Source: Nemertoderma westbladi (taxonomy: Eukaryota; Animalia; Xenacoelomorpha). From it: a DNA stretch of 64,000 bases. Location of the stretch: positions 115,057 through 179,056 of the forward strand of contig JAUCBJ010000533.1 in the NCBI GenBank assembly GCA_032718475.1, in the 5' to 3' direction. The notes below the pieces were generated by a model. The model did not search any database, was not told where the DNA came from, and was given only the letters and a program-made list of their open reading frames with translations. Shown here one piece after another: positions 1 through 64,000 of this stretch (the stretch's first letter is position 1; every line of letters starts with the position of its first letter). A program made the translations under genes and the position numbers.

Positions 1-771
1 ATCCTTGATGAAATCTATCCAAACTTGGTACACATGTTGTTTGGCAAAAGTTTGAAAATTTTCCAAGTAGAATTTACGTGGGGCCTTCGTGCAGCATCAG
101 TGTAACTGTTATTGCAGTTATAATAAATTTATTTATCCAAATTTAAAATGCGTTAAATTATTATTACTGTAGGATAAATCAGCTGGGTTTCTGACAAATT
201 TTGCAATACATTGGGGCTGTCTGCATGTACCATGTGTACCGGTACTGTCAGGCTGTACTCAATCCCTGAATCGAGAATCCTGCAATCAGTCAATACTGCA
301 ATACTGGTCAGCCGGTACCATACACTGCAGACATGCCATATCATGTAATCTAATTAAACATGGCCCTGGCAACCCTTGCGGTGATTATAGTTTAGGCCTA
401 CTAGCCCAGTACCGGCACCGGTAATAATAATATAATAGTTTAGATAGTTACCGCTAATCATTCAGTCATTGGCACGGTACACCGTGTTGCTGTACTGCCG
501 TTGTAGTGCGCACCGTAGGTACCACCCTACTACCGGTACCGGCTGACCGGTGGCAACTAGCACTTCAGCACACTTGCACAGCACTGCAGCAACAGCACTA
601 CCGGCGATACACAGGTTGGAATTTATGTAGAGTTTGCTCAACAGTACAGATATAAAATAGTTACCGGTATCTAAATTATATATATTACTAAATATTGACA
701 ATTATTGAAATATATACCGTTATTCGTGTTATCAGTATTTGCAACATCTGACATTGAAGAGGTGAGAGAAG

Positions 772-1110
772 ATGAATACCGGCACTCAACAAAACCAACG
801 CTTATCACAGGTCGGTATGGTTACCTCGAAACCGGCGCGACTGTCCACTCGAATAGAACTTCAAAACACAAACGCCAACAATAAACTGAAAGCGAATCGA
901 ACGTCTTCAGAAGAATCTGTCATTGGGACGAAGAAAAGGAAGCCGAAACCACGGGAATGGACCACAGCTAAGATTGAATGCTCCCATTGTCAGAGTTCCT
1001 GGACCGAAATTGAAACACCAATTGCCGATGGGCTTGATCTCTCAAACCAAAACTTCCTCTGCGGGGTTTGCGTGGCAGTAAAGATTGAAAGTCTGGAAGC
1101 TGGCATCCCT
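772..1110 (+). pseudogene. Possible zinc-finger fragment resembling a LINE ORF1/PHD-type N-terminus
   Basis: ORF has CSHC...W...FLCGVC cysteine pairs followed by a short helical stretch; composition changes abruptly near 1110. Family assignment is inference only. Confidence 0.3.
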
Positions 1111-1736
1111 AGGTATTATTATTATAAAGAGCGTCAGCCTGCGTTTAATAAATATATTTTAATACAAAACAGGTCGAACGCAAAGAGGCTTATAATGAAG
1201 ACGAGTACTGCATTGATTATATTCCTATAAACCACCTGGCTTTGCATATTGAACGTGCGTTTGGAAATAAGTTCGTGCTACCCTTCCGTGGGTGGTAGAT
1301 GTCGCGGTTATGTATTGGTGGGGGGGGGGGGGGGGGGGGGGGTGCAGATTAAAAGGGGTGAACACGTACTGTCCCCCTTTCTTTGATTAATTGGTGGTGT
1401 GGGTTAATCTCTCATAACCTGATTTTGTGATACAGTCGCGCGAAGGCCCCACGAACGTGTTCGGTACATGTCTACTATGATGGGATAGATGAGCTTTAAA
1501 CTAGCCGGATTATTACTGGCACGTATATCTAAGACCTATGTATATAAAGATCTCGGCGTGTACTTGTCCCTTATCCTTAACCAGCTTATAAATTTAATTT
1601 GGTCCCACCATAACGTAGTGGTTTGGTTTGCCCTGAATGCATATCATACTTTGCGTAGTGTGCACATTATCTGGCAAAACGACCGAAGAAACCATTTTTA
1701 GTTGGGTAGTGTATAAAACAAAGACCGCAGACCAAA

Positions 1737-4200
1737 TATTTTACACTTTACTATCAGCACACTATAAAACCTACAGTATGTTACACTTTACTTTCAGCAC
1801 ACTATAAAACCTATGTTACACTTCACTTTCAGCACACTAAAAACCTATGATACACTTTACTTTCAGCACATTATAAAACTTATTTTACACACTTACTCTC
1901 AGCACATTATAAAATCTATTTTACACTTTACTTTCAGCACACTATAAAACCTATGTTACACTTCACTTTCAGCACACTAAAAACCTATGATACACTTTAC
2001 TTTCAGCACATTATAAAACTTATTTTACACACTTACTCTCAGCACATTATAAAATCTATTTTACACTTCACTTTTAGCACACTATAAAACCTATTTTACA
2101 CTTCACTTTCAGCACACTAAAAACCTATGAAACACTTTACTTTCAGCACATTATAAAACTTATTTTACAGACTTACTCTCAGCACACTATAAAACCTATT
2201 TTACACACTTACTCTCAGCACACTATAAAACCTATTTTACACTTCACTTTTAGCACACTATAAAACATATTTTACATTTCACTTTCAGCACACTAAAAAC
2301 CTATGTTACACTTTACTTTCAGCACACTATAAAACTTATTTTACACACTTACTCTCAGCACATTATAAAATCTATTTTACACTTCACTTTTAGCACACTA
2401 TAAAACCTATTTTACACTTCACTTTCAGCACACTAAAAACCTATTTTACACACTTACTCGCAGCACATTATAAAATCTATTTTACACTTCACTTGTACCA
2501 CCCTATAAAACCTATTTTACACTTCACTTTCAGCACACTAAAAACCTATGATACACTTTACTATCAGCACATTATAAAACTTATTTTACACACTTACTCT
2601 CAGCACATTATAAAATCTATTTCCACTTCACTTTTAGCACACTATAAAACCTATTTTACACTTCACTTTCAGCACACTAAAAACCTATGTTACACTTTAC
2701 TTTCAGCACACTATAAAACCTATTCTACACACTTACTCTCAACACACTATAAAACCTATTTTACACACTTACTCTCAGCACACTATAAAACCTATTTTAC
2801 ACTTCACTTTTAGCACACTATAAAACATATTTTACATTTCACTTTCAGCACACTAAAAACCTATGTTACACTTTACTTTCAGCACACTATAAAACTTATT
2901 TTACACACTTACTCTCAGCACATTATAAAATCTATTTTACACTTCACTTTTAGCACACTATAAAACCTATTTTACACTTCACTTTCAGCACACTAAAAAC
3001 CTATTTTACACACTTACTCGCAACACATTATAAAATCTATTATACACTTCACTTTTAGCACCCTATAAAACCTATTTTACACTTCACTTTCAGCACACTA
3101 AAAACCTATGTTACACTTTACTTTCAGCAAACTATAAACCTATTCTACACACTTACTCTCAACACACTATAAAATCTATTTTACACACTTACTCTCAGCA
3201 CATTATAAAATCTATTTTACACTTTACTTTCAGCACACTATAAAACCTATGTCACACTTCACTTTCAGCACACTATAAAACCTATTTTACCCTTCACCCT
3301 CAGCACATTATAAAATCTATTTTACACTTCACTTTCAGCACACTATAAAACCTATTTTACATTTCACTTTCAGCACACTAAAAACCTATGTTACACTTTA
3401 CTTTCAGCACACTATAAAACTTATTTCACACACTTACTCTCAGCACATTATAAGATCTATTTTACACTTCACTTTCAGTACACTAAAAACCTATTGTACA
3501 CTTTACTTTCAGCACACTATAAAACCTATTTTACACACTTACTCGCAGCACATTATAAAATCTATTTTACACTTCACTTTTAGCACACTATAAAACCTAT
3601 TTTACACTTCACTTTCAGCACACTAAAAACCTATGTTACACTTTACTTTCAGCACACTATAAATCTATTCTACACACTTACTCTCAACACACTATAAAAC
3701 CTATTTTACACACTTACTCTCAGCATATTATAAAACCTATGTCACACTTCACTTTCAGCACACTATAAAACCTATTTTACACTTCACTCTCAGCACATTA
3801 TAAAATCTATTTTACACTTCACTTTCAGCACACTATAAAACCTATTTTACACTTCACTTTCAGCACACTATAAAACCTATTTTACACTTCACTCTCAGCA
3901 CAATATAAAATCTATTTTACACTTCACTTTCAGCACACTATAAAACCTATTTTACACACTTACTCAGCACATTAAAAAACCTATTTTACACTTTACTTTC
4001 AGCACACTATAAAACCTATTCTACACTTCACTTTTAGCACACTATAAAACCTATTTTACACACTTAATCTCAGCACATTAAAAAACCTATTTTATACTTT
4101 ACTTTCAGCCCATTATAAACCTATTTCACACTTCACTTTCAGCACACAATAAAACCTATTTCACACTTCACTTTCAGCACACAATAAAACCTATGTTACA
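1737..4200. repeat. ~35-bp tandem satellite, about 70 copies
   Basis: Unit TTACACTTCACTTTCAGCACACTATAAAACCTATT with 34-36 bp variants; a rare variant (taaaacatat) recurs at 2261 and 2821, 560 bp apart. Confidence 0.97.
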
Positions 4201-4418
4201 CGACGTTGACGACTCTCTTCCCTTATCTCACCTAATTACCAAATCTTCTTCTGCACATTCTTATAGCACTCGTCTGGCCTCCTCTGGTCTATTTCACATA
4301 TAAATCGATGCAAGGCCCCCTTCTCTGGAACGCTTTATCTGAATCTATCCGTAACAGTCCTAGTCTTGAAATGTTTAAACGTCGGTTAAAATATCATTTA
4401 CTCCAGTGCAGTTATTAA
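4201..4418 (+). mobile_element. 3' fragment of a CR1/L2-group LINE ORF2
   Basis: Translates as HSYSTRLASSGLFHI / QGPLLWNALSESIRNSPSLEMFKRRLKYHLL*, the typical H.Y.TR...WN.L...FK C-terminus, also seen in the LINEs at 39606 and 61722. Confidence 0.8.
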
Positions 4419-4511
4419 TGCAACCAAGAATAAAATTATAACCCCAGGTTGCACCTCACCATCATTCTGTTTATTTTTCTCGCAGACACCTTTTGGCCAC
4501 CATTTTTTTTT

Positions 4512-4745
4512 CCAGATAGGGGGGGGGGGGCATTCGACGCAATAAAAATTCATCCCTCTCCAGGGGAAATTCGACGCAAATAACAGCTGATTACCATTAA
4601 AAAAAACTGTAACCTTTTCTATTGTCTTCAGTTTATTGTTTTGGTTAAAATAACGTGCCACTGTAACTTGCTTCTTTCCCTAAATTGAGAATTTAACATT
4701 GAGGCGGGATATTAATTCGCCGAGATGGGATTTGCGTCCAGTTCC
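4512..4745. repeat. Dispersed repeat, copy 1 (copy 2 at ~36993-37250)
   Basis: Shared cagatag-(G)n-...atccctctccaggggaaattcgacgcaaataacagctg...tttccctaaattgagaattt...gaggcgggatattaattcgc. Confidence 0.85.
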
Positions 4746-4942
4746 CCCCCCCCCCCCCCCCCCCCCCGCCGTCTCTTCTTTCCAATCACAGCCTCACATG
4801 ACCACCCGCAAAACTTAAACTAACTTGTCCTACTTCCTCCACTGCCAGAGGGCGCGCCGAGCTACACTAGCTGCGCTATAGTCTCGACCGCCCCCTACCA
4901 CCCAGCAGAGTGAAACTCTGCTTACAAGTTTATTATTATCTA

Positions 4943-7900
4943 CTAGAAAGCCAGTGGCCCTTCGGGCCACGGCTTTCTAGTTCACAAGCCTATTCACCAT
5001 TCCAAACATTAATTAATTAATTAACTTAACAAAACTTCATATGATTGAGAGTGTTCTCTCAAACAAAAGGACTGATGCTGTTTTACTTTTCAGATACCTA
5101 CACTGGTCAACGTCATTCACATTGATGCAGCCTTATGATGTAGTACAGTAGACCTCTGACAATTATCAGCGTAAAAGCATTTTTAATAAATAAATGTGAG
5201 AATGTTTTTACTTTTCAGATTCAGATTTTTCGCACCCTAGCAGTAGACTGGAAATCCGCAGACTGGTTAGCGTCCTCCCCATACAAACAGCCTATGGTCA
5301 TCATGCCTTTCCCAAGTATAAGCAAAAAAGCATTAGAAACAACGAAATGGGAGAAGAATTTCACTTGAGACATTTCACCCTCTAGCGGCAGACTGAGAAA
5401 TTGCAGATTGGTCAGAGTTTTCCACAAACACGCAGTCTATGGTGTAGTAGACCTCTGCCAAGTACCAGGCTATAAGAATTATAAACAACGAAATGGGATA
5501 AGTTTTCACTTTCAGATATTTCGCCCCTTAGTGGCCGAATGGAGAACTGCAGGTAGTTGGGAGTCCTCCACAGACACACACCATATGGTGTAATACACAT
5601 CTGCCCAGTGTCAGCCTAAAAGCATTATTAATAACGAAATGGGATAAGGTTTTCACTTTCAGACATTTGGCCCCCTAGTGGCAGACAGAGGAATTGCAGA
5701 TTGGTCAGAGTTCTCCACAAACACGCAGTCTATGGTGTAGTAGACCTCTGCCAAGTATCAGCCTAAAAGCATTATAAACAACGAAATTGGATAAGGATTT
5801 CACTTTCAGATATTTCGCCCCCTAGCGGCCGAATGGAGAACTGCAGGTAGTTGGGCGTCCTCCACAGACACACACCATATGGTGTAATACACATCTGCCC
5901 AGTGTCAGCCTAAAAGCATTATTAATAACGAAATGGGATAAGGTTTTCACTTTCAGACATTTGGCCCCCTAGTGGCAGACAGAGGAATTGCAGATTGGTC
6001 AGAGTTCTCCACAAACACGCAGTCTATGGTGTAGTAGACCTCTGACAAGTATCAGCCTAAAAACATTATAAACATCAAAATGGGATAAGGTTTTCACGTT
6101 CAGACATTTCGCCCCCTAGCGGCCGAATAGAGAACTGCAGGTTGTTCAGCGTCCTCTTCAGACACACAGCCTATGGTGTAATACACATCTGCCAAGTGTC
6201 AGCCAAAAAGCATTATTAATAACGAAATGGTATAAGGTTTTCACTTTCAGACATTTGGCCCCCTAGTGGCAGACAGAGGAATTGCAGATTGGTCAGAGTT
6301 CTCCACAAACACGCAGCCTATGGTGTAGTAGACCTCTGCCAAGTATCAGGCTATAAGAATTATAAACAACGAAATGGGATAAGGTTTTCACTTTCAGATA
6401 TTTCGCCCCTTAGTGGCCGAATGGAGAACTGCAGGTAGTTGGGCGTCCTCCACAGACACACACCATATGGTGTAATACACATCTGCCCAGTGTCAGCCTA
6501 AAAGCATTATTAATAACGAAATGGGATAAGGTTTTCACTTTCAGACATTTGGCCCCCTAGTGGCAGACAGAGGAATTGCAGATTGGTCTTAGTTCTCCAC
6601 AAACACGCAGTCTTTGATGTAGTAGACCTCTGACAAGTATCAGCCTAAAAACATTATAAACATAAAAATGTGATAAGGTTTTCACGTTCAGACATTTCGC
6701 CCCCTAGCGGCCGAATAGAGAACTGCAGGTTGTTCGGCGTCCTCTTCAGACACACAGCCTATGGTGTAATACACATCTGCCAAGTGTCAGCCTAAAAGCA
6801 TTATTAATAACGAAATGGTATAAGGTTTTCACTTTCAGACATTTGGCCCCCTAGTGGCAGACAGAGGAATTGCAGATTGGTCAGAGTTCTCCACAAACAC
6901 GCAGCCTATGGTGTAGTAGACCTCTGCCAAGTACCAGGCTATAAGAATTATAAACAACGAAATGGGATAAGGTTTTCACTTTCAGATATTTCGCCCCTTA
7001 GTGGCCGAATGGAGAACTGCAGGTAGTTGGGCGTCCTCCACAGACACACTCCATATGGTGTAATACACATCTGCCCAGTGTCAGCCTAAAAGCATTATTA
7101 ATAACGAAATGGGATAAGGTTTTCACTTTCAGACATTTGGCCCCCTAGTGGCAGACAGAGGAATTGCAGATTAGTCAGAGTTCTCCACAAACACGCAGTC
7201 TATGGTGTAGTAGACCTCTGCCAAGTATCAGCCTAAAAGCATTATAAACAACGAAATTGGATAAGGATTTCACTTTCAGATATTTCGCCCCCTAGCGGCC
7301 GAATGGAGAACTGCAGGTAGTTGGGCATCCTCCACGGACACACCATATGGTGTAATACACATCTGCCAAGTGTCAGCCTAAAAGCATTATTAATAACGAA
7401 ATGGGATAAGGTTTTCACTTTCAGACATTTGGCCCCCTAGCGGTAGACTGGAGAAATGCAGACTGATTCTAGCTCCTCCCCAAACACGCTGTATTGTGTA
7501 GTAGACCTCTGCCAAGTATCAGCAAAAAAGCATTATAAACAAAGAAATGGGATAAGGTTTTCACTTTCAGATATTTCTCCCCCTAGCGGCAGACTGGGGA
7601 ATTGCAGATTGGTCAGCATCCTCCCCAAACACACAGCCTATGGTGTAGAAGACCTCTGCCATGTATCAGCTAAAAGGCTTTATAATAACGAAATGGGAGA
7701 TGTTTTCAGTTTCGGATATTTCGCCCCCTAGCGGCAGACTGGAGAACTGCAGATTGATCAGTGTCCTCCCAAACACACAGTCTATGGTCGGGAACAGATC
7801 TGCAAAGTATCATTTAGAACAGATTAAGTCTGGTATCAAAAAGTAGCATAATAGTCGATACCCAACGTGTCGAGTGACAGAATGAACTGCTAGGCCTACC

Positions 7901-8069
7901 GCGCTACGGGTACCGAATTCACGAAATTCGCATTCACGCAAACAAACGCGTAAAATAAGACTCGAGATAGCGACAGTGCACGTGCTCGTGACGAGAGCTT
8001 TCGTTCGATGTATCGCGAGCTCCGATTGGTGCTTGTGTGTAGAAACGTATAGCTTGGACAGACAAACAA

Positions 8070-8112
<43 letters not shown>

Positions 8113-8133
8113 CATGATATTTATATATATAGA
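4943..8133 (-). mobile_element. Non-autonomous Helitron carrying an internal satellite
   Basis: Minus strand starts A|TCTATATATATAAA followed by a (TGTC)n microsatellite (8058-8112) and ends with GC hairpin GTGGCCC-GAA-GGGCCAC then CTTTCTAG|T. This is the TC...CTAG terminus pattern inserted between A and T with no TSD. Confidence 0.85.
5190..7810. repeat. 147-bp satellite, ~18 units, alternating A/B monomers
   Basis: Marker aaat(g/t)ggata at 5491, 5637, 5784, 5931, 6078 etc. A-type (gccgaatggagaactgcagg) and B-type (gcagacagaggaattgcaga) alternate; edge units are degenerate. Confidence 0.95.
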
Positions 8134-8476
8134 TACTATTGAGGAAAAAAAATCAAAAAATCACACTATAAAACACACTATTTTTCGTTTTACTCTTTAT
8201 TACAAGTGAAGTAAGTAACGATTAACACATTTAAAAATTCTTGGCTATTATTCCCAGTCTGATTTGTTAATTTAAAAATAATAATCTTCGTCATAAAATA
8301 TTAAATTTTCCATTAAGATTACAATAATAATATATTCCAAGTTATAATCAATCATATAAGATTAAATTCTCATCTCTATTATACGCCTCGCTTCGCTCGA
8401 ATTTTAATTCGAAATCAGGAACTATGATCAGATAGTTCACGCAGTTTATTTATATTGACATTTGACACATTCCAGT

Positions 8477-10219
8477 TCAAATATCATTTAACGCCTCAAA
8501 ATAAGACCCAACGAAATCGTAAAACATTGTTGGCTCGCCACTTAAGCAGTTGGAATTAACATGTTTAACAAACTTAGTCGTTCCCTTTTCCCTATAAACT
8601 AAAGCCAAGTTGTTCCCTACCGGTTCCACAGTTAGTAGTTCCTCATTGTCCGCGACGTAGTTAGTTGCACCGCCGCATATAGCGTCCCAAACACCGTCTA
8701 CAAAGTAAAGAGCGATATCCAGAGAATCTCGGGAGAATTCGTGTGAATCTTCGTGAACTAGAGTGTAATCCCCGTGTGAGAACCGACGCAATGAGACACC
8801 GCACGCTGGGGTACCATTGGTGGATTCAGTACCTGTGTTACTATTGGATGACCCACACACTGTGTTCCTATTGACAGATTGAACTCCCGCATTCCTAATG
8901 GCTGACCCAGATACAGTGCTCCCATTGGTTGATTCAATTCCCGTGTTCGTATTGATTGGCAGCTCTTCACTATCAGAGGACTGAATATCCCCCACATCAC
9001 TCTCACTACCTTCACTAGTAGCCGCTAACTCGTGAAGCTTCAATCCGGTGCAGTTTGAGAGAAAAACAAAGAATTGTTCGCTTCGAAACAGCCGCAGACA
9101 TTTGCTAATCGCCATCGACTCACGTAAAGAGGATTCTAGGGCACGATGGTAATGGAATCTATTGGGAACAGCTAATGATTCCCAGGAAATGGAGCTTAAT
9201 TCCTCCAAAAGAGACGCGTAAACTCTGGGAAGGAAGAAATCTGTTAACTTAATCTGGCTTTCATCGCCAAACGTCTCTCGAATATCAGTCTGACAGGTGA
9301 GGTTTAAATATTTCGGATTAATAAACGAATTCAATTCAATTTCGTAGGAGATATGCCGAGTTAGGGGGAGCGGAGGCTGAATGTTGCGGTTATCCGTATA
9401 ATCTCCGTGATACCAACCCGACACGGAGAGTCGAGATCCCCTGGAATCAGAGAGGATCTCCGATACCTGATGGAAGGAAATCGGACTCACTTTAAATAAG
9501 ATTATTCGATTGCGTACAGGTGCGAGCCTTGCGACAATGTCGTCAGGTCTTCCTAAGGAGTCCACGGAGAATAGATCCAAAGTACCTCCGTTGTCTTCAG
9601 GTTTCCAGTCCGCGGATACCAGGTAGAAAGTAAACGCGATTCTTCGGTCGTCTAACATATCGTCGTGGCAGAGTAGGGTGTCTGTCCGTGAGTATCGAGA
9701 GCAGGATATGCTTATCGTGTCGTTCAGAACTATACCGCTCGCTTTGGCGACCCAATTCCTGAATCGCGAGTATAATTCCGTGCGAAACCGGTCTAAGGTC
9801 CGTCCTACAGGGCAACGACTTAAATCCTGCGATTGAGAAAATTGAAACAGGTCGTTGGATTTCTTATGAAACTCTAAGGATTTTACTTCCGTTTCGAGTT
9901 GTTCCAACACCGAGGCCTTGAGAAAATTGTCTACGATGACATACGGAAAGGGGTAACCATTGGAAAGAACTTTGAGAGTCCCAAAATTCCTAGTTTCGTG
10001 GGACTTTTCGCTTTCTGCTTTGGTCGCGAAGCGAAACAAGTTACTCCTTCCGTTGTTAAGGAGAGACTCATCACTACTCTCTGCGACAAACAGTTCGTCG
10101 TTTATAACGTTACTTCCGAAACCTTCTCGAAATTCCGGCTTAGATTTCTTTGGGTTCACGAATTCCGTATCAGGTGAACAATTGGTAATGCGCTTAACTG
10201 AATGGGAAGTAACATCCAT
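8477..10219 (-). CDS. OGFOD1: Prolyl 3-hydroxylase OGFOD1/Tpa1 (2OG-Fe(II) oxygenase), single coding exon, 580 aa
   Basis: KSNDLFQFSQSQDL, Fe-binding LLCHDD (HxD), RRIAFTFYLV, SFHQVSE, RLSVSGWYHG; C-terminal Ofd1-type domain with GDYTLVH and NNLALVYR...KFVKHVN. Confidence 0.93.
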   Translation of the reverse strand: MDVTSHSVKRITNCSPDTEFVNPKKSKPEFREGFGSNVINDELFVAESSDESLLNNGRSNLFRFATKAESEKSHETRNFGTLKVLSNGYPFPYVIVDNFLKASVLEQLETEVKSLEFHKKSNDLFQFSQSQDLSRCPVGRTLDRFRTELYSRFRNWVAKASGIVLNDTISISCSRYSRTDTLLCHDDMLDDRRIAFTFYLVSADWKPEDNGGTLDLFSVDSLGRPDDIVARLAPVRNRIILFKVSPISFHQVSEILSDSRGSRLSVSGWYHGDYTDNRNIQPPLPLTRHISYEIELNSFINPKYLNLTCQTDIRETFGDESQIKLTDFFLPRVYASLLEELSSISWESLAVPNRFHYHRALESSLRESMAISKCLRLFRSEQFFVFLSNCTGLKLHELAATSEGSESDVGDIQSSDSEELPINTNTGIESTNGSTVSGSAIRNAGVQSVNRNTVCGSSNSNTGTESTNGTPACGVSLRRFSHGDYTLVHEDSHEFSRDSLDIALYFVDGVWDAICGGATNYVADNEELLTVEPVGNNLALVYREKGTTKFVKHVNSNCLSGEPTMFYDFVGSYFEALNDI

Positions 10220-11688
10220 GTCTGACTATTGTTGAATACTGGCTAGTCAACTGGTCAATAAAATTAATAAAGTTTAATTTTCTACTGAACACAGGAACAT
10301 GATGGGGCAATCTGATTTTCCACTAAGTTAGGCCTAGTTTAGTGTTTAGGGCCTATTTTATAATTGTGAAATACATTGGGTGAGATCTTTCGTGCTGTAT
10401 TGCTGTATTATGCAATTTATAATTTTTACTATGAATGAATATCATTTTAAATTATTAGATACATGAAATATAGGCCTAGTTGAAAAAAAGTTGTCCCGGT
10501 AGTAGGCGGTAGTAGTAATTACAGAATTAAGTTGTAGGCCTAGTTGTGATTGTGACAGTGTCTTTAAACATTTCAATGTAATTGCAAGGCACCCACCCAC
10601 TGCTGCCTGCAGAAGCTCGAAACGTATTACGTATTATATAAGAACGCGTCAGCCCGTAATTAACAAGCAGAACTGGGATTGGCGCAAGTTTGTAGTGCTG
10701 CTTCAGTGCTTCCCAGTGGCTAGTTAATGTAGACTCATCATTCTTCGTTACACTGCCCTTTCCTTCCATATTTGGAACTCCACTCTTATTGTCTTTTCCC
10801 GGCATGGCCCCTTGAGAAAGTCTTCCTTTGTCTGGCGAGACCTACCGTTCAGCTGACTGCATTCAACCGTCTAGTCCATTGTATTGGATGCGTCTACTGC
10901 TGTACAAACGAATAACTACAGTATAACATAATAGTGAGAAATAACTTAATAACTACGACGGTGTAACTGGTCTACCGTAATAAAGAATGAAACAAAAATA
11001 AAAAAAAGAAACAAAAATAAAAATTCAGACTGAGGAAAGAGGTTGGAGGTCAAACTTAACTTAACTGTCTCTGTTTCAACTTGCATTCAAATTATATAAT
11101 TAGTAGAAAAAAAGCAGGGGTGGGGTTGGGTGGGGGGTTCATACTGTATCACTGAATTACGTCATTATTTCTAGAATATAAATATGTTATGTTTTGTTTA
11201 TGTTATGTTATTATTTAATGTTTAGTATATGGTGAACTAGAGGCGTACTAGCGTATGTTTATTGTATATGAGCGAGAGGCGTGCATATGCATCGATCAAC
11301 GTGGATTTATAGGCCAAGTACTCGGAAACAGGAACAACAATCTGACATCGCTTGTACTCCTAACATTACTCTACACAGTAGTGTACTGATATACACAGTA
11401 GTTAAGCAGCATTAAAAGCTTCAGCATGTAATAAATAAAATTAAATAGTTGGATATATAAATTCCTAACATAGATCTTTGAATGGATCGACAATCTTTGA
11501 TTATCCAAAAACGGATATCAAAATAGGATTCCGATTTTCTCGGTTGCATCGCATGCTACGCTACCTTTTCATAATGTTAATGGCGTCAAATATTACGCTG
11601 ATACGAATAACAGCAGATTTTTTAAATCAGTTATTATACGACATTTGTTTATACTTGATAAGGATAAAGACACATTTACTATACTCAC

Positions 11689-11863
11689 CCCCGAATAAAA
11701 CATTGTGAAGACTTGAAGAAATGTCTGAGAATGGAGGTAACGCGGTTGAGGCAGATCCGCATAGACGTATAATAGCTACGCGCACCAGACCCTTCCGTTC
11801 TACCAGAGCGTTCATGAAGTGCGTCGTACCAATATTGACTTGGACTATACGCCCCTTCTCATT
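11689..11863 (-). CDS. Hydantoinase/oxoprolinase-family gene, exon 2
   Basis: Acceptor tatttcag|, phase 0; encodes NEKGRIVQVNIGTTHFMNALVERKGLVRVAIIRLCGSASTALPPFSD...; donor G|gtgagt (phase 1). GTTHFxNA and RL...LPP are family motifs. Confidence 0.85.
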
Positions 11864-12107
11864 CTGAAATAATCACAAACATATAATTATGAATTCCGTA
11901 TACTAATATACTATAATTAGCCCTACAAGTTTGATGGCGTTGGCCTACATAATATATTGTTAACTAACCACATGGCTCGAAACGTTTCGGGGCCACTGAA
12001 ATTTTACCTGAAACTACAGAAATACAGTCAGATAAATTTAAGCTAATAAATATAACTGTATTAATTTTAAAATAATATAACACATTATTTTAAATTAAAT
12101 TATATAC

Positions 12108-12269
12108 CCGACTTCTGGCATCCACTGCAGCACCGTGCAACGCTCGCATAGCTCCCATGGTAACATCGGTTGAAGTAGTCGACTTAGAACAACCAATCAC
12201 ATTGGAACCCCTCATCAATACACAATCCGTATTGGTACCACCTACGTCAATTCCAACGACCACAGCCAT
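12108..12269 (-). CDS. Hydantoinase/oxoprolinase-family gene, exon 1
   Basis: ATG at 12269; MAVVVGIDVGGTNTDCVL...KSTTSTDVTMG (Hydant_A_N-type GIDVGGTNTD motif); 54 codons ending at a gt donor, in phase with exon 2 across a 244-bp intron. Confidence 0.88.
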
Positions 12270-12489
12270 GATTGAATATTATAACAATAGTGAAATGAAA
12301 TTATTTATAATTGGAATAGATACACCACCAATTGGGATACAATGGTAAACAATATAAAATATAAACAGAGACACAAAAGGCCTAAATATTATAAATTAAA
12401 TTTGTAAAATATATTAAATGCTAAAAAATTGCGGAGTTATAGGTGTTGCAGAGAGGCGATTGCGGACACTGTAGTGCGTGGTATCGTAA

Positions 12490-13735
12490 CCCTATCTGGC
12501 CTGGGTAATTTTGTAATTGGCCCGGGGGGGGGGGGGGGGGGGGGGGGCGTCATTTTAGAAATTGTTTAGATCTTGGCTCAAAAATTAAAATTTTGATGGT
12601 ATGAGGGTTTTCGATGTCGCTGATCACGACTAGTTATAAATATTTCCGGCAATGCAAACCCAATTTTGGTGCCATTCTGGTGCTCCAGAACGAAAAGTAC
12701 AAAAGTATACTGTGTATAGCACGAAATTATAAACTGTTTAATTTTGCCGTTGGTTTGGTAATTCTGTAGCTATACTGGTTTTCAAGGTCGCTAATCACGA
12801 TACAACCCGTTAAAAATCATATGTGGTAAGGTAACCCATAATTATCATTTATGGTGCTTGTCTGGTGGGCGAAAACTGCAAGTAGCATAAAATTTCAAAC
12901 GGCAAAAATCGGATTTGGTTGGATAATATGATATTTTTGAGTGTCATATTCGTGATAAGCGTCCAGAAAACCCATAATATCTAACAATCAGGTTGATTTG
13001 GTGATGATTTTTTATTATTAAATGTGTGGTACCGGTAGTTGTATTTTTTGTGCCGCACATTGACACATATCCAAAAATGCCATAATCAACAATGTACGAT
13101 ATATTTCAGTGTCATATTCGTGATCAGCATCCTAAGAAACCTATATATGGTACTAAAATTGAGTTGATTTCGTGGTGATTTTTCATTATCTACGGCGGCT
13201 GATCTTTGCCAATTAATTTATTTTTTTTTTATTTTTTTTTTCAGAAGTTCTCCATGACGTCATAATTTTTGGTCGACCATAAATTATGACGTCATGGAGA
13301 ACTTCTGAAAAAAAAGTAAAAAAAAAATTAATTAATTTGGCAATGATCAGCCACCGTAATTATCATATTTGCACTACTTGTTTTTTTTTGAGCCCCAGGA
13401 GGCACATTCAAAATTACCAAAAATGTTCTCGAATATTATATTTGAGTTCTATAATCGTGATCAGCATCCAAAAAACCGCTATATACTGCAAATAAATTTA
13501 TTTTAGTGAGCCATAAAATTTTTTGAAAATTTTAGCACGAAAAATACTGGAGATGGGTTCCAAAAAGGGACCACAGTACGAATACTAACATAGACATGTA
13601 AATGGCGTTTTCGCTGTTGGATAGTTAATTAAATTTTAGGAAAAGTCACGAAATTTCGGTTTTCCCAACAAACCTGAAAGATACAGATGATTTACAAAAT
13701 AAATTATAAAATGAATCCCCCCGGGCCAAATAGGG
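12490..13735. mobile_element. piggyBac-like non-autonomous element (MITE)
   Basis: TIRs CCCTATCTGGCCTGGG / CCCGGGCCAAATAGGG; right flank TTAA, left flank GTAA (degenerate TSD); internal repeats (tattcgtgat-agc) and a long palindrome at ~13190-13360. Confidence 0.75.
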
Positions 13736-15221
13736 TTAAGATTCCGGAGGTGGAACATAGTTCAAATGAAATTTTTTAAAAATGCAAAAGGAATTGCCTA
13801 ATTGCATAACCGGCAATTGTTAGCTTTTACAGTATATACTGTATAAGGTATATGATGGTATGGCAGTAGCCTATGCAGGTATGGAATTACAGTACAGTGT
13901 ATTTATTGCTGGAGTCCAAAATTTATATATTTTATTCACTACAACAGTCACTAGGGGAAACGAATAACTTCAAAATAACTGATTAGCATAGTTTGAGATT
14001 TATATTTTGGTTATCCCAGAAAAACTATTTTTCCTTGTACAAAATTTATATTTCACACCTAGTTGCCTATTGTAGAATATTTTCTTTTGGAGATGCACAC
14101 TTTGATTTACACACAGCGTTCCTACTGTATTCTGTTTAATCCTCATATCCCACACCGCTACAATGTACCGAGCAGTCCAGTGGAGCACTGAACTACCGGC
14201 AGATACCAGGGTAGGCCTACTATAAATAATGTAGGCCTACATATAACATCAATACCGTAGGCCTATACATCAGGATAATAATAAACGAGTTTGAAAATCC
14301 CGCGTTTAAAAGGGAGTTCCGGTGCCTAGCAACAACAAGGATGATTGTTATATTCACGAGCAGATGCACTATTAATAAATGCATGCTGAAAAACATTATT
14401 TAAACTTTTTACCCTTTACCTTTAACAGGCCGTGAAAGTGCTACTGAATAAATTAATCGCCAATGATAAAATGTCGACGACTAACCTAAACTAATCTAAC
14501 CTAAACGCCGGTATTGCGGCATTTAAAGAAATCATTCATAATCAAATATAAATAAATATTTTAAAGCTTAATGCAGTAATGACCATAAATATAGCGAATA
14601 ATAAGTGCAACTAATACGGTAGTAATACCCGAGTTGTGTAGTACATCAGAAGAATTCAAATACACAGTTAAATTTTTATGGTACCAGACTCAAACCCATA
14701 AAACTACTGCACATACAAATTTAAATGAAACGAGATAGGCTACGGTAATACAGTAGGCCCTATATTATAAACCAACAATACAGATTAGTGAATTGTTTGT
14801 TCAATAAACAATAAATTGTTAAATATTATATAATTAAAATGTTAATGATAGTTACAGTATAGCTGAGCAATAATGCAAACTGCAAATATACAAAGTCGAA
14901 ATTGGGTAGGCCTATATAAGTAATTAATCACAGCATTCTTAATTAAACTAATAACCTACATTATAAGTAATAATAACATACAGATACATAACAACTACAG
15001 TACATAAACATAGACACAGACTGGGTAAAAATTATATAGGCTACCGAATTTCATGAAATATAGAAAATCTAAAAATATGGAATTAGAGAGAATCTAAAAA
15101 ATAATGAAGAATCAATGCAATTCTGCTACAGTACTGTATGCGATGTCTAATGAAAACAATAATTAATCGAAAATGATATATTATAACCCAAAAAGTTGTG
15201 AGATCAAGTTGTGACGTAGAT

Positions 15222-18200
15222 TGTTCAAACCCCTAGGAGCCTATATTTTCGCCCTATCTAGTCAATGTCAGGGATAGTTGGTTACCTACTAAATTCAGAC
15301 GTTTTTCGTGGTCGCCTTTATCTTACCTGTGTTAATGCTATGTTTATCGTGTGAATTAAAGCAAAGTAAAGCAAGAAATATATTTTATCTGTTTATAGTA
15401 TTGATAATAGCGGACTTCGAACTGGTTCTGAAAGGACCAAATCATGACAAACAAACTAGTCTGAATTTATAATAACCTACGTCAGTACCCTTAAACAGCA
15501 ATACTGCAATACGGTATTTATCAGTTATGGATCCCCCCCCCCCCCCGATGATACGTCGCTGAAGAAAAAGCAAACAGCTGCGCGTCATATGAAGATGAGA
15601 TTCGTCAGGTTTACTCGGAATCTTTAACACAGATGAAAGATTTCCGTGAGAAGAAGGCAGATATTGAGTCAATTTCGTCCGGTAAAACTCAACCCGCTGT
15701 AACTACGGGAGTGGGAGGTGAACTTATGACGAAACTTGTTGATATTTTAAATAATTTACAGAGAAATAGTGAAGCCCAAGAACAATTACGGCTGATACAT
15801 TTAAAGATATAGCGGACAGTTTCGGGAAATTGGAGGTTGCAAAGTCGGAGAAAAAATTGGCTGGTTTAAATGTTCCCGATTGGAATGGCAACCACAAGAA
15901 TATTTCGGTTGGAAACGATTGTTTCAGCACACGATGAAAACTCACAATGAGACGGACAGTGAAAGTCAAATTACGAGAATGCTCAGTGTTATTCACGCGG
16001 AACACAAAAGTATGGTTTGGTGTATGAAAAATATAGATGACATTTGGACAGAGCTTGAGCGAACAGTTAAAGTTGATAATGTATTGAGATTAGTAATTAA
16101 AGATATTAAGAGTTTAAGGCCACTTAAATATTCTGTTGGAGATCGTAGAAGACCTGGAGAATTGCGATACTTCGTTCAACAAGTCCGGTTGTTTTCGACT
16201 CGTATGGATGATCTTGGAGAACAAGAGGAATTGAAATCCAAGTACCTTTTCAATGATTTAATACAGAAACTCGATGGTGATACCGCTTGTGTTTATGAAG
16301 AATTTATAAAGATAAGTTTTGGGGAGAAAGATATAAACTTTTTGTTAGAATATTTGGAGGAGAAGTCGACAATTATTTTGAACAGTAATTGTTCTAGAGC
16401 GCCTGTACAAGACAATACGAGTTCTCGATCGAGTTCACAAATTTATAGCAATGGTATAGTACGATCAAGAAATGTACATTGTGAACTTGGTTGTGAGAAT
16501 AATCATGAGATTTATTTATGTCCTGTGTTTCAACAATGTGCTGTAGATGATCGATTTAAATATGTTACAAGCACTGGACGATGTTTGAGATGTCTTCGGA
16601 AAGGTCACCACAGAATCAAGTGTGGATCTAATTTTAAATGTAGTATTTGTCAGGGCCGGGCCATCATCACTCGTTGCTTCATAGACAAAGAAGTAATCCA
16701 TCTACAGGTTCGACTGCGGTTAATGCAGTTCATAACGTAGTTCCTGGAGTTCCTCCTTCAATCCCTTCACAAATATGGATTCCTTCACCAGCTGCTCCGA
16801 ATTTTGTACCAAACGTGACTAACAATGCTTTTAATGGACCTATAAATGAAGACGATGTTTATAATGCTTTGTTGCCTATTTTAGAGATTAAAGTATTGAA
16901 TTCTCAAGGATGGTTAATTCCTGCTACCGGTACATGTTTAAAAGATTCTTGATCTGATACAACGTTGATTACAAGTCATTGTACAGAAAAACTAGGATTA
17001 TATGGTGAGGAGACAGAGCTCTAAAGGCAGCTGGTGGAAAGCTACAAAGAGAAGCCTCACAACATTTGAAATTAAATATCTGCTCGTCTGACTGCTCATC
17101 TGGACTTTATGATGTTCCAGCTTTTACATTGAAAATGTTGAGCGCTCCAGCAAAGAAAATTCGCGATGATGTGTTCTCGAACAACCACCACTTGCATCGA
17201 GTTAGAGAGAGGGTTTATAAGAAGGGTGGTGTGGTTGATATTATTCTAGGTGAAGACCAAGCATACTTATTGTATGATACTGAAATAATTGTGAGTCATG
17301 ATAAACCTAGAATGAAACCGATTGCCAAGTGTTGTAGATTGGGTTGGACAATTACTGGACCCGTAGCTTCCAAAGATATGTCAGTTTCCCGCAAATGCAG
17401 CAGTGAAGATAATTCAGACAAACGCATTTACAGAAGTAGCACCAATGAATAATGACATTCAGTCAATGTTTTTGTCGGATATTGTTGGAATTAAGGCTAC
17501 AAAGGAGTGTGTTTGTTCTGAGAAAGAGAGAGAAAAAGCTGCTTTCATTAAACATGTAAATAAATATACCGATATCTCAGATTCAGGTCATGTAAGGACA
17601 AAGTTACCCTGGAAGCCAGGATTCCCAGAAGTTCTGGAGAATAATTATAGTAAAGCTATGATGTGCATGAAGAATAGAGAAGATAAACTGAAATCAAGCG
17701 GACAATTAGAACTTTATAATAAGGCTATGCAAGAAATATTTGACAGGAAAGTGGTGGAGAAGGTTGAAGACAAGGATGTGTTGGATGGTAAACCAGCTTG
17801 GTACCTAAACCATCATGGTATATTGCAACCACAAAAACTGTCAACTCCTATTCGAATTGTATTTAATTCGCCGCTAAATATAAAGGCTTGTGTCTCAATG
17901 ATGGGTTCGAGAAGAGACCAGATTATTCAAATAGTTTATAGTTAATAGTTTATGAAGTAGTTATATTTGGAGATATTGCAAAGATGTTTAACATGATTGA
18001 ACTGTACGAGGAAGATCGTAGATTTCACCATTTTCTTTGGCGTTTTGGAGATTAAACTCTCAGTCCAACTGTTTATCAATGGATGAGACTGTCGTTCAGA
18101 GATAAGCCTGCTCCAGATATAGCTAACAATGCAGTTCGGTTTCTTATTACAAAGTATGGAGGAGAGTTTCCTAAAGCATCAAATGTATTATCAGAGAGAA

Positions 18201-18455
18201 TATTGATGACATCAGTCATTCTGAAACTAATGTTACGGAGGCCAATACCATTATAAATGAGATTGATGAACTCCTGAATAAAGGAAAATTTAGAGTTAAG
18301 GGTTGGCACTCGAATGATAAAGAAGTTGACAGAATGCCGATGATCGAGTTACAGATGTTTTGGGTCATAAATGGTCTAAAGATAGTGTTAAGGATAAGTT
18401 TACATTGAAACGCCGAGACTTGTCTTATTTGAGAGTTGACCACCATACAGCGCAT
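15222..18455 (+). mobile_element. Degenerate BEL/Pao LTR retrotransposon (putative LTR, gag, protease, partial RT)
   Basis: Putative LTR 15222-~15453 (TG...CA); three Cys/His knuckles (C...H...C, CLRCLRKGHHRIKC, CSIC...HHSLLH); protease DS*SDTT; GWTITGP; RT motifs LPWK, WYLNHH, RIVFNS, GDIAKMF; many frameshifts and stops; truncated before integrase. Confidence 0.9.
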
Positions 18456-18459
18456 CAGG

Positions 18460-19845
18460 ACATCAGTACAGTACAGTACTACAGTAGGTACCAGTAACAG
18501 TAACTGTATACCTACAGACCTAGAAGATAGGAAAGACTGAATACCGGAATACCAGAAGAGGACCGGTAGCTAAGAGACCAGTAGGTTGGATCTAACCACC
18601 ACCAAGCCAGGGTCTACTACAGTAGAGCCCAAATAATACATAATCGAACATCTCCCCCAAGAACAATGTAGGAGACATTTGTACTGAAAAAAAAATCCAA
18701 CCACCACCAATAGGTCAGCTCATTAAACTTCGAATCTTGCTGGTTGCTTGTGAGTTCTAGAACTGCGCCTGGGAAGATCGTCAGCGAACTGTACTTGTTT
18801 TTGAGGCGTAATGTCATGAAGAGAAGAGTCATCTGGGATGGAATGCAGATAACGACGATTTCTCCAATACACCCGACCATTGTCTAGTTCAATCCTGTAA
18901 TCTCTCCTAGTACCACGGGAAAGGACGATACCAGATTTGTTCCATAGTTTGGAATATGCACTCTGGATGCAAACTCGGGAACCATAAATGATTTCATGGC
19001 CTTTACAGCCCCCTCTGCATGACCATTAGACTGAGGATTATCAGGAGTAGAATACTCAGGGATGATATTCCATTCGGATAAGAAATCATGATAACATGCT
19101 GAATTAAATTGTGTACCACCATCAGAATGAAGGCAATTTGGAATACCGAAATCTTTGAACCATCCTGGAAGGGCTGAAATAACGATCAGCACGCCAAGAA
19201 TGAACGCATGGCCACCCAGAATATCTTTCGACATAAGCCAGGTATGACCACGTGCTGAAGTAGAGAAGATCAGCAGAGCAATCCTCCATTGGAAGACATG
19301 GATGATGGTCGCTGTGGAGAGACTCTTTAGGTAAACTTGGTTGATAAAGTTGACACTGGGGACAAGAATTGACAATGTTTGTAATATCGCTATTGATACC
19401 AGGCCAGAATACAGTTCGCCTAGCTCTCCTCTTAGAACGTTCAATGCCCTGATGAGCATCATGAAGGTGCTTCAGGACATCCTTGCGGAGGGAAGATGGA
19501 ATTACAATCCGGGAACCTAATAAAATAAGATTATCTTCACAAGATAACTGATGTCGCACATTCCAGAATGGGCGTATGTGCACAGAACATTGTGCGGATA
19601 TTGAGGGAAATCCAGAAATAACAGCGTCCACCAAAGCCATATAAGAAATATCATCCTTTGCAGATGATCGGATAGACTCAATATATGAATCCTTGAGATG
19701 ACTTTCTAGCATCAGATACAACAATTGAGGTAGACACGTGACGAATGACTGCGGAAACATGGTCATTGACATTTGTATCACAAAGAATATTCTCTGGAGT
19801 AGGATCCGAAACAGGGGCATGGGAAAGTGCGTCTGGGACAGTACG
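18460..19845 (-). mobile_element. Gypsy (Mag-like) pol 3' part: RNase H end, integrase, PPT and start of 3' LTR
   Basis: PDALS, HDAHQGIERSKRRARRTVFWPG...CPQC (H2C2), SDGGTQF, PQSNGHAE, YWRNRRYL...PRRSSR; purine tract GGGGGAGA followed by TGTTCG at 18650. Frameshifted and internally deleted. Confidence 0.88.
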
Positions 19846-19935
19846 AAAGCGAGAAATAAAGAAATTAGTATTGTATGAACCACGAGTGTTATAGTTATGA
19901 ACAGTATTAGATAAATGAAAGAGATTTGTTAAACC
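19846..19935 (-). mobile_element. Short CR1/L2-group LINE C-terminal fragment
   Basis: Translates LTNLFHLSNTVHNYNTRGSYNTNFFISRFRT (H.YNTR motif), wedged between two LTR-element fragments. Confidence 0.6.
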
Positions 19936-21874
19936 AGTTCTCTTCTGTTCTCTTAAAACCTCCAGTTCGGTTTCGAGTTCAGTAGTGGTGGGTTCAGGCT
20001 CCATTATTCCAATACCACTCTTATGGCAATATGTGCAATAGCACGGAACAGATCCTCATAAGTCTCGTATTGTGATTGTACTACCTGTACGATTATTCAA
20101 AATTGTCCTAAGTTAGTTTCTTGAATTTCAACTCGATATGCCAAACACCTGGCTCGACTTGTATAAGATCAATCGGAGTAATTGACACTTCCATTTTTGT
20201 TGATTTTGTTCATCTGGTGATTTAAGTGACTTGAATCTTTGGACAAAGTTTTTATAGTTCGATTAGATTTTGAACCACGTCTTTATACCAATTCAAATAC
20301 TCGTATTTTCCTCATAGTGTGTGCTTGGGGTAGCACAGAAGTTTGGTTTCAACTGATTATTCTCGATAATCCTCCACTTGGAATCCCAGCAAGTTGTTTC
20401 AGAATTTGCAGTCCAATTCTGCCTCTAATTATTTAGAATTATGTTGCCGTCAGTTCCTGAATCAAGGGAATGGACGCCAATGTAAGTTCCCGGGGTTTGC
20501 GCTAGATCCCGAAATACTATTCACCGGAATTATTGGTGTTGGGGAAACTTAGTATTTGTAATGCAGATCGTGAGAAAAGAAAAGTTTGGATTGAATGTTA
20601 ATTTATTCACTGCTAACTGATTCCTTATAGACGAACTGTTGCATCAACTAATTCTTCACAATCTGATTCTAAATAATTTTGGGCTCCCATACACCAAATA
20701 ATAAGAATAAACACATACATTGGTAATAAACCCACACTACAAACAATTTATTTAGTATTTACTTTATAGGATGACAGACTTACCCATGTCTAGTCAGTGT
20801 CTGTCATGTCTGGCAAGGGACTACAGCTTCGGTTACGTTCCGAGTCCCTTTCAGGCTCGTAATAGCTCAATTGACTGCAGTCCACTCTGGCCGTCGGTGT
20901 CGGGTGAGGATAGACAACATCCGTTATGTTCCGAGTCCTTTTCAGGGTCGTAATAGCTCCATCAGCCACCTGTAACTCCATCCGTTAATATCTGTAGTGT
21001 CTGGTGAGAGGATGCAGTTTTCCATTACGTTCCGAGTCCTTTTCAGGCTCGTAATAGCTCCATAGAATGTAAACCACTCCGTCTGTCGATATCTGCTGGT
21101 CAAGCGAGGAAATATGGTTTTCCGTCACATTCCGAGTCCTTTTCAGGCTCGTAATAGCTCCATAGACCATAATCCTCTCTGTAAGTCACAGGACATCAGT
21201 GCGAGCAGAGGAGAGCAATTTCCATTGCGTTCCAAGTCCTTTTCAGGCTCGTAATAACTCCATAGATCACAAACCCCGCTCCGTCATTGTCGGTCCTTTG
21301 TGGAGTGCTATGCTGATTGGTTCCAAGTCATTTTCAGACTCGTACTATGCACAGCAAACTAGCACACTGCGCAGGCAGTCCAAAGTCCGGCTCCCTTCCC
21401 ACTGTGTGGCCTCCTGGTCTGCTTGTTTCCGAGTCCTTTTCAGGCTCGTACTACTCACAGTAAAAGAACCTACTGGGGAAATCCGAGAAGATCCAACCAA
21501 ATTCCCACTGCGTGGCCTCCTGGACTGCTTGTTTCCGAGTCCTTTTCAGGTTCATACTACTCACAGTAAAAGAACCCACTGGGGAATAGGTTGTCCCTTC
21601 GCTCTAGGCTCGGACGCACTGCCTAGGCTAGGCTGTCAGGATTTGTACCTGAAGCCAAGTACTTGATTCGTTGAACATCAGGGCCACCTTTTAGCTTTGG
21701 AAAGCCGACAATTTAATAGTTAGCCTTTCCGGAAAACAGCCCGTAATCGAATAATTTTGGGTTTTATAACGTCTAGTTTTTTGCCCACAATGCCCGGGTA
21801 TATTTGGAATTTTCATTTGGAATTAGTTTGTGATTCGGTGGGTACCCGGAGCCAGAATGAAAAGAACGCAAACA
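19936..21874 (-). mobile_element. 5' part of an LTR retrotransposon (probably Gypsy): 1394-bp LTR (21874-20481), PBS and degenerate leader/gag start
   Basis: Minus strand TGTTTG...CTTACA termini; tTGGCGTCC PBS-like sequence immediately after; AATAAA at ~20605; TATA-like boxes at ~21765 and ~20765. LTR start differs from the one at 18650, so this is a separate element. Confidence 0.72.
20830..21590. repeat. Array of 8 conserved ~30-35 bp direct repeats with mostly non-repeated spacers, inside the LTR
   Basis: TTCC(G/A)AGTCCTTTTCAGGCTCGTA(A/C)TA with few substitutions starts at 20838, 20929, 21030, 21130, 21230, 21321, 21427, 21533 (period 91-106 bp). Confidence 0.95.
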
Positions 21875-21875
21875 T

Positions 21876-21971
21876 AAAGTAAAGCAAGAAATATGTTTTA
21901 TCTGTTTATAGTATTGATAATAGTGGACTTCGAACTGGATCTGAAAGTACCAAATCATGACAAACAAACTA
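21876..21971 (+). mobile_element. Partial second copy of the putative BEL LTR 3' portion
   Basis: Near-identical to ~15364-15458 (aaagtaaagcaagaaatat...ggacttcgaactgg...atcatgacaaacaaacta). Confidence 0.8.
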
Positions 21972-22229
21972 TGACGTATTGAGAATATGGTACTGAGGTT
22001 ATATCAGGAAGTTATGGGGTAACTGATCACAAGTTCCTCTATGGAGAGATCTCCCTCCATGTTCGAGATGACTGAGGGAGGATTGCGTCATTGCCGTTGT
22101 TGGCATTACCAGTTTGACATGCTAATACAGTAACCTGAATTTAAAGTTGTTGAGTTTCAAATCTGTAGTTTAAAGCTGTTTAGTTTAAAATTTGTAGGCA
22201 TCAATAAGACCTAAGGCTGATATTTAATG

Positions 22230-23170
22230 TAAACTTTCAGACACTAGCAGTTCAACAGTCTCCCACTGAAGGGCTATGTCTAAACATTAAATGTTCTTCC
22301 ATTTCTTGCTTTTAATTCTTTCAAGCTGAAACTTAAGCAGATTTGTAATAAATAATTAGTTATGTCATTCAAATGGGGCTAATCCGTCTGCAGTTCTTTA
22401 TTCTATACTGCTAGATGGTGAAATGTCTAGAAGTGAAATCTTTTGACCCATTCTGTTATTTATGATACATCCAAGTTGAAACTTGTCAGATATGTGCTAG
22501 AACACATCCTATATCTTTGTGGGTTCGGGAATTCTCCACTCTGCTGTCTGCTGCTAGAGGGCGAAATGTATGAAGTGATAACCTTATCCACTTCCTTGAT
22601 CTTAATCTGTTTTAAGCTGAATCATATAATATATGTACCAGACCGCATGCTGTGTCTTTTTGAGGAAAGTGATTTATCAGCAGTTTTCTAGTCTGCCGTT
22701 AGAGGTCGAACTGTCTGTAAGTGAAAACCTTCACACATTTCCGTGATTTGAATTAATTCGTTTAAGCTGAATCTTGTCTTATACAGTACTGTATGTTGTA
22801 CTATAGGCCTACCCGTCTACCACATGGTGTGTCTTTGTGAAGGTGATTGGTCTGCAGCAGTTTTCCAGTCTAGATGGCGTAATACCTGAAAGTGAAAAGC
22901 TTCCAACTTTCCTTGATTTTAATCCATTTAAGCTGAAACTTTGCGTTTATACTAGAGAAAAATGGCTGCTTATTTGTGGGATGGTACTCCATCTACACTT
23001 CTACAGTTTGCCGCTAGAGGTCGACATATCTGAAAGTGAAAACCTTCTTTCACTTCGTTATCCGTTTAAGTTCCATTTGGCGGACATGCTAGACTGTAGA
23101 CCATCCATAGGCTACAGTACCTCTTTGTTGGGACGGTAATCTCTCAGCAGTTCTCCATTCTAGCGCTAGT
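22230..23170. repeat. Old, diverged copies (~6) of the 147-bp satellite in opposite orientation
   Basis: E.g. gtctgctgctagagggcgaaatgtatgaagtgataaccttatcc matches the reverse complement of the 5190-7810 monomer. Confidence 0.85.
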
Positions 23171-23258
23171 GCACTGATTTCATAACATTTTAGTAATGTC
23201 TATGGGAAATTATGCCATATCAATTTCAGAATATTCCACCAAGAGCCAAGACGATGGG

Positions 23259-26200
23259 TGTAAACGGATTCAATTCCACTTCATTACCCACCAGAAAATG
23301 GGACTAGCGGCATTTTAGCAATATGTTGGGGATACGAGATTACCAATATTAATCTCGTATCATAAACAACATTGGGGGGGGGGGGGGGGGGTGTGGGGCG
23401 ACACAAGCTCCAAAGCCACATAGGAAGGTTAGAGGTCAAACCACCTCGGAGGGAATACAGCTAGTAGAGGCTAGCAGGGGAGGGAAAACACTCCCTGAGA
23501 GTGCCAAGGTGACAAGTAGTATATTAGCCAATAGAGGGGAGGGAAGCACGTGATAGGGAACAGGAAAGCATCCATTGGGTAGAAGGCCAAAGTAGAGTAA
23601 GAGGTGAAGCAATATTCAATGTATTAACCATATATTATCTCAGATTGTTGGATTGGTGTATCAGTTGTGTTATTCAGTTTAGGGCAGACCAGTCATAGTT
23701 ATTGACCAACAACGCCATACTGGTAACTATTTATCTGTATTTCTGCATCTTATTCTATTGTGCTATCACTGCGAGTATTTACTAATATCGAAAGACAACA
23801 TCAAATTCTTATTGTTTTTCCCCTACGGCCTCGGCCAAAGCTGTCAGCACAATCCCCAAGCAGAACGGTGACGCGTACTATAACAACCCGGTCGGGATCC
23901 CTGATCCCGTCACAATCAATAACTCCACCAACTGTTAACATAAACTGTGACTGTGAGAAGGAAAGGAAAGATGAGCGACAGAGAGCCCCGATTATCTGAG
24001 TGAGAGAGGACGCCGCCGCGGACCCCGGACGATACCAACCAAATGATCCGTGAGGCCGCGACGAGACGGTATCGGACTGCCACACCGGATTCGCCAACGA
24101 GGGACGATCCGGCTGCCCAAGCGGAGGGCGGCTGCCAACCACGAGAGGGAGACGAGTCGATGCACGATGGCGGTCGGAGTACCGAAGTCGCCGGCCAGCC
24201 ACAGGAAAGGGGCGACAGACGGACCAACGGGAACGGCGACGGTGGAGCTGCCGGTACGACGCCGAACCAGGAGAGGAGGAGGTCGGGACAAGTGATCGGC
24301 TATGACGGGCCTACAACGCCACCAAGAAGTTACTGAAGGAGGCCAGAGAAGGGAGAAAGGTAGACCAGCCTAAACTACGTCAGAGACTAGATGAGTCGAA
24401 TAAACATTTTCGATATTTAGTCCGATTTGGACAGGGAGAACTGGCGAGTGAGAGAGCGAGGGGGGTCATCCGGAACTGTTTGAATTGTGGCAGTCCGGGG
24501 TAATGGAGCCTGAAGTAGAGTACGTAGGGCCTTACTTAGTGGATGCTAGGAGAATTAAGTTAGTGGGTTGGGTGGATCCGCACGAGGGCGAACCTGAGTT
24601 TAACCCCGAGGATTCGGTCTCGTCGGTTAGCGAGAACCCCCATAAAGCAGGGGAAAGTAAGCAGGACAGAGAGGCGATGGGAGTCCGTCGCGACCGATAA
24701 GTCTGCTACATCCTCCGCAAAAGCAAGAAGGGTGTTAGAAATAGATCTGGCGTGTCAACTAGATATGGTGGCGCTAGACCAGAAGGAGTTAGAGAGGCAG
24801 CTGGATGAGGGAACTGCGTTATTAGAGAAAGAGAGAGAGTTAGCGAGGGAATGTAGAGAGAGGGCCGAGAGGGCAGCGAGGAACTGTAGAGAGCAAGAAG
24901 AGAGAGAGACAAATGAGCGTAAAGAGCGAGAGGCGAGAGTAGAGAATGAGCGTAGAGAGCGGGAGGCAAGAGAGATAGAATTAGCGAACCAAAGTTTGCG
25001 AGAGGATAGAGAGAGAGAGAGCGGGAAAGCGTATGCGGGATGATATGCATGCCCGGTTAAGGGGGCTTATGCAATACCAGGCAAAGCAAAAGCGCCGATT
25101 AGAACTGGCCCAGTTGGGATTATCAGAGAGTGAGGCCGGTTCGGGTAGTATTTATGAGGAGCCCGAAGTAATGGAAACGTTTCTTAATACCCCACTTACA
25201 GGCACCGGATGACAGACCCAGGACTGGTGTAACCGTACGGGCGGGGGGGGGGGGGGGGGGTAATAATAATACGTTAGAAGGAATCAATATTAATAGTACC
25301 GTAGTAGACAACCCTAATCAAACCTTTATTGCAGGAAGTAATCTTTTATCCGGTAATAACAATTCTAATTTAAATACACAAAATAATAATAATTCTAATT
25401 TAAATATAGAAAATAATAATAATTTTAATTTAAATATACAAAATAATTCAAATAATAGTCCTGATTCCGAGCAAAATAATTTAAATAATTTGGATAACAA
25501 TAATATTGATAATGGTGCTATTAATACAAACGTAGGAGACATAGGTGGTCTGGGCAGCGAGAGCCTGTAAGACCACGTAGTTACGCAGGGAGTAGCGGGG
25601 GTGAGTCACCCCGACGGGAGCCTGCAAGGCCACGTAGTTAGGTAGGGAGTAGTGGGGGTGAGTCAACCCGACGGGAGCCTGCAAGGCCACGCAGTTGCAC
25701 AGAGAGAGGCGGGGGTGAGTAGACCCAGCCGCAGTAGAGACAATGCGTCGACTAGAGAGGGGCATAGAAGCAAAGTAGGATGTAGTGAAGTAAGAAGTGA
25801 CGAGTGGGGGGGGGGGGGGGGGCTACGGGCGCCCCACCATGGGAGATTAGTGGCGAGAGGGGCGGGGGGCAGAGAATGTCCCACAAGAGGGGCGTAGAAG
25901 CGAAGGAAGAGGTAGTGAAGTAAGAAGTGGTGAGTGGGGGGGGGGGGGGGGGGCTACGGGCACCCCACCACGAGAGATTAGTGGCGAGAGGGGGGGGGGG
26001 CGGAGAATGTCCCACGAGCGTCGGCGGATAATGCGCGGGGCGAGTTAGGTGAACTGCGGCACCCGACGACGGAGAATAGTAGGGGGGTTATTGCGAGTAT
26101 CCCCAGGAGCGTCCAACTGGGCAGAGAGAGAGATGTTGACGCCGAGAGCGGGCGAGCGAGAAGACATCAGTCGGAAGAGGGAAGAAGAACAGTGGAGTTT

Positions 26201-29200
26201 ATCCGGGAGGTCGAAGAGAGATCTCACGAGCGGGATCGCTACACTGAAGAGAGAAGAAGTGAAGAGATAGAAGAAGCGTTGCTACGAGCAACCGGAGAGC
26301 GAGGATGGACAGCGAACCGTCGGTAGCAGAGATGGAGTTAGAGAGCCAGTGGGGTCGAACTCTGGGAGATTGCCGTCACCCCGGAGAGACGCAGCCTGGC
26401 GAGATATACCATACACCGGGAGAAGGGTACAGGATGTACCGGTATGAGGACAGGAGAGGGGATCAAAGAGAAACTTCCCGACGGGATATAGCTGCCAATC
26501 GAGAGTACGGTGGTAGTGGGGAGGACTTCTTGGAATATTCGAGAAGATTAAACTTCGGTCCGGAAGGACACAGGCAGACTGCAGGACATACTGTAGGCCT
26601 TACTGCACATACTATAGGCCATGATGGAAGAGATAGTGTAAGCGATAGGGTAGCGTGGACGACGTGATTAGATCCGGAAGTCGCGGCGTACATACCGGTA
26701 GGTAGGCAAGAAGCAGATAGGCCTATACAGGTACCTGCACACCAGTATGACTATAATATGCAGGGATATAACATATACCCAGGGGAGGGGGGAGTTATTG
26801 CCGATAGATGTGTGGGCCCCAATATATTAACATCAACCCCAGTACCTAACACAACACCGGTGGGGGGGGGGGGGGGGGACAGGGTGACATTCCCCCATTA
26901 CAATATCAGCAATACACTCATCCGAGAATAATAACACCGAACCCCCTGGACCAGAACAGATCGTGCGATATGGAGATATGGAGGGGGCCGTTATCCCCAA
27001 TGATATATCCGACACAGAAGAAATCAACAGGCCTGACGGGCAAACCGCACCCAACAGGAGAGTCTGTACAGCATCTGTCGAACCCATTGGAAGCACAGGC
27101 GATGGGTATGGCAACACTCATTGATGCGTTAAGACCAGGATCGAGCTATCACCAGTTGAGCCACTTAAATTCGACGAAAGCAGACTGGAAGAATACCTGC
27201 AATTCCGACGCATGTACAGTAATGAAATATTAACTAAGAATCTGAAGCAGGCGGAGTGCTTAAAACATTTACAAGTTTACACGGGGGGCCCAGCATACGA
27301 TATCGTGAGGCAGTATCAAGGTATCGAGGGTGGCTTCACGACTGCATGGTGGGCCCTAGACAGGGAATACGGACACCCTGCCAAGATCATGCGGCAGACC
27401 TTGAGGGGAATAACATCGGGTGGCCTACAGGATAACCCTGTCAGTATAAAGAATTTCGCGAACAAGGTCGAGAAGGCGTTAATCGTGCTAAAGACCTTGG
27501 ATGCGCCATACGAGCTCAACGCATCGAATAACATCACCACGATAGCTCAGGCACTGCTAATCTGGCTAAGAAACAAATGGAGGAAGATCGCCTTCTCCAC
27601 CCGGGAGAAGAAAGGTGCGGAACCGGCCCTAGAGGAAACTCGAACTTCCTCAATTATGAAGCGGAGTTGATTACAGACCCAGTCTACAGTGAGGATAGTT
27701 TGGGGAAGGCGCCGAAAGCTGAATACAACAGGCCTAAACCCAAACATAATCCAGCAGATGCATTCCCGAGAGTGAGACAGTCGCTACCACATGCGGCAAC
27801 GCAGGGGACTACAAGTCCACAGTTAGCTGGGAGTAGGGCCACACCGTGGCAGGGACAGAAACAAAATAACAACACGAACAAATATAATCCCAACACACCC
27901 AGTAGGCCGAGTCCAAATAACCAAAACACTAAACCAGTAGATATGAATCTACGCGCAATACGTGAAGGGCTATACAGGGAGCGCTACGATCCAGGATATG
28001 AATGTCAATTGCATAGGGATGGGACCTATAAGACCATGAGTCATAAGCATTGGCAAGCATTGCCTAAACAGGATCGTGTAGCCTACGCGGATACAAACAG
28101 ACTATGTCATCGATGCGTGGTAGAAGGACACAGATTCGGAGAGTGTAGAGAAACACCGACAGAATATGACGAGACTGGAGGCCAAACAATGGCTACGAGC
28201 ACGACAGGAGCAAGAAGAAAGAGGAAAGTACTACTCGGGGTAGTACCAGTGAGGATATCAGGAAAGGGCGGCCGATCAGTCACAACATTGATGCTGGTCG
28301 ACAGCTGAGCAGCCTTCACGCTGGTGGAGAATTGGGTGGCCGATGAGATATGGTTAGAGACGAGGCCGAGTAGGATGGCAGTAACTACTATCTCGAGCAA
28401 GGATGAGGTCCTGGAGATGAGGACGGGATGGTGCAAGATATCAGCAATAGCACCAGTATGTGATTATGGGGCGACCATCGACCCCATACAGATAATAGAA
28501 TCGATTAATATAAGCGCCAGGCGACCCACCAGGATCGAGGTCGAGCAATACCGGTTCCTGGACAATATTGATTTCTCAATACTGGAGGGGACGTCTCAAA
28601 GGTATCCATCATAGTCGGAATGGATTGTCCAACGGCCCACGAGTGAGTATGGACCATATTCGGAGAGAATAAGCAGCGGGATCCGACAGCGATTCTCACG
28701 CCGTTCGGATGGAAGAGGAGAGTTAAGTTAGAGATTAGGGAGTGTGGTATATAGACATACCACGAGAGTAGTAGTAGGGTACATAGTACCGAGAGAGTTA
28801 GTGGTTGTGGGCACCGAAAGCGCCACATAGAAAGAGGGTAGAGGGTATTGTATGTAGGTATACCATAGAAGTAGTGGCAGAGGGGTTGTGGGCACCGAAA
28901 GCGCCACGTAGAAAGAGAGTAGAGGGTATGGTATGTAGGTATACCATAGAGGTAGTAGCAGAGGGGTTGTGGGCACCGAAAGTGCCACGTATTGAGAGAG
29001 TGAAGGGTGTGGTATGTAGGTATTAGGTAGTAGCATTATGTAGGTAGTAGCAGTATTAGGGTACATAGTACCAAGTTAGAGGCTGTGGGCACCGAGAGCG
29101 CCATGTAGTAAGAGAGTAGGGGGTATGGTATGTAGGTATACCATAGAGGTAGTAGCAGAGGGGTTGTGGGCACCGAAAGCGCCACGTAGTAAGAGAGTAG

Positions 29201-30638
29201 GGGGTATGGTATGTAGGTATACCATAGAAGTAGTAGCAGAGGGATTGTGGGCACCGAAAGCGCCACATAGTAAGAGAGTGAAGGGTGTGGTATGTAGGTA
29301 GTAGCATTATTAGGGTACATAGTACCATAGAAGTTAGAAGTTGTGGGCACCAAGAGCGCCACGTAGTAAGAAAGTAAAGAGTATATATGCATAGCATAGT
29401 AGTGGTAGGGTACATAGTAAGAAGGAAGTAGAGAAGTAGATAGGATAATAGCACAGACAGGGGGAACATAAGAAAAATAAAATAAGACTAAAGGAAAATT
29501 GGCACTTTGGGAGTGGTAGAGAACACAGGACATTGTGGAGCAGTGGGGAGGGGCCAGCTCATGGGCCTTGTCTGCCTCAAGCCGATGGACTGGGGCAAGT
29601 TCCGGGGGGATTACGGAGCGGGCACAGGACATTGTGGAGCAGTGGCGATGGGCCAGCTTATGAGGCTTGTCTGCCACAAGCCAATGGACTGGGGTAAGTT
29701 CCGAGAGGAGTATGAGAGGAGTACAAGGGAAGCATGGAGAGGAGGTGTTGAAACATGAGCGAGAGAGAGGAGTGCAATTCAAGTGTGGGGAGCGAGCAGT
29801 AAGAGAGAGAGTAAGGGACAATGAGGTCCGTGAGAGAGAGAGAGAGTAAGGGACAGAGGGGTCAAATTAGAGTGAGGTTTTTTGAAAATTGTGAGAAAAG
29901 AGTCCACAATTGTCTCAAACGGAGACGTCAGATACCTTGGTGCAACATAGCTCGTGATTGCACCAAGGAGGGGTAGCAACAACATACCGAGGGGGGCGGC
30001 CTGGAAAGCCGACCCCGAGTAAAGAACTCCACCCCACACCCGATATTAGATTGGGTTCCAGCGGAATTGAAGCGTACTCGAGGTTGATGCTATCTTCTCA
30101 TCGGGAAGATAGCATGGGGGGTGTGTAAGCGGATTCAATTCCACTTCATTACCCACCAGAAAATTGGACTAGCGGAAATAGGAAGGTTAGAGGTCAAACC
30201 ACCTCGGAGGGAATACAGCTAGTAGAGGCTAGCAGGGGAGGGAAAACACTCCCAGAGAGTGCCAAGTTGACAAGTAGTATATTAGCCAATAGAGGGGAGG
30301 GAAGCATGTGATAGGGAACAGCAAAGCATTCATTGGGTAGAAGGCCAAAGTAGAGTAAGAGGTGAAGCAATATTCAATGTATTAACCATATATTATCTCA
30401 GATTGTTGGATTGGTGTATCAGTTGTGTTATTCAGTTTAGAGCAGACCGGTCATAGTTATTGACCGACACCGCCATACCGGTAACTATTTATCTGTATTT
30501 CTGCATCTTATTATATTGTGCTATCACTGCGAGTGTTTACTAATATCGAAAGACAACATCAAACTCTTATTGTTTTTCCCCTACGGCCTCGGCCAAAGCT
30601 GTTAGCACAACCCTGTCGGGATCCCTGATCCCGTCACA
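23259..30638 (+). mobile_element. Non-autonomous BEL/Pao LTR retrotransposon with both LTRs and 5-bp TSD
   Basis: 5' LTR 23259-23914 and 3' LTR 30124-30638 (TGTAA...TCACA); TSD ATGGG on both sides; G-rich tract before the 3' LTR; degenerate gag (LQVYTGGPA...AWWALDREYG; LCHRCVVEGHRFGEC), protease LVDS*A, AILTPFGW; no RT or integrase seen. Confidence 0.93.
28790..29400. repeat. ~81-bp tandem repeats inside the BEL element
   Basis: Seven copies of core TGTGGGCACCGAAAGCGCCAC with purine-rich linkers. Confidence 0.9.
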
Positions 30639-30643
30639 ATGGG

Positions 30644-31281
30644 CAATGTTCATCAATCCAGTCAATGGTTAACATTTAACAACCGATTAACTATGAACCT
30701 GTCCAAAACAGAATGTTTCCTTGTATGTACGGTAAGGTACCCTACCCAGGACCCAGCCAGGAGATGCTGAAGAAGACGCTTACCCTAAATGGTCAATACC
30801 ATGGACTAGACATAAAGAACAAACTGTGCCAGTCTGTCAGTGTGTAGGCCTACAAAGTTATTTACAAAGTAGACAACATTGGTTAATGTTGAGGAACATT
30901 TGGTGTTGAGGAACATCTATCTTGGACGAGATACTGCTTTAATTATAATAAGGAAAGGAAATGCACGTCTCCAACTATTGTACCGGAATGGGGCTGATCT
31001 AAACACTGGGTTTAGAGTTAGACACATGCTTTGCCTTTCTCTCATACAGCCACACTTGGATTATGCAGCGCCGTGCTGGTCTGGTACTACCGTACTACTC
31101 AATTACCAAACTTCTGCGGAACCGTTTTGAAGCACTAGAACGCAAAGCCATTCGGTTCTGCTTACACCTTGGACCGCGCACCCATGTGGTGACTCACGGA
31201 CAATTTGTCGAAATAAACAGGCTACCCATAGCAGAACGCGTTCGTACAGATAGTCGTAAAACTCATAACTCAAATCTTTAA
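30644..31281 (+). mobile_element. Degenerate CR1/L2-group LINE RT C-terminal remnant
   Basis: NRLTMNLSKTEC, KGNARLQLLYRN, LCLSLIQPHLDYAAPCW, KAIRF; parallels the RT at 39606-40673. Confidence 0.8.
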
Positions 31282-31313
31282 AATAAAACGAGGACTGGCG
31301 CTTTTTTTAAGGT

Positions 31314-31606
31314 TCCACCTTGGTGTAGTGGTTGCATTGAATTCACATCTCCTGTAGGTCGTGGATTCGATCCTCACATGGGCCAGGGCAGTTGTCGTTT
31401 CGGCACGAATGCTCTAAAGGGACCAGCCAGGCCGCATCTCTGCCTTGCATCATTAAGTGGTAGCTAAATGAGTACTAGAGATTCCTCTGGGGAGTAAAGT
31501 TCTGGGGGGACCGCACTGGAAATAAGTCGTCAGACTTTGTGCGTAATCCCTGACCTAGCGGCCGAAGAAAATTTACTTTTACCTTTACTTTACTTTTACT
31601 TTTATA
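31314..31606 (+). mobile_element. tRNA-derived SINE with LINE-type 3' tail
   Basis: A box TGGTGTAGTGG, B box GGATTCGATCC, central taaatgagtac...ctggggagtaaag segment, 3' stem-loop shared with the LINE at 39373-39414, (TTTAC)n tail. Confidence 0.85.
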
Positions 31607-31787
31607 CTTCAGCGACATTATTTCATTCAGCGACTCGCAACACGACCTACGATCCAATAATCAGCGTGCCAACATCCCTCACAAACGCACAGCTATCGGT
31701 CGCAAGTTGTTCACATATCTGGGACCGAAGTATGCCTACTACAGTACTGTACTAAAAGTTGAGAATTTTGCTTTACTTGAGCATTGT

Positions 31788-32432
31788 GGCATTACTATAT
31801 GGTATGTATAAGCAAAATTTGAAAATTTTAATATGACATTTTCTGTACTTATCTTTTGTTGTTCTAGAAGAAAAATATTTGTTTTAGAACATTTTTTTTT
31901 TACAAAACTATAGCTAATATGAAATATGACACAACATTAAAAAAAAGTATAGCAAAAACTAGCAACTACAAAAAAAATTCCGGTCATGGGTACACATACT
32001 ATAGTATGTAGTAGTGCCATTCATTTTTATACACGTTGTAAAACGATTCCATGCGTTTTAAATAGAATCCAAATTTTTTCTAAAAAATGTTCTAGAACAA
32101 AAAATATTTGTTCCAGAACATAATATTTTTAAAAAAGAATAGTTGACATGTTCTGCAACATTTTCTATACAAATAGAAATAAGAACTAGCTACTATAAAA
32201 TATTTATAGAGGGAAGTAGGATGTCGGAACCAGTGATGAAATTACTATCTAAACCTACCTAAAACACTAGCTACACCATAAAATTTAGAACAATAATTTT
32301 TCTTGTCCGTTGAAATCACTCATTCTGTCTTCTGATTTTGACTTTTTATGATATAGTTACATGCACGGAAACAATTATTAAAATCAATCGAAAAAATTGT
32401 AAATTTTTGCTTATACATACCATAGTAATGCC
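31788..32432. mobile_element. MITE with ~30-bp TIRs and apparent 6-bp TSD
   Basis: GGCATTACTA(TA)TGGTATGTATAAGCAAAA / TTTTGCTTATACATACCATAGTAATGCC; CATTGT directly flanks both ends. Confidence 0.8.
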
Positions 32433-33820
32433 CATTGTAGAGTTATAGAACAAAATATAAATATTATACACTATTCTAGAACTTAAATAAAATTAAAAAT
32501 ATAACGTTCTAGTACATATAGCTAGTTATTTTTCAATTTTTAATTAGCTTGTAATTTAAAAAAATATAAAAATTGTTTTAGTAATGTTTGGTGCTTTGGT
32601 AATTTTCAATATTAATTTAAATGTAGGCCTATTCAGAAATTTATTTAAAAATAAATTTTTTGATTTACTAGGTATTTTAATAAAAAAAAACTAGCTACCG
32701 GTATATGTTAGAAATATAACAATTTTCAATATTCATTTAAATGTATTCAGAAATTCATTTAAATACTTTTTTTTAATTTACCAACTATTTTAAAATTAAA
32801 AATAAACTAGCTATATGTTCTAGAACGTAATATTATTTTATTTTATTTATGGTTTATAATAGTATATAATTATTTGCATTTGTTCTACAACTCTTCAACG
32901 TTGCCAATGATATAAGTTTTAAAAATGTAGTGCTATACAGACCTCTAGTCAAAACGGTATTCCTTCTAGAATAATATTTTTTAAAAGGAACTACTGTATA
33001 ATAAATTGAAATTATATTTAAAAATTAACAAGTGCTACGATAACAATTTTTTTACGGGAAAGTAGGAGAACGGAACCAGTGTCGAAAATCATAGCTATGC
33101 TTACCTAAAACATAGCTACCATAAAATTTAGTTGCTTGAATATCAAAGGGACATTTGATCATTGAAGGAATTGCAACAAATTTGAATTTCTAGAACTCTG
33201 CTCCCTCATATTATCAGGTCTCAATCTTTAAAATCAGTTCCAGATTTAACCTCTTCCACGTATGCAAGCGCCTCTGTACATTACTGTCGATGTCTTAAGT
33301 TATAATCAAAGTGGTTGTGAATTGTAACCATGGTAGCTAGAGGATGGAACCTATTAATATGCGAATATTTTATATTTTATTATTATATTCTAATTGATTG
33401 GATGTAACTAAGCTACCAAAAGCGGGATAGGATTAATAACTGGTTATTTTCCCTAGGGCGAATTCGGATATTTTTTTACATAGCCCACCATTGTATTGTT
33501 ATTTTAAACAGTTTTTAATGGGGAAAAACTACAATAATGTAGTTTATCCAATAGGCCTAGGCCTAATGCATTATATTTATTGGCTCTATCACTTTTGCGT
33601 ACCAATGTAAGTTTGTACCATCTGACCATACTGCCCATATACATGATATACATGATCTGATATGATTGCTACAGACTTCTTACTACAATGACAATCATTA
33701 CCTTTCAGCCTTTAGCTTATAGTACTGTAGTAGGCCTATACTGCTATAGCAGTATAGGCTACTGTCTGACTGTAATTGGTAATTATAATATTATAGACTG
33801 TGTGTGTGTGTGTACAGGTG

Positions 33821-33948
33821 GGGTGCTGGTCACCTCGCCGCACTGCCACTTCGCCGCAAGTCATCTCGCCGCATATAATGTGCGGCGAGGTGTCTTGCGG
33901 CGAGGTGACCTGCGGCGAAGTGGCAGTGCGGCGAGGTGACCAGCAGCC
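33821..33948. mobile_element. Small palindromic (foldback) MITE
   Basis: Left arm tgctggtcacctcgccgcactgccacttcgccgca is the exact reverse complement of the right arm; built from tcgccgca sub-repeats. Confidence 0.8.
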
Positions 33949-34233
33949 AAAAAAATGTCCATCGGTACACCATTGTGAAAATACCTACGGTATTTATTTA
34001 TGTATTCATGTAAGTCCTGAAGTCTGTCTGTCTGTTACATTTGTCGATCGACCAACATCTTTGTATTGTATTTTTAAATATTGGTAGTTTGATAGTGTAC
34101 GGGTTTGACTAAATACGCCACCGACAACCACCGACACCTTTCGCATACCACCGACAACAAAAGACACAAACCGACAGGTAAAATCACAAACCGACAGTAT
34201 ACTGACAACTTCGCAGCTTCGGCAATGTTAGTA

Positions 34234-35017
34234 AACTATTTCAGTGCATGATTATACAATTTTTATTTCCAGTCCAAATATTTATAACAAATTATACCCA
34301 GTAAAAAATCCCCATGCGTAACGCATTAGTGCCACATCAGCACATGCAACATTCGTAAAAGGCTGAAAGGTGCGTGGAATGTTATTTAAGATTCGTGAAG
34401 CCTTCGTCAGTGGTTCGTCAGTCCGAATAATTTAGGTAACGAATGCGTATAGTATTCGTATCGCATGTGAGATTTCACTTGTCAATATATTCGTGGCTCA
34501 TCATTCGTGCCACATGTGATACGAATGCTTCCACTCCACGCAAAAAATAATTCGTGGTTCATTCGTTCGTGGCACATCATGCATAGCCGCGCCACGCTTA
34601 AAATTATTCGTGGTCCATTCGTGACGTGACGCATTCGATACGCGTGCAAAGCATTCTCAATTAGAGTACCGGTACATACTGTAATTTGGCCAATCACAAT
34701 TCGGCAAATAATCGAACATGGTGTTATTTAGTTTTTAGTTAATACTTAGTATCGTTCAAAGGCGCTTTGAAAGCTTATGTAAACCTGTTCCCTTTACCAA
34801 CATGCTTTATATAATATCTAGAGGTAATGTACTGTAGGCTAGGTGAGATAAATAAAATGACAACATAAAACTACTGCAGTAACTTAGGGAACTACAGTAT
34901 GTATGTAGGCAGGCACCGACCCCCCCACCCTTAGTTATACATATTTGTAGTATTAGTAGTCATATTTGGACTGGAAATAAAAATTGTATAATCATGTACT
35001 GAACTGCTGAAATAGTG
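34234..35017. mobile_element. Non-autonomous TIR element, possibly CACTA/EnSpm-like
   Basis: ~45-bp inverted repeats (catgattatacaatttttatttccagtccaaatat / atatttggactggaaataaaaattgtataatcatg); the right end reads CACTATTTCAG on the minus strand. Confidence 0.6.
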
Positions 35018-35518
35018 TACCGGTACGTTTTAGATAGTTACAGTAGAAATATATTGTTCCATTTGTATCATATAGGCAGGCCTAATGTTTTATTTTATTT
35101 TATTGCAATAAACAGATAAACAATCTGACAATCATACTGTCATGGCATCGGTACGACGGTACGGTACCGGTACGGTAACGAACGGTACAATCTGACAGTA
35201 CACTGGTTAGCTGGTACAGGTACTACTGTACTAAGAAATAAAAATATAATAATGCTGTATTAGTATTGTAGTCATAGTTCATAGTCTGATAGTCGGAGAT
35301 AATGATGTAGGCCTATTGTATACGTACTCAGGTACATAGGCCTACTTTTCCTTATTTAGCATATTACAGTATTAATGAAAATCGTCTTGCTTAATAATGT
35401 CAATGTTTATACCTCTCTCATCTCTGCCAGTCTGCTCTACATCTGCTTGCATTTAGATTAATATAGAATACACAATATATTATATTAATTGATTGCCCTA
35501 CTCCAACCACGTTCTGAT

Positions 35519-36967
35519 ATGTCTCGTCTCGCCGACTACTTTGTCGTAGTCGGCTACGACCCCGACGTGGAACGTGGCGGCCTTCAAGGCGACGGGAAAA
35601 TCCTACAGCGATTCCCGGAGGAGGATTGGCCGGACTGCGTGTTCCACCCGGGGATCGAGCACTTCTGCCAACCCCAGGGGTGGAAGTTGAGTCGCGAGAG
35701 ACGCGATCCAACCTTCTTCGTCTCGGTTCTCACTGACATCTCGGCGGAGCGACACTTCTGCGCCTGTCTCACCTTCCACGAGAAAGTGGCCACGCAAGTC
35801 GATGACAGACCTCACGAAGCAGACGAAGAGGCTGAAGATTGCGGGGAAGAAACCTCCTTCATTCCCGCCAAACAGATGTTTATGTTCGCGCCCAAATCAA
35901 TCGTCCTCATATCTCGACTTAACTACTTCGACACCTTCCGAAACTGCCTCGGACTCATCTTCACTTCCTTCGTAGAAGACAACAAATCGTCTTCGTCACC
36001 AGAGGAGATAATTGGCAACATCCTCGGAAACATCCAGATCCCCCCTCCGGGTGGGGCTCAGGTCTCGTTCCGCTTGGGCAACACCGACAGCCAGGTGATC
36101 CAACCCCCGTGCAGCGACACGCTACCCACCTCGGGACACACCGTCGCCCTCCTCTTCCGCCAACTCGGTGTCTCCAACTGCATCTTCCTATTCGCCGCCG
36201 CGCTCACCGACCATAAAATCCTCTTCCAATCGACCAGCTACAACCGTTTAACCGAAGCCGGTCAGTCGCTGATCGCTCTCCTCTACCCCTTCAAGTACAG
36301 CTACGTCTACATCCCAGTCCTTCCAGTCTCCCTCCTCGATGTTCTCTCGACCCCGACTCCCTTCATCATGGGTATGCACGCGTCCGTCAACCACGATCGC
36401 TCCGACCTTCTCGACGTGATCGTGGTGGACCTGGACGGGGGCACCGTCGTGGTCCCCGAGTCTAGCAACCTCTGCCTCATCCCGGACCCCATGAGTTCCA
36501 GACTTTCCGACTCGCTTATCTCCGTTTTACATCCCGATCTTCTGTACGCCGACCACCAATTCCCTCCGGCACACAACAGCTTCAAGAAGACCACCACCGC
36601 GCTCCTCGATAAAGAGATTCGCGCGATCTTCCTCAGACTCTTCGCGGAGCTCCTCTACGGCTACCGTAACTGCCTCACAATCATACGGATTCACCCGAAA
36701 CCCGTAATCACCTTCAACAAACAGATGTTCATGTCCCTCCGCGGACTCACCGACGACGACTTCCTCACTCGGCTCCTCGACTCGATGGGGTTTCACGAGT
36801 TCATACAGGAGCGGGGCGCTCCCTACCGGCCCTGCGACGTGTTCGACGACCTCACCGCCCACATACAGACGCTGTTGGAGGGCGAGAGGGACGACCATCA
36901 CAGGTCCTTGAGGAATATACACGACCTGGGGAAGCAACTCTATCAGAATGAGAACCCATCCAATCAG
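35519..36967 (+). CDS. SBF: SET-binding factor / myotubularin-related 5/13, exon 1 (uDENN-DENN-dDENN)
   Basis: Starts MSRLADYFVVVG; ILQRFP, FCQPQGW, YVYIPVLP, TPTPFIMG, DKEIRAIFLRLFAELL; 483 codons ending at CAG|gtgagt (phase 0). Confidence 0.95.
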
Positions 36968-36992
36968 GTGAGTCGAACTGTCTATGTCTAAC

Positions 36993-37250
36993 ACAGATAG
37001 AAGGGGGGGGGGGGGGGGGGGGGGCTGGACGTAATAAAAATTGATCCCTCTCCAGGGGAAATTCGACGCAAATAACAGCTGGTTACTCTCAAAAATAAAA
37101 CTGTAACCTGTTCTATTGTGTTAAGTTTATTGTTTTGGTTAAAATAACGTCCCACTGTAATCTGCTCCTTTCCCTAAATTGAGAATTTAATTTAACATTG
37201 AGGCGGGATATTAATTCGCAAAGACGGGATTTGTGGCCAGTTTCCCCCCG
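36993..37250. repeat. Dispersed repeat, copy 2 (copy 1 at 4512-4745)
   Basis: Direct similarity over ~230 bp to 4512-4745. Confidence 0.85.
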
Positions 37251-37412
37251 GTCTGTCGTTAGGCTGTCTCGTCTAACGACAGACCCAGACTGCCAAAGTA
37301 CCTCCAATTAGTAATTACCGTTTCGGACACCGTTTAGTGTTAGTAGGAAGAGCGAGTTGTTATGAAACTCATTATTACTTCATATAGAACAACATATCAC
37401 ATCACCGGAGTA

Positions 37413-39236
37413 CAGTATATGGGTCAATGCCAACCATATTATCGACCAATGTCCCGTACATGATTTTTGAAATTTGTTGACTTTTGAATTTAACTTTGAG
37501 AATTTGCCATAGTGATGGTTAGAAAGAGCGATAATTTCTGCATTTGAAACCAGAAAGTGCCCCAACAATTTCTTGGCCGTTATTGAGAGAAACGTTCCGG
37601 AATGCAAAAATTTAGAAAATTTTTTTGTCACGTATATATGGGGAATTTATTAATAATTTTTCGTACTTTATGTCCATATTCTTGAAAATTTGAAGTAACA
37701 GTCGTTTAATGGTGGTATTGAGGTGTCCGGCAAGAGATATCAGATAGAAGTGGGAAGATTTCTGGTGAGAAAAAATTTACAAATTCTAGAACTAAAAATA
37801 AATTTTTCATAGAATGACAACACAAAGTTTCACTTTCTGGGAAACTTTGTCGTGAAAAGTGAGACTAATTGTTTTTTTTCCTGTTAATAACATTGTGATA
37901 CACAAAACTGCTGCATATGGTCAACTGAAAACCGTTATTTTATATCAAAAAAATTAGTTTGAAAATGTAAATAGACAGTTTTTTCATGTCATGTACGGGA
38001 CATATTGATTAAGTATTGAAAGGTCGGGTAAAGGATAGCTATTGGATAGCATATTGATATAGTATAGGAAGGAATTTACATGGAAACTATTATTATAAAT
38101 TTTGACATTTATTTTCCAATTAAAAACAAATCACAAAATTCTCCAAACAACTCCTCCGTACTAGAATTTAAGTCCAGTTTATCGTCCTTCCCACTGCCAA
38201 CTCCTGTTCCATCCCCAACTTACATCCCACTCTCAACTACTGCCCCAATCTCAAAACAATTTCCACAAACAGTTAATTTGGTAATAAATTCATTTGGTCT
38301 GTTGTCAATTAAGAGGAAGGAGCGGTTACAGTTTATCTGTGACTGGTAAGCCCCCAACCATTAATTAAATGTGAGTAATTAATTGTTTTAACTAGGCCTA
38401 TGATTAACTTCTGCCCCCAACACAATGTCAAGTAGTGTGGGACATCCTGTCACGTTATGGGACATGGTAGTTTTTTTTCAACCTGGCCAAATAAATGTTT
38501 ACGTAGCAGTCTCACTGATACAACCGATACATGGCAAAACTATCTGAGAAATGGATGTGGTGATCTAAATCTTCTAAATCTTTATTATAAGTTCGCGTTT
38601 TCTGATAGAAAACCTCCGTTAAGTATATGGGACACTTTTTTGGACCAATTTGGAGACGCTCACACAATTTATTTATATGAACCGCTAAACCACCAAAAAT
38701 TGGCAATCTAATTGAAACACTTGGAAGAATATGAGTGGGAGTGTCAACACATCGGGTTAATGACCCATATTTGACAATTTATTTGCTATTAAATTAATCA
38801 TTTACCGAGTGTCACGACATTATGTGACAAAAAATCGGACCACGTTCAATTTTTTTTTGTATTTCTGATATCTCCAATTTACTACGAAGCTACGTTTATT
38901 TGTTCACAGGAATTATACTCAGCCAGCAGGGATATTAATCGTTTGGCACCTGAATTGTAACTTTAAATTTTAATGGCCAAATTGAGCCCGTAATTACAAT
39001 CATAACATTTCAAAAATGTCCCCGTAAGTGACGATTTTTTTAAATTCTTTGTAGCTTTTTCTACAACGAACTGTGGTTTCAGTGTATCACAGCAGGAGGG
39101 GACCGATTGTTGTGTATCAGCTGGCGATCAAATTATCAAAGCCACCCGACCATTCATTCTCGAATGATTTACATTTTGTATATTTTTTGTCCTGTACGTG
39201 ACTTAGTCAATATGGTTGACATTGACCCATATATTG
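37413..39236. mobile_element. Non-autonomous Tc1/mariner-type element in the SBF intron
   Basis: TA|CAGTATATGGGTCAATGCCAACCATATT ... AATATGGTTGACATTGACCCATATATTG|TA; no transposase ORF recognised. Confidence 0.72.
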
Positions 39237-39289
39237 TACTGGAGTAATGTAGTCTTTACAATCCTAAACTAAAGTCCATTTGTTTATAG

Positions 39290-42200
39290 ATTTATTTATA
39301 CATTATGTAAAAACAATAACAAATACACCAAACAATGTACCGGTATAAAGGTATTGTCCAACATAACATATAGGATTACCCCTAAAGCTTTGCAGCTTAT
39401 TTCCAAGGGGGTCCTTTATGTTACTTGGTTACAAATACAATATTACACTACGCTAACCTAAAACCAATATAAAACGTAATTACACTATGTACATGTACAA
39501 CTTTACCGAGAGCGTGACAATGCCCGACTCAACGATAAAGATGTAATGTACAGAACAATTTATTATAAAACGTAATTACAGTATAAATAGTAAATAATTA
39601 ATAAACTAATAACTTACTGTAGGACTATTGTACCTATTTTTACATTGCACACGGAGATGAGATTTAACTGCAGATTTAAAAGAATGTTGATTATTTAGGT
39701 TTTTAATTTCATTAGGCAGAGCGTTCCAATTTTTAATGCCGTTAAAAAAGAAAGTATCAGATTCAAAGGATTTACAATTCGGGAGGTAGAAGTTTGAAGC
39801 ACTAGCTCTGGTACTGTAAGAGTGTGTATCGCGTACTCTGTTGAATTTTTGATTTAGGTAATTGGGACATTTACCATTATACACTTTATGCACATGGTTA
39901 AGGCGTAGCTGCTTAACTCTACTATCTAAGTTAAGTAGTCCAGATTCAGAAAAGTCATCTGGAGTTAGGTGGTGCCTAGGTTTGTAGTCTTTAATAAATC
40001 GTACTACTTTATTCTGAGCTACTTGTAATTTACATTTAAGCTGTTTGGTTAAGCCTTCATACCAAGAAGAGCACGCATAGTCCATGTGACACTGTATTAA
40101 AGAAGAGCAAAGTAACTTGCGGGAGTCGGTGTTCAAACTATTTTTATTTCTGTATAGAAACCTAAGCCTACTGTTAACTTTCGAGAAAATATTTTTCACT
40201 GTACTTTCTCCTGATAAGCAGTTATCCAATGTGGCGCCTAAATATTTAACTTCCTTTTTATTTTCAATCTTATGTCCATTACTAGTGACTTCAAACTTAG
40301 TTACCTTCTTTAACTTTCTTTTGGAACCAAACAAAATACTTTCAGTTTTACCGTAGTGAATGGATAGCTTATTATCAACCAACCACTCATTACAGGATTC
40401 TAGAACTGCACTTAACTTTTGGGAAATATGGATAGGATCTTTATGAGAGAAAATAAGAGCACTGTCGTCGGCATATAAAATGAGTTTAAAATCGGGATCT
40501 ATACTACTTATCATATCATTTACATAGCATACAAAAAGCAGAGGACCTAATATGCTACCTTGCGGTACACCACAGGTAATCTCTTGTACAGTAGACCGCG
40601 ATTTGCTAATGACTACAGTTTGACCTCTGTCTGACAGGTAGGACTTGAACCAGTCTATAGAACCTACACCCATCAGTCTGGTACTACATTATCTACGATA
40701 GAGTAATTAATAATAAAAGTAATAGGCACTTTAAGTACTTCAGCACCATCCTTAAGAAAACGGGCAGGTATTAGGTCTAGACCGGTACTTTTTGAGGCTG
40801 ATAGGCTAAGTAGATTTTTAAAAACGAAATCCTCAGAAACGGGTTTTAAAAATAACTTTTCTGAATTTTGTAACTTTTCTAAATAAAAATTATTTAGAGT
40901 TTCGGACCCTATACTATATTTATTACTTGATAACGGTAATTTCTTAACTAAATTAGAGGCAACATTAGTAAAATAATTATTAAATAAATTACTAACTAGA
41001 GTATGATCATGAATCAGCTCACCGTTGTCTTGCAGAACAATATTCGATTTAGATTTAAGGTTTTTATAACCTAAAGATTTTAGGGTAGACCATAGACTTT
41101 TTGGATTATCTTTATTCTCACTTATTTTGTTGTACAAATATTCAGATTTAGCTTTTTTTATTTCCCGTTGGACAAGGTTTCTATATTTGCAGTAATTATT
41201 ATAATCAGCTAAAACACGGTATTTCCTAAATTTATACAAATAGTTATCTCTTTCTCTGATATTACTAAGAATACCCGAGGTCATCCAGGGCTCAGTGCGT
41301 TGTTTAAGACTAATTTCTTTAATTGGTGCTACAGTATTAAGTGCCTTTAAAAATATATCTTTAAAAACAGTGTACGCAAGGTTAATGTCAGCGGCCTTAA
41401 AACAGGGTTCCCAGTCAGAATTAACTAATAAACTTAAAAAGCGTTCCTTGCTGTAATTTTTCATAGACCTAACTGTTACTGTTTTATGATCCCCGAAAAA
41501 AGATTTTTGTGTCTTTCTTGTGCAAAAAACTATAAAATGATCGCTTAGACCTATAGGTAAAACCCCAGATTGAGAAATAATATCGGTATTATTACAAAGG
41601 ATGTGATCTAGTAAAGTAGAAGTTTTACTGGTAATTCTGGTAGAATCTCGAATAATTTGTTTTAAACCAAACAAATTTAAAATACTTTGGTACTGTTTAC
41701 AGATGGGGGATGCTTTGTGATGGTAACAGATATTAAAATCACCTAAGAAATATATTTCACAGTCTGACCTAAGATTACATAAAATTGTATTTTCAAAATT
41801 TTGCAAAAAATCTGATTGTTTAGGGGGCCGATATAAAGTACCGATTAAAATAGGTTTAGTTTTAGGAAGTAAAAGTTCCACCAGTAAAACTTCGTCACAA
41901 GTCTCTAAATCTTCCCTACGATTAAAAGCTAAATCACATCGAATGTAAGTACAGACACCACCACCGTGTCTGTCCCTATCCTTACGTAAAACTACGTAAT
42001 TATCAATATAAATTTCTCCATCAGAAACACTATCATCGAGCCAAGTTTCAGAGATTGTTAAAACTGCTGGGTTGGATTTATTGATTAAAATACGAATTTC
42101 GGAAAGTTTTGGAAGCAGAGATCGTGCGTTTAAGTGCAAAAAATGCAGACCTTTTTTCTTAAAAAAATTAAAAGTTTCACTCTCAGCATCACTTGGAGTT

Positions 42201-42790
42201 TGCAGAGGCGATGTGAGAAATGAATCGTCGGTTTCTGATTCTAAAATTGTATCATGAAAGGGAAGTTCGGTAAAAATACAGCTATTGCAGAGAAAACTTG
42301 GTTCAAGATTGTTTCTGGTGGAGAATAAATTACTGCGTTTCCTACGGTAACATTTTAAATGTACAAATGTGTCACAACTCTCGCATTGGACGATCTTACT
42401 CCGAGAGTTTGTTCCTCGTTGACAGACGGGACAGTTGATCTTCGGGGCCCGCGTCCTGCTGGGTCCTGGGTTGGTCTCAATATCCCCAGCCAGAGACAGT
42501 AGACAGAGTTTAGCGATTAGGCCTCTAGATCGTGGAGAGGAGACCCAAGATCTTCTTCCCCGACGAGAGCAGTAGAGGCTAAATCCACTCGTCGACCACA
42601 TCTCCGTCGATTCGGCGCGGCAGTTCGAAACGGTAGCGACAGGGTGTTCCGCAAACCAGTCCAATACGGGTATTGGGTGGGTTGCAGGGTTACCCCGCGG
42701 ATCGGATGGTTCTGCCACAACGAAACGACCCAGAACGATGAAAACTGTGGAGATTAAGAGCGGGGACATTGTGCTGTCTGGCTGTAGTCT
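39290..42790 (-). mobile_element. CR1/L2-group LINE (Daphne/Crack-like), single-ORF type, internally deleted in RT
   Basis: ORF 42769-40673: 2A-like GDIETNPGP, PHD-like finger (CPVC...CESC...H..C...CNSC), APE endonuclease (HLNARSL, SETWL, YRPP, GDFN, LDH, SDH). ORF 40673-39606: GVPQGSILGP, YADD. NYRPIS and D..KAFD motifs are missing at the junction. Confidence 0.95.
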
Positions 42791-43136
42791 GACTCAGGGA
42801 TAAAAACTGTATAGGCCTAGTACCGGTATCTTTCTTGGTCTTATTGTCGGCAGGCCTACAGCTAATATCATTTTCCGTTTACATTTATCTTTTTTTTTTA
42901 TTTACATTTTATCAGTTTACATTTACAGCAGCTTAATTTTGGCTACAACTTCGCTGGTTTTATCATTCTGTTCGGGATATAACGTTTTTATGCAAATCCA
43001 ATTCCTATTTTATTATTTCTTAATTCAAGAAACCGGTGGTAAAAAGTTTATCTTTGTGTTTCGAGATTCATTCAAAATTTCGCACTCTAATACATAAATA
43101 TTAATTTAATGGTTTCACAAATGTTTGCGTTTAGAG

Positions 43137-44616
43137 TAGTGTTTAAACTTTTTGGGATTCCCGGGATCGGGATTGTAATTTTGGATTAATTTCCTTAATG
43201 TTATTAGTACGGTATATGTGGCGTGGCCGGTGGCGTGGCGGGTTTTGGGCAACACTCACTTTATTTCACACTTCTGAAATATTAGTAAGGTAAAGTTATT
43301 ATAAATTTATTTATAGTTAATTACTGGAAGATTTACTGACATTCAGTAATCCGACATCTCGATATAATCAATAATGTCTATTCTGGTTCAACTAACCAAT
43401 AAATTTACTTAAAAACTATTTATACTTCGGGATCCAAAAATGTCGGGACCTGGATTGCATTTTTCACCGGAATCCCGTTCGGGACGGGAATCCCGTTCGG
43501 GACCGGAATCCCGTTCGGGACCGGAATCCCGTTCGGGACCGGAATCCCGTTCGGGACCGGAATCCCGTTCGGGACCGGAATCCCGTTCGGGACCGGAATC
43601 CCGTTCGGGACCGGAATCCCGTTCGGGACCGGGATCCCGTTCGGGACCGGAGTCCCATTCGGGACCGGAATCCCGTTCGGGACCGGAGTCCCGTCGGGAC
43701 CGGGATCCCGTTCGGGACCGGGATCCCGTTCGGGACCGGAATCCCGTTCGGGACCGGAATCCCGTTCGGGACCGGAGTCCCGTTCGGGACCGGAATCCCG
43801 TTCGGGACCGGAATCCCGTTCGGGACCGGAATCCTGTTCGGGACCGGAATCCCGTTTGGGACCGGAATCCCGTTCGGGACCGGAATCCCGTTTGGGACCG
43901 GAATCCCGTTCGGGGCCGGAATCCCGTTCGGGACCGGAATCCCGTTCGGGACCGGAGTCCCGTTCGGGGCCGGAATCCCGTTCGGGACCGGAATCCCGTT
44001 CGGGACCGGAATCCCGTTCGGGACCGGAATCCCGTTCGGGAGCGGAATCCCGTTCGGGACAGGAATCCCGTTCGGGACAGGAATCCCGTTCGGGACCGGA
44101 ATCCCGTTCGGGACCGGAATCCCGTTCGGGACCGGAATCCCGTTCGGGACCGGAATCCCGTTCGGGACCGGAATCCCGTTCGGGACCGGAATCCCGTTCG
44201 GGACCGGAATCCCGTTCGGGCCGGTCCGTTCGGGACCGGAATCCCGTTCGGGACCGGAATCCCGTTCGGGACCGGAATCCCGTTCGGGACCGGAATCCCG
44301 TTCGGGACCGGAATCCCGTTCGGGACCGGGATCCCGTTCGGGACCGGAATCCCGTTCGGGACCGGGATCCCGTTCGGGACCGGAGTCCCATTCGGGACCG
44401 GAATCCCGTTCGGGACCGGAGTCCCGTCGGGACCGGGATCCCGTTCGGGACCGGAATCCCGTTCGGGACCGGAATCCCATTCGGGACCGGAATCCCGTTC
44501 GGGACCGGAGTCCCGTCGGGACCGGAATCCCGTTCGGGACCGGAATCCCATTCGGGACCGGGAATCCCGTTCGGGAACGGAACCCCGTTCGGGACCGGAA
44601 TCCCGTTCGAACACTA
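43137..44616. mobile_element. hAT-type MITE with expanded internal minisatellite
   Basis: Ends TAGTGTTTAAAC / GTTCGAACACTA; 8-bp flanks GTTTAGAG and GTTTAGAA (7/8 match); gggattcc motifs near both ends. Confidence 0.75.
43467..44608. repeat. 18-bp GC-rich minisatellite, ~63 copies
   Basis: Unit GGGACCGGAATCCCGTTC with few variants. Confidence 0.98.
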
Positions 44617-45574
44617 GTTTAGAACATTTTATTTCGCAGCATTGCAATAATTACGGTTAAAAAAACAAATCTTTGTTTCTTTAATAAATTTCGGATCGTG
44701 TGCCGCTATTGTTAAATAAACGGATTTAAATCATATCATATTCATAGCGCCCCGGCTGGCTATAATGATAGAAGTAATATAATGTAATATCTAAAAGGCG
44801 CGGTAGAATTGACAATTTTATACATTACCGTACACTAGGGGGCATCCATCGCCCCAAAGTAAATTGTTGAGCACCGCCGCGCAATCCACAGCTGGGGAAC
44901 TGCATAGGAATGTTCAACCCGCAGTTACAAAGAAACAGTTGTTTCAGAGCCGCAGCTAACGTGTTAAAAATTGATATGAGGTTAGCTGCTAGGGGTTTCT
45001 AAAATGTTTCCATATTCTCATTTCATAGACAATTATTGAGAGGGTTTATTATGGGATTATATGTCTGGGTTTGATTCTCCACTATGTTGATTAAATACAT
45101 GGTATTATATATGGTGTAAAGTCTTCAGCAAACAATATGGACTAGACAAGACATACAAACCCCAGTAATTAATTATATCATTATCACTGTAGATACATCA
45201 CTAGTTAGACAGATGAAGATTAATTAATTGTTGTTCGATACGATATTATTGTTAGACTGTATGTATGTGCTGTACGTTCTGTACTTCATACTTCACATTC
45301 ATACATTGCTATTAACTTTATTTTGTAATATTATTTATTAAGGCACTAATTATAAAAAGTATTCCCAAATCCCAACCACAATAGGCCTAGTCTGTCTGCT
45401 GCTATGGTTAACAAATGCAATAGGTTTCCTTGGGGAGATTAACAATAAATAGTAAATACCTAATGTACTTTTATCACATCTTACTAAACATTTAAACGAT
45501 TCCAATTAGAAAAACCAGCAAGCTGTCTGTAAAAGAAACTGCCTAAACTTTAACCACAAAAAGATACAAAGAGA

Positions 45575-45632
45575 TCTGATCCGGGATCGAACCCTGTACT
45601 TTCACATCTTAACCAATTGAGTTATCGGTACG
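45575..45632 (-). mobile_element. Degenerate tRNA-like SINE head
   Basis: Minus strand TAACTCAATTGG (A-box-like) and GGTTCGATCC (B box); too short for an intact tRNA. Confidence 0.4.
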
Positions 45633-46457
45633 GAGATCAATCACGAGAACAACAACCGTGAATTATGAATCTCTCTTTCCTACAACAACAACCTACGGCT
45701 ACCTCTATAAAGAGGCAGTTTCGGTATAATTTGTCCTGAAAAACAACGAATTGGATAAATTTGGGACGTTATTGCAACCCCGCAAAATACAAACCTCTAT
45801 CCTCTAACCTCATACACTTTTTAAAATATAATTTATCGATTGCTCTATTAGAGTGTGGTTGAAAATGATGTAATATTTCACGGCTTTCTTGAATTAGAAA
45901 AAATAATTACATTTTAGAATTGGAAGTGGAATTAAATATAATCATTAATATCCAGAACAGAATGAGCCCAAAATCAGCTCCCTGCTATCGAAACCCTCAT
46001 AGTAATGTCCGGAATAAGCTTAAAATGATGGACTTTTTTTCTCAACATATAGTCAATCAGACTATATAAAACTTATTTTGGGAAATATGGTTCTCCTTGT
46101 TCCCCACAATAATATTTAACAATATTTTATCAACCGAAAAGATCCGCTGCGACCAGTGTAACTGTAACTGTTTCGCAATGGTGTACATAAAATTTGAGTT
46201 ATACTATATAGTCCTGTACCTGTAATTTTAATTTATTAGCGATGAAAAAAGTTAGTTAGATTATTTTCGTTATTTAATAACTTAATTATTTTCGTTATTT
46301 AATAACCTAAAAAAAACATTAATTTACGTTTATTTAAAAAAATATATATAAAATTTCACTTTTTATCAATTTTACTCGATTGTTTATTATCCTGGTTTAG
46401 AGTTCCCGGTACTTGAAACTATATATTATCACATTAGTAACATTTCCTTTCCCACAG

Positions 46458-49400
46458 GTGTTTGCTCAGAAGATTCCCAGAGCTAGCGACGAAGCGTACA
46501 ACAAGCTGGAAACGACTTTCCCGCATCTCAACGCCGAGATAATAGCCGAAGTTATCGTCGACGGACAAAGTAAACTCACTCTCGCTAACCGAATCGCGAG
46601 TAGCGTGAAGAAATCGAAACCTCGCAACGTGCCGTGTGCCGTAATACGGCAACACGACGAACTGCTGAGTTGCGGAGTCCGCCGGCTGGAGGTTCTTCGT
46701 GAATGCATCACGAATATATTCGAATCGAAGATAACCGAAGCGCGTAAAACCTTCCAGGCTGTGAAGCGGGCGTTGCGGACCAAGGCAGCGCGTAAAGCGC
46801 TCACGCAGGAGCTCTCTAAGGGGCTCAAATACAACAGGTCAGTGTTAGACAACTCCCAATTCGATCTTATAGTTAAACTACTGAACGCCGCGCTTATTGA
46901 AGAGGACGCCATGGGGCAGGACTTTACGGTGGCTCGGGCCGTGTTGCCTCTGGCTACGATGTTCTGTAGGAAGCTCGGGGGTGGAGGGGGCATCATGCAG
47001 TTTATTTACAGTAAAATTCAACACCATTCGGTCTGGGGCTCGCAGCAGTTCTGGGAGAATTGTTTCTACTCGGACGTGGAGCAGCACATACGTTCGTTGT
47101 ACCGGGCGGAAGGCTCTAGCGTTAACGGATTAACTCGTACCGAATCCAGTGTTGAGAACGAGGCGATGTCAGCCTTGGATATCGCCGCTGAACAGCTGAA
47201 GTTGTGGTCGACGTTGAGTGACACAGAACGGCAAAGTCGTGTGCAGAGTGAGGAGTCTACTGTCTACAGTCAGGCTGTTCATTACTCTAATAGGATGGTC
47301 TATATGAGGATCCCGTTGGATATGCGGCGAGGTGTCACTCTGCTGCGTACTGGTACAGGCCTGGAGGGGCAGGAGAGTGGCAGCAGCAATGTAACCAACA
47401 GCGTGGGAGGTTGCAGTGAGAGTTACGACGCGGACTCAGTCGGGGACGAGGAACTCAACGACCTCGGTACGTTGGTCGTCAGATTCGTCTGCCGGTTCAT
47501 TGATAAGGTCTGCATCTACGCGGGGGTTTCCGACGACCACCTCAAGGCGTTGCACTGCATGGTCCCGGGCGTGGTCGCGATGCACATGGAGTCGGTGGAG
47601 GCCGTCTACCGCGAGTCCAAGTCGCTCCCCGAGGTGCAGAAACCCGCGATCGGACCGCCTGCGTTGCTCCCCGGCGAGCGATTCGCCTCACGAGACGCGA
47701 TCACCGCCTACCTCCTCACGGACGGACGGGACGCGGACAACATCGCCGACCAATCCAAAGGGCAGCTCCCCGGGTTGAACTTCCTCCCAGCGGAAGGGCA
47801 AATCTTCCTCACAAACTACCGCGTCATCTTCAAAGGTTCGCCAATCGATATGATACTCAGCGATCACGTTATCATACGAAGTTGCCCCCTCGGGCACATC
47901 GTCAAAGAGAAGCGGATCAACGGGCAGTGGGCCGTCATCAGCGGGGTTGATGATGACGTTGTGGACCGGTACGCCACTCAAGGCTACCAGATCCGATCGG
48001 CTTCCTTCCAACTCATTAAAGTCGCTTTTGACTTGCGGATTCCCTCGGATTCGATCAACATTGAGAACCTCGTGAAGGGGATGCGCCGACTGCGTTACCC
48101 GGATAGCGTGCACTCGGTGTTCGCCTTGGTCGATTCCGCGGCCCCCGAGGTGCTCATCACGCTGCGTGGATCCAAAGGGAGTCGACGCGTCGGCGGTAAG
48201 GGGTCCACACTGCGCGGGATGGTGGACTACGCGATGCGACGCGGGGTAAAGGGGCGAACGCTGAGCGCCAAGTCGAAAACCACCTCATTGGGAGCGTCTA
48301 GTACGTCGTCCTTGTCGGAGAACGACGAAGACGGGGAGTGGGGCGGCTACAGGGAGGATATGAGTTTGGAGCGGCTCTACGAGCGGCCCTATGTTCGGGA
48401 TTACATCCGGATGGGTTTAACCGTTGGAATATCTTCCGCGCTTACTAATGGCATTTCCGTTGCCACTAACGTGGTCGGGAAGTCCTCGACTCGGTTGTGT
48501 TCCATCAACCTCGATTACGGGATGTGTAAGAGTCTCCCAGCGGGGTTTATAGTCCCCTCGCGTATCAACGACGCCACGGTGGCGCGCGCCGCTCGATGCC
48601 ACCGATTGGCGCGGGTCCCCGCCATCGTGTGGCGGCATCCGTCGTCCCGCGCACTCCTGCTGCGGGCCTCCGCCATGCAGCATCCCCGCGCCTTGATCCG
48701 GGGCGGTGGCGGCGGCGGGAGCGGCGCCGGCGGAGGGCAGGATACCACGAACTCGATCGAGTTGGAGAAGTATCTGGAGACTGTTGTCTCGCTGACGCCG
48801 GGTTTCGCAAGCAGACCAGGTTCCCAGGGCTCCACGCTCACCGCCCCCGCTCACACTCCGGCCAACTCCGACTCCGGAATGTCGGATGGTTTGACCGCCG
48901 CCGACGCGTCTTCCTCGCATTCCAGCTCGCCGAAGAATCGAGCGAAGCGAGGTAGCAAATTGTCCCGGGCCATGGGCGGCCTGCGGGCCAGTGGGAAGGC
49001 GACGTTGAAGAATTTTCAGGGCGGAATAACTGGAGAGTCGGGAACTCTTAGTAGAACGAAGGGCGAGAGTTCTCCCCCTCCGTCATCCAACGTAGAGAAC
49101 CCTCCATCGCCGTCTGGCACACTAACCCCCAGTCAGGTGGAGGGGCGACTAACGCCCATGGAGGCTGGGCGTAGTTCGGGGGGCGGGCACAGCCCATTGG
49201 GGCGCGACTCTTTCACAGGTTCTCAGGAAGGCTTCTCCCTCTACGTACTCGGTGACAAAAGTCTCGTAAAGGGCGTCTCCTCTGTGAAACACGACGGGCT
49301 TCTTCCCAAGATTGAATGCATCCCGGTGGACCTTCCCGAGATCCGCTTGTTGCGAGCTGGATTCCGTAAACTAATGCGCGCGTGCGTTCCCTCTGGGGCG

Positions 49401-51047
49401 GATAACTCCGCCGGTTTCCTGCAGCGTGTCGAGGAGTCCGGATGGCTCGGCCTCGTCTCAACCATCCTACAGATCGCTGGCGCCGTGGTCGATCTCATGG
49501 ACTTGCAGTGCTCCTCCGTGCTTCTCTCCCTCGAGGATGGCTGGGACCACGTGCCCCAGATCAGCGCCCTCGCCCAACTCATGTTGGACCCGTACTACCG
49601 CACACTGGAAGGATTCGAAGTCCTCGTCGAGAAGGAATGGATCGCTTTTGGACACCGTTTCGCCCATCGCCACTGTCTTACTCACGTTCACTCCACCCTC
49701 GTTGTCGCTCCTGTCTTCCTTAACTTCCTCGACGCGGTCCATCAACTTCTCCAACAGTTTCCGCACAGCTTTGAGTTCAACGATTTGTACCTTCGGACTC
49801 TGGCCTACCACTGCGGTAGCAACCGTTTCGATACCTTCCTGTTAGACTCTGAGTGCGAACGACTCGAAGCTGGGATTCTGTTCGCCCCTCCTCCTTCCAG
49901 TAGCGTTGCCGAAGAGACAGAGACTCCGGTTAGTCGTTCGTTGTGGGATTTCCTTTCGCGGGCGCACTACCGTCGACCAGTCTTCCGGAACTATAGCTAC
50001 CAGCCGGCCGGATCCCTCTCGCAGCAGGTGCTCCGTCCGTTCACGCAGGTCTCGTCGTTACGTCTGTGGGACTTCTACCTGGAGGAGGACTTGGGTTTGG
50101 GTCCGACGTATGATCGGGACCCGGTCGCTCGGGAGCCCGGAGACGCCGGTGACGCGGTGCGCTCCTCCCCTGGCGAGCGTCTCATCCTGTCCGCCGCGTA
50201 CGACAACCTGGCGTCGCGCGCGCCTGACATGCTGTCGTGGTTACTGGAGGAGATCTACCAACTCGAATGCGACCTGGACGATGAACCTCGCCGCTGGGTG
50301 CATCTGTGGAGTCGGTTGGACGAGACATTCCTCCGCGGGAGGAAGTACAACCGCGTGGCGAGCGCGCAACCGGCGCGCGGCCGCTTCGATCACAAGCGGA
50401 GCACGGCGGAGCTGTTAGCGCGGGGGCGAGCCTCTGAGAAGCGAGTTCTCCACGGGTTCGTCGCGCTCGACTCGATGGGGACGGCGCAGTGCGACCACTG
50501 TTCCGGGATTATTCTAGCCGTGTCCGCCAACTCGGGCGTCAAATGCGAGGATTGCGGCCTCGTGTGCCACGATAAGTGTCAGTCGGTCTTACGGAAAGGT
50601 TGCGTAAAGATCGGACTGCACACGGAAGTTCCGATGATCAAAGTGGAAACTCATAGTCCGAATGCGGAGTCGGCTAGATCTCCGGAGTCCACTCTCGCGT
50701 ACAACCGGGAGCTTTCGACGCAGACAGAAAGCGTGCGACTCCACAAAGGGACGTTGTACAAGCGCGGCGCGTTGCTGAAACAGTGGAAACAGCGGTGGTT
50801 CGTTTTGGACGAGACGAAACACGAGGTGCGTTACTATGACTGCGCGGAGGACTCGGATGTAAAGGGTACGATCGATCTCGCGGACGTCGTGTCCATATCC
50901 GCGATTCCGGCCCCGCAACACGGACCCAAAAGGGTGGACGATACCGCCTACTTCGAGGTTCGCACGACGAAACGGAGTTTCCATCTGCTCGCCGCGTCCC
51001 AGTCCCAATCCCAGGAGTGGATCGATAGGATGCAGAGTCGCATATAA
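46458..51047 (+). CDS. SBF: SBF/MTMR5-13 exon 2 (SBF2 domain, GRAM, myotubularin pseudophosphatase, C1, PH)
   Basis: Acceptor tttcccacag|GTG in phase 0; LPAEGQIFLTNYRVIFKG (GRAM); inactive P-loop SLEDGWDH; LDPYYRTLEGF, EKEWIAFGHRF; C1 (H...CDHC...CEDC...HDKC); PH (GTLYKRGALLKQWKQRWFVLD). Spliced product ~2012 aa. Confidence 0.96.
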   Translation: MFAQKIPRASDEAYNKLETTFPHLNAEIIAEVIVDGQSKLTLANRIASSVKKSKPRNVPCAVIRQHDELLSCGVRRLEVLRECITNIFESKITEARKTFQAVKRALRTKAARKALTQELSKGLKYNRSVLDNSQFDLIVKLLNAALIEEDAMGQDFTVARAVLPLATMFCRKLGGGGGIMQFIYSKIQHHSVWGSQQFWENCFYSDVEQHIRSLYRAEGSSVNGLTRTESSVENEAMSALDIAAEQLKLWSTLSDTERQSRVQSEESTVYSQAVHYSNRMVYMRIPLDMRRGVTLLRTGTGLEGQESGSSNVTNSVGGCSESYDADSVGDEELNDLGTLVVRFVCRFIDKVCIYAGVSDDHLKALHCMVPGVVAMHMESVEAVYRESKSLPEVQKPAIGPPALLPGERFASRDAITAYLLTDGRDADNIADQSKGQLPGLNFLPAEGQIFLTNYRVIFKGSPIDMILSDHVIIRSCPLGHIVKEKRINGQWAVISGVDDDVVDRYATQGYQIRSASFQLIKVAFDLRIPSDSINIENLVKGMRRLRYPDSVHSVFALVDSAAPEVLITLRGSKGSRRVGGKGSTLRGMVDYAMRRGVKGRTLSAKSKTTSLGASSTSSLSENDEDGEWGGYREDMSLERLYERPYVRDYIRMGLTVGISSALTNGISVATNVVGKSSTRLCSINLDYGMCKSLPAGFIVPSRINDATVARAARCHRLARVPAIVWRHPSSRALLLRASAMQHPRALIRGGGGGGSGAGGGQDTTNSIELEKYLETVVSLTPGFASRPGSQGSTLTAPAHTPANSDSGMSDGLTAADASSSHSSSPKNRAKRGSKLSRAMGGLRASGKATLKNFQGGITGESGTLSRTKGESSPPPSSNVENPPSPSGTLTPSQVEGRLTPMEAGRSSGGGHSPLGRDSFTGSQEGFSLYVLGDKSLVKGVSSVKHDGLLPKIECIPVDLPEIRLLRAGFRKLMRACVPSGADNSAGFLQRVEESGWLGLVSTILQIAGAVVDLMDLQCSSVLLSLEDGWDHVPQISALAQLMLDPYYRTLEGFEVLVEKEWIAFGHRFAHRHCLTHVHSTLVVAPVFLNFLDAVHQLLQQFPHSFEFNDLYLRTLAYHCGSNRFDTFLLDSECERLEAGILFAPPPSSSVAEETETPVSRSLWDFLSRAHYRRPVFRNYSYQPAGSLSQQVLRPFTQVSSLRLWDFYLEEDLGLGPTYDRDPVAREPGDAGDAVRSSPGERLILSAAYDNLASRAPDMLSWLLEEIYQLECDLDDEPRRWVHLWSRLDETFLRGRKYNRVASAQPARGRFDHKRSTAELLARGRASEKRVLHGFVALDSMGTAQCDHCSGIILAVSANSGVKCEDCGLVCHDKCQSVLRKGCVKIGLHTEVPMIKVETHSPNAESARSPESTLAYNRELSTQTESVRLHKGTLYKRGALLKQWKQRWFVLDETKHEVRYYDCAEDSDVKGTIDLADVVSISAIPAPQHGPKRVDDTAYFEVRTTKRSFHLLAASQSQSQEWIDRMQSRI

Positions 51048-52134
51048 ATAGATTGGAACTACGTTGTTACGTCATAACGAATAGGATTTTACGTAATGTA
51101 ACATTGTCGTCATGACGTCACGTATCCTCTGTCTCGGATAGGTTTCGCCCGTTTGGTGCATTAAGCAAAGCGTTTGAATCAAATATACTTTTTGAAATTG
51201 AAATAAATACTTAGTTCTTTTTATTTCTTAGTTGAAACATCATTTGGATTCCATTCTTAGCCAATCATTTAGTGTTTGGCTCTGATTGAGTGACCCTATT
51301 TTTTAATAATTATTGAATGGGTGGCGATTATTCGTTGCTGCACTGAATTTATCTGCTTGTATTTTTTTGTATTTAATATTTCTTATTTTACGTGGCTAAT
51401 TTTTTTCTTTAGGTTTTACAATTTGTTTTGTTTCATTTGCAAGGTGCTGCTAATTTCTCTTTATTTCGTTCAAACTTGGCCGTAGCGCAAATATTGATAC
51501 ATAAAAAAGCAGTTATCGGTACGCTGTAACTATATTGAGTCGCACTATTTCTTGAGACCGACCAGAATTTGTTATTTTCGCTGGTTGTATTTTTCCTTAA
51601 CCAATCTCTAAACCTAAAATAATGTTTTTTTTTTGTTTTGATGATATGTTCAAATTTAACATCTACCGTGGCCGTGGGAATCATTAACGCCTTAGTTATA
51701 TACAACATATACAATAATGTTAGATATTATTGGGATAGAATACATATTAAATATTATTTTAATATGTCATCTCGTTTATTTGGTTTCCCCAAACATCGTC
51801 CCACCCACGGGTTACAACATTGTATATTCCTTTTCTCTCTTAAGAAACTATTCCGTCAATATATCATTAAGATAAAGTTATAAAACTGTTGTATTTGCAA
51901 TCGAAATTGTGTTCACTGTAACTCTTACACCATATTATTTTGTTATACGATGATAACATCCATCCATTCATTATGATACCTCAAACATTATCTGGCGTTG
52001 AATAAGTAAAATATTAGATAGTTTTTATGGTTTTAATGGATAAATTAAAACAAACAATCCAAAATAACATTAATATGAAATAAATCTTGTTTGCCCAATG
52101 TGAAATACAAATATTACATTAATAACATTTTTTA

Positions 52135-53490
52135 TATTCTTAAATTGTTACTTTTTGGTCGAATAAACCCCAAAAGTGGCACTTTTTACCCCTAGGAAAA
52201 AAAGTAACCCATAGGATTGCATTGATTTTACTTTTTCCCGGCGAAAAAGTAATTTCAAATATTTTTGGTGGAATTACTTAAATTTTATTACATGTGTTCA
52301 AAGGGCATCGACGTAGAAAAGGTTTTAAAGTAATTTGAGTAAAATCCACTGACACCGTCAAAATTTATTGCAACTTCAGTGTCTACAAGGCGAACTCCAA
52401 AACGGAAGTCAATATCAAATATTGGTTTAGGTAGTTAAGCGGCTCTCTAGTTACCTAATGAATATTCGAGGACAATAAATTATTTAACATTGAGTAAGGC
52501 AGCATCAGGTGTTGAAGAGTACAATAATATTAATATTATAATAATATTAATACAATAATATTAATTATAATAATATTATTAACCTCGCTGACTCTCGATA
52601 AATAAAATGCCTCGTAAATAGTGAAAAAAAGTTATACTTTTTTAGCCATGTAATAAATAATTATTATTGAGTTAATTTCATCCATAATGTAATACTCAAA
52701 AACGGGACGTTGGACGAATAACTATTTTACGAAGAAAGTAACATAGTAAAAGCAGCATATTTATTTGAGGTCGAAGGTCGAAAAGATGCTTTTACTATTA
52801 CAAAGAGGACAAAAATACTTATTCTTAAATTGTTACTTTTTCGCTCAAAATTAGAGAAAATGTAACACTTTTTTCCTTAGGGAAAAAAAGTAACCCATAG
52901 GATTGCATTGATTTTACTTTTTTCCCGGCGAAAAAAGTAAAACAAAATATTTTTGGTGGAATTTCTCAAATTTTATTAAATGTGTTGAAAGAGCTTCGAC
53001 GTAGAAAAGGTTTGCACGTAATTTGAACAAACTCCGTTCACACACTCAAAATTTATTGCAACTTTAATGTCTGCAAGGCGAACTCCAAAACGGAAGTCAA
53101 TATCAAATATTGGTTTATGTAGTCAAGCGGCTCTCTAGTTACGTAATAAATATTCGAGAACACTAAATTATTTAACATTGAGTAAGTCAGCATCAGGAGT
53201 TGGAGAGTTCAGTAATTTGAATTTCAGTAACTATGGAAGCAATACAGTAAAATACTACAGTTAAATATATTTTGTAACTCTATATCGCTCTATATTTTAT
53301 TAACAAATTAAGCAACAAAAAAGTACCAATTTAAGAATAAAATTACGTATTACATGGGGAAAAAACATAGAACATATTTTTTCAATATTCTCTCGACTCT
53401 TTATTAACCTCGCTGACGCTCGGTAAATAAAATGCCTCGAGAATAATTGAAAAAAAGTTTTCCTTTTTTTTTCCCATGTAATAAATAATT
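52135..53490. repeat. Two adjacent diverged copies of a ~530-670 bp AT-rich repeat
   Basis: Copies start tattcttaaattgttactttt at ~52135 and ~52820; share aaagtaacccataggattgcattg, gcgaactccaaaacggaagtcaatatc and ccatgtaataaataatta. Confidence 0.85.
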
Positions 53491-54153
53491 ATATTTTTGT
53501 AGAAGATGTTGTTTTCTTTACAATATTTTGAATTATTTGAAATATTTTGAATTAAAAGTTTAACGTAAAAAAACTGTCCAAATTTGAATTAAATTTTTGC
53601 ACCACGGTTTAATTAAATAATACTAACTAACTATACATTTTGAAAGTTGACCAATATAGCTACTGGAGCAAAATATAGTAAATATATTTACTAAACATTT
53701 TAATGTAAAATTAATAAATAATTACAAACGTAATTACTGGTCTAGTAATGCGAACTCAACATAATAAACTTCTAGATCGTTGATTGGTTAAACATTTTAT
53801 TATTCCCATTTTCGGAAGATTCATTGGATTAATCACTTCATTGTCCGTAAATACGGACAATAAAGTCTTTATTGTCCGATATATTAATAATTCGATTAAT
53901 ATCCATAATTTCTTAAAAAAAAACGTGTTCGAAAGAACTCCCGTCACTATTTTCAGTTAGCCGAAATTGAGATATTCTGTCCTCGCGTCTTTTTTTCTTA
54001 TATCGAAGAACATTATACTTACTTTGTGTTACTCTTAGTATATTAATAATTCTCTAATACATCTTTTTACCTCTATTTGTAACAGCGGCTGCATTCGAAA
54101 ACTATTTAATCTAGAATCTTAATTATTTAATTGTAAGATTTTGTAATAAATGT

Positions 54154-55657
54154 AGCATTGGTTGCGGCCTTGGTACTAGAGCCCGCTGTGTCGCTGTGCA
54201 AGCATTGGTTGCGGCCTTGGTACTAGAGCCCGCTGTGTCGCTGTGCAAGCATTGGTTGCGGCCTTGGTACTAGAGCCCGCTGTGTCGCTGTGCAAGCATT
54301 GGTTGCGGCCTTGGTACTAGAGCCCGCTGTGTCGCTGTGCAAGCATTGGTTGCGGCCTTGGTACTAGAGCCCGCTGTGTCGCTGTGCAAGCATTGGTTGC
54401 GGCCTTGGTACTAGAGCCCGCTGTGTCGCTGTGCAAGCATTGGTTGCGGCCTTGGTACTAGAGCCCGCTGTGTCGCTGTGCAAGCATTGGTTGCGGCCTT
54501 GGTACTAGAGCCCGCTGTGTCGCTGTGCAAGCATTGGTTGCGGCCTTGGTACTAGAGCCCGCTATGTCGCTGTGCAAGCATTGGTTGCGGCCTTGGTACT
54601 AGAGCCCGCTATGTCGCTGTGCAAGCATTGGTTGCGGCCTTGGTACTAGAGCCCGCTATGTCGCTGTGCAAGCATTGGTTGCGGCCTTGGTACTAGAGCC
54701 CGCTGTGTCGCTGTGCAAGCATTGGTTGCGGCCTTGGTACTAGAGCCCGCTGTGTCGCTGTGCAAGCATTGGTTGCGGCCTTGGTACTAGAGCCCGCTGT
54801 GTCGCTGTGCAAGCATTGGTTGCGGCCTTGGTACTAGAGCCCGCTGTGTCGCTGTGCAAGCATTGGTTGCGGCCTTGGTACTAGAGCCCGCTATGTCGCT
54901 GTGCAAGCATTGGTTGCGGCCTTGGTACTAGAGCCCGCTGTGTCGCTGTGCAAGCATTGGTTGCGGCCTTGGTACTAGAGCCCGCTATGTCGCTGTGCAA
55001 GCATTGGTTGCGGCCTTGGTACTAGAGCCCGCTATGTCGCTGTGCAAGCATTGGTTGCGGCCTTGGTACTAGAGCCCGCTATGTCGCTGTGCAAGCATTG
55101 GTTGCGGCCTTGGTACTAGAGCCCGCTATGTCGCTGTGCAAGCATTGGTTGCGGCCTTGGTACTAGAGCCCGCTGTGTCGCTGTGCAAGCATTGGTTGCG
55201 GCCTTGGTACTAGAGCCCGCTGTGTCGCTGTGCAAGCATTGGTTGCGGCCTTGGTACTAGAGCCCGCTATGTCGCTGTGCAAGCATTGGTTGCGGCCTTG
55301 GTACTAGAGCCCGCTATGTCGCTGTGCAAGCATTGGTTGCGGCCTTGGTACTAGAGCCCGCTATGTCGCTGTGCAAGCATTGGTTGCGGCCTTGGTACTA
55401 GAGCCCGCTATGTCGCTGTGCAAGCATTGGTTGCGGCCTTGGTACTAGAGCCCGCTGTGTCGCTGTGCAAGCATTGGTTGCGGCCTTGGTACTAGAGCCC
55501 GCTGTGTCGCTGTGCAAGCATTGGTTGCGGCCTTGGTACTAGAGCCCGCTGTGTCGCTGTGCAAGCATTGGTTGCGGCCTTGGTACTAGAGCCCGCTATG
55601 TCGCTGTGCAAGCATTGGTTGCGGCCTTGGTACTAGAGCCCGCTATGTCGCTGTGCA
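54154..55657. repeat. 47-bp minisatellite, 32 copies
   Basis: AGCATTGGTTGCGGCCTTGGTACTAGAGCCCGCT(G/A)TGTCGCTGTGCA; 1504 bp = 32 x 47. Confidence 0.99.
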
Positions 55658-58194
55658 GTGCCGCTTGCTCAATTATATTGTTAGACTTGTACACTTACTG
55701 TTTTTATTCCTCGAAACTAATACTAGCTCGCTATATTTAGTTCCGTCTAATTACTTTCAGTATTGGATTATTAGGGCCCCACATTATGATATCATGTGCA
55801 TATTTAGGTAGGCATTAACAAAACTTAGCATTGAACATTTTATTTCAATTTTAATTTCAGTTTCTTTGAGACTTTTTAAATATAGCGCCAGTAGGTTTGG
55901 TACACGTAATTTGTTGCAGTAGTAATTAACGTTCAATTATATAGCTTAAAAACGTTTTAACCAATTACTGTATTTACTATTTAAGGATAAATACAATTAT
56001 TTATTGTTCGATTGAAATATTCGCTGTAATTAAAATAGTTTTTTTAAGCATTATATCACTTTATATGATTGCTATTATCTTTCTATGAATAATATCTTCG
56101 GTATGTGACAACAAGAGCATCAATAGGGAGGATTTGAGGAAGCGGCTGTTTGCAACCATAGTAACCCCTTTAAAACAGATTTGGTACAAATTATGAAATA
56201 AAAAATAATGTAAAATTTTCTCAAGTTTACTTTCTTTTAAGACAATAATGTCTGTCGAGATGTTTTGAGTCTTGCAAAGAGTATTATTAGCATTGACGTG
56301 AAATAAATTGTAATAAATAAGTTTTAAGCGTTTGATTTACATTACCATTGCAAGTGCTTGGCCCTTATTTGTCTCTAGTCGTATAAAGTGTTACTTTATG
56401 CACCATCAACTAAATATTTACATAACAATCATCATTTCGCGGTGCTGTTTGCTGTAGTTTCTCTACTGTATTTGCTTCTAGGTTTGCTGCCTTTGTGTAA
56501 TAGTATATTACCGTTTCGTGTTTGTTATCATTATATTAGAATTTCACAAAGTGTTATTTAATATATTTATGGTCTAAAACAAATAATATTTCTGTCACCA
56601 TGGTTAGTTAAATCAGTTCCACACTTCCCTAGGTAATACTTAAATTATTACATGGCCGTATGGCGTATTGCAGCTAGAAAGAAATACTAACTTTTCAAAC
56701 GTTTGTAACAACAATTTAATGGAGTTTTCAAAATTAGTAGTCGTCTTAGCTATAAATAAATCAATTATGGAGAACCATTGAGATTACTACACCATTATAA
56801 CAGAGATAGTTTGACCTCCGTACTTTTTACTTGTCGAGTCAGAATTTTTTTTTTCTCGCTTTCAATCTTTAGCTATAAGTATTTGAATAACGTGTCTCTG
56901 TTGATATCAAACCAGCCGTACTGCTGTTGTACTTCAATCTTACAGTGGTTCTTGTGATGGATGATGGAGAACTGACTATGCAAGGATTCCAATTAGGTAA
57001 AACATGAGGAAGTAAGGTGACTGATTTGTGGCAATTTAATTAAAATTGAATAATTTATGGTCAACCGTTAATTAATATATGGTGGACCATTTTATTATTC
57101 AAAATTTTCTTTTAATTTGCTTAATTCGGCTACCGTAAGGAATATATATGAAAGTTTTATGTTATCGTTTCAGCTGTAGGCCACTTAAAAAAATGTGGGG
57201 CGAGCCACGAAGTTGGCGGAACCTTAGCGAACTGACACTGTTAGGGGTGTTGGTCAATCATGGCAAATAGTTGTCGTCGCTACGATTTTGACATGCTAAT
57301 AACTTTACTACTAGATGTGAAAAATGCTGTGTAGGGTAGGGATTTTGAATATTATTATACATGCCGGTCATAACACGGGGCCAACATGAATATACATTTC
57401 AAGCCAATGATAGTACACTAAATAAGTCATTCAATATGAAATATGTGATATACATTGATAAATCATAATTCAAAATTCAAATCAAAATAATAAATTTCAT
57501 GAATTAATTGCTATTAGACAAGCGACGTAGCACTGGCACTGTACCAAAACTTCTTCGCCGCCGATATACAAAACAAAAAACGATACCGGTATATAGATGT
57601 AAAATATGCTACGATGGCACTGCACCAAAACATATTTGCCGCAGATATACAAAAAATCGATTTTACACGGACACCAGTAAATAGATGTGAAAAATGCTGC
57701 GTATAGGAATTTAGAATATTATTATACATACCGGTATGCATTTCAAGCCAATAATGTTAGTACTCGAAATAAACCATTCACTATTCTTTAGGCATTAAGA
57801 TATTATTATGTGATATACATTTCAAAATTAAAATCAAATTAAAATGAGTACAAAAAAAGATACTAAAGTACTAAAAAGAGTACATTGATAGATTTAATCT
57901 GCCTGAAGTCCAGATATATTGTCATAAGTCATTTGTCAATTATACACCATCACTTCAATAGTCTCCCGCTAGAGGGTAACATGGGGCGACTTGGGTCTTT
58001 TTTCGGCATGGGTGAAACGTTTACATCCGTAATTCAGTAATATGCTATGTTACGTAGACTTTTAATCGCATGCCGTACCAGTACGCAGCACTACGGTATC
58101 AACAGGCACGTCTACTACTACGATCGGCATGCCGCATTGCATCTGCATTATATATATATATTACATATATATTAAGAATGCTGTGCCGGCTTGT

Positions 58195-58890
58195 CGACAA
58201 ATTGCGCCGCCACAACTCCCTATTACCCATGACATTTGCTAGATCATCCGCATCTTCAAGGCCAGTGTCTTTTAGGATGCGTCTCAAGAGAGTCATGGGC
58301 TGTCCACCATGCTTATTCGCTCCATGAGGGCGCCAAAGTACAAGATTATTCACAGGTTTCACCTGACTTTCTGATCCATGATCCCAAGGAGCAGAAGTCA
58401 TCTACGTGTTTCGTCCGTCCTTAGAGCTTATGCCCAGACATTTCTTGAGGGCTGTCAAGGTTGACTGTCGGGTCTTCTTGGAATTTACAGAACTAGGACA
58501 GAACCAACACTAGAAGCAACCTGCTCCAATGAGCAGAGGAGCCTTTGGGCTGTCTCTAGTGATTCTGACAGTACCCCTAAGTCATCAGCAAAGTGTAGAT
58601 CAGTAAGGTACTTTGCTGGATTTCCTCTACTTCTTGTGCCAGTAGGGGGTGTTACCATCACCCTATCTTTATTAAGATTGTCTATCTAAGTACATGCGTA
58701 GACCATAATCAACAACAATTACGAATAAGAATGGTGCAAGTGTGTCACCGTGAAGGACTCCCCATAAGACTTCGAATAGATCTGTGTCACAATTAGTAGT
58801 AGACACAATGTGGTGGAACCATCGTACAGTGATCTCATAGCTGCAATAATTTCCTCAGGAATCCAATATGCTGCCAGTGTGCTGAACAGA
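58195..58890 (-). mobile_element. Degenerate RTE-group LINE RT remnant
   Basis: GVLHGDTLAPFLFVIVVDY, TDLHFADD, and C-terminal LVLWRP...ILKDTGL...NRELWR; frameshifted. Confidence 0.8.
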
Positions 58891-59088
58891 CGTGGTCGGT
58901 CGGGAGTCGAAGGCTTTATAGAAGTCAACAAAGATAATAGCCAGCTGTCTGTCGTTGTTTATCGATACACGCACGTCACCAGCCTTTCAAGTATTGATAG
59001 GCCTTAAAGGCCTACACGCACAGGCACGTCACCAGCCGTTCAAGAACGAGGGGGGATGGGGGATTGTAAACTGAAAGTATGCAGTTCG

Positions 59089-59399
59089 AAGGTCTAAGCC
59101 TACGTACGCATATAACCAATTGTGGTGTCGTTTCAGCCTATTTTAACATATTAACTTAATTTCGCGAATATTTAATTTCGATTTTCACCATTTAAGGAAC
59201 CTTTTAATGGAAAGTAGCAGGTTATAATGACAGGCTTTTCTAACCAAAACAATAAACTAAATTTAGGAACACAGTTTACAGTAAAATTGTTACTTCTAAG
59301 CACTAATTTTTCAATATTAATTTAACATTAACCCTATGAGAAGGCTGAAACGACACCGCAATTGGAAATTTGCCTACAGTACATCGTGGGGCCAACCTT
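59089..59399. mobile_element. Probable MITE
   Basis: Inverted repeat ccaattgtggtgtcgtttcagcct (59117) / aggctgaaacgacaccgcaattgg (59342), with weaker similarity extending outward. Confidence 0.55.
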
Positions 59400-59689
59400 C
59401 ATAAATACAGTATCTAGTAATTCCTAACCATTTTATTAATGATGAATAAAGTCGATTACCGGTAGAAATAAATTAATCTGGGCTACTACAAATAATATGT
59501 GTGTTACTGATAGACCCCCCCCCCCCCCCATCTATGTTATTACTTTTTTTCACAAAATATAAAAACCTTCAAAATTGAAAGTTGGGGGGGGGGGGGGGGG
59601 GGGATTCCCCCCGTCGTGACGTCCCTGCGTACCAAACAATGATCACACACGCTGCACGCATCCGTGGTAAATAAACATTAAACAATAAA

Positions 59690-59928
59690 CAAAATTCTAC
59701 CCCAGGACATATTACCTAATCTGTTAATTGCCTCAAGCACCACTCACACACACACAGCACACGCTACGCAACAAATAATTGTCAAATACAACGTACTCGA
59801 CTACAAACCACCAGACAGTCAGTGAGGGTCAGAGCCCCGGAAGTGTGGAATACACTCCCTAGTGACTTGCGGCAGATAGCTAGTCTCTCAAAATTTAAGA
59901 GAAAATTATCTAAATTTCTTAGCACCTA
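59690..59928 (+). mobile_element. CR1/L2-group LINE 3' fragment
   Basis: H.HSTR...RAPEVWNTLPSDLRQIASLSKFKRKL motif set. Confidence 0.75.
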
Positions 59929-60006
59929 AAAATCTACGCAATAATAACTATAGACTAAAAACACTAAAATATAATATAACTGATTAAATACTGTATATCT
60001 ATATAA

Positions 60007-61722
60007 GGGACGGGAAATAAATCACTACCGGACAATTACCGTGGGATAGCTTTAATCTGTGTCATGCTTAAAATGCTGACCACTATTATAAACCAGAGAG
60101 TTAGAAAGCACATTGCTCACCTATTACCGGAAGAGCAGTATGGCTTTACGTGTGGTAAATCTACGTTGCATGCCCTTAAAAAGCTCCTTGACGACGTATC
60201 CACTATCATCAACAATGCCAGCCGCCCATCATCTCAGAGAGTAGTTTATGCAGCATTCGTAGACCTACGGAAGGCATTTGATCTTGTAAATCGATCAATC
60301 CTAATGTACAAGCTCTACACTATATTTGGCGTAAAGGGTAAAGTGTATAATCTTATCAGGGACATATTTCGAAACACAGTAAAAATTTACGATGGCATAA
60401 AACTCTCAAACCCAATAGAGCAGTTACGAGGAATACTCCAAGGAGACTGTTTTTCTCCAACATGTTTTTTGATGTTCATCGCAGATCTTGCCTCGACATT
60501 ACGTCTCATTGCTGATACTCTCAGGTTTATATTTTTCGCAGATGATTTAGTAATCTATTCATCAAATCGAGAACACATTCAAACAGCGCTACACGAGCTC
60601 CACAAATGGTGCAAATTAAACAAAATGGCTGTAAATTTAAAGAAAACCAAAATTTTGAAATTTAGAAGGGGAGGCCCATTACGCAGAACAGATAAATTAA
60701 TATACAATAATGAGAATGTGGACAGTGCCGGATTAACCTTAAGGCATATAAGGCACGTGCCGTTTGTGCTGTTCATAATATATGTCAATGACCTGGTAAA
60801 TGTATCCAAACTATTTAAACATATCCTTTTTGCAGATGATACGAATTTGCTTTTATCAGGTTCAGACATAAATAACATTATTAATACCTCTAACACTGAA
60901 CTGGACAAACTAACAAAATGGTTTCAAATAAATAGACTGTCACTGAATGTGGACAAAACCAATTATATTATATTCTATCAGACTAATATAAAAAATTATA
61001 ATACCGATACACAAAAAGTAACTATAAATGGGAAAATAATAAAACAAAAACAATGTATAAAATTCCTAGGCGTTCTAATCGACGAAAATTTAACTTGGAA
61101 AGATCACATATCCCACATACACACCAAAGTAAGTAGAAATGTAGGAATCATAAATAGAATTAAATCATTCTCACCAACCCCAGTTCTCACTAAATTATAT
61201 TACTCACTGATAGAACCTTATTTTAATTACTGCATCTCTGTTTGGGGCCAAGCGTTAATGCAATCAAGTTCGGATACAGCTACACAGACTTCGAGTAAAT
61301 ATAAGGGTCCCCGCCGACGTAGACGCAAACCTAAAAACCAAACAATGAGCATCCGTAAATTACATAACCTACAACAACGCGCATTTAAAATAATTAAATA
61401 CCACAACCCAACGTTTAACCCACACTGCATACGTTCTCTTTACATTTCACAAGTAGGTGCAATCTGTTTCAAGTACATCAATGGATTACTCTCGAAGGAT
61501 ATTTTTCCACATCTTTTGACTCCGGTAAACCAAATTCACTATCATCAAACCCGTGGATCGTCTCAGAATAAATGCTTCATTGTTAGACATAGGTTAAAAT
61601 TACGAAACAATTCCATATTTATACAAGCCCCACACATATGGAATTCTCTGCCTGCTGATGCACGACGGGCCGCTTCTTTTAACTCGTTTAAACAAAAACT
61701 TTCAGTGCATCTATTAAAATAA
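60007..61722 (+). mobile_element. Chimeric reverse-transcriptase ORF from two different LINEs
   Basis: First RT: PDNYRGIAL, EEQYGF, FVDLRKAFD, GILQGD, FFADD, KTKILKFRRGG. Second RT from ~60765: LFIIYVND, LFADD, LSLNVDKT, KFLGVLIDENLTW, WNSLP. Confidence 0.88.
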
Positions 61723-62287
61723 TTAAATTGTAGTATTACTTAATAGTTACTTTCGTTTAGTTTATAGTTTATATAATATCCATTACATTGTTTAACAGGT
61801 CTTTAAAATAAATGATGTACCCTATCTTGTTGATGTAAGTACGTAAGTAGTTTGTTTATATTAGTTTAGGTTAGGTGGATTATATTATGTACCAATCTTA
61901 TAACTGTACTGTATATGCCCCCAACACATATATTTATGTGCCCATCTTTATATCTGTGTGTATATGCCCCCAAGAGTTTTTTTTTGTTTTGTATTTGTTT
62001 TTACAGAATCTATATCTTAAAGTACTTCGGTTTATACCTTCGAAATTGTTTTATACTTAATGCAATATATTAGAATTACTGTCAATATTACAATACTTAA
62101 TTAGGCCTAATGTAGTTAATAATAAATAAATTAATCGCTGTGTTACTGGTGCCTGAAATAATGGGACTACCCGTCCAGGTACCAGCTACACGTAGAGTAC
62201 ATTATGTGCATGCATATATTATATACAATAGTTATCAATTTATTTAGTACAAATTTGCTCTATATCTGTGTAGAAATTGTTAATAAA

Positions 62288-62322
62288 TCTTATCTTATCT
62301 TATCTTATCTTATCTTATCTTA
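62288..62322. repeat. (TCTTA)n microsatellite after AATAAA, likely a retroelement tail
   Basis: aataaa followed by seven TCTTA units. Confidence 0.8.
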
Positions 62323-64000
62323 GGGCCAGCCGAAAATACGGGCCATTTTCTCTCAGCGAGTCACTCCTGTGAAAAAAATATTTTTATCTGAAAAATCCAC
62401 ATTTTTTCTCACTAAAATTTGTAGAAAACAGCAAGAAAGTGCATCTTTCGACTACTCTCTATCCCTAAATTTGTGATAGAAAGTGCAAAATTCTAGCCAG
62501 TCGACCGACAGGTGCTGTGTTATTATATTAGTTCGAGACCTGATGGCAGGGAAATAATAAAATATGGGCAGTAAAACTTTAAAGTGCTAATTATGAACAA
62601 TGGAGAATTTAATTTTATTTATTTGTGGGGAATTATTTGTAGTTATACTCTTAAACTTTCTAGAATAACCAAATAATGACGTGGTGACATTGGAATCACT
62701 GTACATACTGTAGTAAATGGCGTGGAGATATGGTAGTGCGAAATTAATTGTTTTTTTTTTTTACCGGAAACGAGTTTTATAAATATAGGCCCTACTAGAT
62801 AAAAAAAGGATAAATTACAGTAGTTGTAGATAAAATAGTTGTTGATAAAATAATCGTGTCAGAAATAACTTCTAGTCACTACTGTAATTTAATTTAACCG
62901 AAATTCAGATGTTCTGCCCTCGTGTATTGAATTTTGCATTCGATGGCATTTTAGGTGCAATTCCTGCAAAACCTAAAACTCTCGGACGACTGCATCATTG
63001 AATTTGGGTAAATTAAAATTAGTGACAAAAAGTGCTTATTTCCGAGACTGTTCTCTTATCGAAAAACATTACTTTCTCAGCAAGTCCAAATCTTGATCAG
63101 AAATATTATATCTTTGCACTAAGCCCACACTTTTGGTGTGTTATATTTCTCAGAAAGTCCTGTAAAGATAAGTACCCTGCGAAACCTACAGAAAATAAAT
63201 AACACATTCCCAAGATCCGATCAAAATTGCTAAATGCCTACAGGAGCCAGTCAGCCTCAAGGGGGCCAACTTTAACTATTATTAATAAATTATTTTTTGA
63301 CCTCAAAACTGCTCTTTTCAACAACATAATATTGCTGATATTTATGACTCTCTGTATAAAACATCAGTTTGTCGATTTTGACTTTTTTCATCACTAAATT
63401 CCCTACTATACACTATTTTATTTTTTACTCAATTGTCATCCAACATACCAAAATGTCAGCCTCAGCTTTTGGACTAGTATCGTTGGTTTTGTAAAACATG
63501 TCTATTTGAATTCAAAATTTATACAATTTTTGAAAAAAACTGACCTGCACAAAAAGTGCCCTATTTTTCGAACAAACGGGTTTACGAAGCTATTCATACT
63601 TAGTTTTCTGAGTAAAAGATCACAGATCATTGTGTTAAAGTTTCAAAACACTAGCTTTATAAATAAAACAAATAGATTTGGGGTAATGGTCCCATTAATA
63701 TATTAAAAATTGAAGCGTGAGAAATTCTACCAAAACCATTACACTTTTTATAGCAAAAGTTTTATAGGCTTAATAATATGTCGTTTAGTATTGTTACAAT
63801 TCTTGATGAACACTAATTTTGCAAAGTACTTATTATTAAAGTACTTAGTACTTATTTGCACGCAGTCATCCAACGAAAATACTTTATATTTCTTTCGCAA
63901 CATTTTCAGTTGTTTTTATCAGCTTTTTCTTTTGAAAGGGCTTTCGGAACAATATCAATTTTCGGGCCATTTTTGGAAATTACTAAAATGTGCCTTAGGG

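What the first reader, a model, noticed from the sequence alone, without database searches (positions are those of the whole stretch)
4943..8133. Helitron carrying a 147-bp satellite with a CTCF-consensus motif in nearly every unit
Seen: most monomers contain GCCCCCTAGTGGC or GCCCCCTAGCGGC, i.e. GCC(A/G)CTAGGGGGC on the minus strand; a few read GCCCCTTAGTGGC. Established: the CTCF core consensus is CC(A/G)(C/G)(C/T)AG(A/G)(G/T)GGC, and 147 bp is the length of nucleosome core DNA. Inference: a rolling-circle element may disperse ready-made arrays of ~17 co-oriented insulator sites; this one ends ~350 bp from the OGFOD1 stop codon. The match to nucleosome length may be coincidence.
Basis: partly seen in the sequence, partly recalled or inferred. 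Interest (0 to 1): 0.75.

Follow-up and report, generated by a model that had tools for sequence, protein, structure and literature searches.

The report
Helitron satellite with two-part CTCF sites
A non-coding rolling-circle transposon in an invertebrate animal carries 18 tandem repeats, nearly all containing a close match to the full two-part docking site of the genome-folding protein CTCF at the same spacing as a proven human insulator, so it likely scatters ready-made CTCF arrays through the genome, though neither binding nor a CTCF gene in this species has been shown.

Summary
Observation confirmed and extended. 8133→4943 (− strand) is a 3,191-bp non-coding Helitron: A|TC … hairpin–CTAG|T, a (GTCT)n microsatellite and 18 × 147-bp units in a 294-bp dimer. 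12 of 18 units match the CTCF core exactly and 17 of 18 match at ≥11/12. Public contigs show the element is multi-copy and that the ~50-bp block holding the site is the best-shared part of the unit. Against: a neighbouring non-CTCF box is conserved better, the spacer about as well, a second array in the window is decaying, and the arrays are CpG-depleted. One gene places the host among non-protostome bilaterians (one test disagrees); its CTCF gene and binding are untested. The 147-bp length is probably coincidence. TE-borne CTCF sites, CTCF minisatellites and Helitron-borne factor-site clusters are each known, and this scan noted similar CTCF repeats in other genomes. I found no report of this combination. 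New variant; interest 0.55.

The parts
4943..8133 (-). Non-autonomous Helitron, 3,191 bp, inserted between A and T; no coding capacity (longest stop-free frame 107 aa)
8113..8133 (-). 5' end, beginning TC
8057..8112 (-). (GTCT)n/(GTTT)n microsatellite near the 5' end, 14 units
7789..8056 (-). 5' unique segment; summed contig depth 188-1,487 times the OGFOD1 level in runs X1-X3 (not a copy number)
5147..7788 (-). Satellite array, 18 x ~147 bp; central units alternate as a 294-bp A/B dimer (six central A units 94-99% alike; A vs B about 73-80%); terminal units diverged
7723..7734 (-). Example CTCF core, CCGCTAGGGGGC, the same 12 letters as in the chicken beta-globin HS4 probe printed in PMC12885311
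7743..7752 (-). Example upstream (ZF9-11) motif, CTGCAGTTCT, 9/10 to the printed consensus, 8 nt from the core
5670..5699 (-). Example A-type two-part site: CTGCAATTCC, 8 nt, CCACTAGGGGGC; no CpG at core positions 2 or 12
7701..7722 (+). Adjacent conserved box (TTTTCACTTTCAGA-type), the most conserved part of the unit; not part of the CTCF consensus
4954..4970 (-). 3' subterminal hairpin (7-bp stem), ending 11 nt before the end; extended by arms 4942-4952 / 4971-4981
4943..4946 (-). 3' terminal CTAG
22246..23169 (+). Second, older array of the same satellite family (about 65% identity, inverted; five scorable units plus partial ones); cores 9-11/12, upstream motif partly decayed; no Helitron ends like those of the element found
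8477..10216 (-). OGFOD1, a single uninterrupted ORF (neighbour, not part of the element)

Best explanation
This is a non-coding Helitron whose central satellite unit contains a close sequence match to the two-part CTCF site (core plus upstream motif at the canonical spacing), so each copy likely delivers an array of same-direction sites that CTCF would occupy where the DNA is unmethylated. Shown: Helitron ends and A|T site, the array, the two-part match, multi-copy status, and a shared ~50-bp block that ends at the upstream motif. Inferred: (1) the unit arose by tandem amplification of a real ancestral CTCF site; (2) an autonomous Rep/Hel partner elsewhere moves the element by rolling-circle transposition; (3) host CTCF binds some units, preferentially the CpG-free A type; (4) any benefit is more likely selfish or neutral (locally open chromatin on the element) than a host-selected boundary. 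At a 147-bp pitch fully occupied sites would exclude nucleosomes rather than phase them.
For: Upstream motif 9/10 in 15 of 18 units, 8/10 in 2 and 6/10 in 1; the best match among gaps of 3-12 nt lies at 8 nt in all 18. The IL3 +2.9 kb insulator probe has the same 8-nt gap, and loss of the upstream motif there abolishes enhancer blocking (PMC12885311, passages); zebrafish ChIP also gives 8- or 12-bp spacers (PMC7182764, passage). Chance of >=9/10 at one fixed place is 2.2e-5 by composition, with 5 such hits in about 119,000 positions outside the arrays; 0 of 60,000 monomer shuffles gave core>=11 plus upstream>=8 at a 7-8 nt gap. No other position in three monomers exceeds 7/10. In runs X1-X3 the bin holding the core is 12-23 times deeper than the neighbouring bin; 52, 60 and 43 contigs stop matching right behind 7753, the outer end of the upstream motif, and their loose ends agree only 0.54-0.57; 84-91% of depth at 7727 reads T, a change at the consensus' A/G position. 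SBF2 places the host inside Bilateria (SH-aLRT 100); on fixed backbones AU rejects grouping with Actinia (2e-8), with Sycon (0.016) and with protostomes (<=2.4e-4). CTCF is reported only in bilaterians (PMC8851819, passages).
Against: No binding data and no host genome, so the CTCF gene is untested. In 14 non-redundant units the core (0.84) and upstream motif (0.84) are barely above the spacer (0.80); 29 of 136 12-nt windows are at least as conserved as the core, and the best window is the non-CTCF box (0.93). Non-consensus core changes occur (C2->T in 3 units, G11->T in 2, C12 changed in 3). The second array has kept a >=7/10 upstream match at the 8-nt gap in only 2 of 5 units. CpG o/e is 0.47-0.51 in the arrays against 1.17-1.21 in the two genes, which suggests methylation, and methylation at core C2 blocks binding (PMC10484683, passage). 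The freer constraint test did not reject host + Actinia (p-AU 0.54); placement rests on one gene and two named non-bilaterians. The depth contrast partly depends on which monomer served as reference. The upstream motif is reported absent in Drosophila and possibly vertebrate-only.
Confidence: 0.58

Rival explanations
1. Fossil site: the satellite captured a real two-part CTCF site once, but copies are now methylated, unbound and evolving neutrally; the shared block reflects repeat turnover (gene conversion, unequal exchange).
For: CpG depletion; C>T and G>A are the commonest changes among contigs; decay in the second array; spacer about as conserved as the motif.
Against: The block shared across the family ends at the outer edge of the upstream motif, and its commonest variant is CTCF-tolerated; both A and B unit types keep a 9/10 upstream match through different changes.
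Confidence: 0.2
2. Another protein maintains the block: the selected element is the neighbouring TTTTCACTTTCAG box (it resembles IRF/PRDM1 sites, recalled, not tested) or a Helitron/satellite factor site, and the CTCF-like letters are a passenger or coincidence.
For: That box is the best-conserved window; the 11-mer TTCACTTTCAG occurs 21 times in the unrelated 35-bp minisatellite at 1737-4201, 13 times in this array, twice in the second array and nowhere else in the window.
Against: It does not explain a core plus a 9/10 upstream motif at the exact spacing (joint chance below 1 in 60,000 shuffles).
Confidence: 0.12
3. Host-co-opted mobile insulator: insertions are retained because they act as chromatin boundaries; this one shields the 3' end of OGFOD1.
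For: Sites with the upstream motif, and tandem copies, are the strong insulators in vertebrate assays; B2 SINE-borne sites act as barriers in mouse; the element begins about 30 nt past a likely OGFOD1 poly(A) site.
Against: No Hi-C or expression data; the window is full of other transposon debris, so nearness to a gene means little; CTCF does not mark domain borders in zebrafish embryos or Drosophila.
Confidence: 0.1

Closest known systems
Rodent B2 SINEs carrying the two-part M1+M2 CTCF site (PMC3368268; passages)
   Same: A mobile element disperses the full core-plus-upstream site to thousands of loci.
   Different: Those are retrotransposons with one site each and ChIP-proven binding; here a rolling-circle DNA element carries 18 tandem sites in an invertebrate, with binding untested.
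Caenorhabditis Helitrons with clustered heat-shock elements (PMC6927752, passages; PMC8896005, passages)
   Same: Helitrons carry dense clusters of a factor's binding site and spread them.
   Different: HSF-1 enhancer sites, not an architectural protein; C. elegans lacks a CTCF-like system.
Cg_HINE elements of Crassostrea gigas (PMC7492417; passages)
   Same: Non-autonomous Helitron-superfamily element: GTCY-type microsatellite near the 5' end, central satellite-like array, 3' palindrome.
   Different: HINEs have subterminal inverted repeats; none were found here, and this element has TC/CTAG ends in A|T. The word CTCF does not occur in that paper.
Mouse DXPas34 minisatellite and DXZ4 macrosatellite (PMC3149622, passages; PMC3491370, search listing only)
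   Same: Tandem repeat with a CTCF site per unit.
   Different: Single-locus mammalian repeats, not a dispersed mobile family.
Non-autonomous DNA transposons enriched at zebrafish CTCF peaks (PMC7182764; passage)
   Same: DNA elements as CTCF carriers; upstream motif at an 8-bp spacer.
   Different: Vertebrate; the passages read name no Helitron or tandem array.
Helitron-derived PATC insulators of C. elegans (bioRxiv 10.64898/2026.08.08.743475; abstract and passages) and Helitron-marked sperm loops of Xenopus tropicalis (Shi et al. 2023; title in a reference list only; paper not held)
   Same: Helitron repeats linked to chromatin boundaries or loops.
   Different: PATCs work by DNA mechanics without CTCF; the Xenopus mechanism could not be read.

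Membership tests
Canonical non-autonomous Helitron | 5' TC and 3' CTRR ends (letters recalled; 'conserved terminal nucleotides') | tested here: met
   TC at 8133-8132, CTAG at 4946-4943
Canonical non-autonomous Helitron | Hairpin close to the 3' end | tested here: met
   z -8.5; inner stem ends 11 nt from the end
Canonical non-autonomous Helitron | Insertion between A and T | tested here: met
   A|TC ... CTAG|T; no empty site was seen
Canonical non-autonomous Helitron | Dispersed multi-copy family | tested here: met
Canonical non-autonomous Helitron | Autonomous Rep/Hel partner in the genome | not testable with these tools
   no genome held; element itself non-coding
HINE / DINE-1 (Helentron-associated) | 5' and 3' subterminal inverted repeats | tested here: not met
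   no shared inverted 8-mer, and no direct 9-mer, between the first 330 and last 220 nt
HINE / DINE-1 (Helentron-associated) | 5' microsatellite, central tandem repeats, 3' palindrome | tested here: met
Two-part CTCF site (core + upstream) | Core consensus bound by ZF3-7 | tested here: met
   12 of 18 exact, 17 of 18 >=11/12; consensus matching only, no weight matrix was available
Two-part CTCF site (core + upstream) | Upstream CTGCAGTTCC-like motif at the canonical spacing and orientation | tested here: met
   9/10 in 15 of 18, 8-nt gap in 18 of 18
Two-part CTCF site (core + upstream) | Selective constraint on contact positions | tested here: inconclusive
   block conserved, motif not separable from spacer and neighbouring box
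Two-part CTCF site (core + upstream) | Host encodes CTCF | tested here: inconclusive
   host probably a non-protostome bilaterian (disagrees); gene itself not searchable
CTCF insulator | In vivo binding and enhancer-blocking or boundary activity | not testable with these tools
   no ChIP, ATAC or Hi-C run among the 8 listed

The most novel reading that the evidence does not exclude
A rolling-circle transposon in a deep-branching bilaterian (placement fits a xenacoelomorph worm) has seeded the genome with thousands of full two-part CTCF sites in tandem arrays that are bound and act as mobile insulators. That would show that ZF9-11 recognition of the upstream motif, thought possibly vertebrate-only, goes back to early bilaterians; the CpG-free/CpG-bearing 294-bp dimer could then give an alternating CTCF-nucleosome lattice.
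Probability: 0.15. Interest if true: 0.85.

Novelty: new variant of a known kind. Interest (0 to 1): 0.55.

Why it matters
Transposon-driven spread of CTCF sites is established for mammalian SINEs, and the upstream motif is described mainly in vertebrates. A Helitron satellite built on the full two-part site in a non-protostome invertebrate gives a direct test of two open questions: how old ZF9-11 upstream recognition is, and whether invertebrate genomes acquire architectural sites in ready-made arrays. If unbound, it is an ordinary satellite-bearing Helitron that once captured a CTCF site.

Tried and rejected
No whole genome is held, so there was no CTCF gene search, copy count or empty-site search. 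No RNA holder was listed; this is no evidence on expression. A per-position variant spectrum of the motif across all genome copies was not obtained, so selection on contact positions stays open. Rfam: 0 matches in 4300-8500. HINE/Helentron membership rejected (no subTIRs). Nucleosome-length link rejected: related units are 143-171 bp, and core plus linker needs more than 147 bp (established knowledge). A CTCF downstream motif was looked for by eye: no GAG triplet at the ZF1 position described. Protein searches found no close relative of the host (best 42% OGFOD1, 58% SBF2), so the lineage rests on trees; the host + Ciona and host + protostome constraint tests did not finish or run, and Ciona was not among the 10 fixed trees. 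In one search's larger FastTree, which includes distant unnamed rows, the bilaterian grouping is weakly supported (0.24-0.70). Literature: 10 searches. 'CTCF + helitron' held 63 papers, 40 listed; none of the listed titles or abstract starts reports a Helitron-borne CTCF array. 'CTCF + upstream motif + invertebrate' held 1. 'CTCF + Hofstenia' held 4; I read passages of one, which does not state CTCF status in xenacoelomorphs. Two relevant papers were not held. No supplements were opened; figures with the full CTCF logos are not held.

Full report
The observation. The sequence shows an element on the minus strand from 8133 to 4943. It starts TC after an A and ends CTAG before a T. A 7-bp-stem hairpin ends 11 nt before the 3' end and sits inside a longer stem (-20.2 kcal/mol, z -8.5, 0 of 200 shuffles). 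A (GTCT)n microsatellite lies at 8057-8112 and an 18-unit array at 5147-7788. The longest stop-free frame is 107 aa and Rfam finds nothing. Insertion between A and T, a 3' hairpin and conserved ends are the hallmarks named in PMC5714489 (passages); the letters TC/CTRR are recalled. There are no subterminal inverted repeats, so it is not a HINE, although its layout resembles Cg_HINE (PMC7492417, passages). The central units alternate as A and B types in a 294-bp dimer; six central A units are 94-99% alike and terminal units are more diverged.

The motif. One monomer shuffled 200,000 times gave an exact core 98 times. Since the units share one ancestor and many factor motifs could have been noticed, this alone is weak. 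The independent test is the upstream motif bound by fingers 9-11. PMC12885311 (passages and section 10) prints it as CTGCAGTTCC-like and gives the IL3 insulator probe, in which it lies 8 nt from the core. In the array the best match among gaps of 3-12 nt is at 8 nt in 18 of 18 units: 9/10 in 15, 8/10 in 2, 6/10 in 1. A units read CTGCAATTCC and B units CTGCAGTTCT, each with a different single mismatch. Chance at one fixed place is 2.2e-5 (1.3e-4 over six spacings); 0 of 60,000 shuffles gave the pair, all 17 two-part hits in the window lie in this array, and no other position in three monomers passes 7/10. Six units have the same 12-letter core as the chicken HS4 probe in that paper.

The family. 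Contigs of four public runs (three samples) were laid on 7560-9400. In X1-X3 the OGFOD1 side has depth about 25, the element's 5' segment is 188-1,487 times that, and the bin holding the core is 5,900-11,500 times that and 12-23 times the neighbouring bin. The tool warns that these sums are no copy number. Many contigs stop matching behind 7753, the outer end of the upstream motif (52, 60, 43 and 6 contigs; loose ends agree only 0.54-0.61), and before 7704-7720. At 7727, 84-91% of depth reads T, which turns AGG into AGA at the consensus' A/G position. Table 3 showed 40 of 78 rows, so rarer variants in the motif are unseen. A second array at 22246-23169 (inverted, about 65% identity) and a 41-bp remnant at 57942-57982 (E 0.004) lie in the window.

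In 14 non-redundant units (9 from the array, 5 from the second array; one partial unit left out) mean column conservation is core 0.84, upstream 0.84, spacer 0.80 and rest 0.75. Between arrays identity is core 0.65, spacer 0.66, upstream 0.68, adjacent box 0.79 and rest 0.48. So a ~50-bp block is kept, but the CTCF letters are not singled out, and the best window is the TTTTCACTTTCAGA box. The second array was found by similarity, which favours conserved blocks. It has kept a >=7/10 upstream match at 8 nt in 2 of 5 units; one has 9/10 at 10 nt. CpG o/e is 0.47-0.51 in the arrays and 1.17-1.21 in the genes, so methylation is likely. [quoted passage not shown]

The host. OGFOD1 and SBF2 have no close relative in the databases. 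With named outgroups the SBF2 tree puts the host with bilaterians (SH-aLRT 100) and outside protostomes, ambulacrarians and vertebrates. Among 10 fixed topologies on 13 of those rows, AU accepts sister-to-other-bilaterians (0.62), with Ambulacraria (0.60), with amphioxus (0.37) and with vertebrates (0.19), and rejects Actinia (2e-8), Sycon (0.016) and four protostome placements (<=2.4e-4). This pattern fits a xenacoelomorph (inference). A freer test did not reject host + Actinia (p-AU 0.54), and this is one gene on a long branch. CTCF is reported only from bilaterians (PMC8851819 and PMC7555945, passages); I found no statement on xenacoelomorph CTCF.

How it most likely works. Shown: a multi-copy non-coding Helitron carries a satellite whose unit matches the full CTCF site. 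Inferred: a real site was amplified into the satellite, an autonomous Helitron moves it, and CTCF occupies unmethylated or CpG-free units. At a 147-bp pitch bound neighbours leave too little DNA for a nucleosome, and related units are 143-171 bp, so the length match is probably coincidence. Host-selected insulation of OGFOD1 is possible but unsupported. Overall 0.58, against a neutral fossil site 0.20, another factor 0.12 and a co-opted insulator 0.10.

Comparison and novelty. B2 SINEs spread the two-part site in rodents (PMC3368268, passages). Non-autonomous DNA transposons are enriched at zebrafish CTCF peaks. Caenorhabditis Helitrons carry clustered HSF-1 sites. DXPas34 is a CTCF minisatellite, and C. 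elegans Helitron repeats insulate without CTCF. The searches named under Tried and rejected showed no Helitron-borne tandem CTCF array and no upstream motif in an invertebrate, but the library lacks most subscription journals, and a paper on Helitron-marked loops in Xenopus could not be read. Earlier notes of this scan report CTCF-motif repeats in other genomes, including a two-part site in an annelid and a foldback element (unchecked); none matched this sequence or genome. Verdict: new variant of a known kind, interest 0.55.

Noticed in passing
window 1737-4201: A 35-bp minisatellite (70 copies) shares the 11-mer TTCACTTTCAG with the 147-bp unit: 21 exact copies there, 13 in the array, 2 in the second array and none elsewhere in 64 kb. 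Unexplained: a common factor site or shared ancestry.
   Followed up: partly
window 8163, 8196-8201: A contig of run X4 covers OGFOD1 at depth 820 and carries 23 non-genomic T before 8163, 33 nt past an AATAAA on the minus strand. X4 may be RNA, and the OGFOD1 poly(A) site would lie about 30 nt outside the Helitron. One contig only.
   Followed up: partly
window 8477-10216, 35489-36991, 46401-51047: Host genes are nearly intron-free: OGFOD1 is one ORF and SBF2/MTMR13 (about 2,000 aa) lies in two long frames separated by about 9.4 kb that holds a LINE and an 18-bp repeat.
   Followed up: partly
window 5147-7788 and 22246-23169: The two arrays point away from each other and bracket OGFOD1 and about 14 kb of retroelement debris; probably chance.
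   Followed up: no
window 4831-4853: A solitary 11/12 CTCF-core match without an upstream motif at 4842-4853, about 90 bp outside the element's 3' end.
   Followed up: no
window 4519-4750 and 37013-37249; 23420-23855 and 30178-30613: Two other dispersed repeats: 88% over 239 bp, and 97% over 436 bp; the latter pair flanks DUF1759-bearing frames and looks like LTRs of a BEL/Pao-type element.
   Followed up: no
window 43466-44609 and 54154-55657: Homogeneous minisatellites: 18 bp x 64 (94%, open in all six frames) and 47 bp x 32 (99%).
   Followed up: no
whole window: CpG is depleted in the satellites (o/e about 0.5) but not in gene bodies (about 1.2), which hints at repeat-targeted rather than gene-body methylation.
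   Followed up: partly

Follow-up and report, generated by a model that had tools for sequence, protein, structure and literature searches.

A tandem array of predicted hairpins in a decayed retrotransposon LTR, likely derived from a captured Pol III-type gene

Results

Genes and mobile elements of the window

The window, that is, the whole stretch of 64,000 nucleotides that was analysed, carries an SBF/MTMR13-like gene at 35489-51047 on the plus strand, with apparently two very large exons and a LINE in an intron, and an intronless OGFOD1-like gene at 8477-10225 on the minus strand. The structures of the two genes are those of an unusually intron-poor animal genome. Judged by the SBF/MTMR13-like protein, whose best relative is 54% identical, this animal is distant from those sampled. 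ARAGORN found no tRNA gene in the window. Two canonical A-box plus B-box pairs, at 31363-31416 and 45583-45624 (both minus; 24.6 and 20.3 bits), where ARAGORN likewise calls no tRNA, are probably the heads of tRNA-derived SINEs. Tandem repeats lie at 5147-7788, 22247-23061, 1737-4201, 43466-44609 and 54154-55657; among them are a 147/294-bp satellite, with inverted and diverged copies near the LTR described below, and 35-, 18- and 47-bp arrays.

A nest of decayed elements occupies 15300-23500 (Table 1). A Gypsy-type integrase remnant with high summed contig depth is inserted there into a Bel/Pao-like pol, and its LTR-like end is unrelated to the LTR that carries the array. The latter LTR appears, from the sequence at its right flank, to have inserted into a 96-bp piece whose second copy sits just upstream of the Bel/Pao-like gag. 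The sequences that follow the two copies of this piece (15473-15510 and 21972-22003) look alike by eye in inverted orientation, possibly through a micro-inversion. Further along, a second Bel/Pao-type element (23420-30613; DUF1759 match) has 436-bp LTRs with 96.6% mutual identity and contains numerous tandem repeats, 30-131 bp in size; its pol appears to be absent.

The data comprise one decayed copy of the array LTR together with public contigs mapped from sequencing runs.

Table 1. Positions of the elements, signals, predicted hairpins and units discussed in the text
Feature	Position	Strand	Remarks
Bel/Pao-like gag-pol	within 15300-23500	+	assigned by eye; no Pfam match above cut-off
Gypsy-type integrase remnant	18421-19928	-	purine tract and short LTR-like end
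Decayed reading frame after PBS	19950-20460	-	many stops and frame changes
PBS-like site, TGGCG-type	20472-20479	-	one base past LTR end
LTR, 1394 bp, TGT...ACA on minus	20481-21874	-	ends read from sequence
AATAAA polyadenylation signal	20602-20607	-	sequence motif
TATA box favoured as LTR promoter	20763-20768	-	161 nt before AATAAA
Truncated unit 0	20817-20851	+	6-7-bp stem of a GG-starting segment with the 3' half of core 1; single, predicted
Degenerate head-to-tail array, ~100-bp units, two subtypes (1-5; 6-8)	20817-21560	.	sequence comparison
Junction hairpin 1	20841-20859	-	predicted fold: 7-bp stem, GAAA loop, bulged A
Unit 1, 89 nt	20854-20942	+	GG start, perfect A box at +10, pairable ends, B-box-like element, T4
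A box of unit 1	20863-20873	+	10.2 bits, top 0.01% of window
Junction hairpins 2-5	20932-20950, 21033-21051, 21133-21151, 21233-21251	-	predicted folds
Units 2-5	20945-21043, 21046-21143, 21146-21243, 21246-21334	+	A boxes weakened (-4.3 to 2.0 bits)
Junction hairpins 6-8	21324-21342, 21430-21448, 21536-21554	-	predicted folds
Units 6-7	21337-21440, 21443-21546	+	A box lost at +10; pairable ends and T4 kept
TATA-like box of the earlier note	21763-21768	-	106 nt from LTR start, 1161 nt before AATAAA
Right flank, 96-bp piece	21876-21971	+	96% identical to 15363-15458

The array lies in a long LTR, more likely in U3

An earlier note on this DNA had reported a 1394-bp TG...CA LTR, and the same ends were read here, followed by a PBS-like site. 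Short inverted TG...CA ends, an AATAAA signal and a TATA box were all found, as expected from the LTR motifs described in PMC3601003. The LTR is probably the 5' LTR of a decayed Gypsy-like element, the superfamily assignment being putative; no second full copy of it was found in the window, and the element's pol is missing from the window too. The decayed frame behind the PBS-like site is a candidate gag-like frame by its position and by a Cys-rich motif seen by eye, and it gave no Pfam match and no protein relative. One contig from run X2 spans 20047-20608.

Summed contig depth rises at the left end of the LTR in four of four runs (332/828, 245/449, 517/961 and 58/223 for bins 20219-20519 and 20520-20820, respectively). 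In X1-X3 the LTR stands at tens of times the depth of unique flanking contigs, a measure that is not copy number; the high depth therefore indicates that the LTR belongs to a multi-copy family, and nothing more. A right LTR end near 21790-21860, suggested by the depth bins, was dropped for 21874, where the CA end abuts the duplicated flank.

The earlier note had placed the array between its TATA-like box and the AATAAA, and thus in the element's RNA. In class III retroviral LTRs about 180 bp separate TATA from AATAAA, according to PMC3601003, which also cautions that U3/R borders need RNA data. Of the two TATA boxes, the second, at 20768, precedes the AATAAA by 161 nt, and the other is only 106 nt from the start of the LTR; with this geometry the array more likely belongs to U3, immediately ahead of the promoter, than to R. 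U3 belongs to the genomic RNA through the 3' LTR, and the array would therefore still be carried in genomic RNA.

Two further predicted structures lie near the array. Just ahead of the favoured TATA box, at 20771-20807, stands a perfect inverted repeat of 9 bp, which is predicted to form a double hairpin with core 1 on the minus strand (z -2.55). Upstream of the array on the sense strand, a tRNA T-arm-like 5-bp stem with a 7-nt loop is found at 21636-21652 (minus), with a B-box score of 9.4.

A diverged tandem repeat with a conserved core

Eight cores recur at periods of 91, 101, 100, 100, 91, 106 and 106 bp, exactly as first described, and a 21-nt core pattern allowing up to three mismatches has eight matches in the window against 0.01 expected. 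The repeat had been called nearly invariant. This is true of cores 1-5, which are 85-92.5% identical pairwise, but cores 6-8 are only 65-72.5% identical to them, and 21 of the 37 core columns are invariant. The final 106-bp period is a recent duplication (94% identity). Spacers 1-5, taken earlier for distinct sequences, proved to be homologous (z 2.2-5.4 in 10/10 pairs; 55-67% identity), and spacers 6 and 7 are alike (z 7.6) with no match to spacers 1-5 (z <=1.6, 10 pairs). It follows that the array is a tandem repeat whose units have diverged and fall into two subtypes. Short complementary spacer ends do exist, as the earlier note had pointed out, but none of the seven spacers folds better than z -1.6 on either strand.

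Divergence is uneven along the repeat. When units 1-5 were compared, the best 36-column window showed 89% identity versus 50% in the other 43 gap-free columns, a contrast reached in 0 of 20,000 column permutations. At the level of sequence comparison, this suggests selection on the core, in agreement with the original argument from the contrast between repeat and spacer, and the array is a real and probably selected feature. The length of the spacers is conserved more than their sequence.

Seven array variants were present among 40 of 1248 variant rows, all of them in spacers 2, 3 and 7, and in three runs, which come from two samples, each of these variant positions is seen in 4-19 contigs per run. 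The occurrence of spacers 2, 3 and 7 in many contigs thus indicates that they are shared family sequence. Among 24 loose ends (of 1344) and 32 pieces (of 5545), contig ends at 21028 and 21059 and unit-unit joints show that other copies have additional types of body or arrange their units differently. Run X5, in which coverage is scant or absent across the right part of the array, carries no weight here.

Searches for relatives of the array gave no match longer than 14 nt to the unit bodies elsewhere in the window and none in 50,697 phage records. Pattern scans found no relatives in metagenomes or phages; scans of viral contigs returned 3, 1 and 0 loci, and each of these four had one short core motif and was treated as a chance match. 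Two other identities for the core were considered and rejected. A hammerhead or retrozyme has no Rfam match, and by eye the core does not have the conserved G and stem II geometry of the hammerhead consensus; a C/D-box reading of the core was rejected as well.

The sense strand is predicted to form a bulged-A, GAAA-capped hairpin at each junction

On the minus strand, which is the sense strand of the element, each core can form the bulged-A hairpin with a GAAA loop that had been noticed earlier. Of its pairs, 53/56 are kept (7, 6, 7, 7, 7, 6, 7 and 6 of 7 in cores 1-8), and the GAAA loop is present in all eight cores. Five of the eight departures from the stem are G-U pairs and three break a pair. 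The minus-strand folds of cores 1-8 have z scores of -1.9, -1.4, -3.9, -4.5, -3.3, -1.8, -3.1 and 0.0, so that four of the eight fall between -3.1 and -4.5, while on the plus strand only one core, at -3.0, does comparably besides core 3. When the same bases are paired in the plus-strand way, 37-39 of 42 pairs are kept, with C-A mismatches. The substitutions thus lean towards the minus-strand hairpin, which is retained in cores 7-8, where the A box discussed below is gone. A sense-strand hairpin on the element's RNA is plausible on these models, and the suggestion that it serves as a packaging or protein-binding scaffold stays a candidate.

Several observations temper this picture. None of nine pairs changed on both sides and four changed on one side only, in a set of eight sequences with low power; further counts of such double changes gave 0/9 and 0/6. 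CpG sites account for three of the five G-U departures, so that these three may reflect nothing but decay, and two of them may represent one shared event. Conservation also reaches about 8-10 nt past the hairpin on both sides and, in units 1-5, into the A-box core, which the hairpin alone leaves unexplained. The earlier note had held that spacers aligning as a uniformly diverged tandem repeat, together with stems lacking covariation and an absence of discrete RNAs, or else a plain transcription-factor site in untranscribed U3, would speak against its case: the spacers do align, covariation was not seen and the array is probably in U3, but the divergence is not uniform.

The plus strand carries units with Pol III-type signals and vault-like ends

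The earlier note had overlooked the plus strand, on which the repeat is the junction of two Pol III-type units with vault-like ends. Read in this direction, each core begins with a B-box-like element and TTTT, and after two further bases come GG and, at +10, an A box. This order yields seven units of 89-104 nt with pairable ends, in which the first six bases can pair with the bases ahead of the T run; the GAAA loop of the minus-strand hairpin is the complement of that T run. T4 ends 7/7 complete units, and units 2 and 3 have an extra internal T4, at which their spacer stems end, although these stems are short. The truncated unit 0 follows the plus-strand register, with a stem that forms on either strand, and the end at core 1 is T3 only.

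The matrices used to score A and B boxes were those of PMC12498455, whose Table 1 lists a murine gammaherpesvirus TMER A1 box identical to the A box of unit 1. Overall, the A box at +10 is perfect in one of the seven units, weak in four and absent in two; in bits, unit 1 reaches 10.2 and units 3 and 4 reach 2.0 each, the A box being negative or absent at the remaining five cores. The ungapped B box reaches at most 3.2 bits at the core, which falls short of a canonical internal B box. A one-base deletion is needed in 8/8 cores, after which five of them score 11-12.5 bits, and the element overlaps the terminal stem. When only the A+B pair is scored, unit 1 comes about ninth among 147 on the plus strand of the window, in which two other sites are canonical. 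The combined B-T4-A layout arose in 0-2 of 4000 shuffles per core, yet its thresholds were passed by core 3 only (1/8). The terminal stem is present in the minimum-energy fold of 4/7 units, and the folds of whole units do not surpass those of shuffled sequences (z -1.9 to 0.1). The unit bodies have plus-strand z scores of -1.2 to 1.2 and do not form pre-miRNA hairpins with a 3' T run, and a pre-miRNA-like cluster, one of the roles suggested earlier, finds no more encouragement in the spacers, which fold no better than chance.

Vault RNAs are 80-140 nt long (PMC10087102), and conserved ends around a variable centre are their pattern (PMC7058938); the units likewise have paired 5'/3' ends, a T-run terminator, a variable centre and a length in that range. 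As reference ends we used two human vault RNA primers printed in PMC12992080. Units 1-7 match these ends at 21, 20, 21, 21, 19, 16 and 17 of 26 positions, while the best match elsewhere in the window, among 8.4 million start/end pairs, is 18/26. The single stem difference from the primers falls on both sides of one pair. Simulated hairpins score at least 21 at rates of 5 (GNRA), 25 (GAAA) and 294 (CCT-GAAA-AGG) per million, but both the vault comparison and its windows were picked after the fact, and allowing for several hundred alternatives gives p of about 0.004-0.2. Rfam returned no vault or tRNA match at E<=10, and otherwise sub-threshold matches or none. Homology search for vault RNAs is hard (PMC7058938); lophotrochozoan homologues are cited in PMC2770079. 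Thus, the units resemble vault-type Pol III genes, yet we do not class them as vault RNAs, because they have no canonical B box and no Rfam match and fold no better than shuffles.

Discussion

A proposed capture of a small-RNA gene, kept for its junction hairpins

Since the unit ends are vault-like on the plus strand and are predicted to form a hairpin on the minus strand, the element likely captured and multiplied a small-RNA gene. We propose that a Pol III-type gene was captured, multiplied in U3 and is now kept for its junction hairpins as repeated protein-binding sites, a reading to which we give a probability of roughly 0.4. In this scheme, a gene of the vault or tRNA-promoter type would have entered U3 backwards, antisense to the element, and then been duplicated in tandem. 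Because the ends of the gene are complementary and the copies lie only two bases apart, each junction would fold on the sense strand into a stem-loop with a bulged A and a GAAA cap. The promoter boxes and bodies would then have decayed while the stem-loop was retained, so that Gag, or a host export or stability factor, would find eight places to bind towards the 3' end of the genomic RNA, the partner being a guess. Considered separately, the origin of the units in a Pol III gene seems to us somewhat better than an even bet, and a present function of the modelled sense-strand hairpin has odds slightly above even; both are judgements and were not computed. As for the route of capture, a retrovirus packages about one vault RNA per virion (PMC4378196), and by analogy packaging of a vault RNA could in principle have been the way in, though the antisense orientation fits an insertion at the DNA level better.

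The strongest competing explanation, which we nevertheless consider doubtful, is that the units are active Pol III genes giving 75-104-nt vault-like RNAs antisense to the element, whose role would be to decoy or mimic the partners of host proteins that bind RNA or serve in defence; the GAAA hairpin would then be a mere mirror image of terminator and terminal stem. The rarity of the B-T4-A layout in shuffles argues for it, as do the vault-end match of up to 21/26, the terminal stem in the minimum-energy fold of 4/7 units, and T4 in every complete unit, with T3 only at core 1, where the upstream unit is truncated. Conserved ends about a variable centre also fit, being the vault pattern (PMC7058938), and non-canonical boxes are used by BLV and simian foamy virus (PMC12498455, PMC3993851). 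The BLV B box lies past the terminator (PMC12498455), an arrangement with which the internal T4 in units 2 and 3 could agree. These points are countered by the single core of eight that passes the layout test, by the A box that is negative or absent in five of eight cores, by an ungapped B box of at most 3.2 bits and an A+B rank of about ninth of 147 for unit 1, and by whole-unit folds no better than shuffles. Moreover, the 2-nt gap between units leaves no free upstream DNA for TFIIIB, and the substitutions lean to the minus strand. A variant in which a captured vault-type RNA gene was expanded in U3 into seven diversified Pol III genes, their antisense small RNAs mimicking or titrating a host protein of RNA binding or defence and the same bases also serving as the GNRA array on the genomic RNA, would be a transposon counterpart of the adenovirus VA RNAs and the foamy-virus LTR miRNAs; we regard it as unlikely.

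Alternatively, the cores might act as DNA, binding TFIIIC or some other factor at intervals of about 100 bp directly upstream of the TATA box, as an enhancer or as a chromatin barrier protecting the LTR promoter, with RNA structure irrelevant. The end of the array within about 50-70 bp of the favoured TATA box, spacer length kept more than sequence, and the absence of covariation are consistent with this, and regulatory motifs have probably accumulated in U3 (PMC3601003). We find it improbable in view of the non-canonical B box, the G-U-type departures, which suggest RNA, and the conserved block, which is self-complementary and, at 36-40 bp, exceeds a typical factor site. Equally improbable in our view is ordinary tandem duplication, with the stem-loop selected or the cores homogenised by template switching, and a likeness to Pol III genes that arose by chance. 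Homologous spacers, the joints between different units and the different bodies in other copies, and the lack of an Rfam match agree with such a history; a vault-end score of 21, rare under the hairpin nulls, a perfect A box at exactly +10 and a truncated unit 0 in the plus-strand register do not. The CRISPR-like guide cassette or pre-miRNA cluster suggested earlier, in which the repeat would be a handle for acquired spacers, has only its layout and the additional body types at loose contig ends to recommend it, and is largely refuted and very improbable, given that spacers 1-5 are mutually homologous, that spacers 2, 3 and 7 recur in 4-19 contigs per run, that no spacer folds like a pre-miRNA, and that the bodies have no match longer than 14 nt in the window and none among the phage records.

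Small-RNA cassettes transcribed by Pol III are known from the LTRs of foamy viruses, and single tRNA- or 5S-derived promoters from miniature retrotransposons. If the units of this array were expressed, they would represent a transposon making its own non-coding RNA effectors, and the cassette would give a handle on the function of vault RNA ends. If only their origin holds, a captured gene with complementary ends would have become an array of RNA hairpins on the opposite strand by a simple route.

Relation to known systems

Multivalent stem-loops are familiar as packaging or protein-binding signals from bulged-A hairpins of the MS2 operator type and from retroviral psi loops. The predicted array hairpin shares with them a short stem, a single bulged A, a tetraloop and repetition, but its place in U3 puts it at the 3' end of the RNA, whereas those signals lie near the 5' leader, and it is not accompanied by covariation.

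The closest described systems are the Pol III cassettes of foamy viruses and BLV and the TRIMp3 elements, none of which is a tandem, antisense, vault-like array in a long LTR; no account of tandem vault-like units in the LTR of a retrotransposon came up in full-text literature searches of a mostly open-access collection, judged on listings and the openings of abstracts. The TRIMp3 elements Helenus, Ajax and Cassandra are miniature, with total lengths of 311-1263 bp (Kojima 2024, PMC10886601), and their tRNA- or 5S-derived promoter is thought to drive the element's RNA (PMC10886601). The array LTR differs in being 1394 bp long by itself, in keeping TATA and AATAAA, and in holding eight antisense copies with terminators, and neither ARAGORN nor Rfam detected a tRNA in it. 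With vault RNAs, the units have in common a GG start, an A box at +10 (perfect in unit 1), paired ends, T4, a length of 89-104 nt and a variable centre (PMC7058938, PMC10087102; see also PMC12992080, PMC11012908, PMC7904556). They differ from them in the absence of a canonical internal B box and of an Rfam Vault match, in their location inside a mobile element, and in having no room for upstream CRE/TRE elements. The Pol III miRNA clusters of the foamy virus SFVagm (PMC3993851) and of BLV (PMC12498455) likewise consist of short units within a long LTR, in or near U3, and have A-box, B-box-like and T-run signals with degenerate boxes, of which the array shows candidate counterparts. In contrast to these clusters, the units of the array are predicted ones, tandem paralogues that stand 2 nt apart and antisense, without pre-miRNA hairpins, in a retrotransposon-like LTR of an invertebrate.
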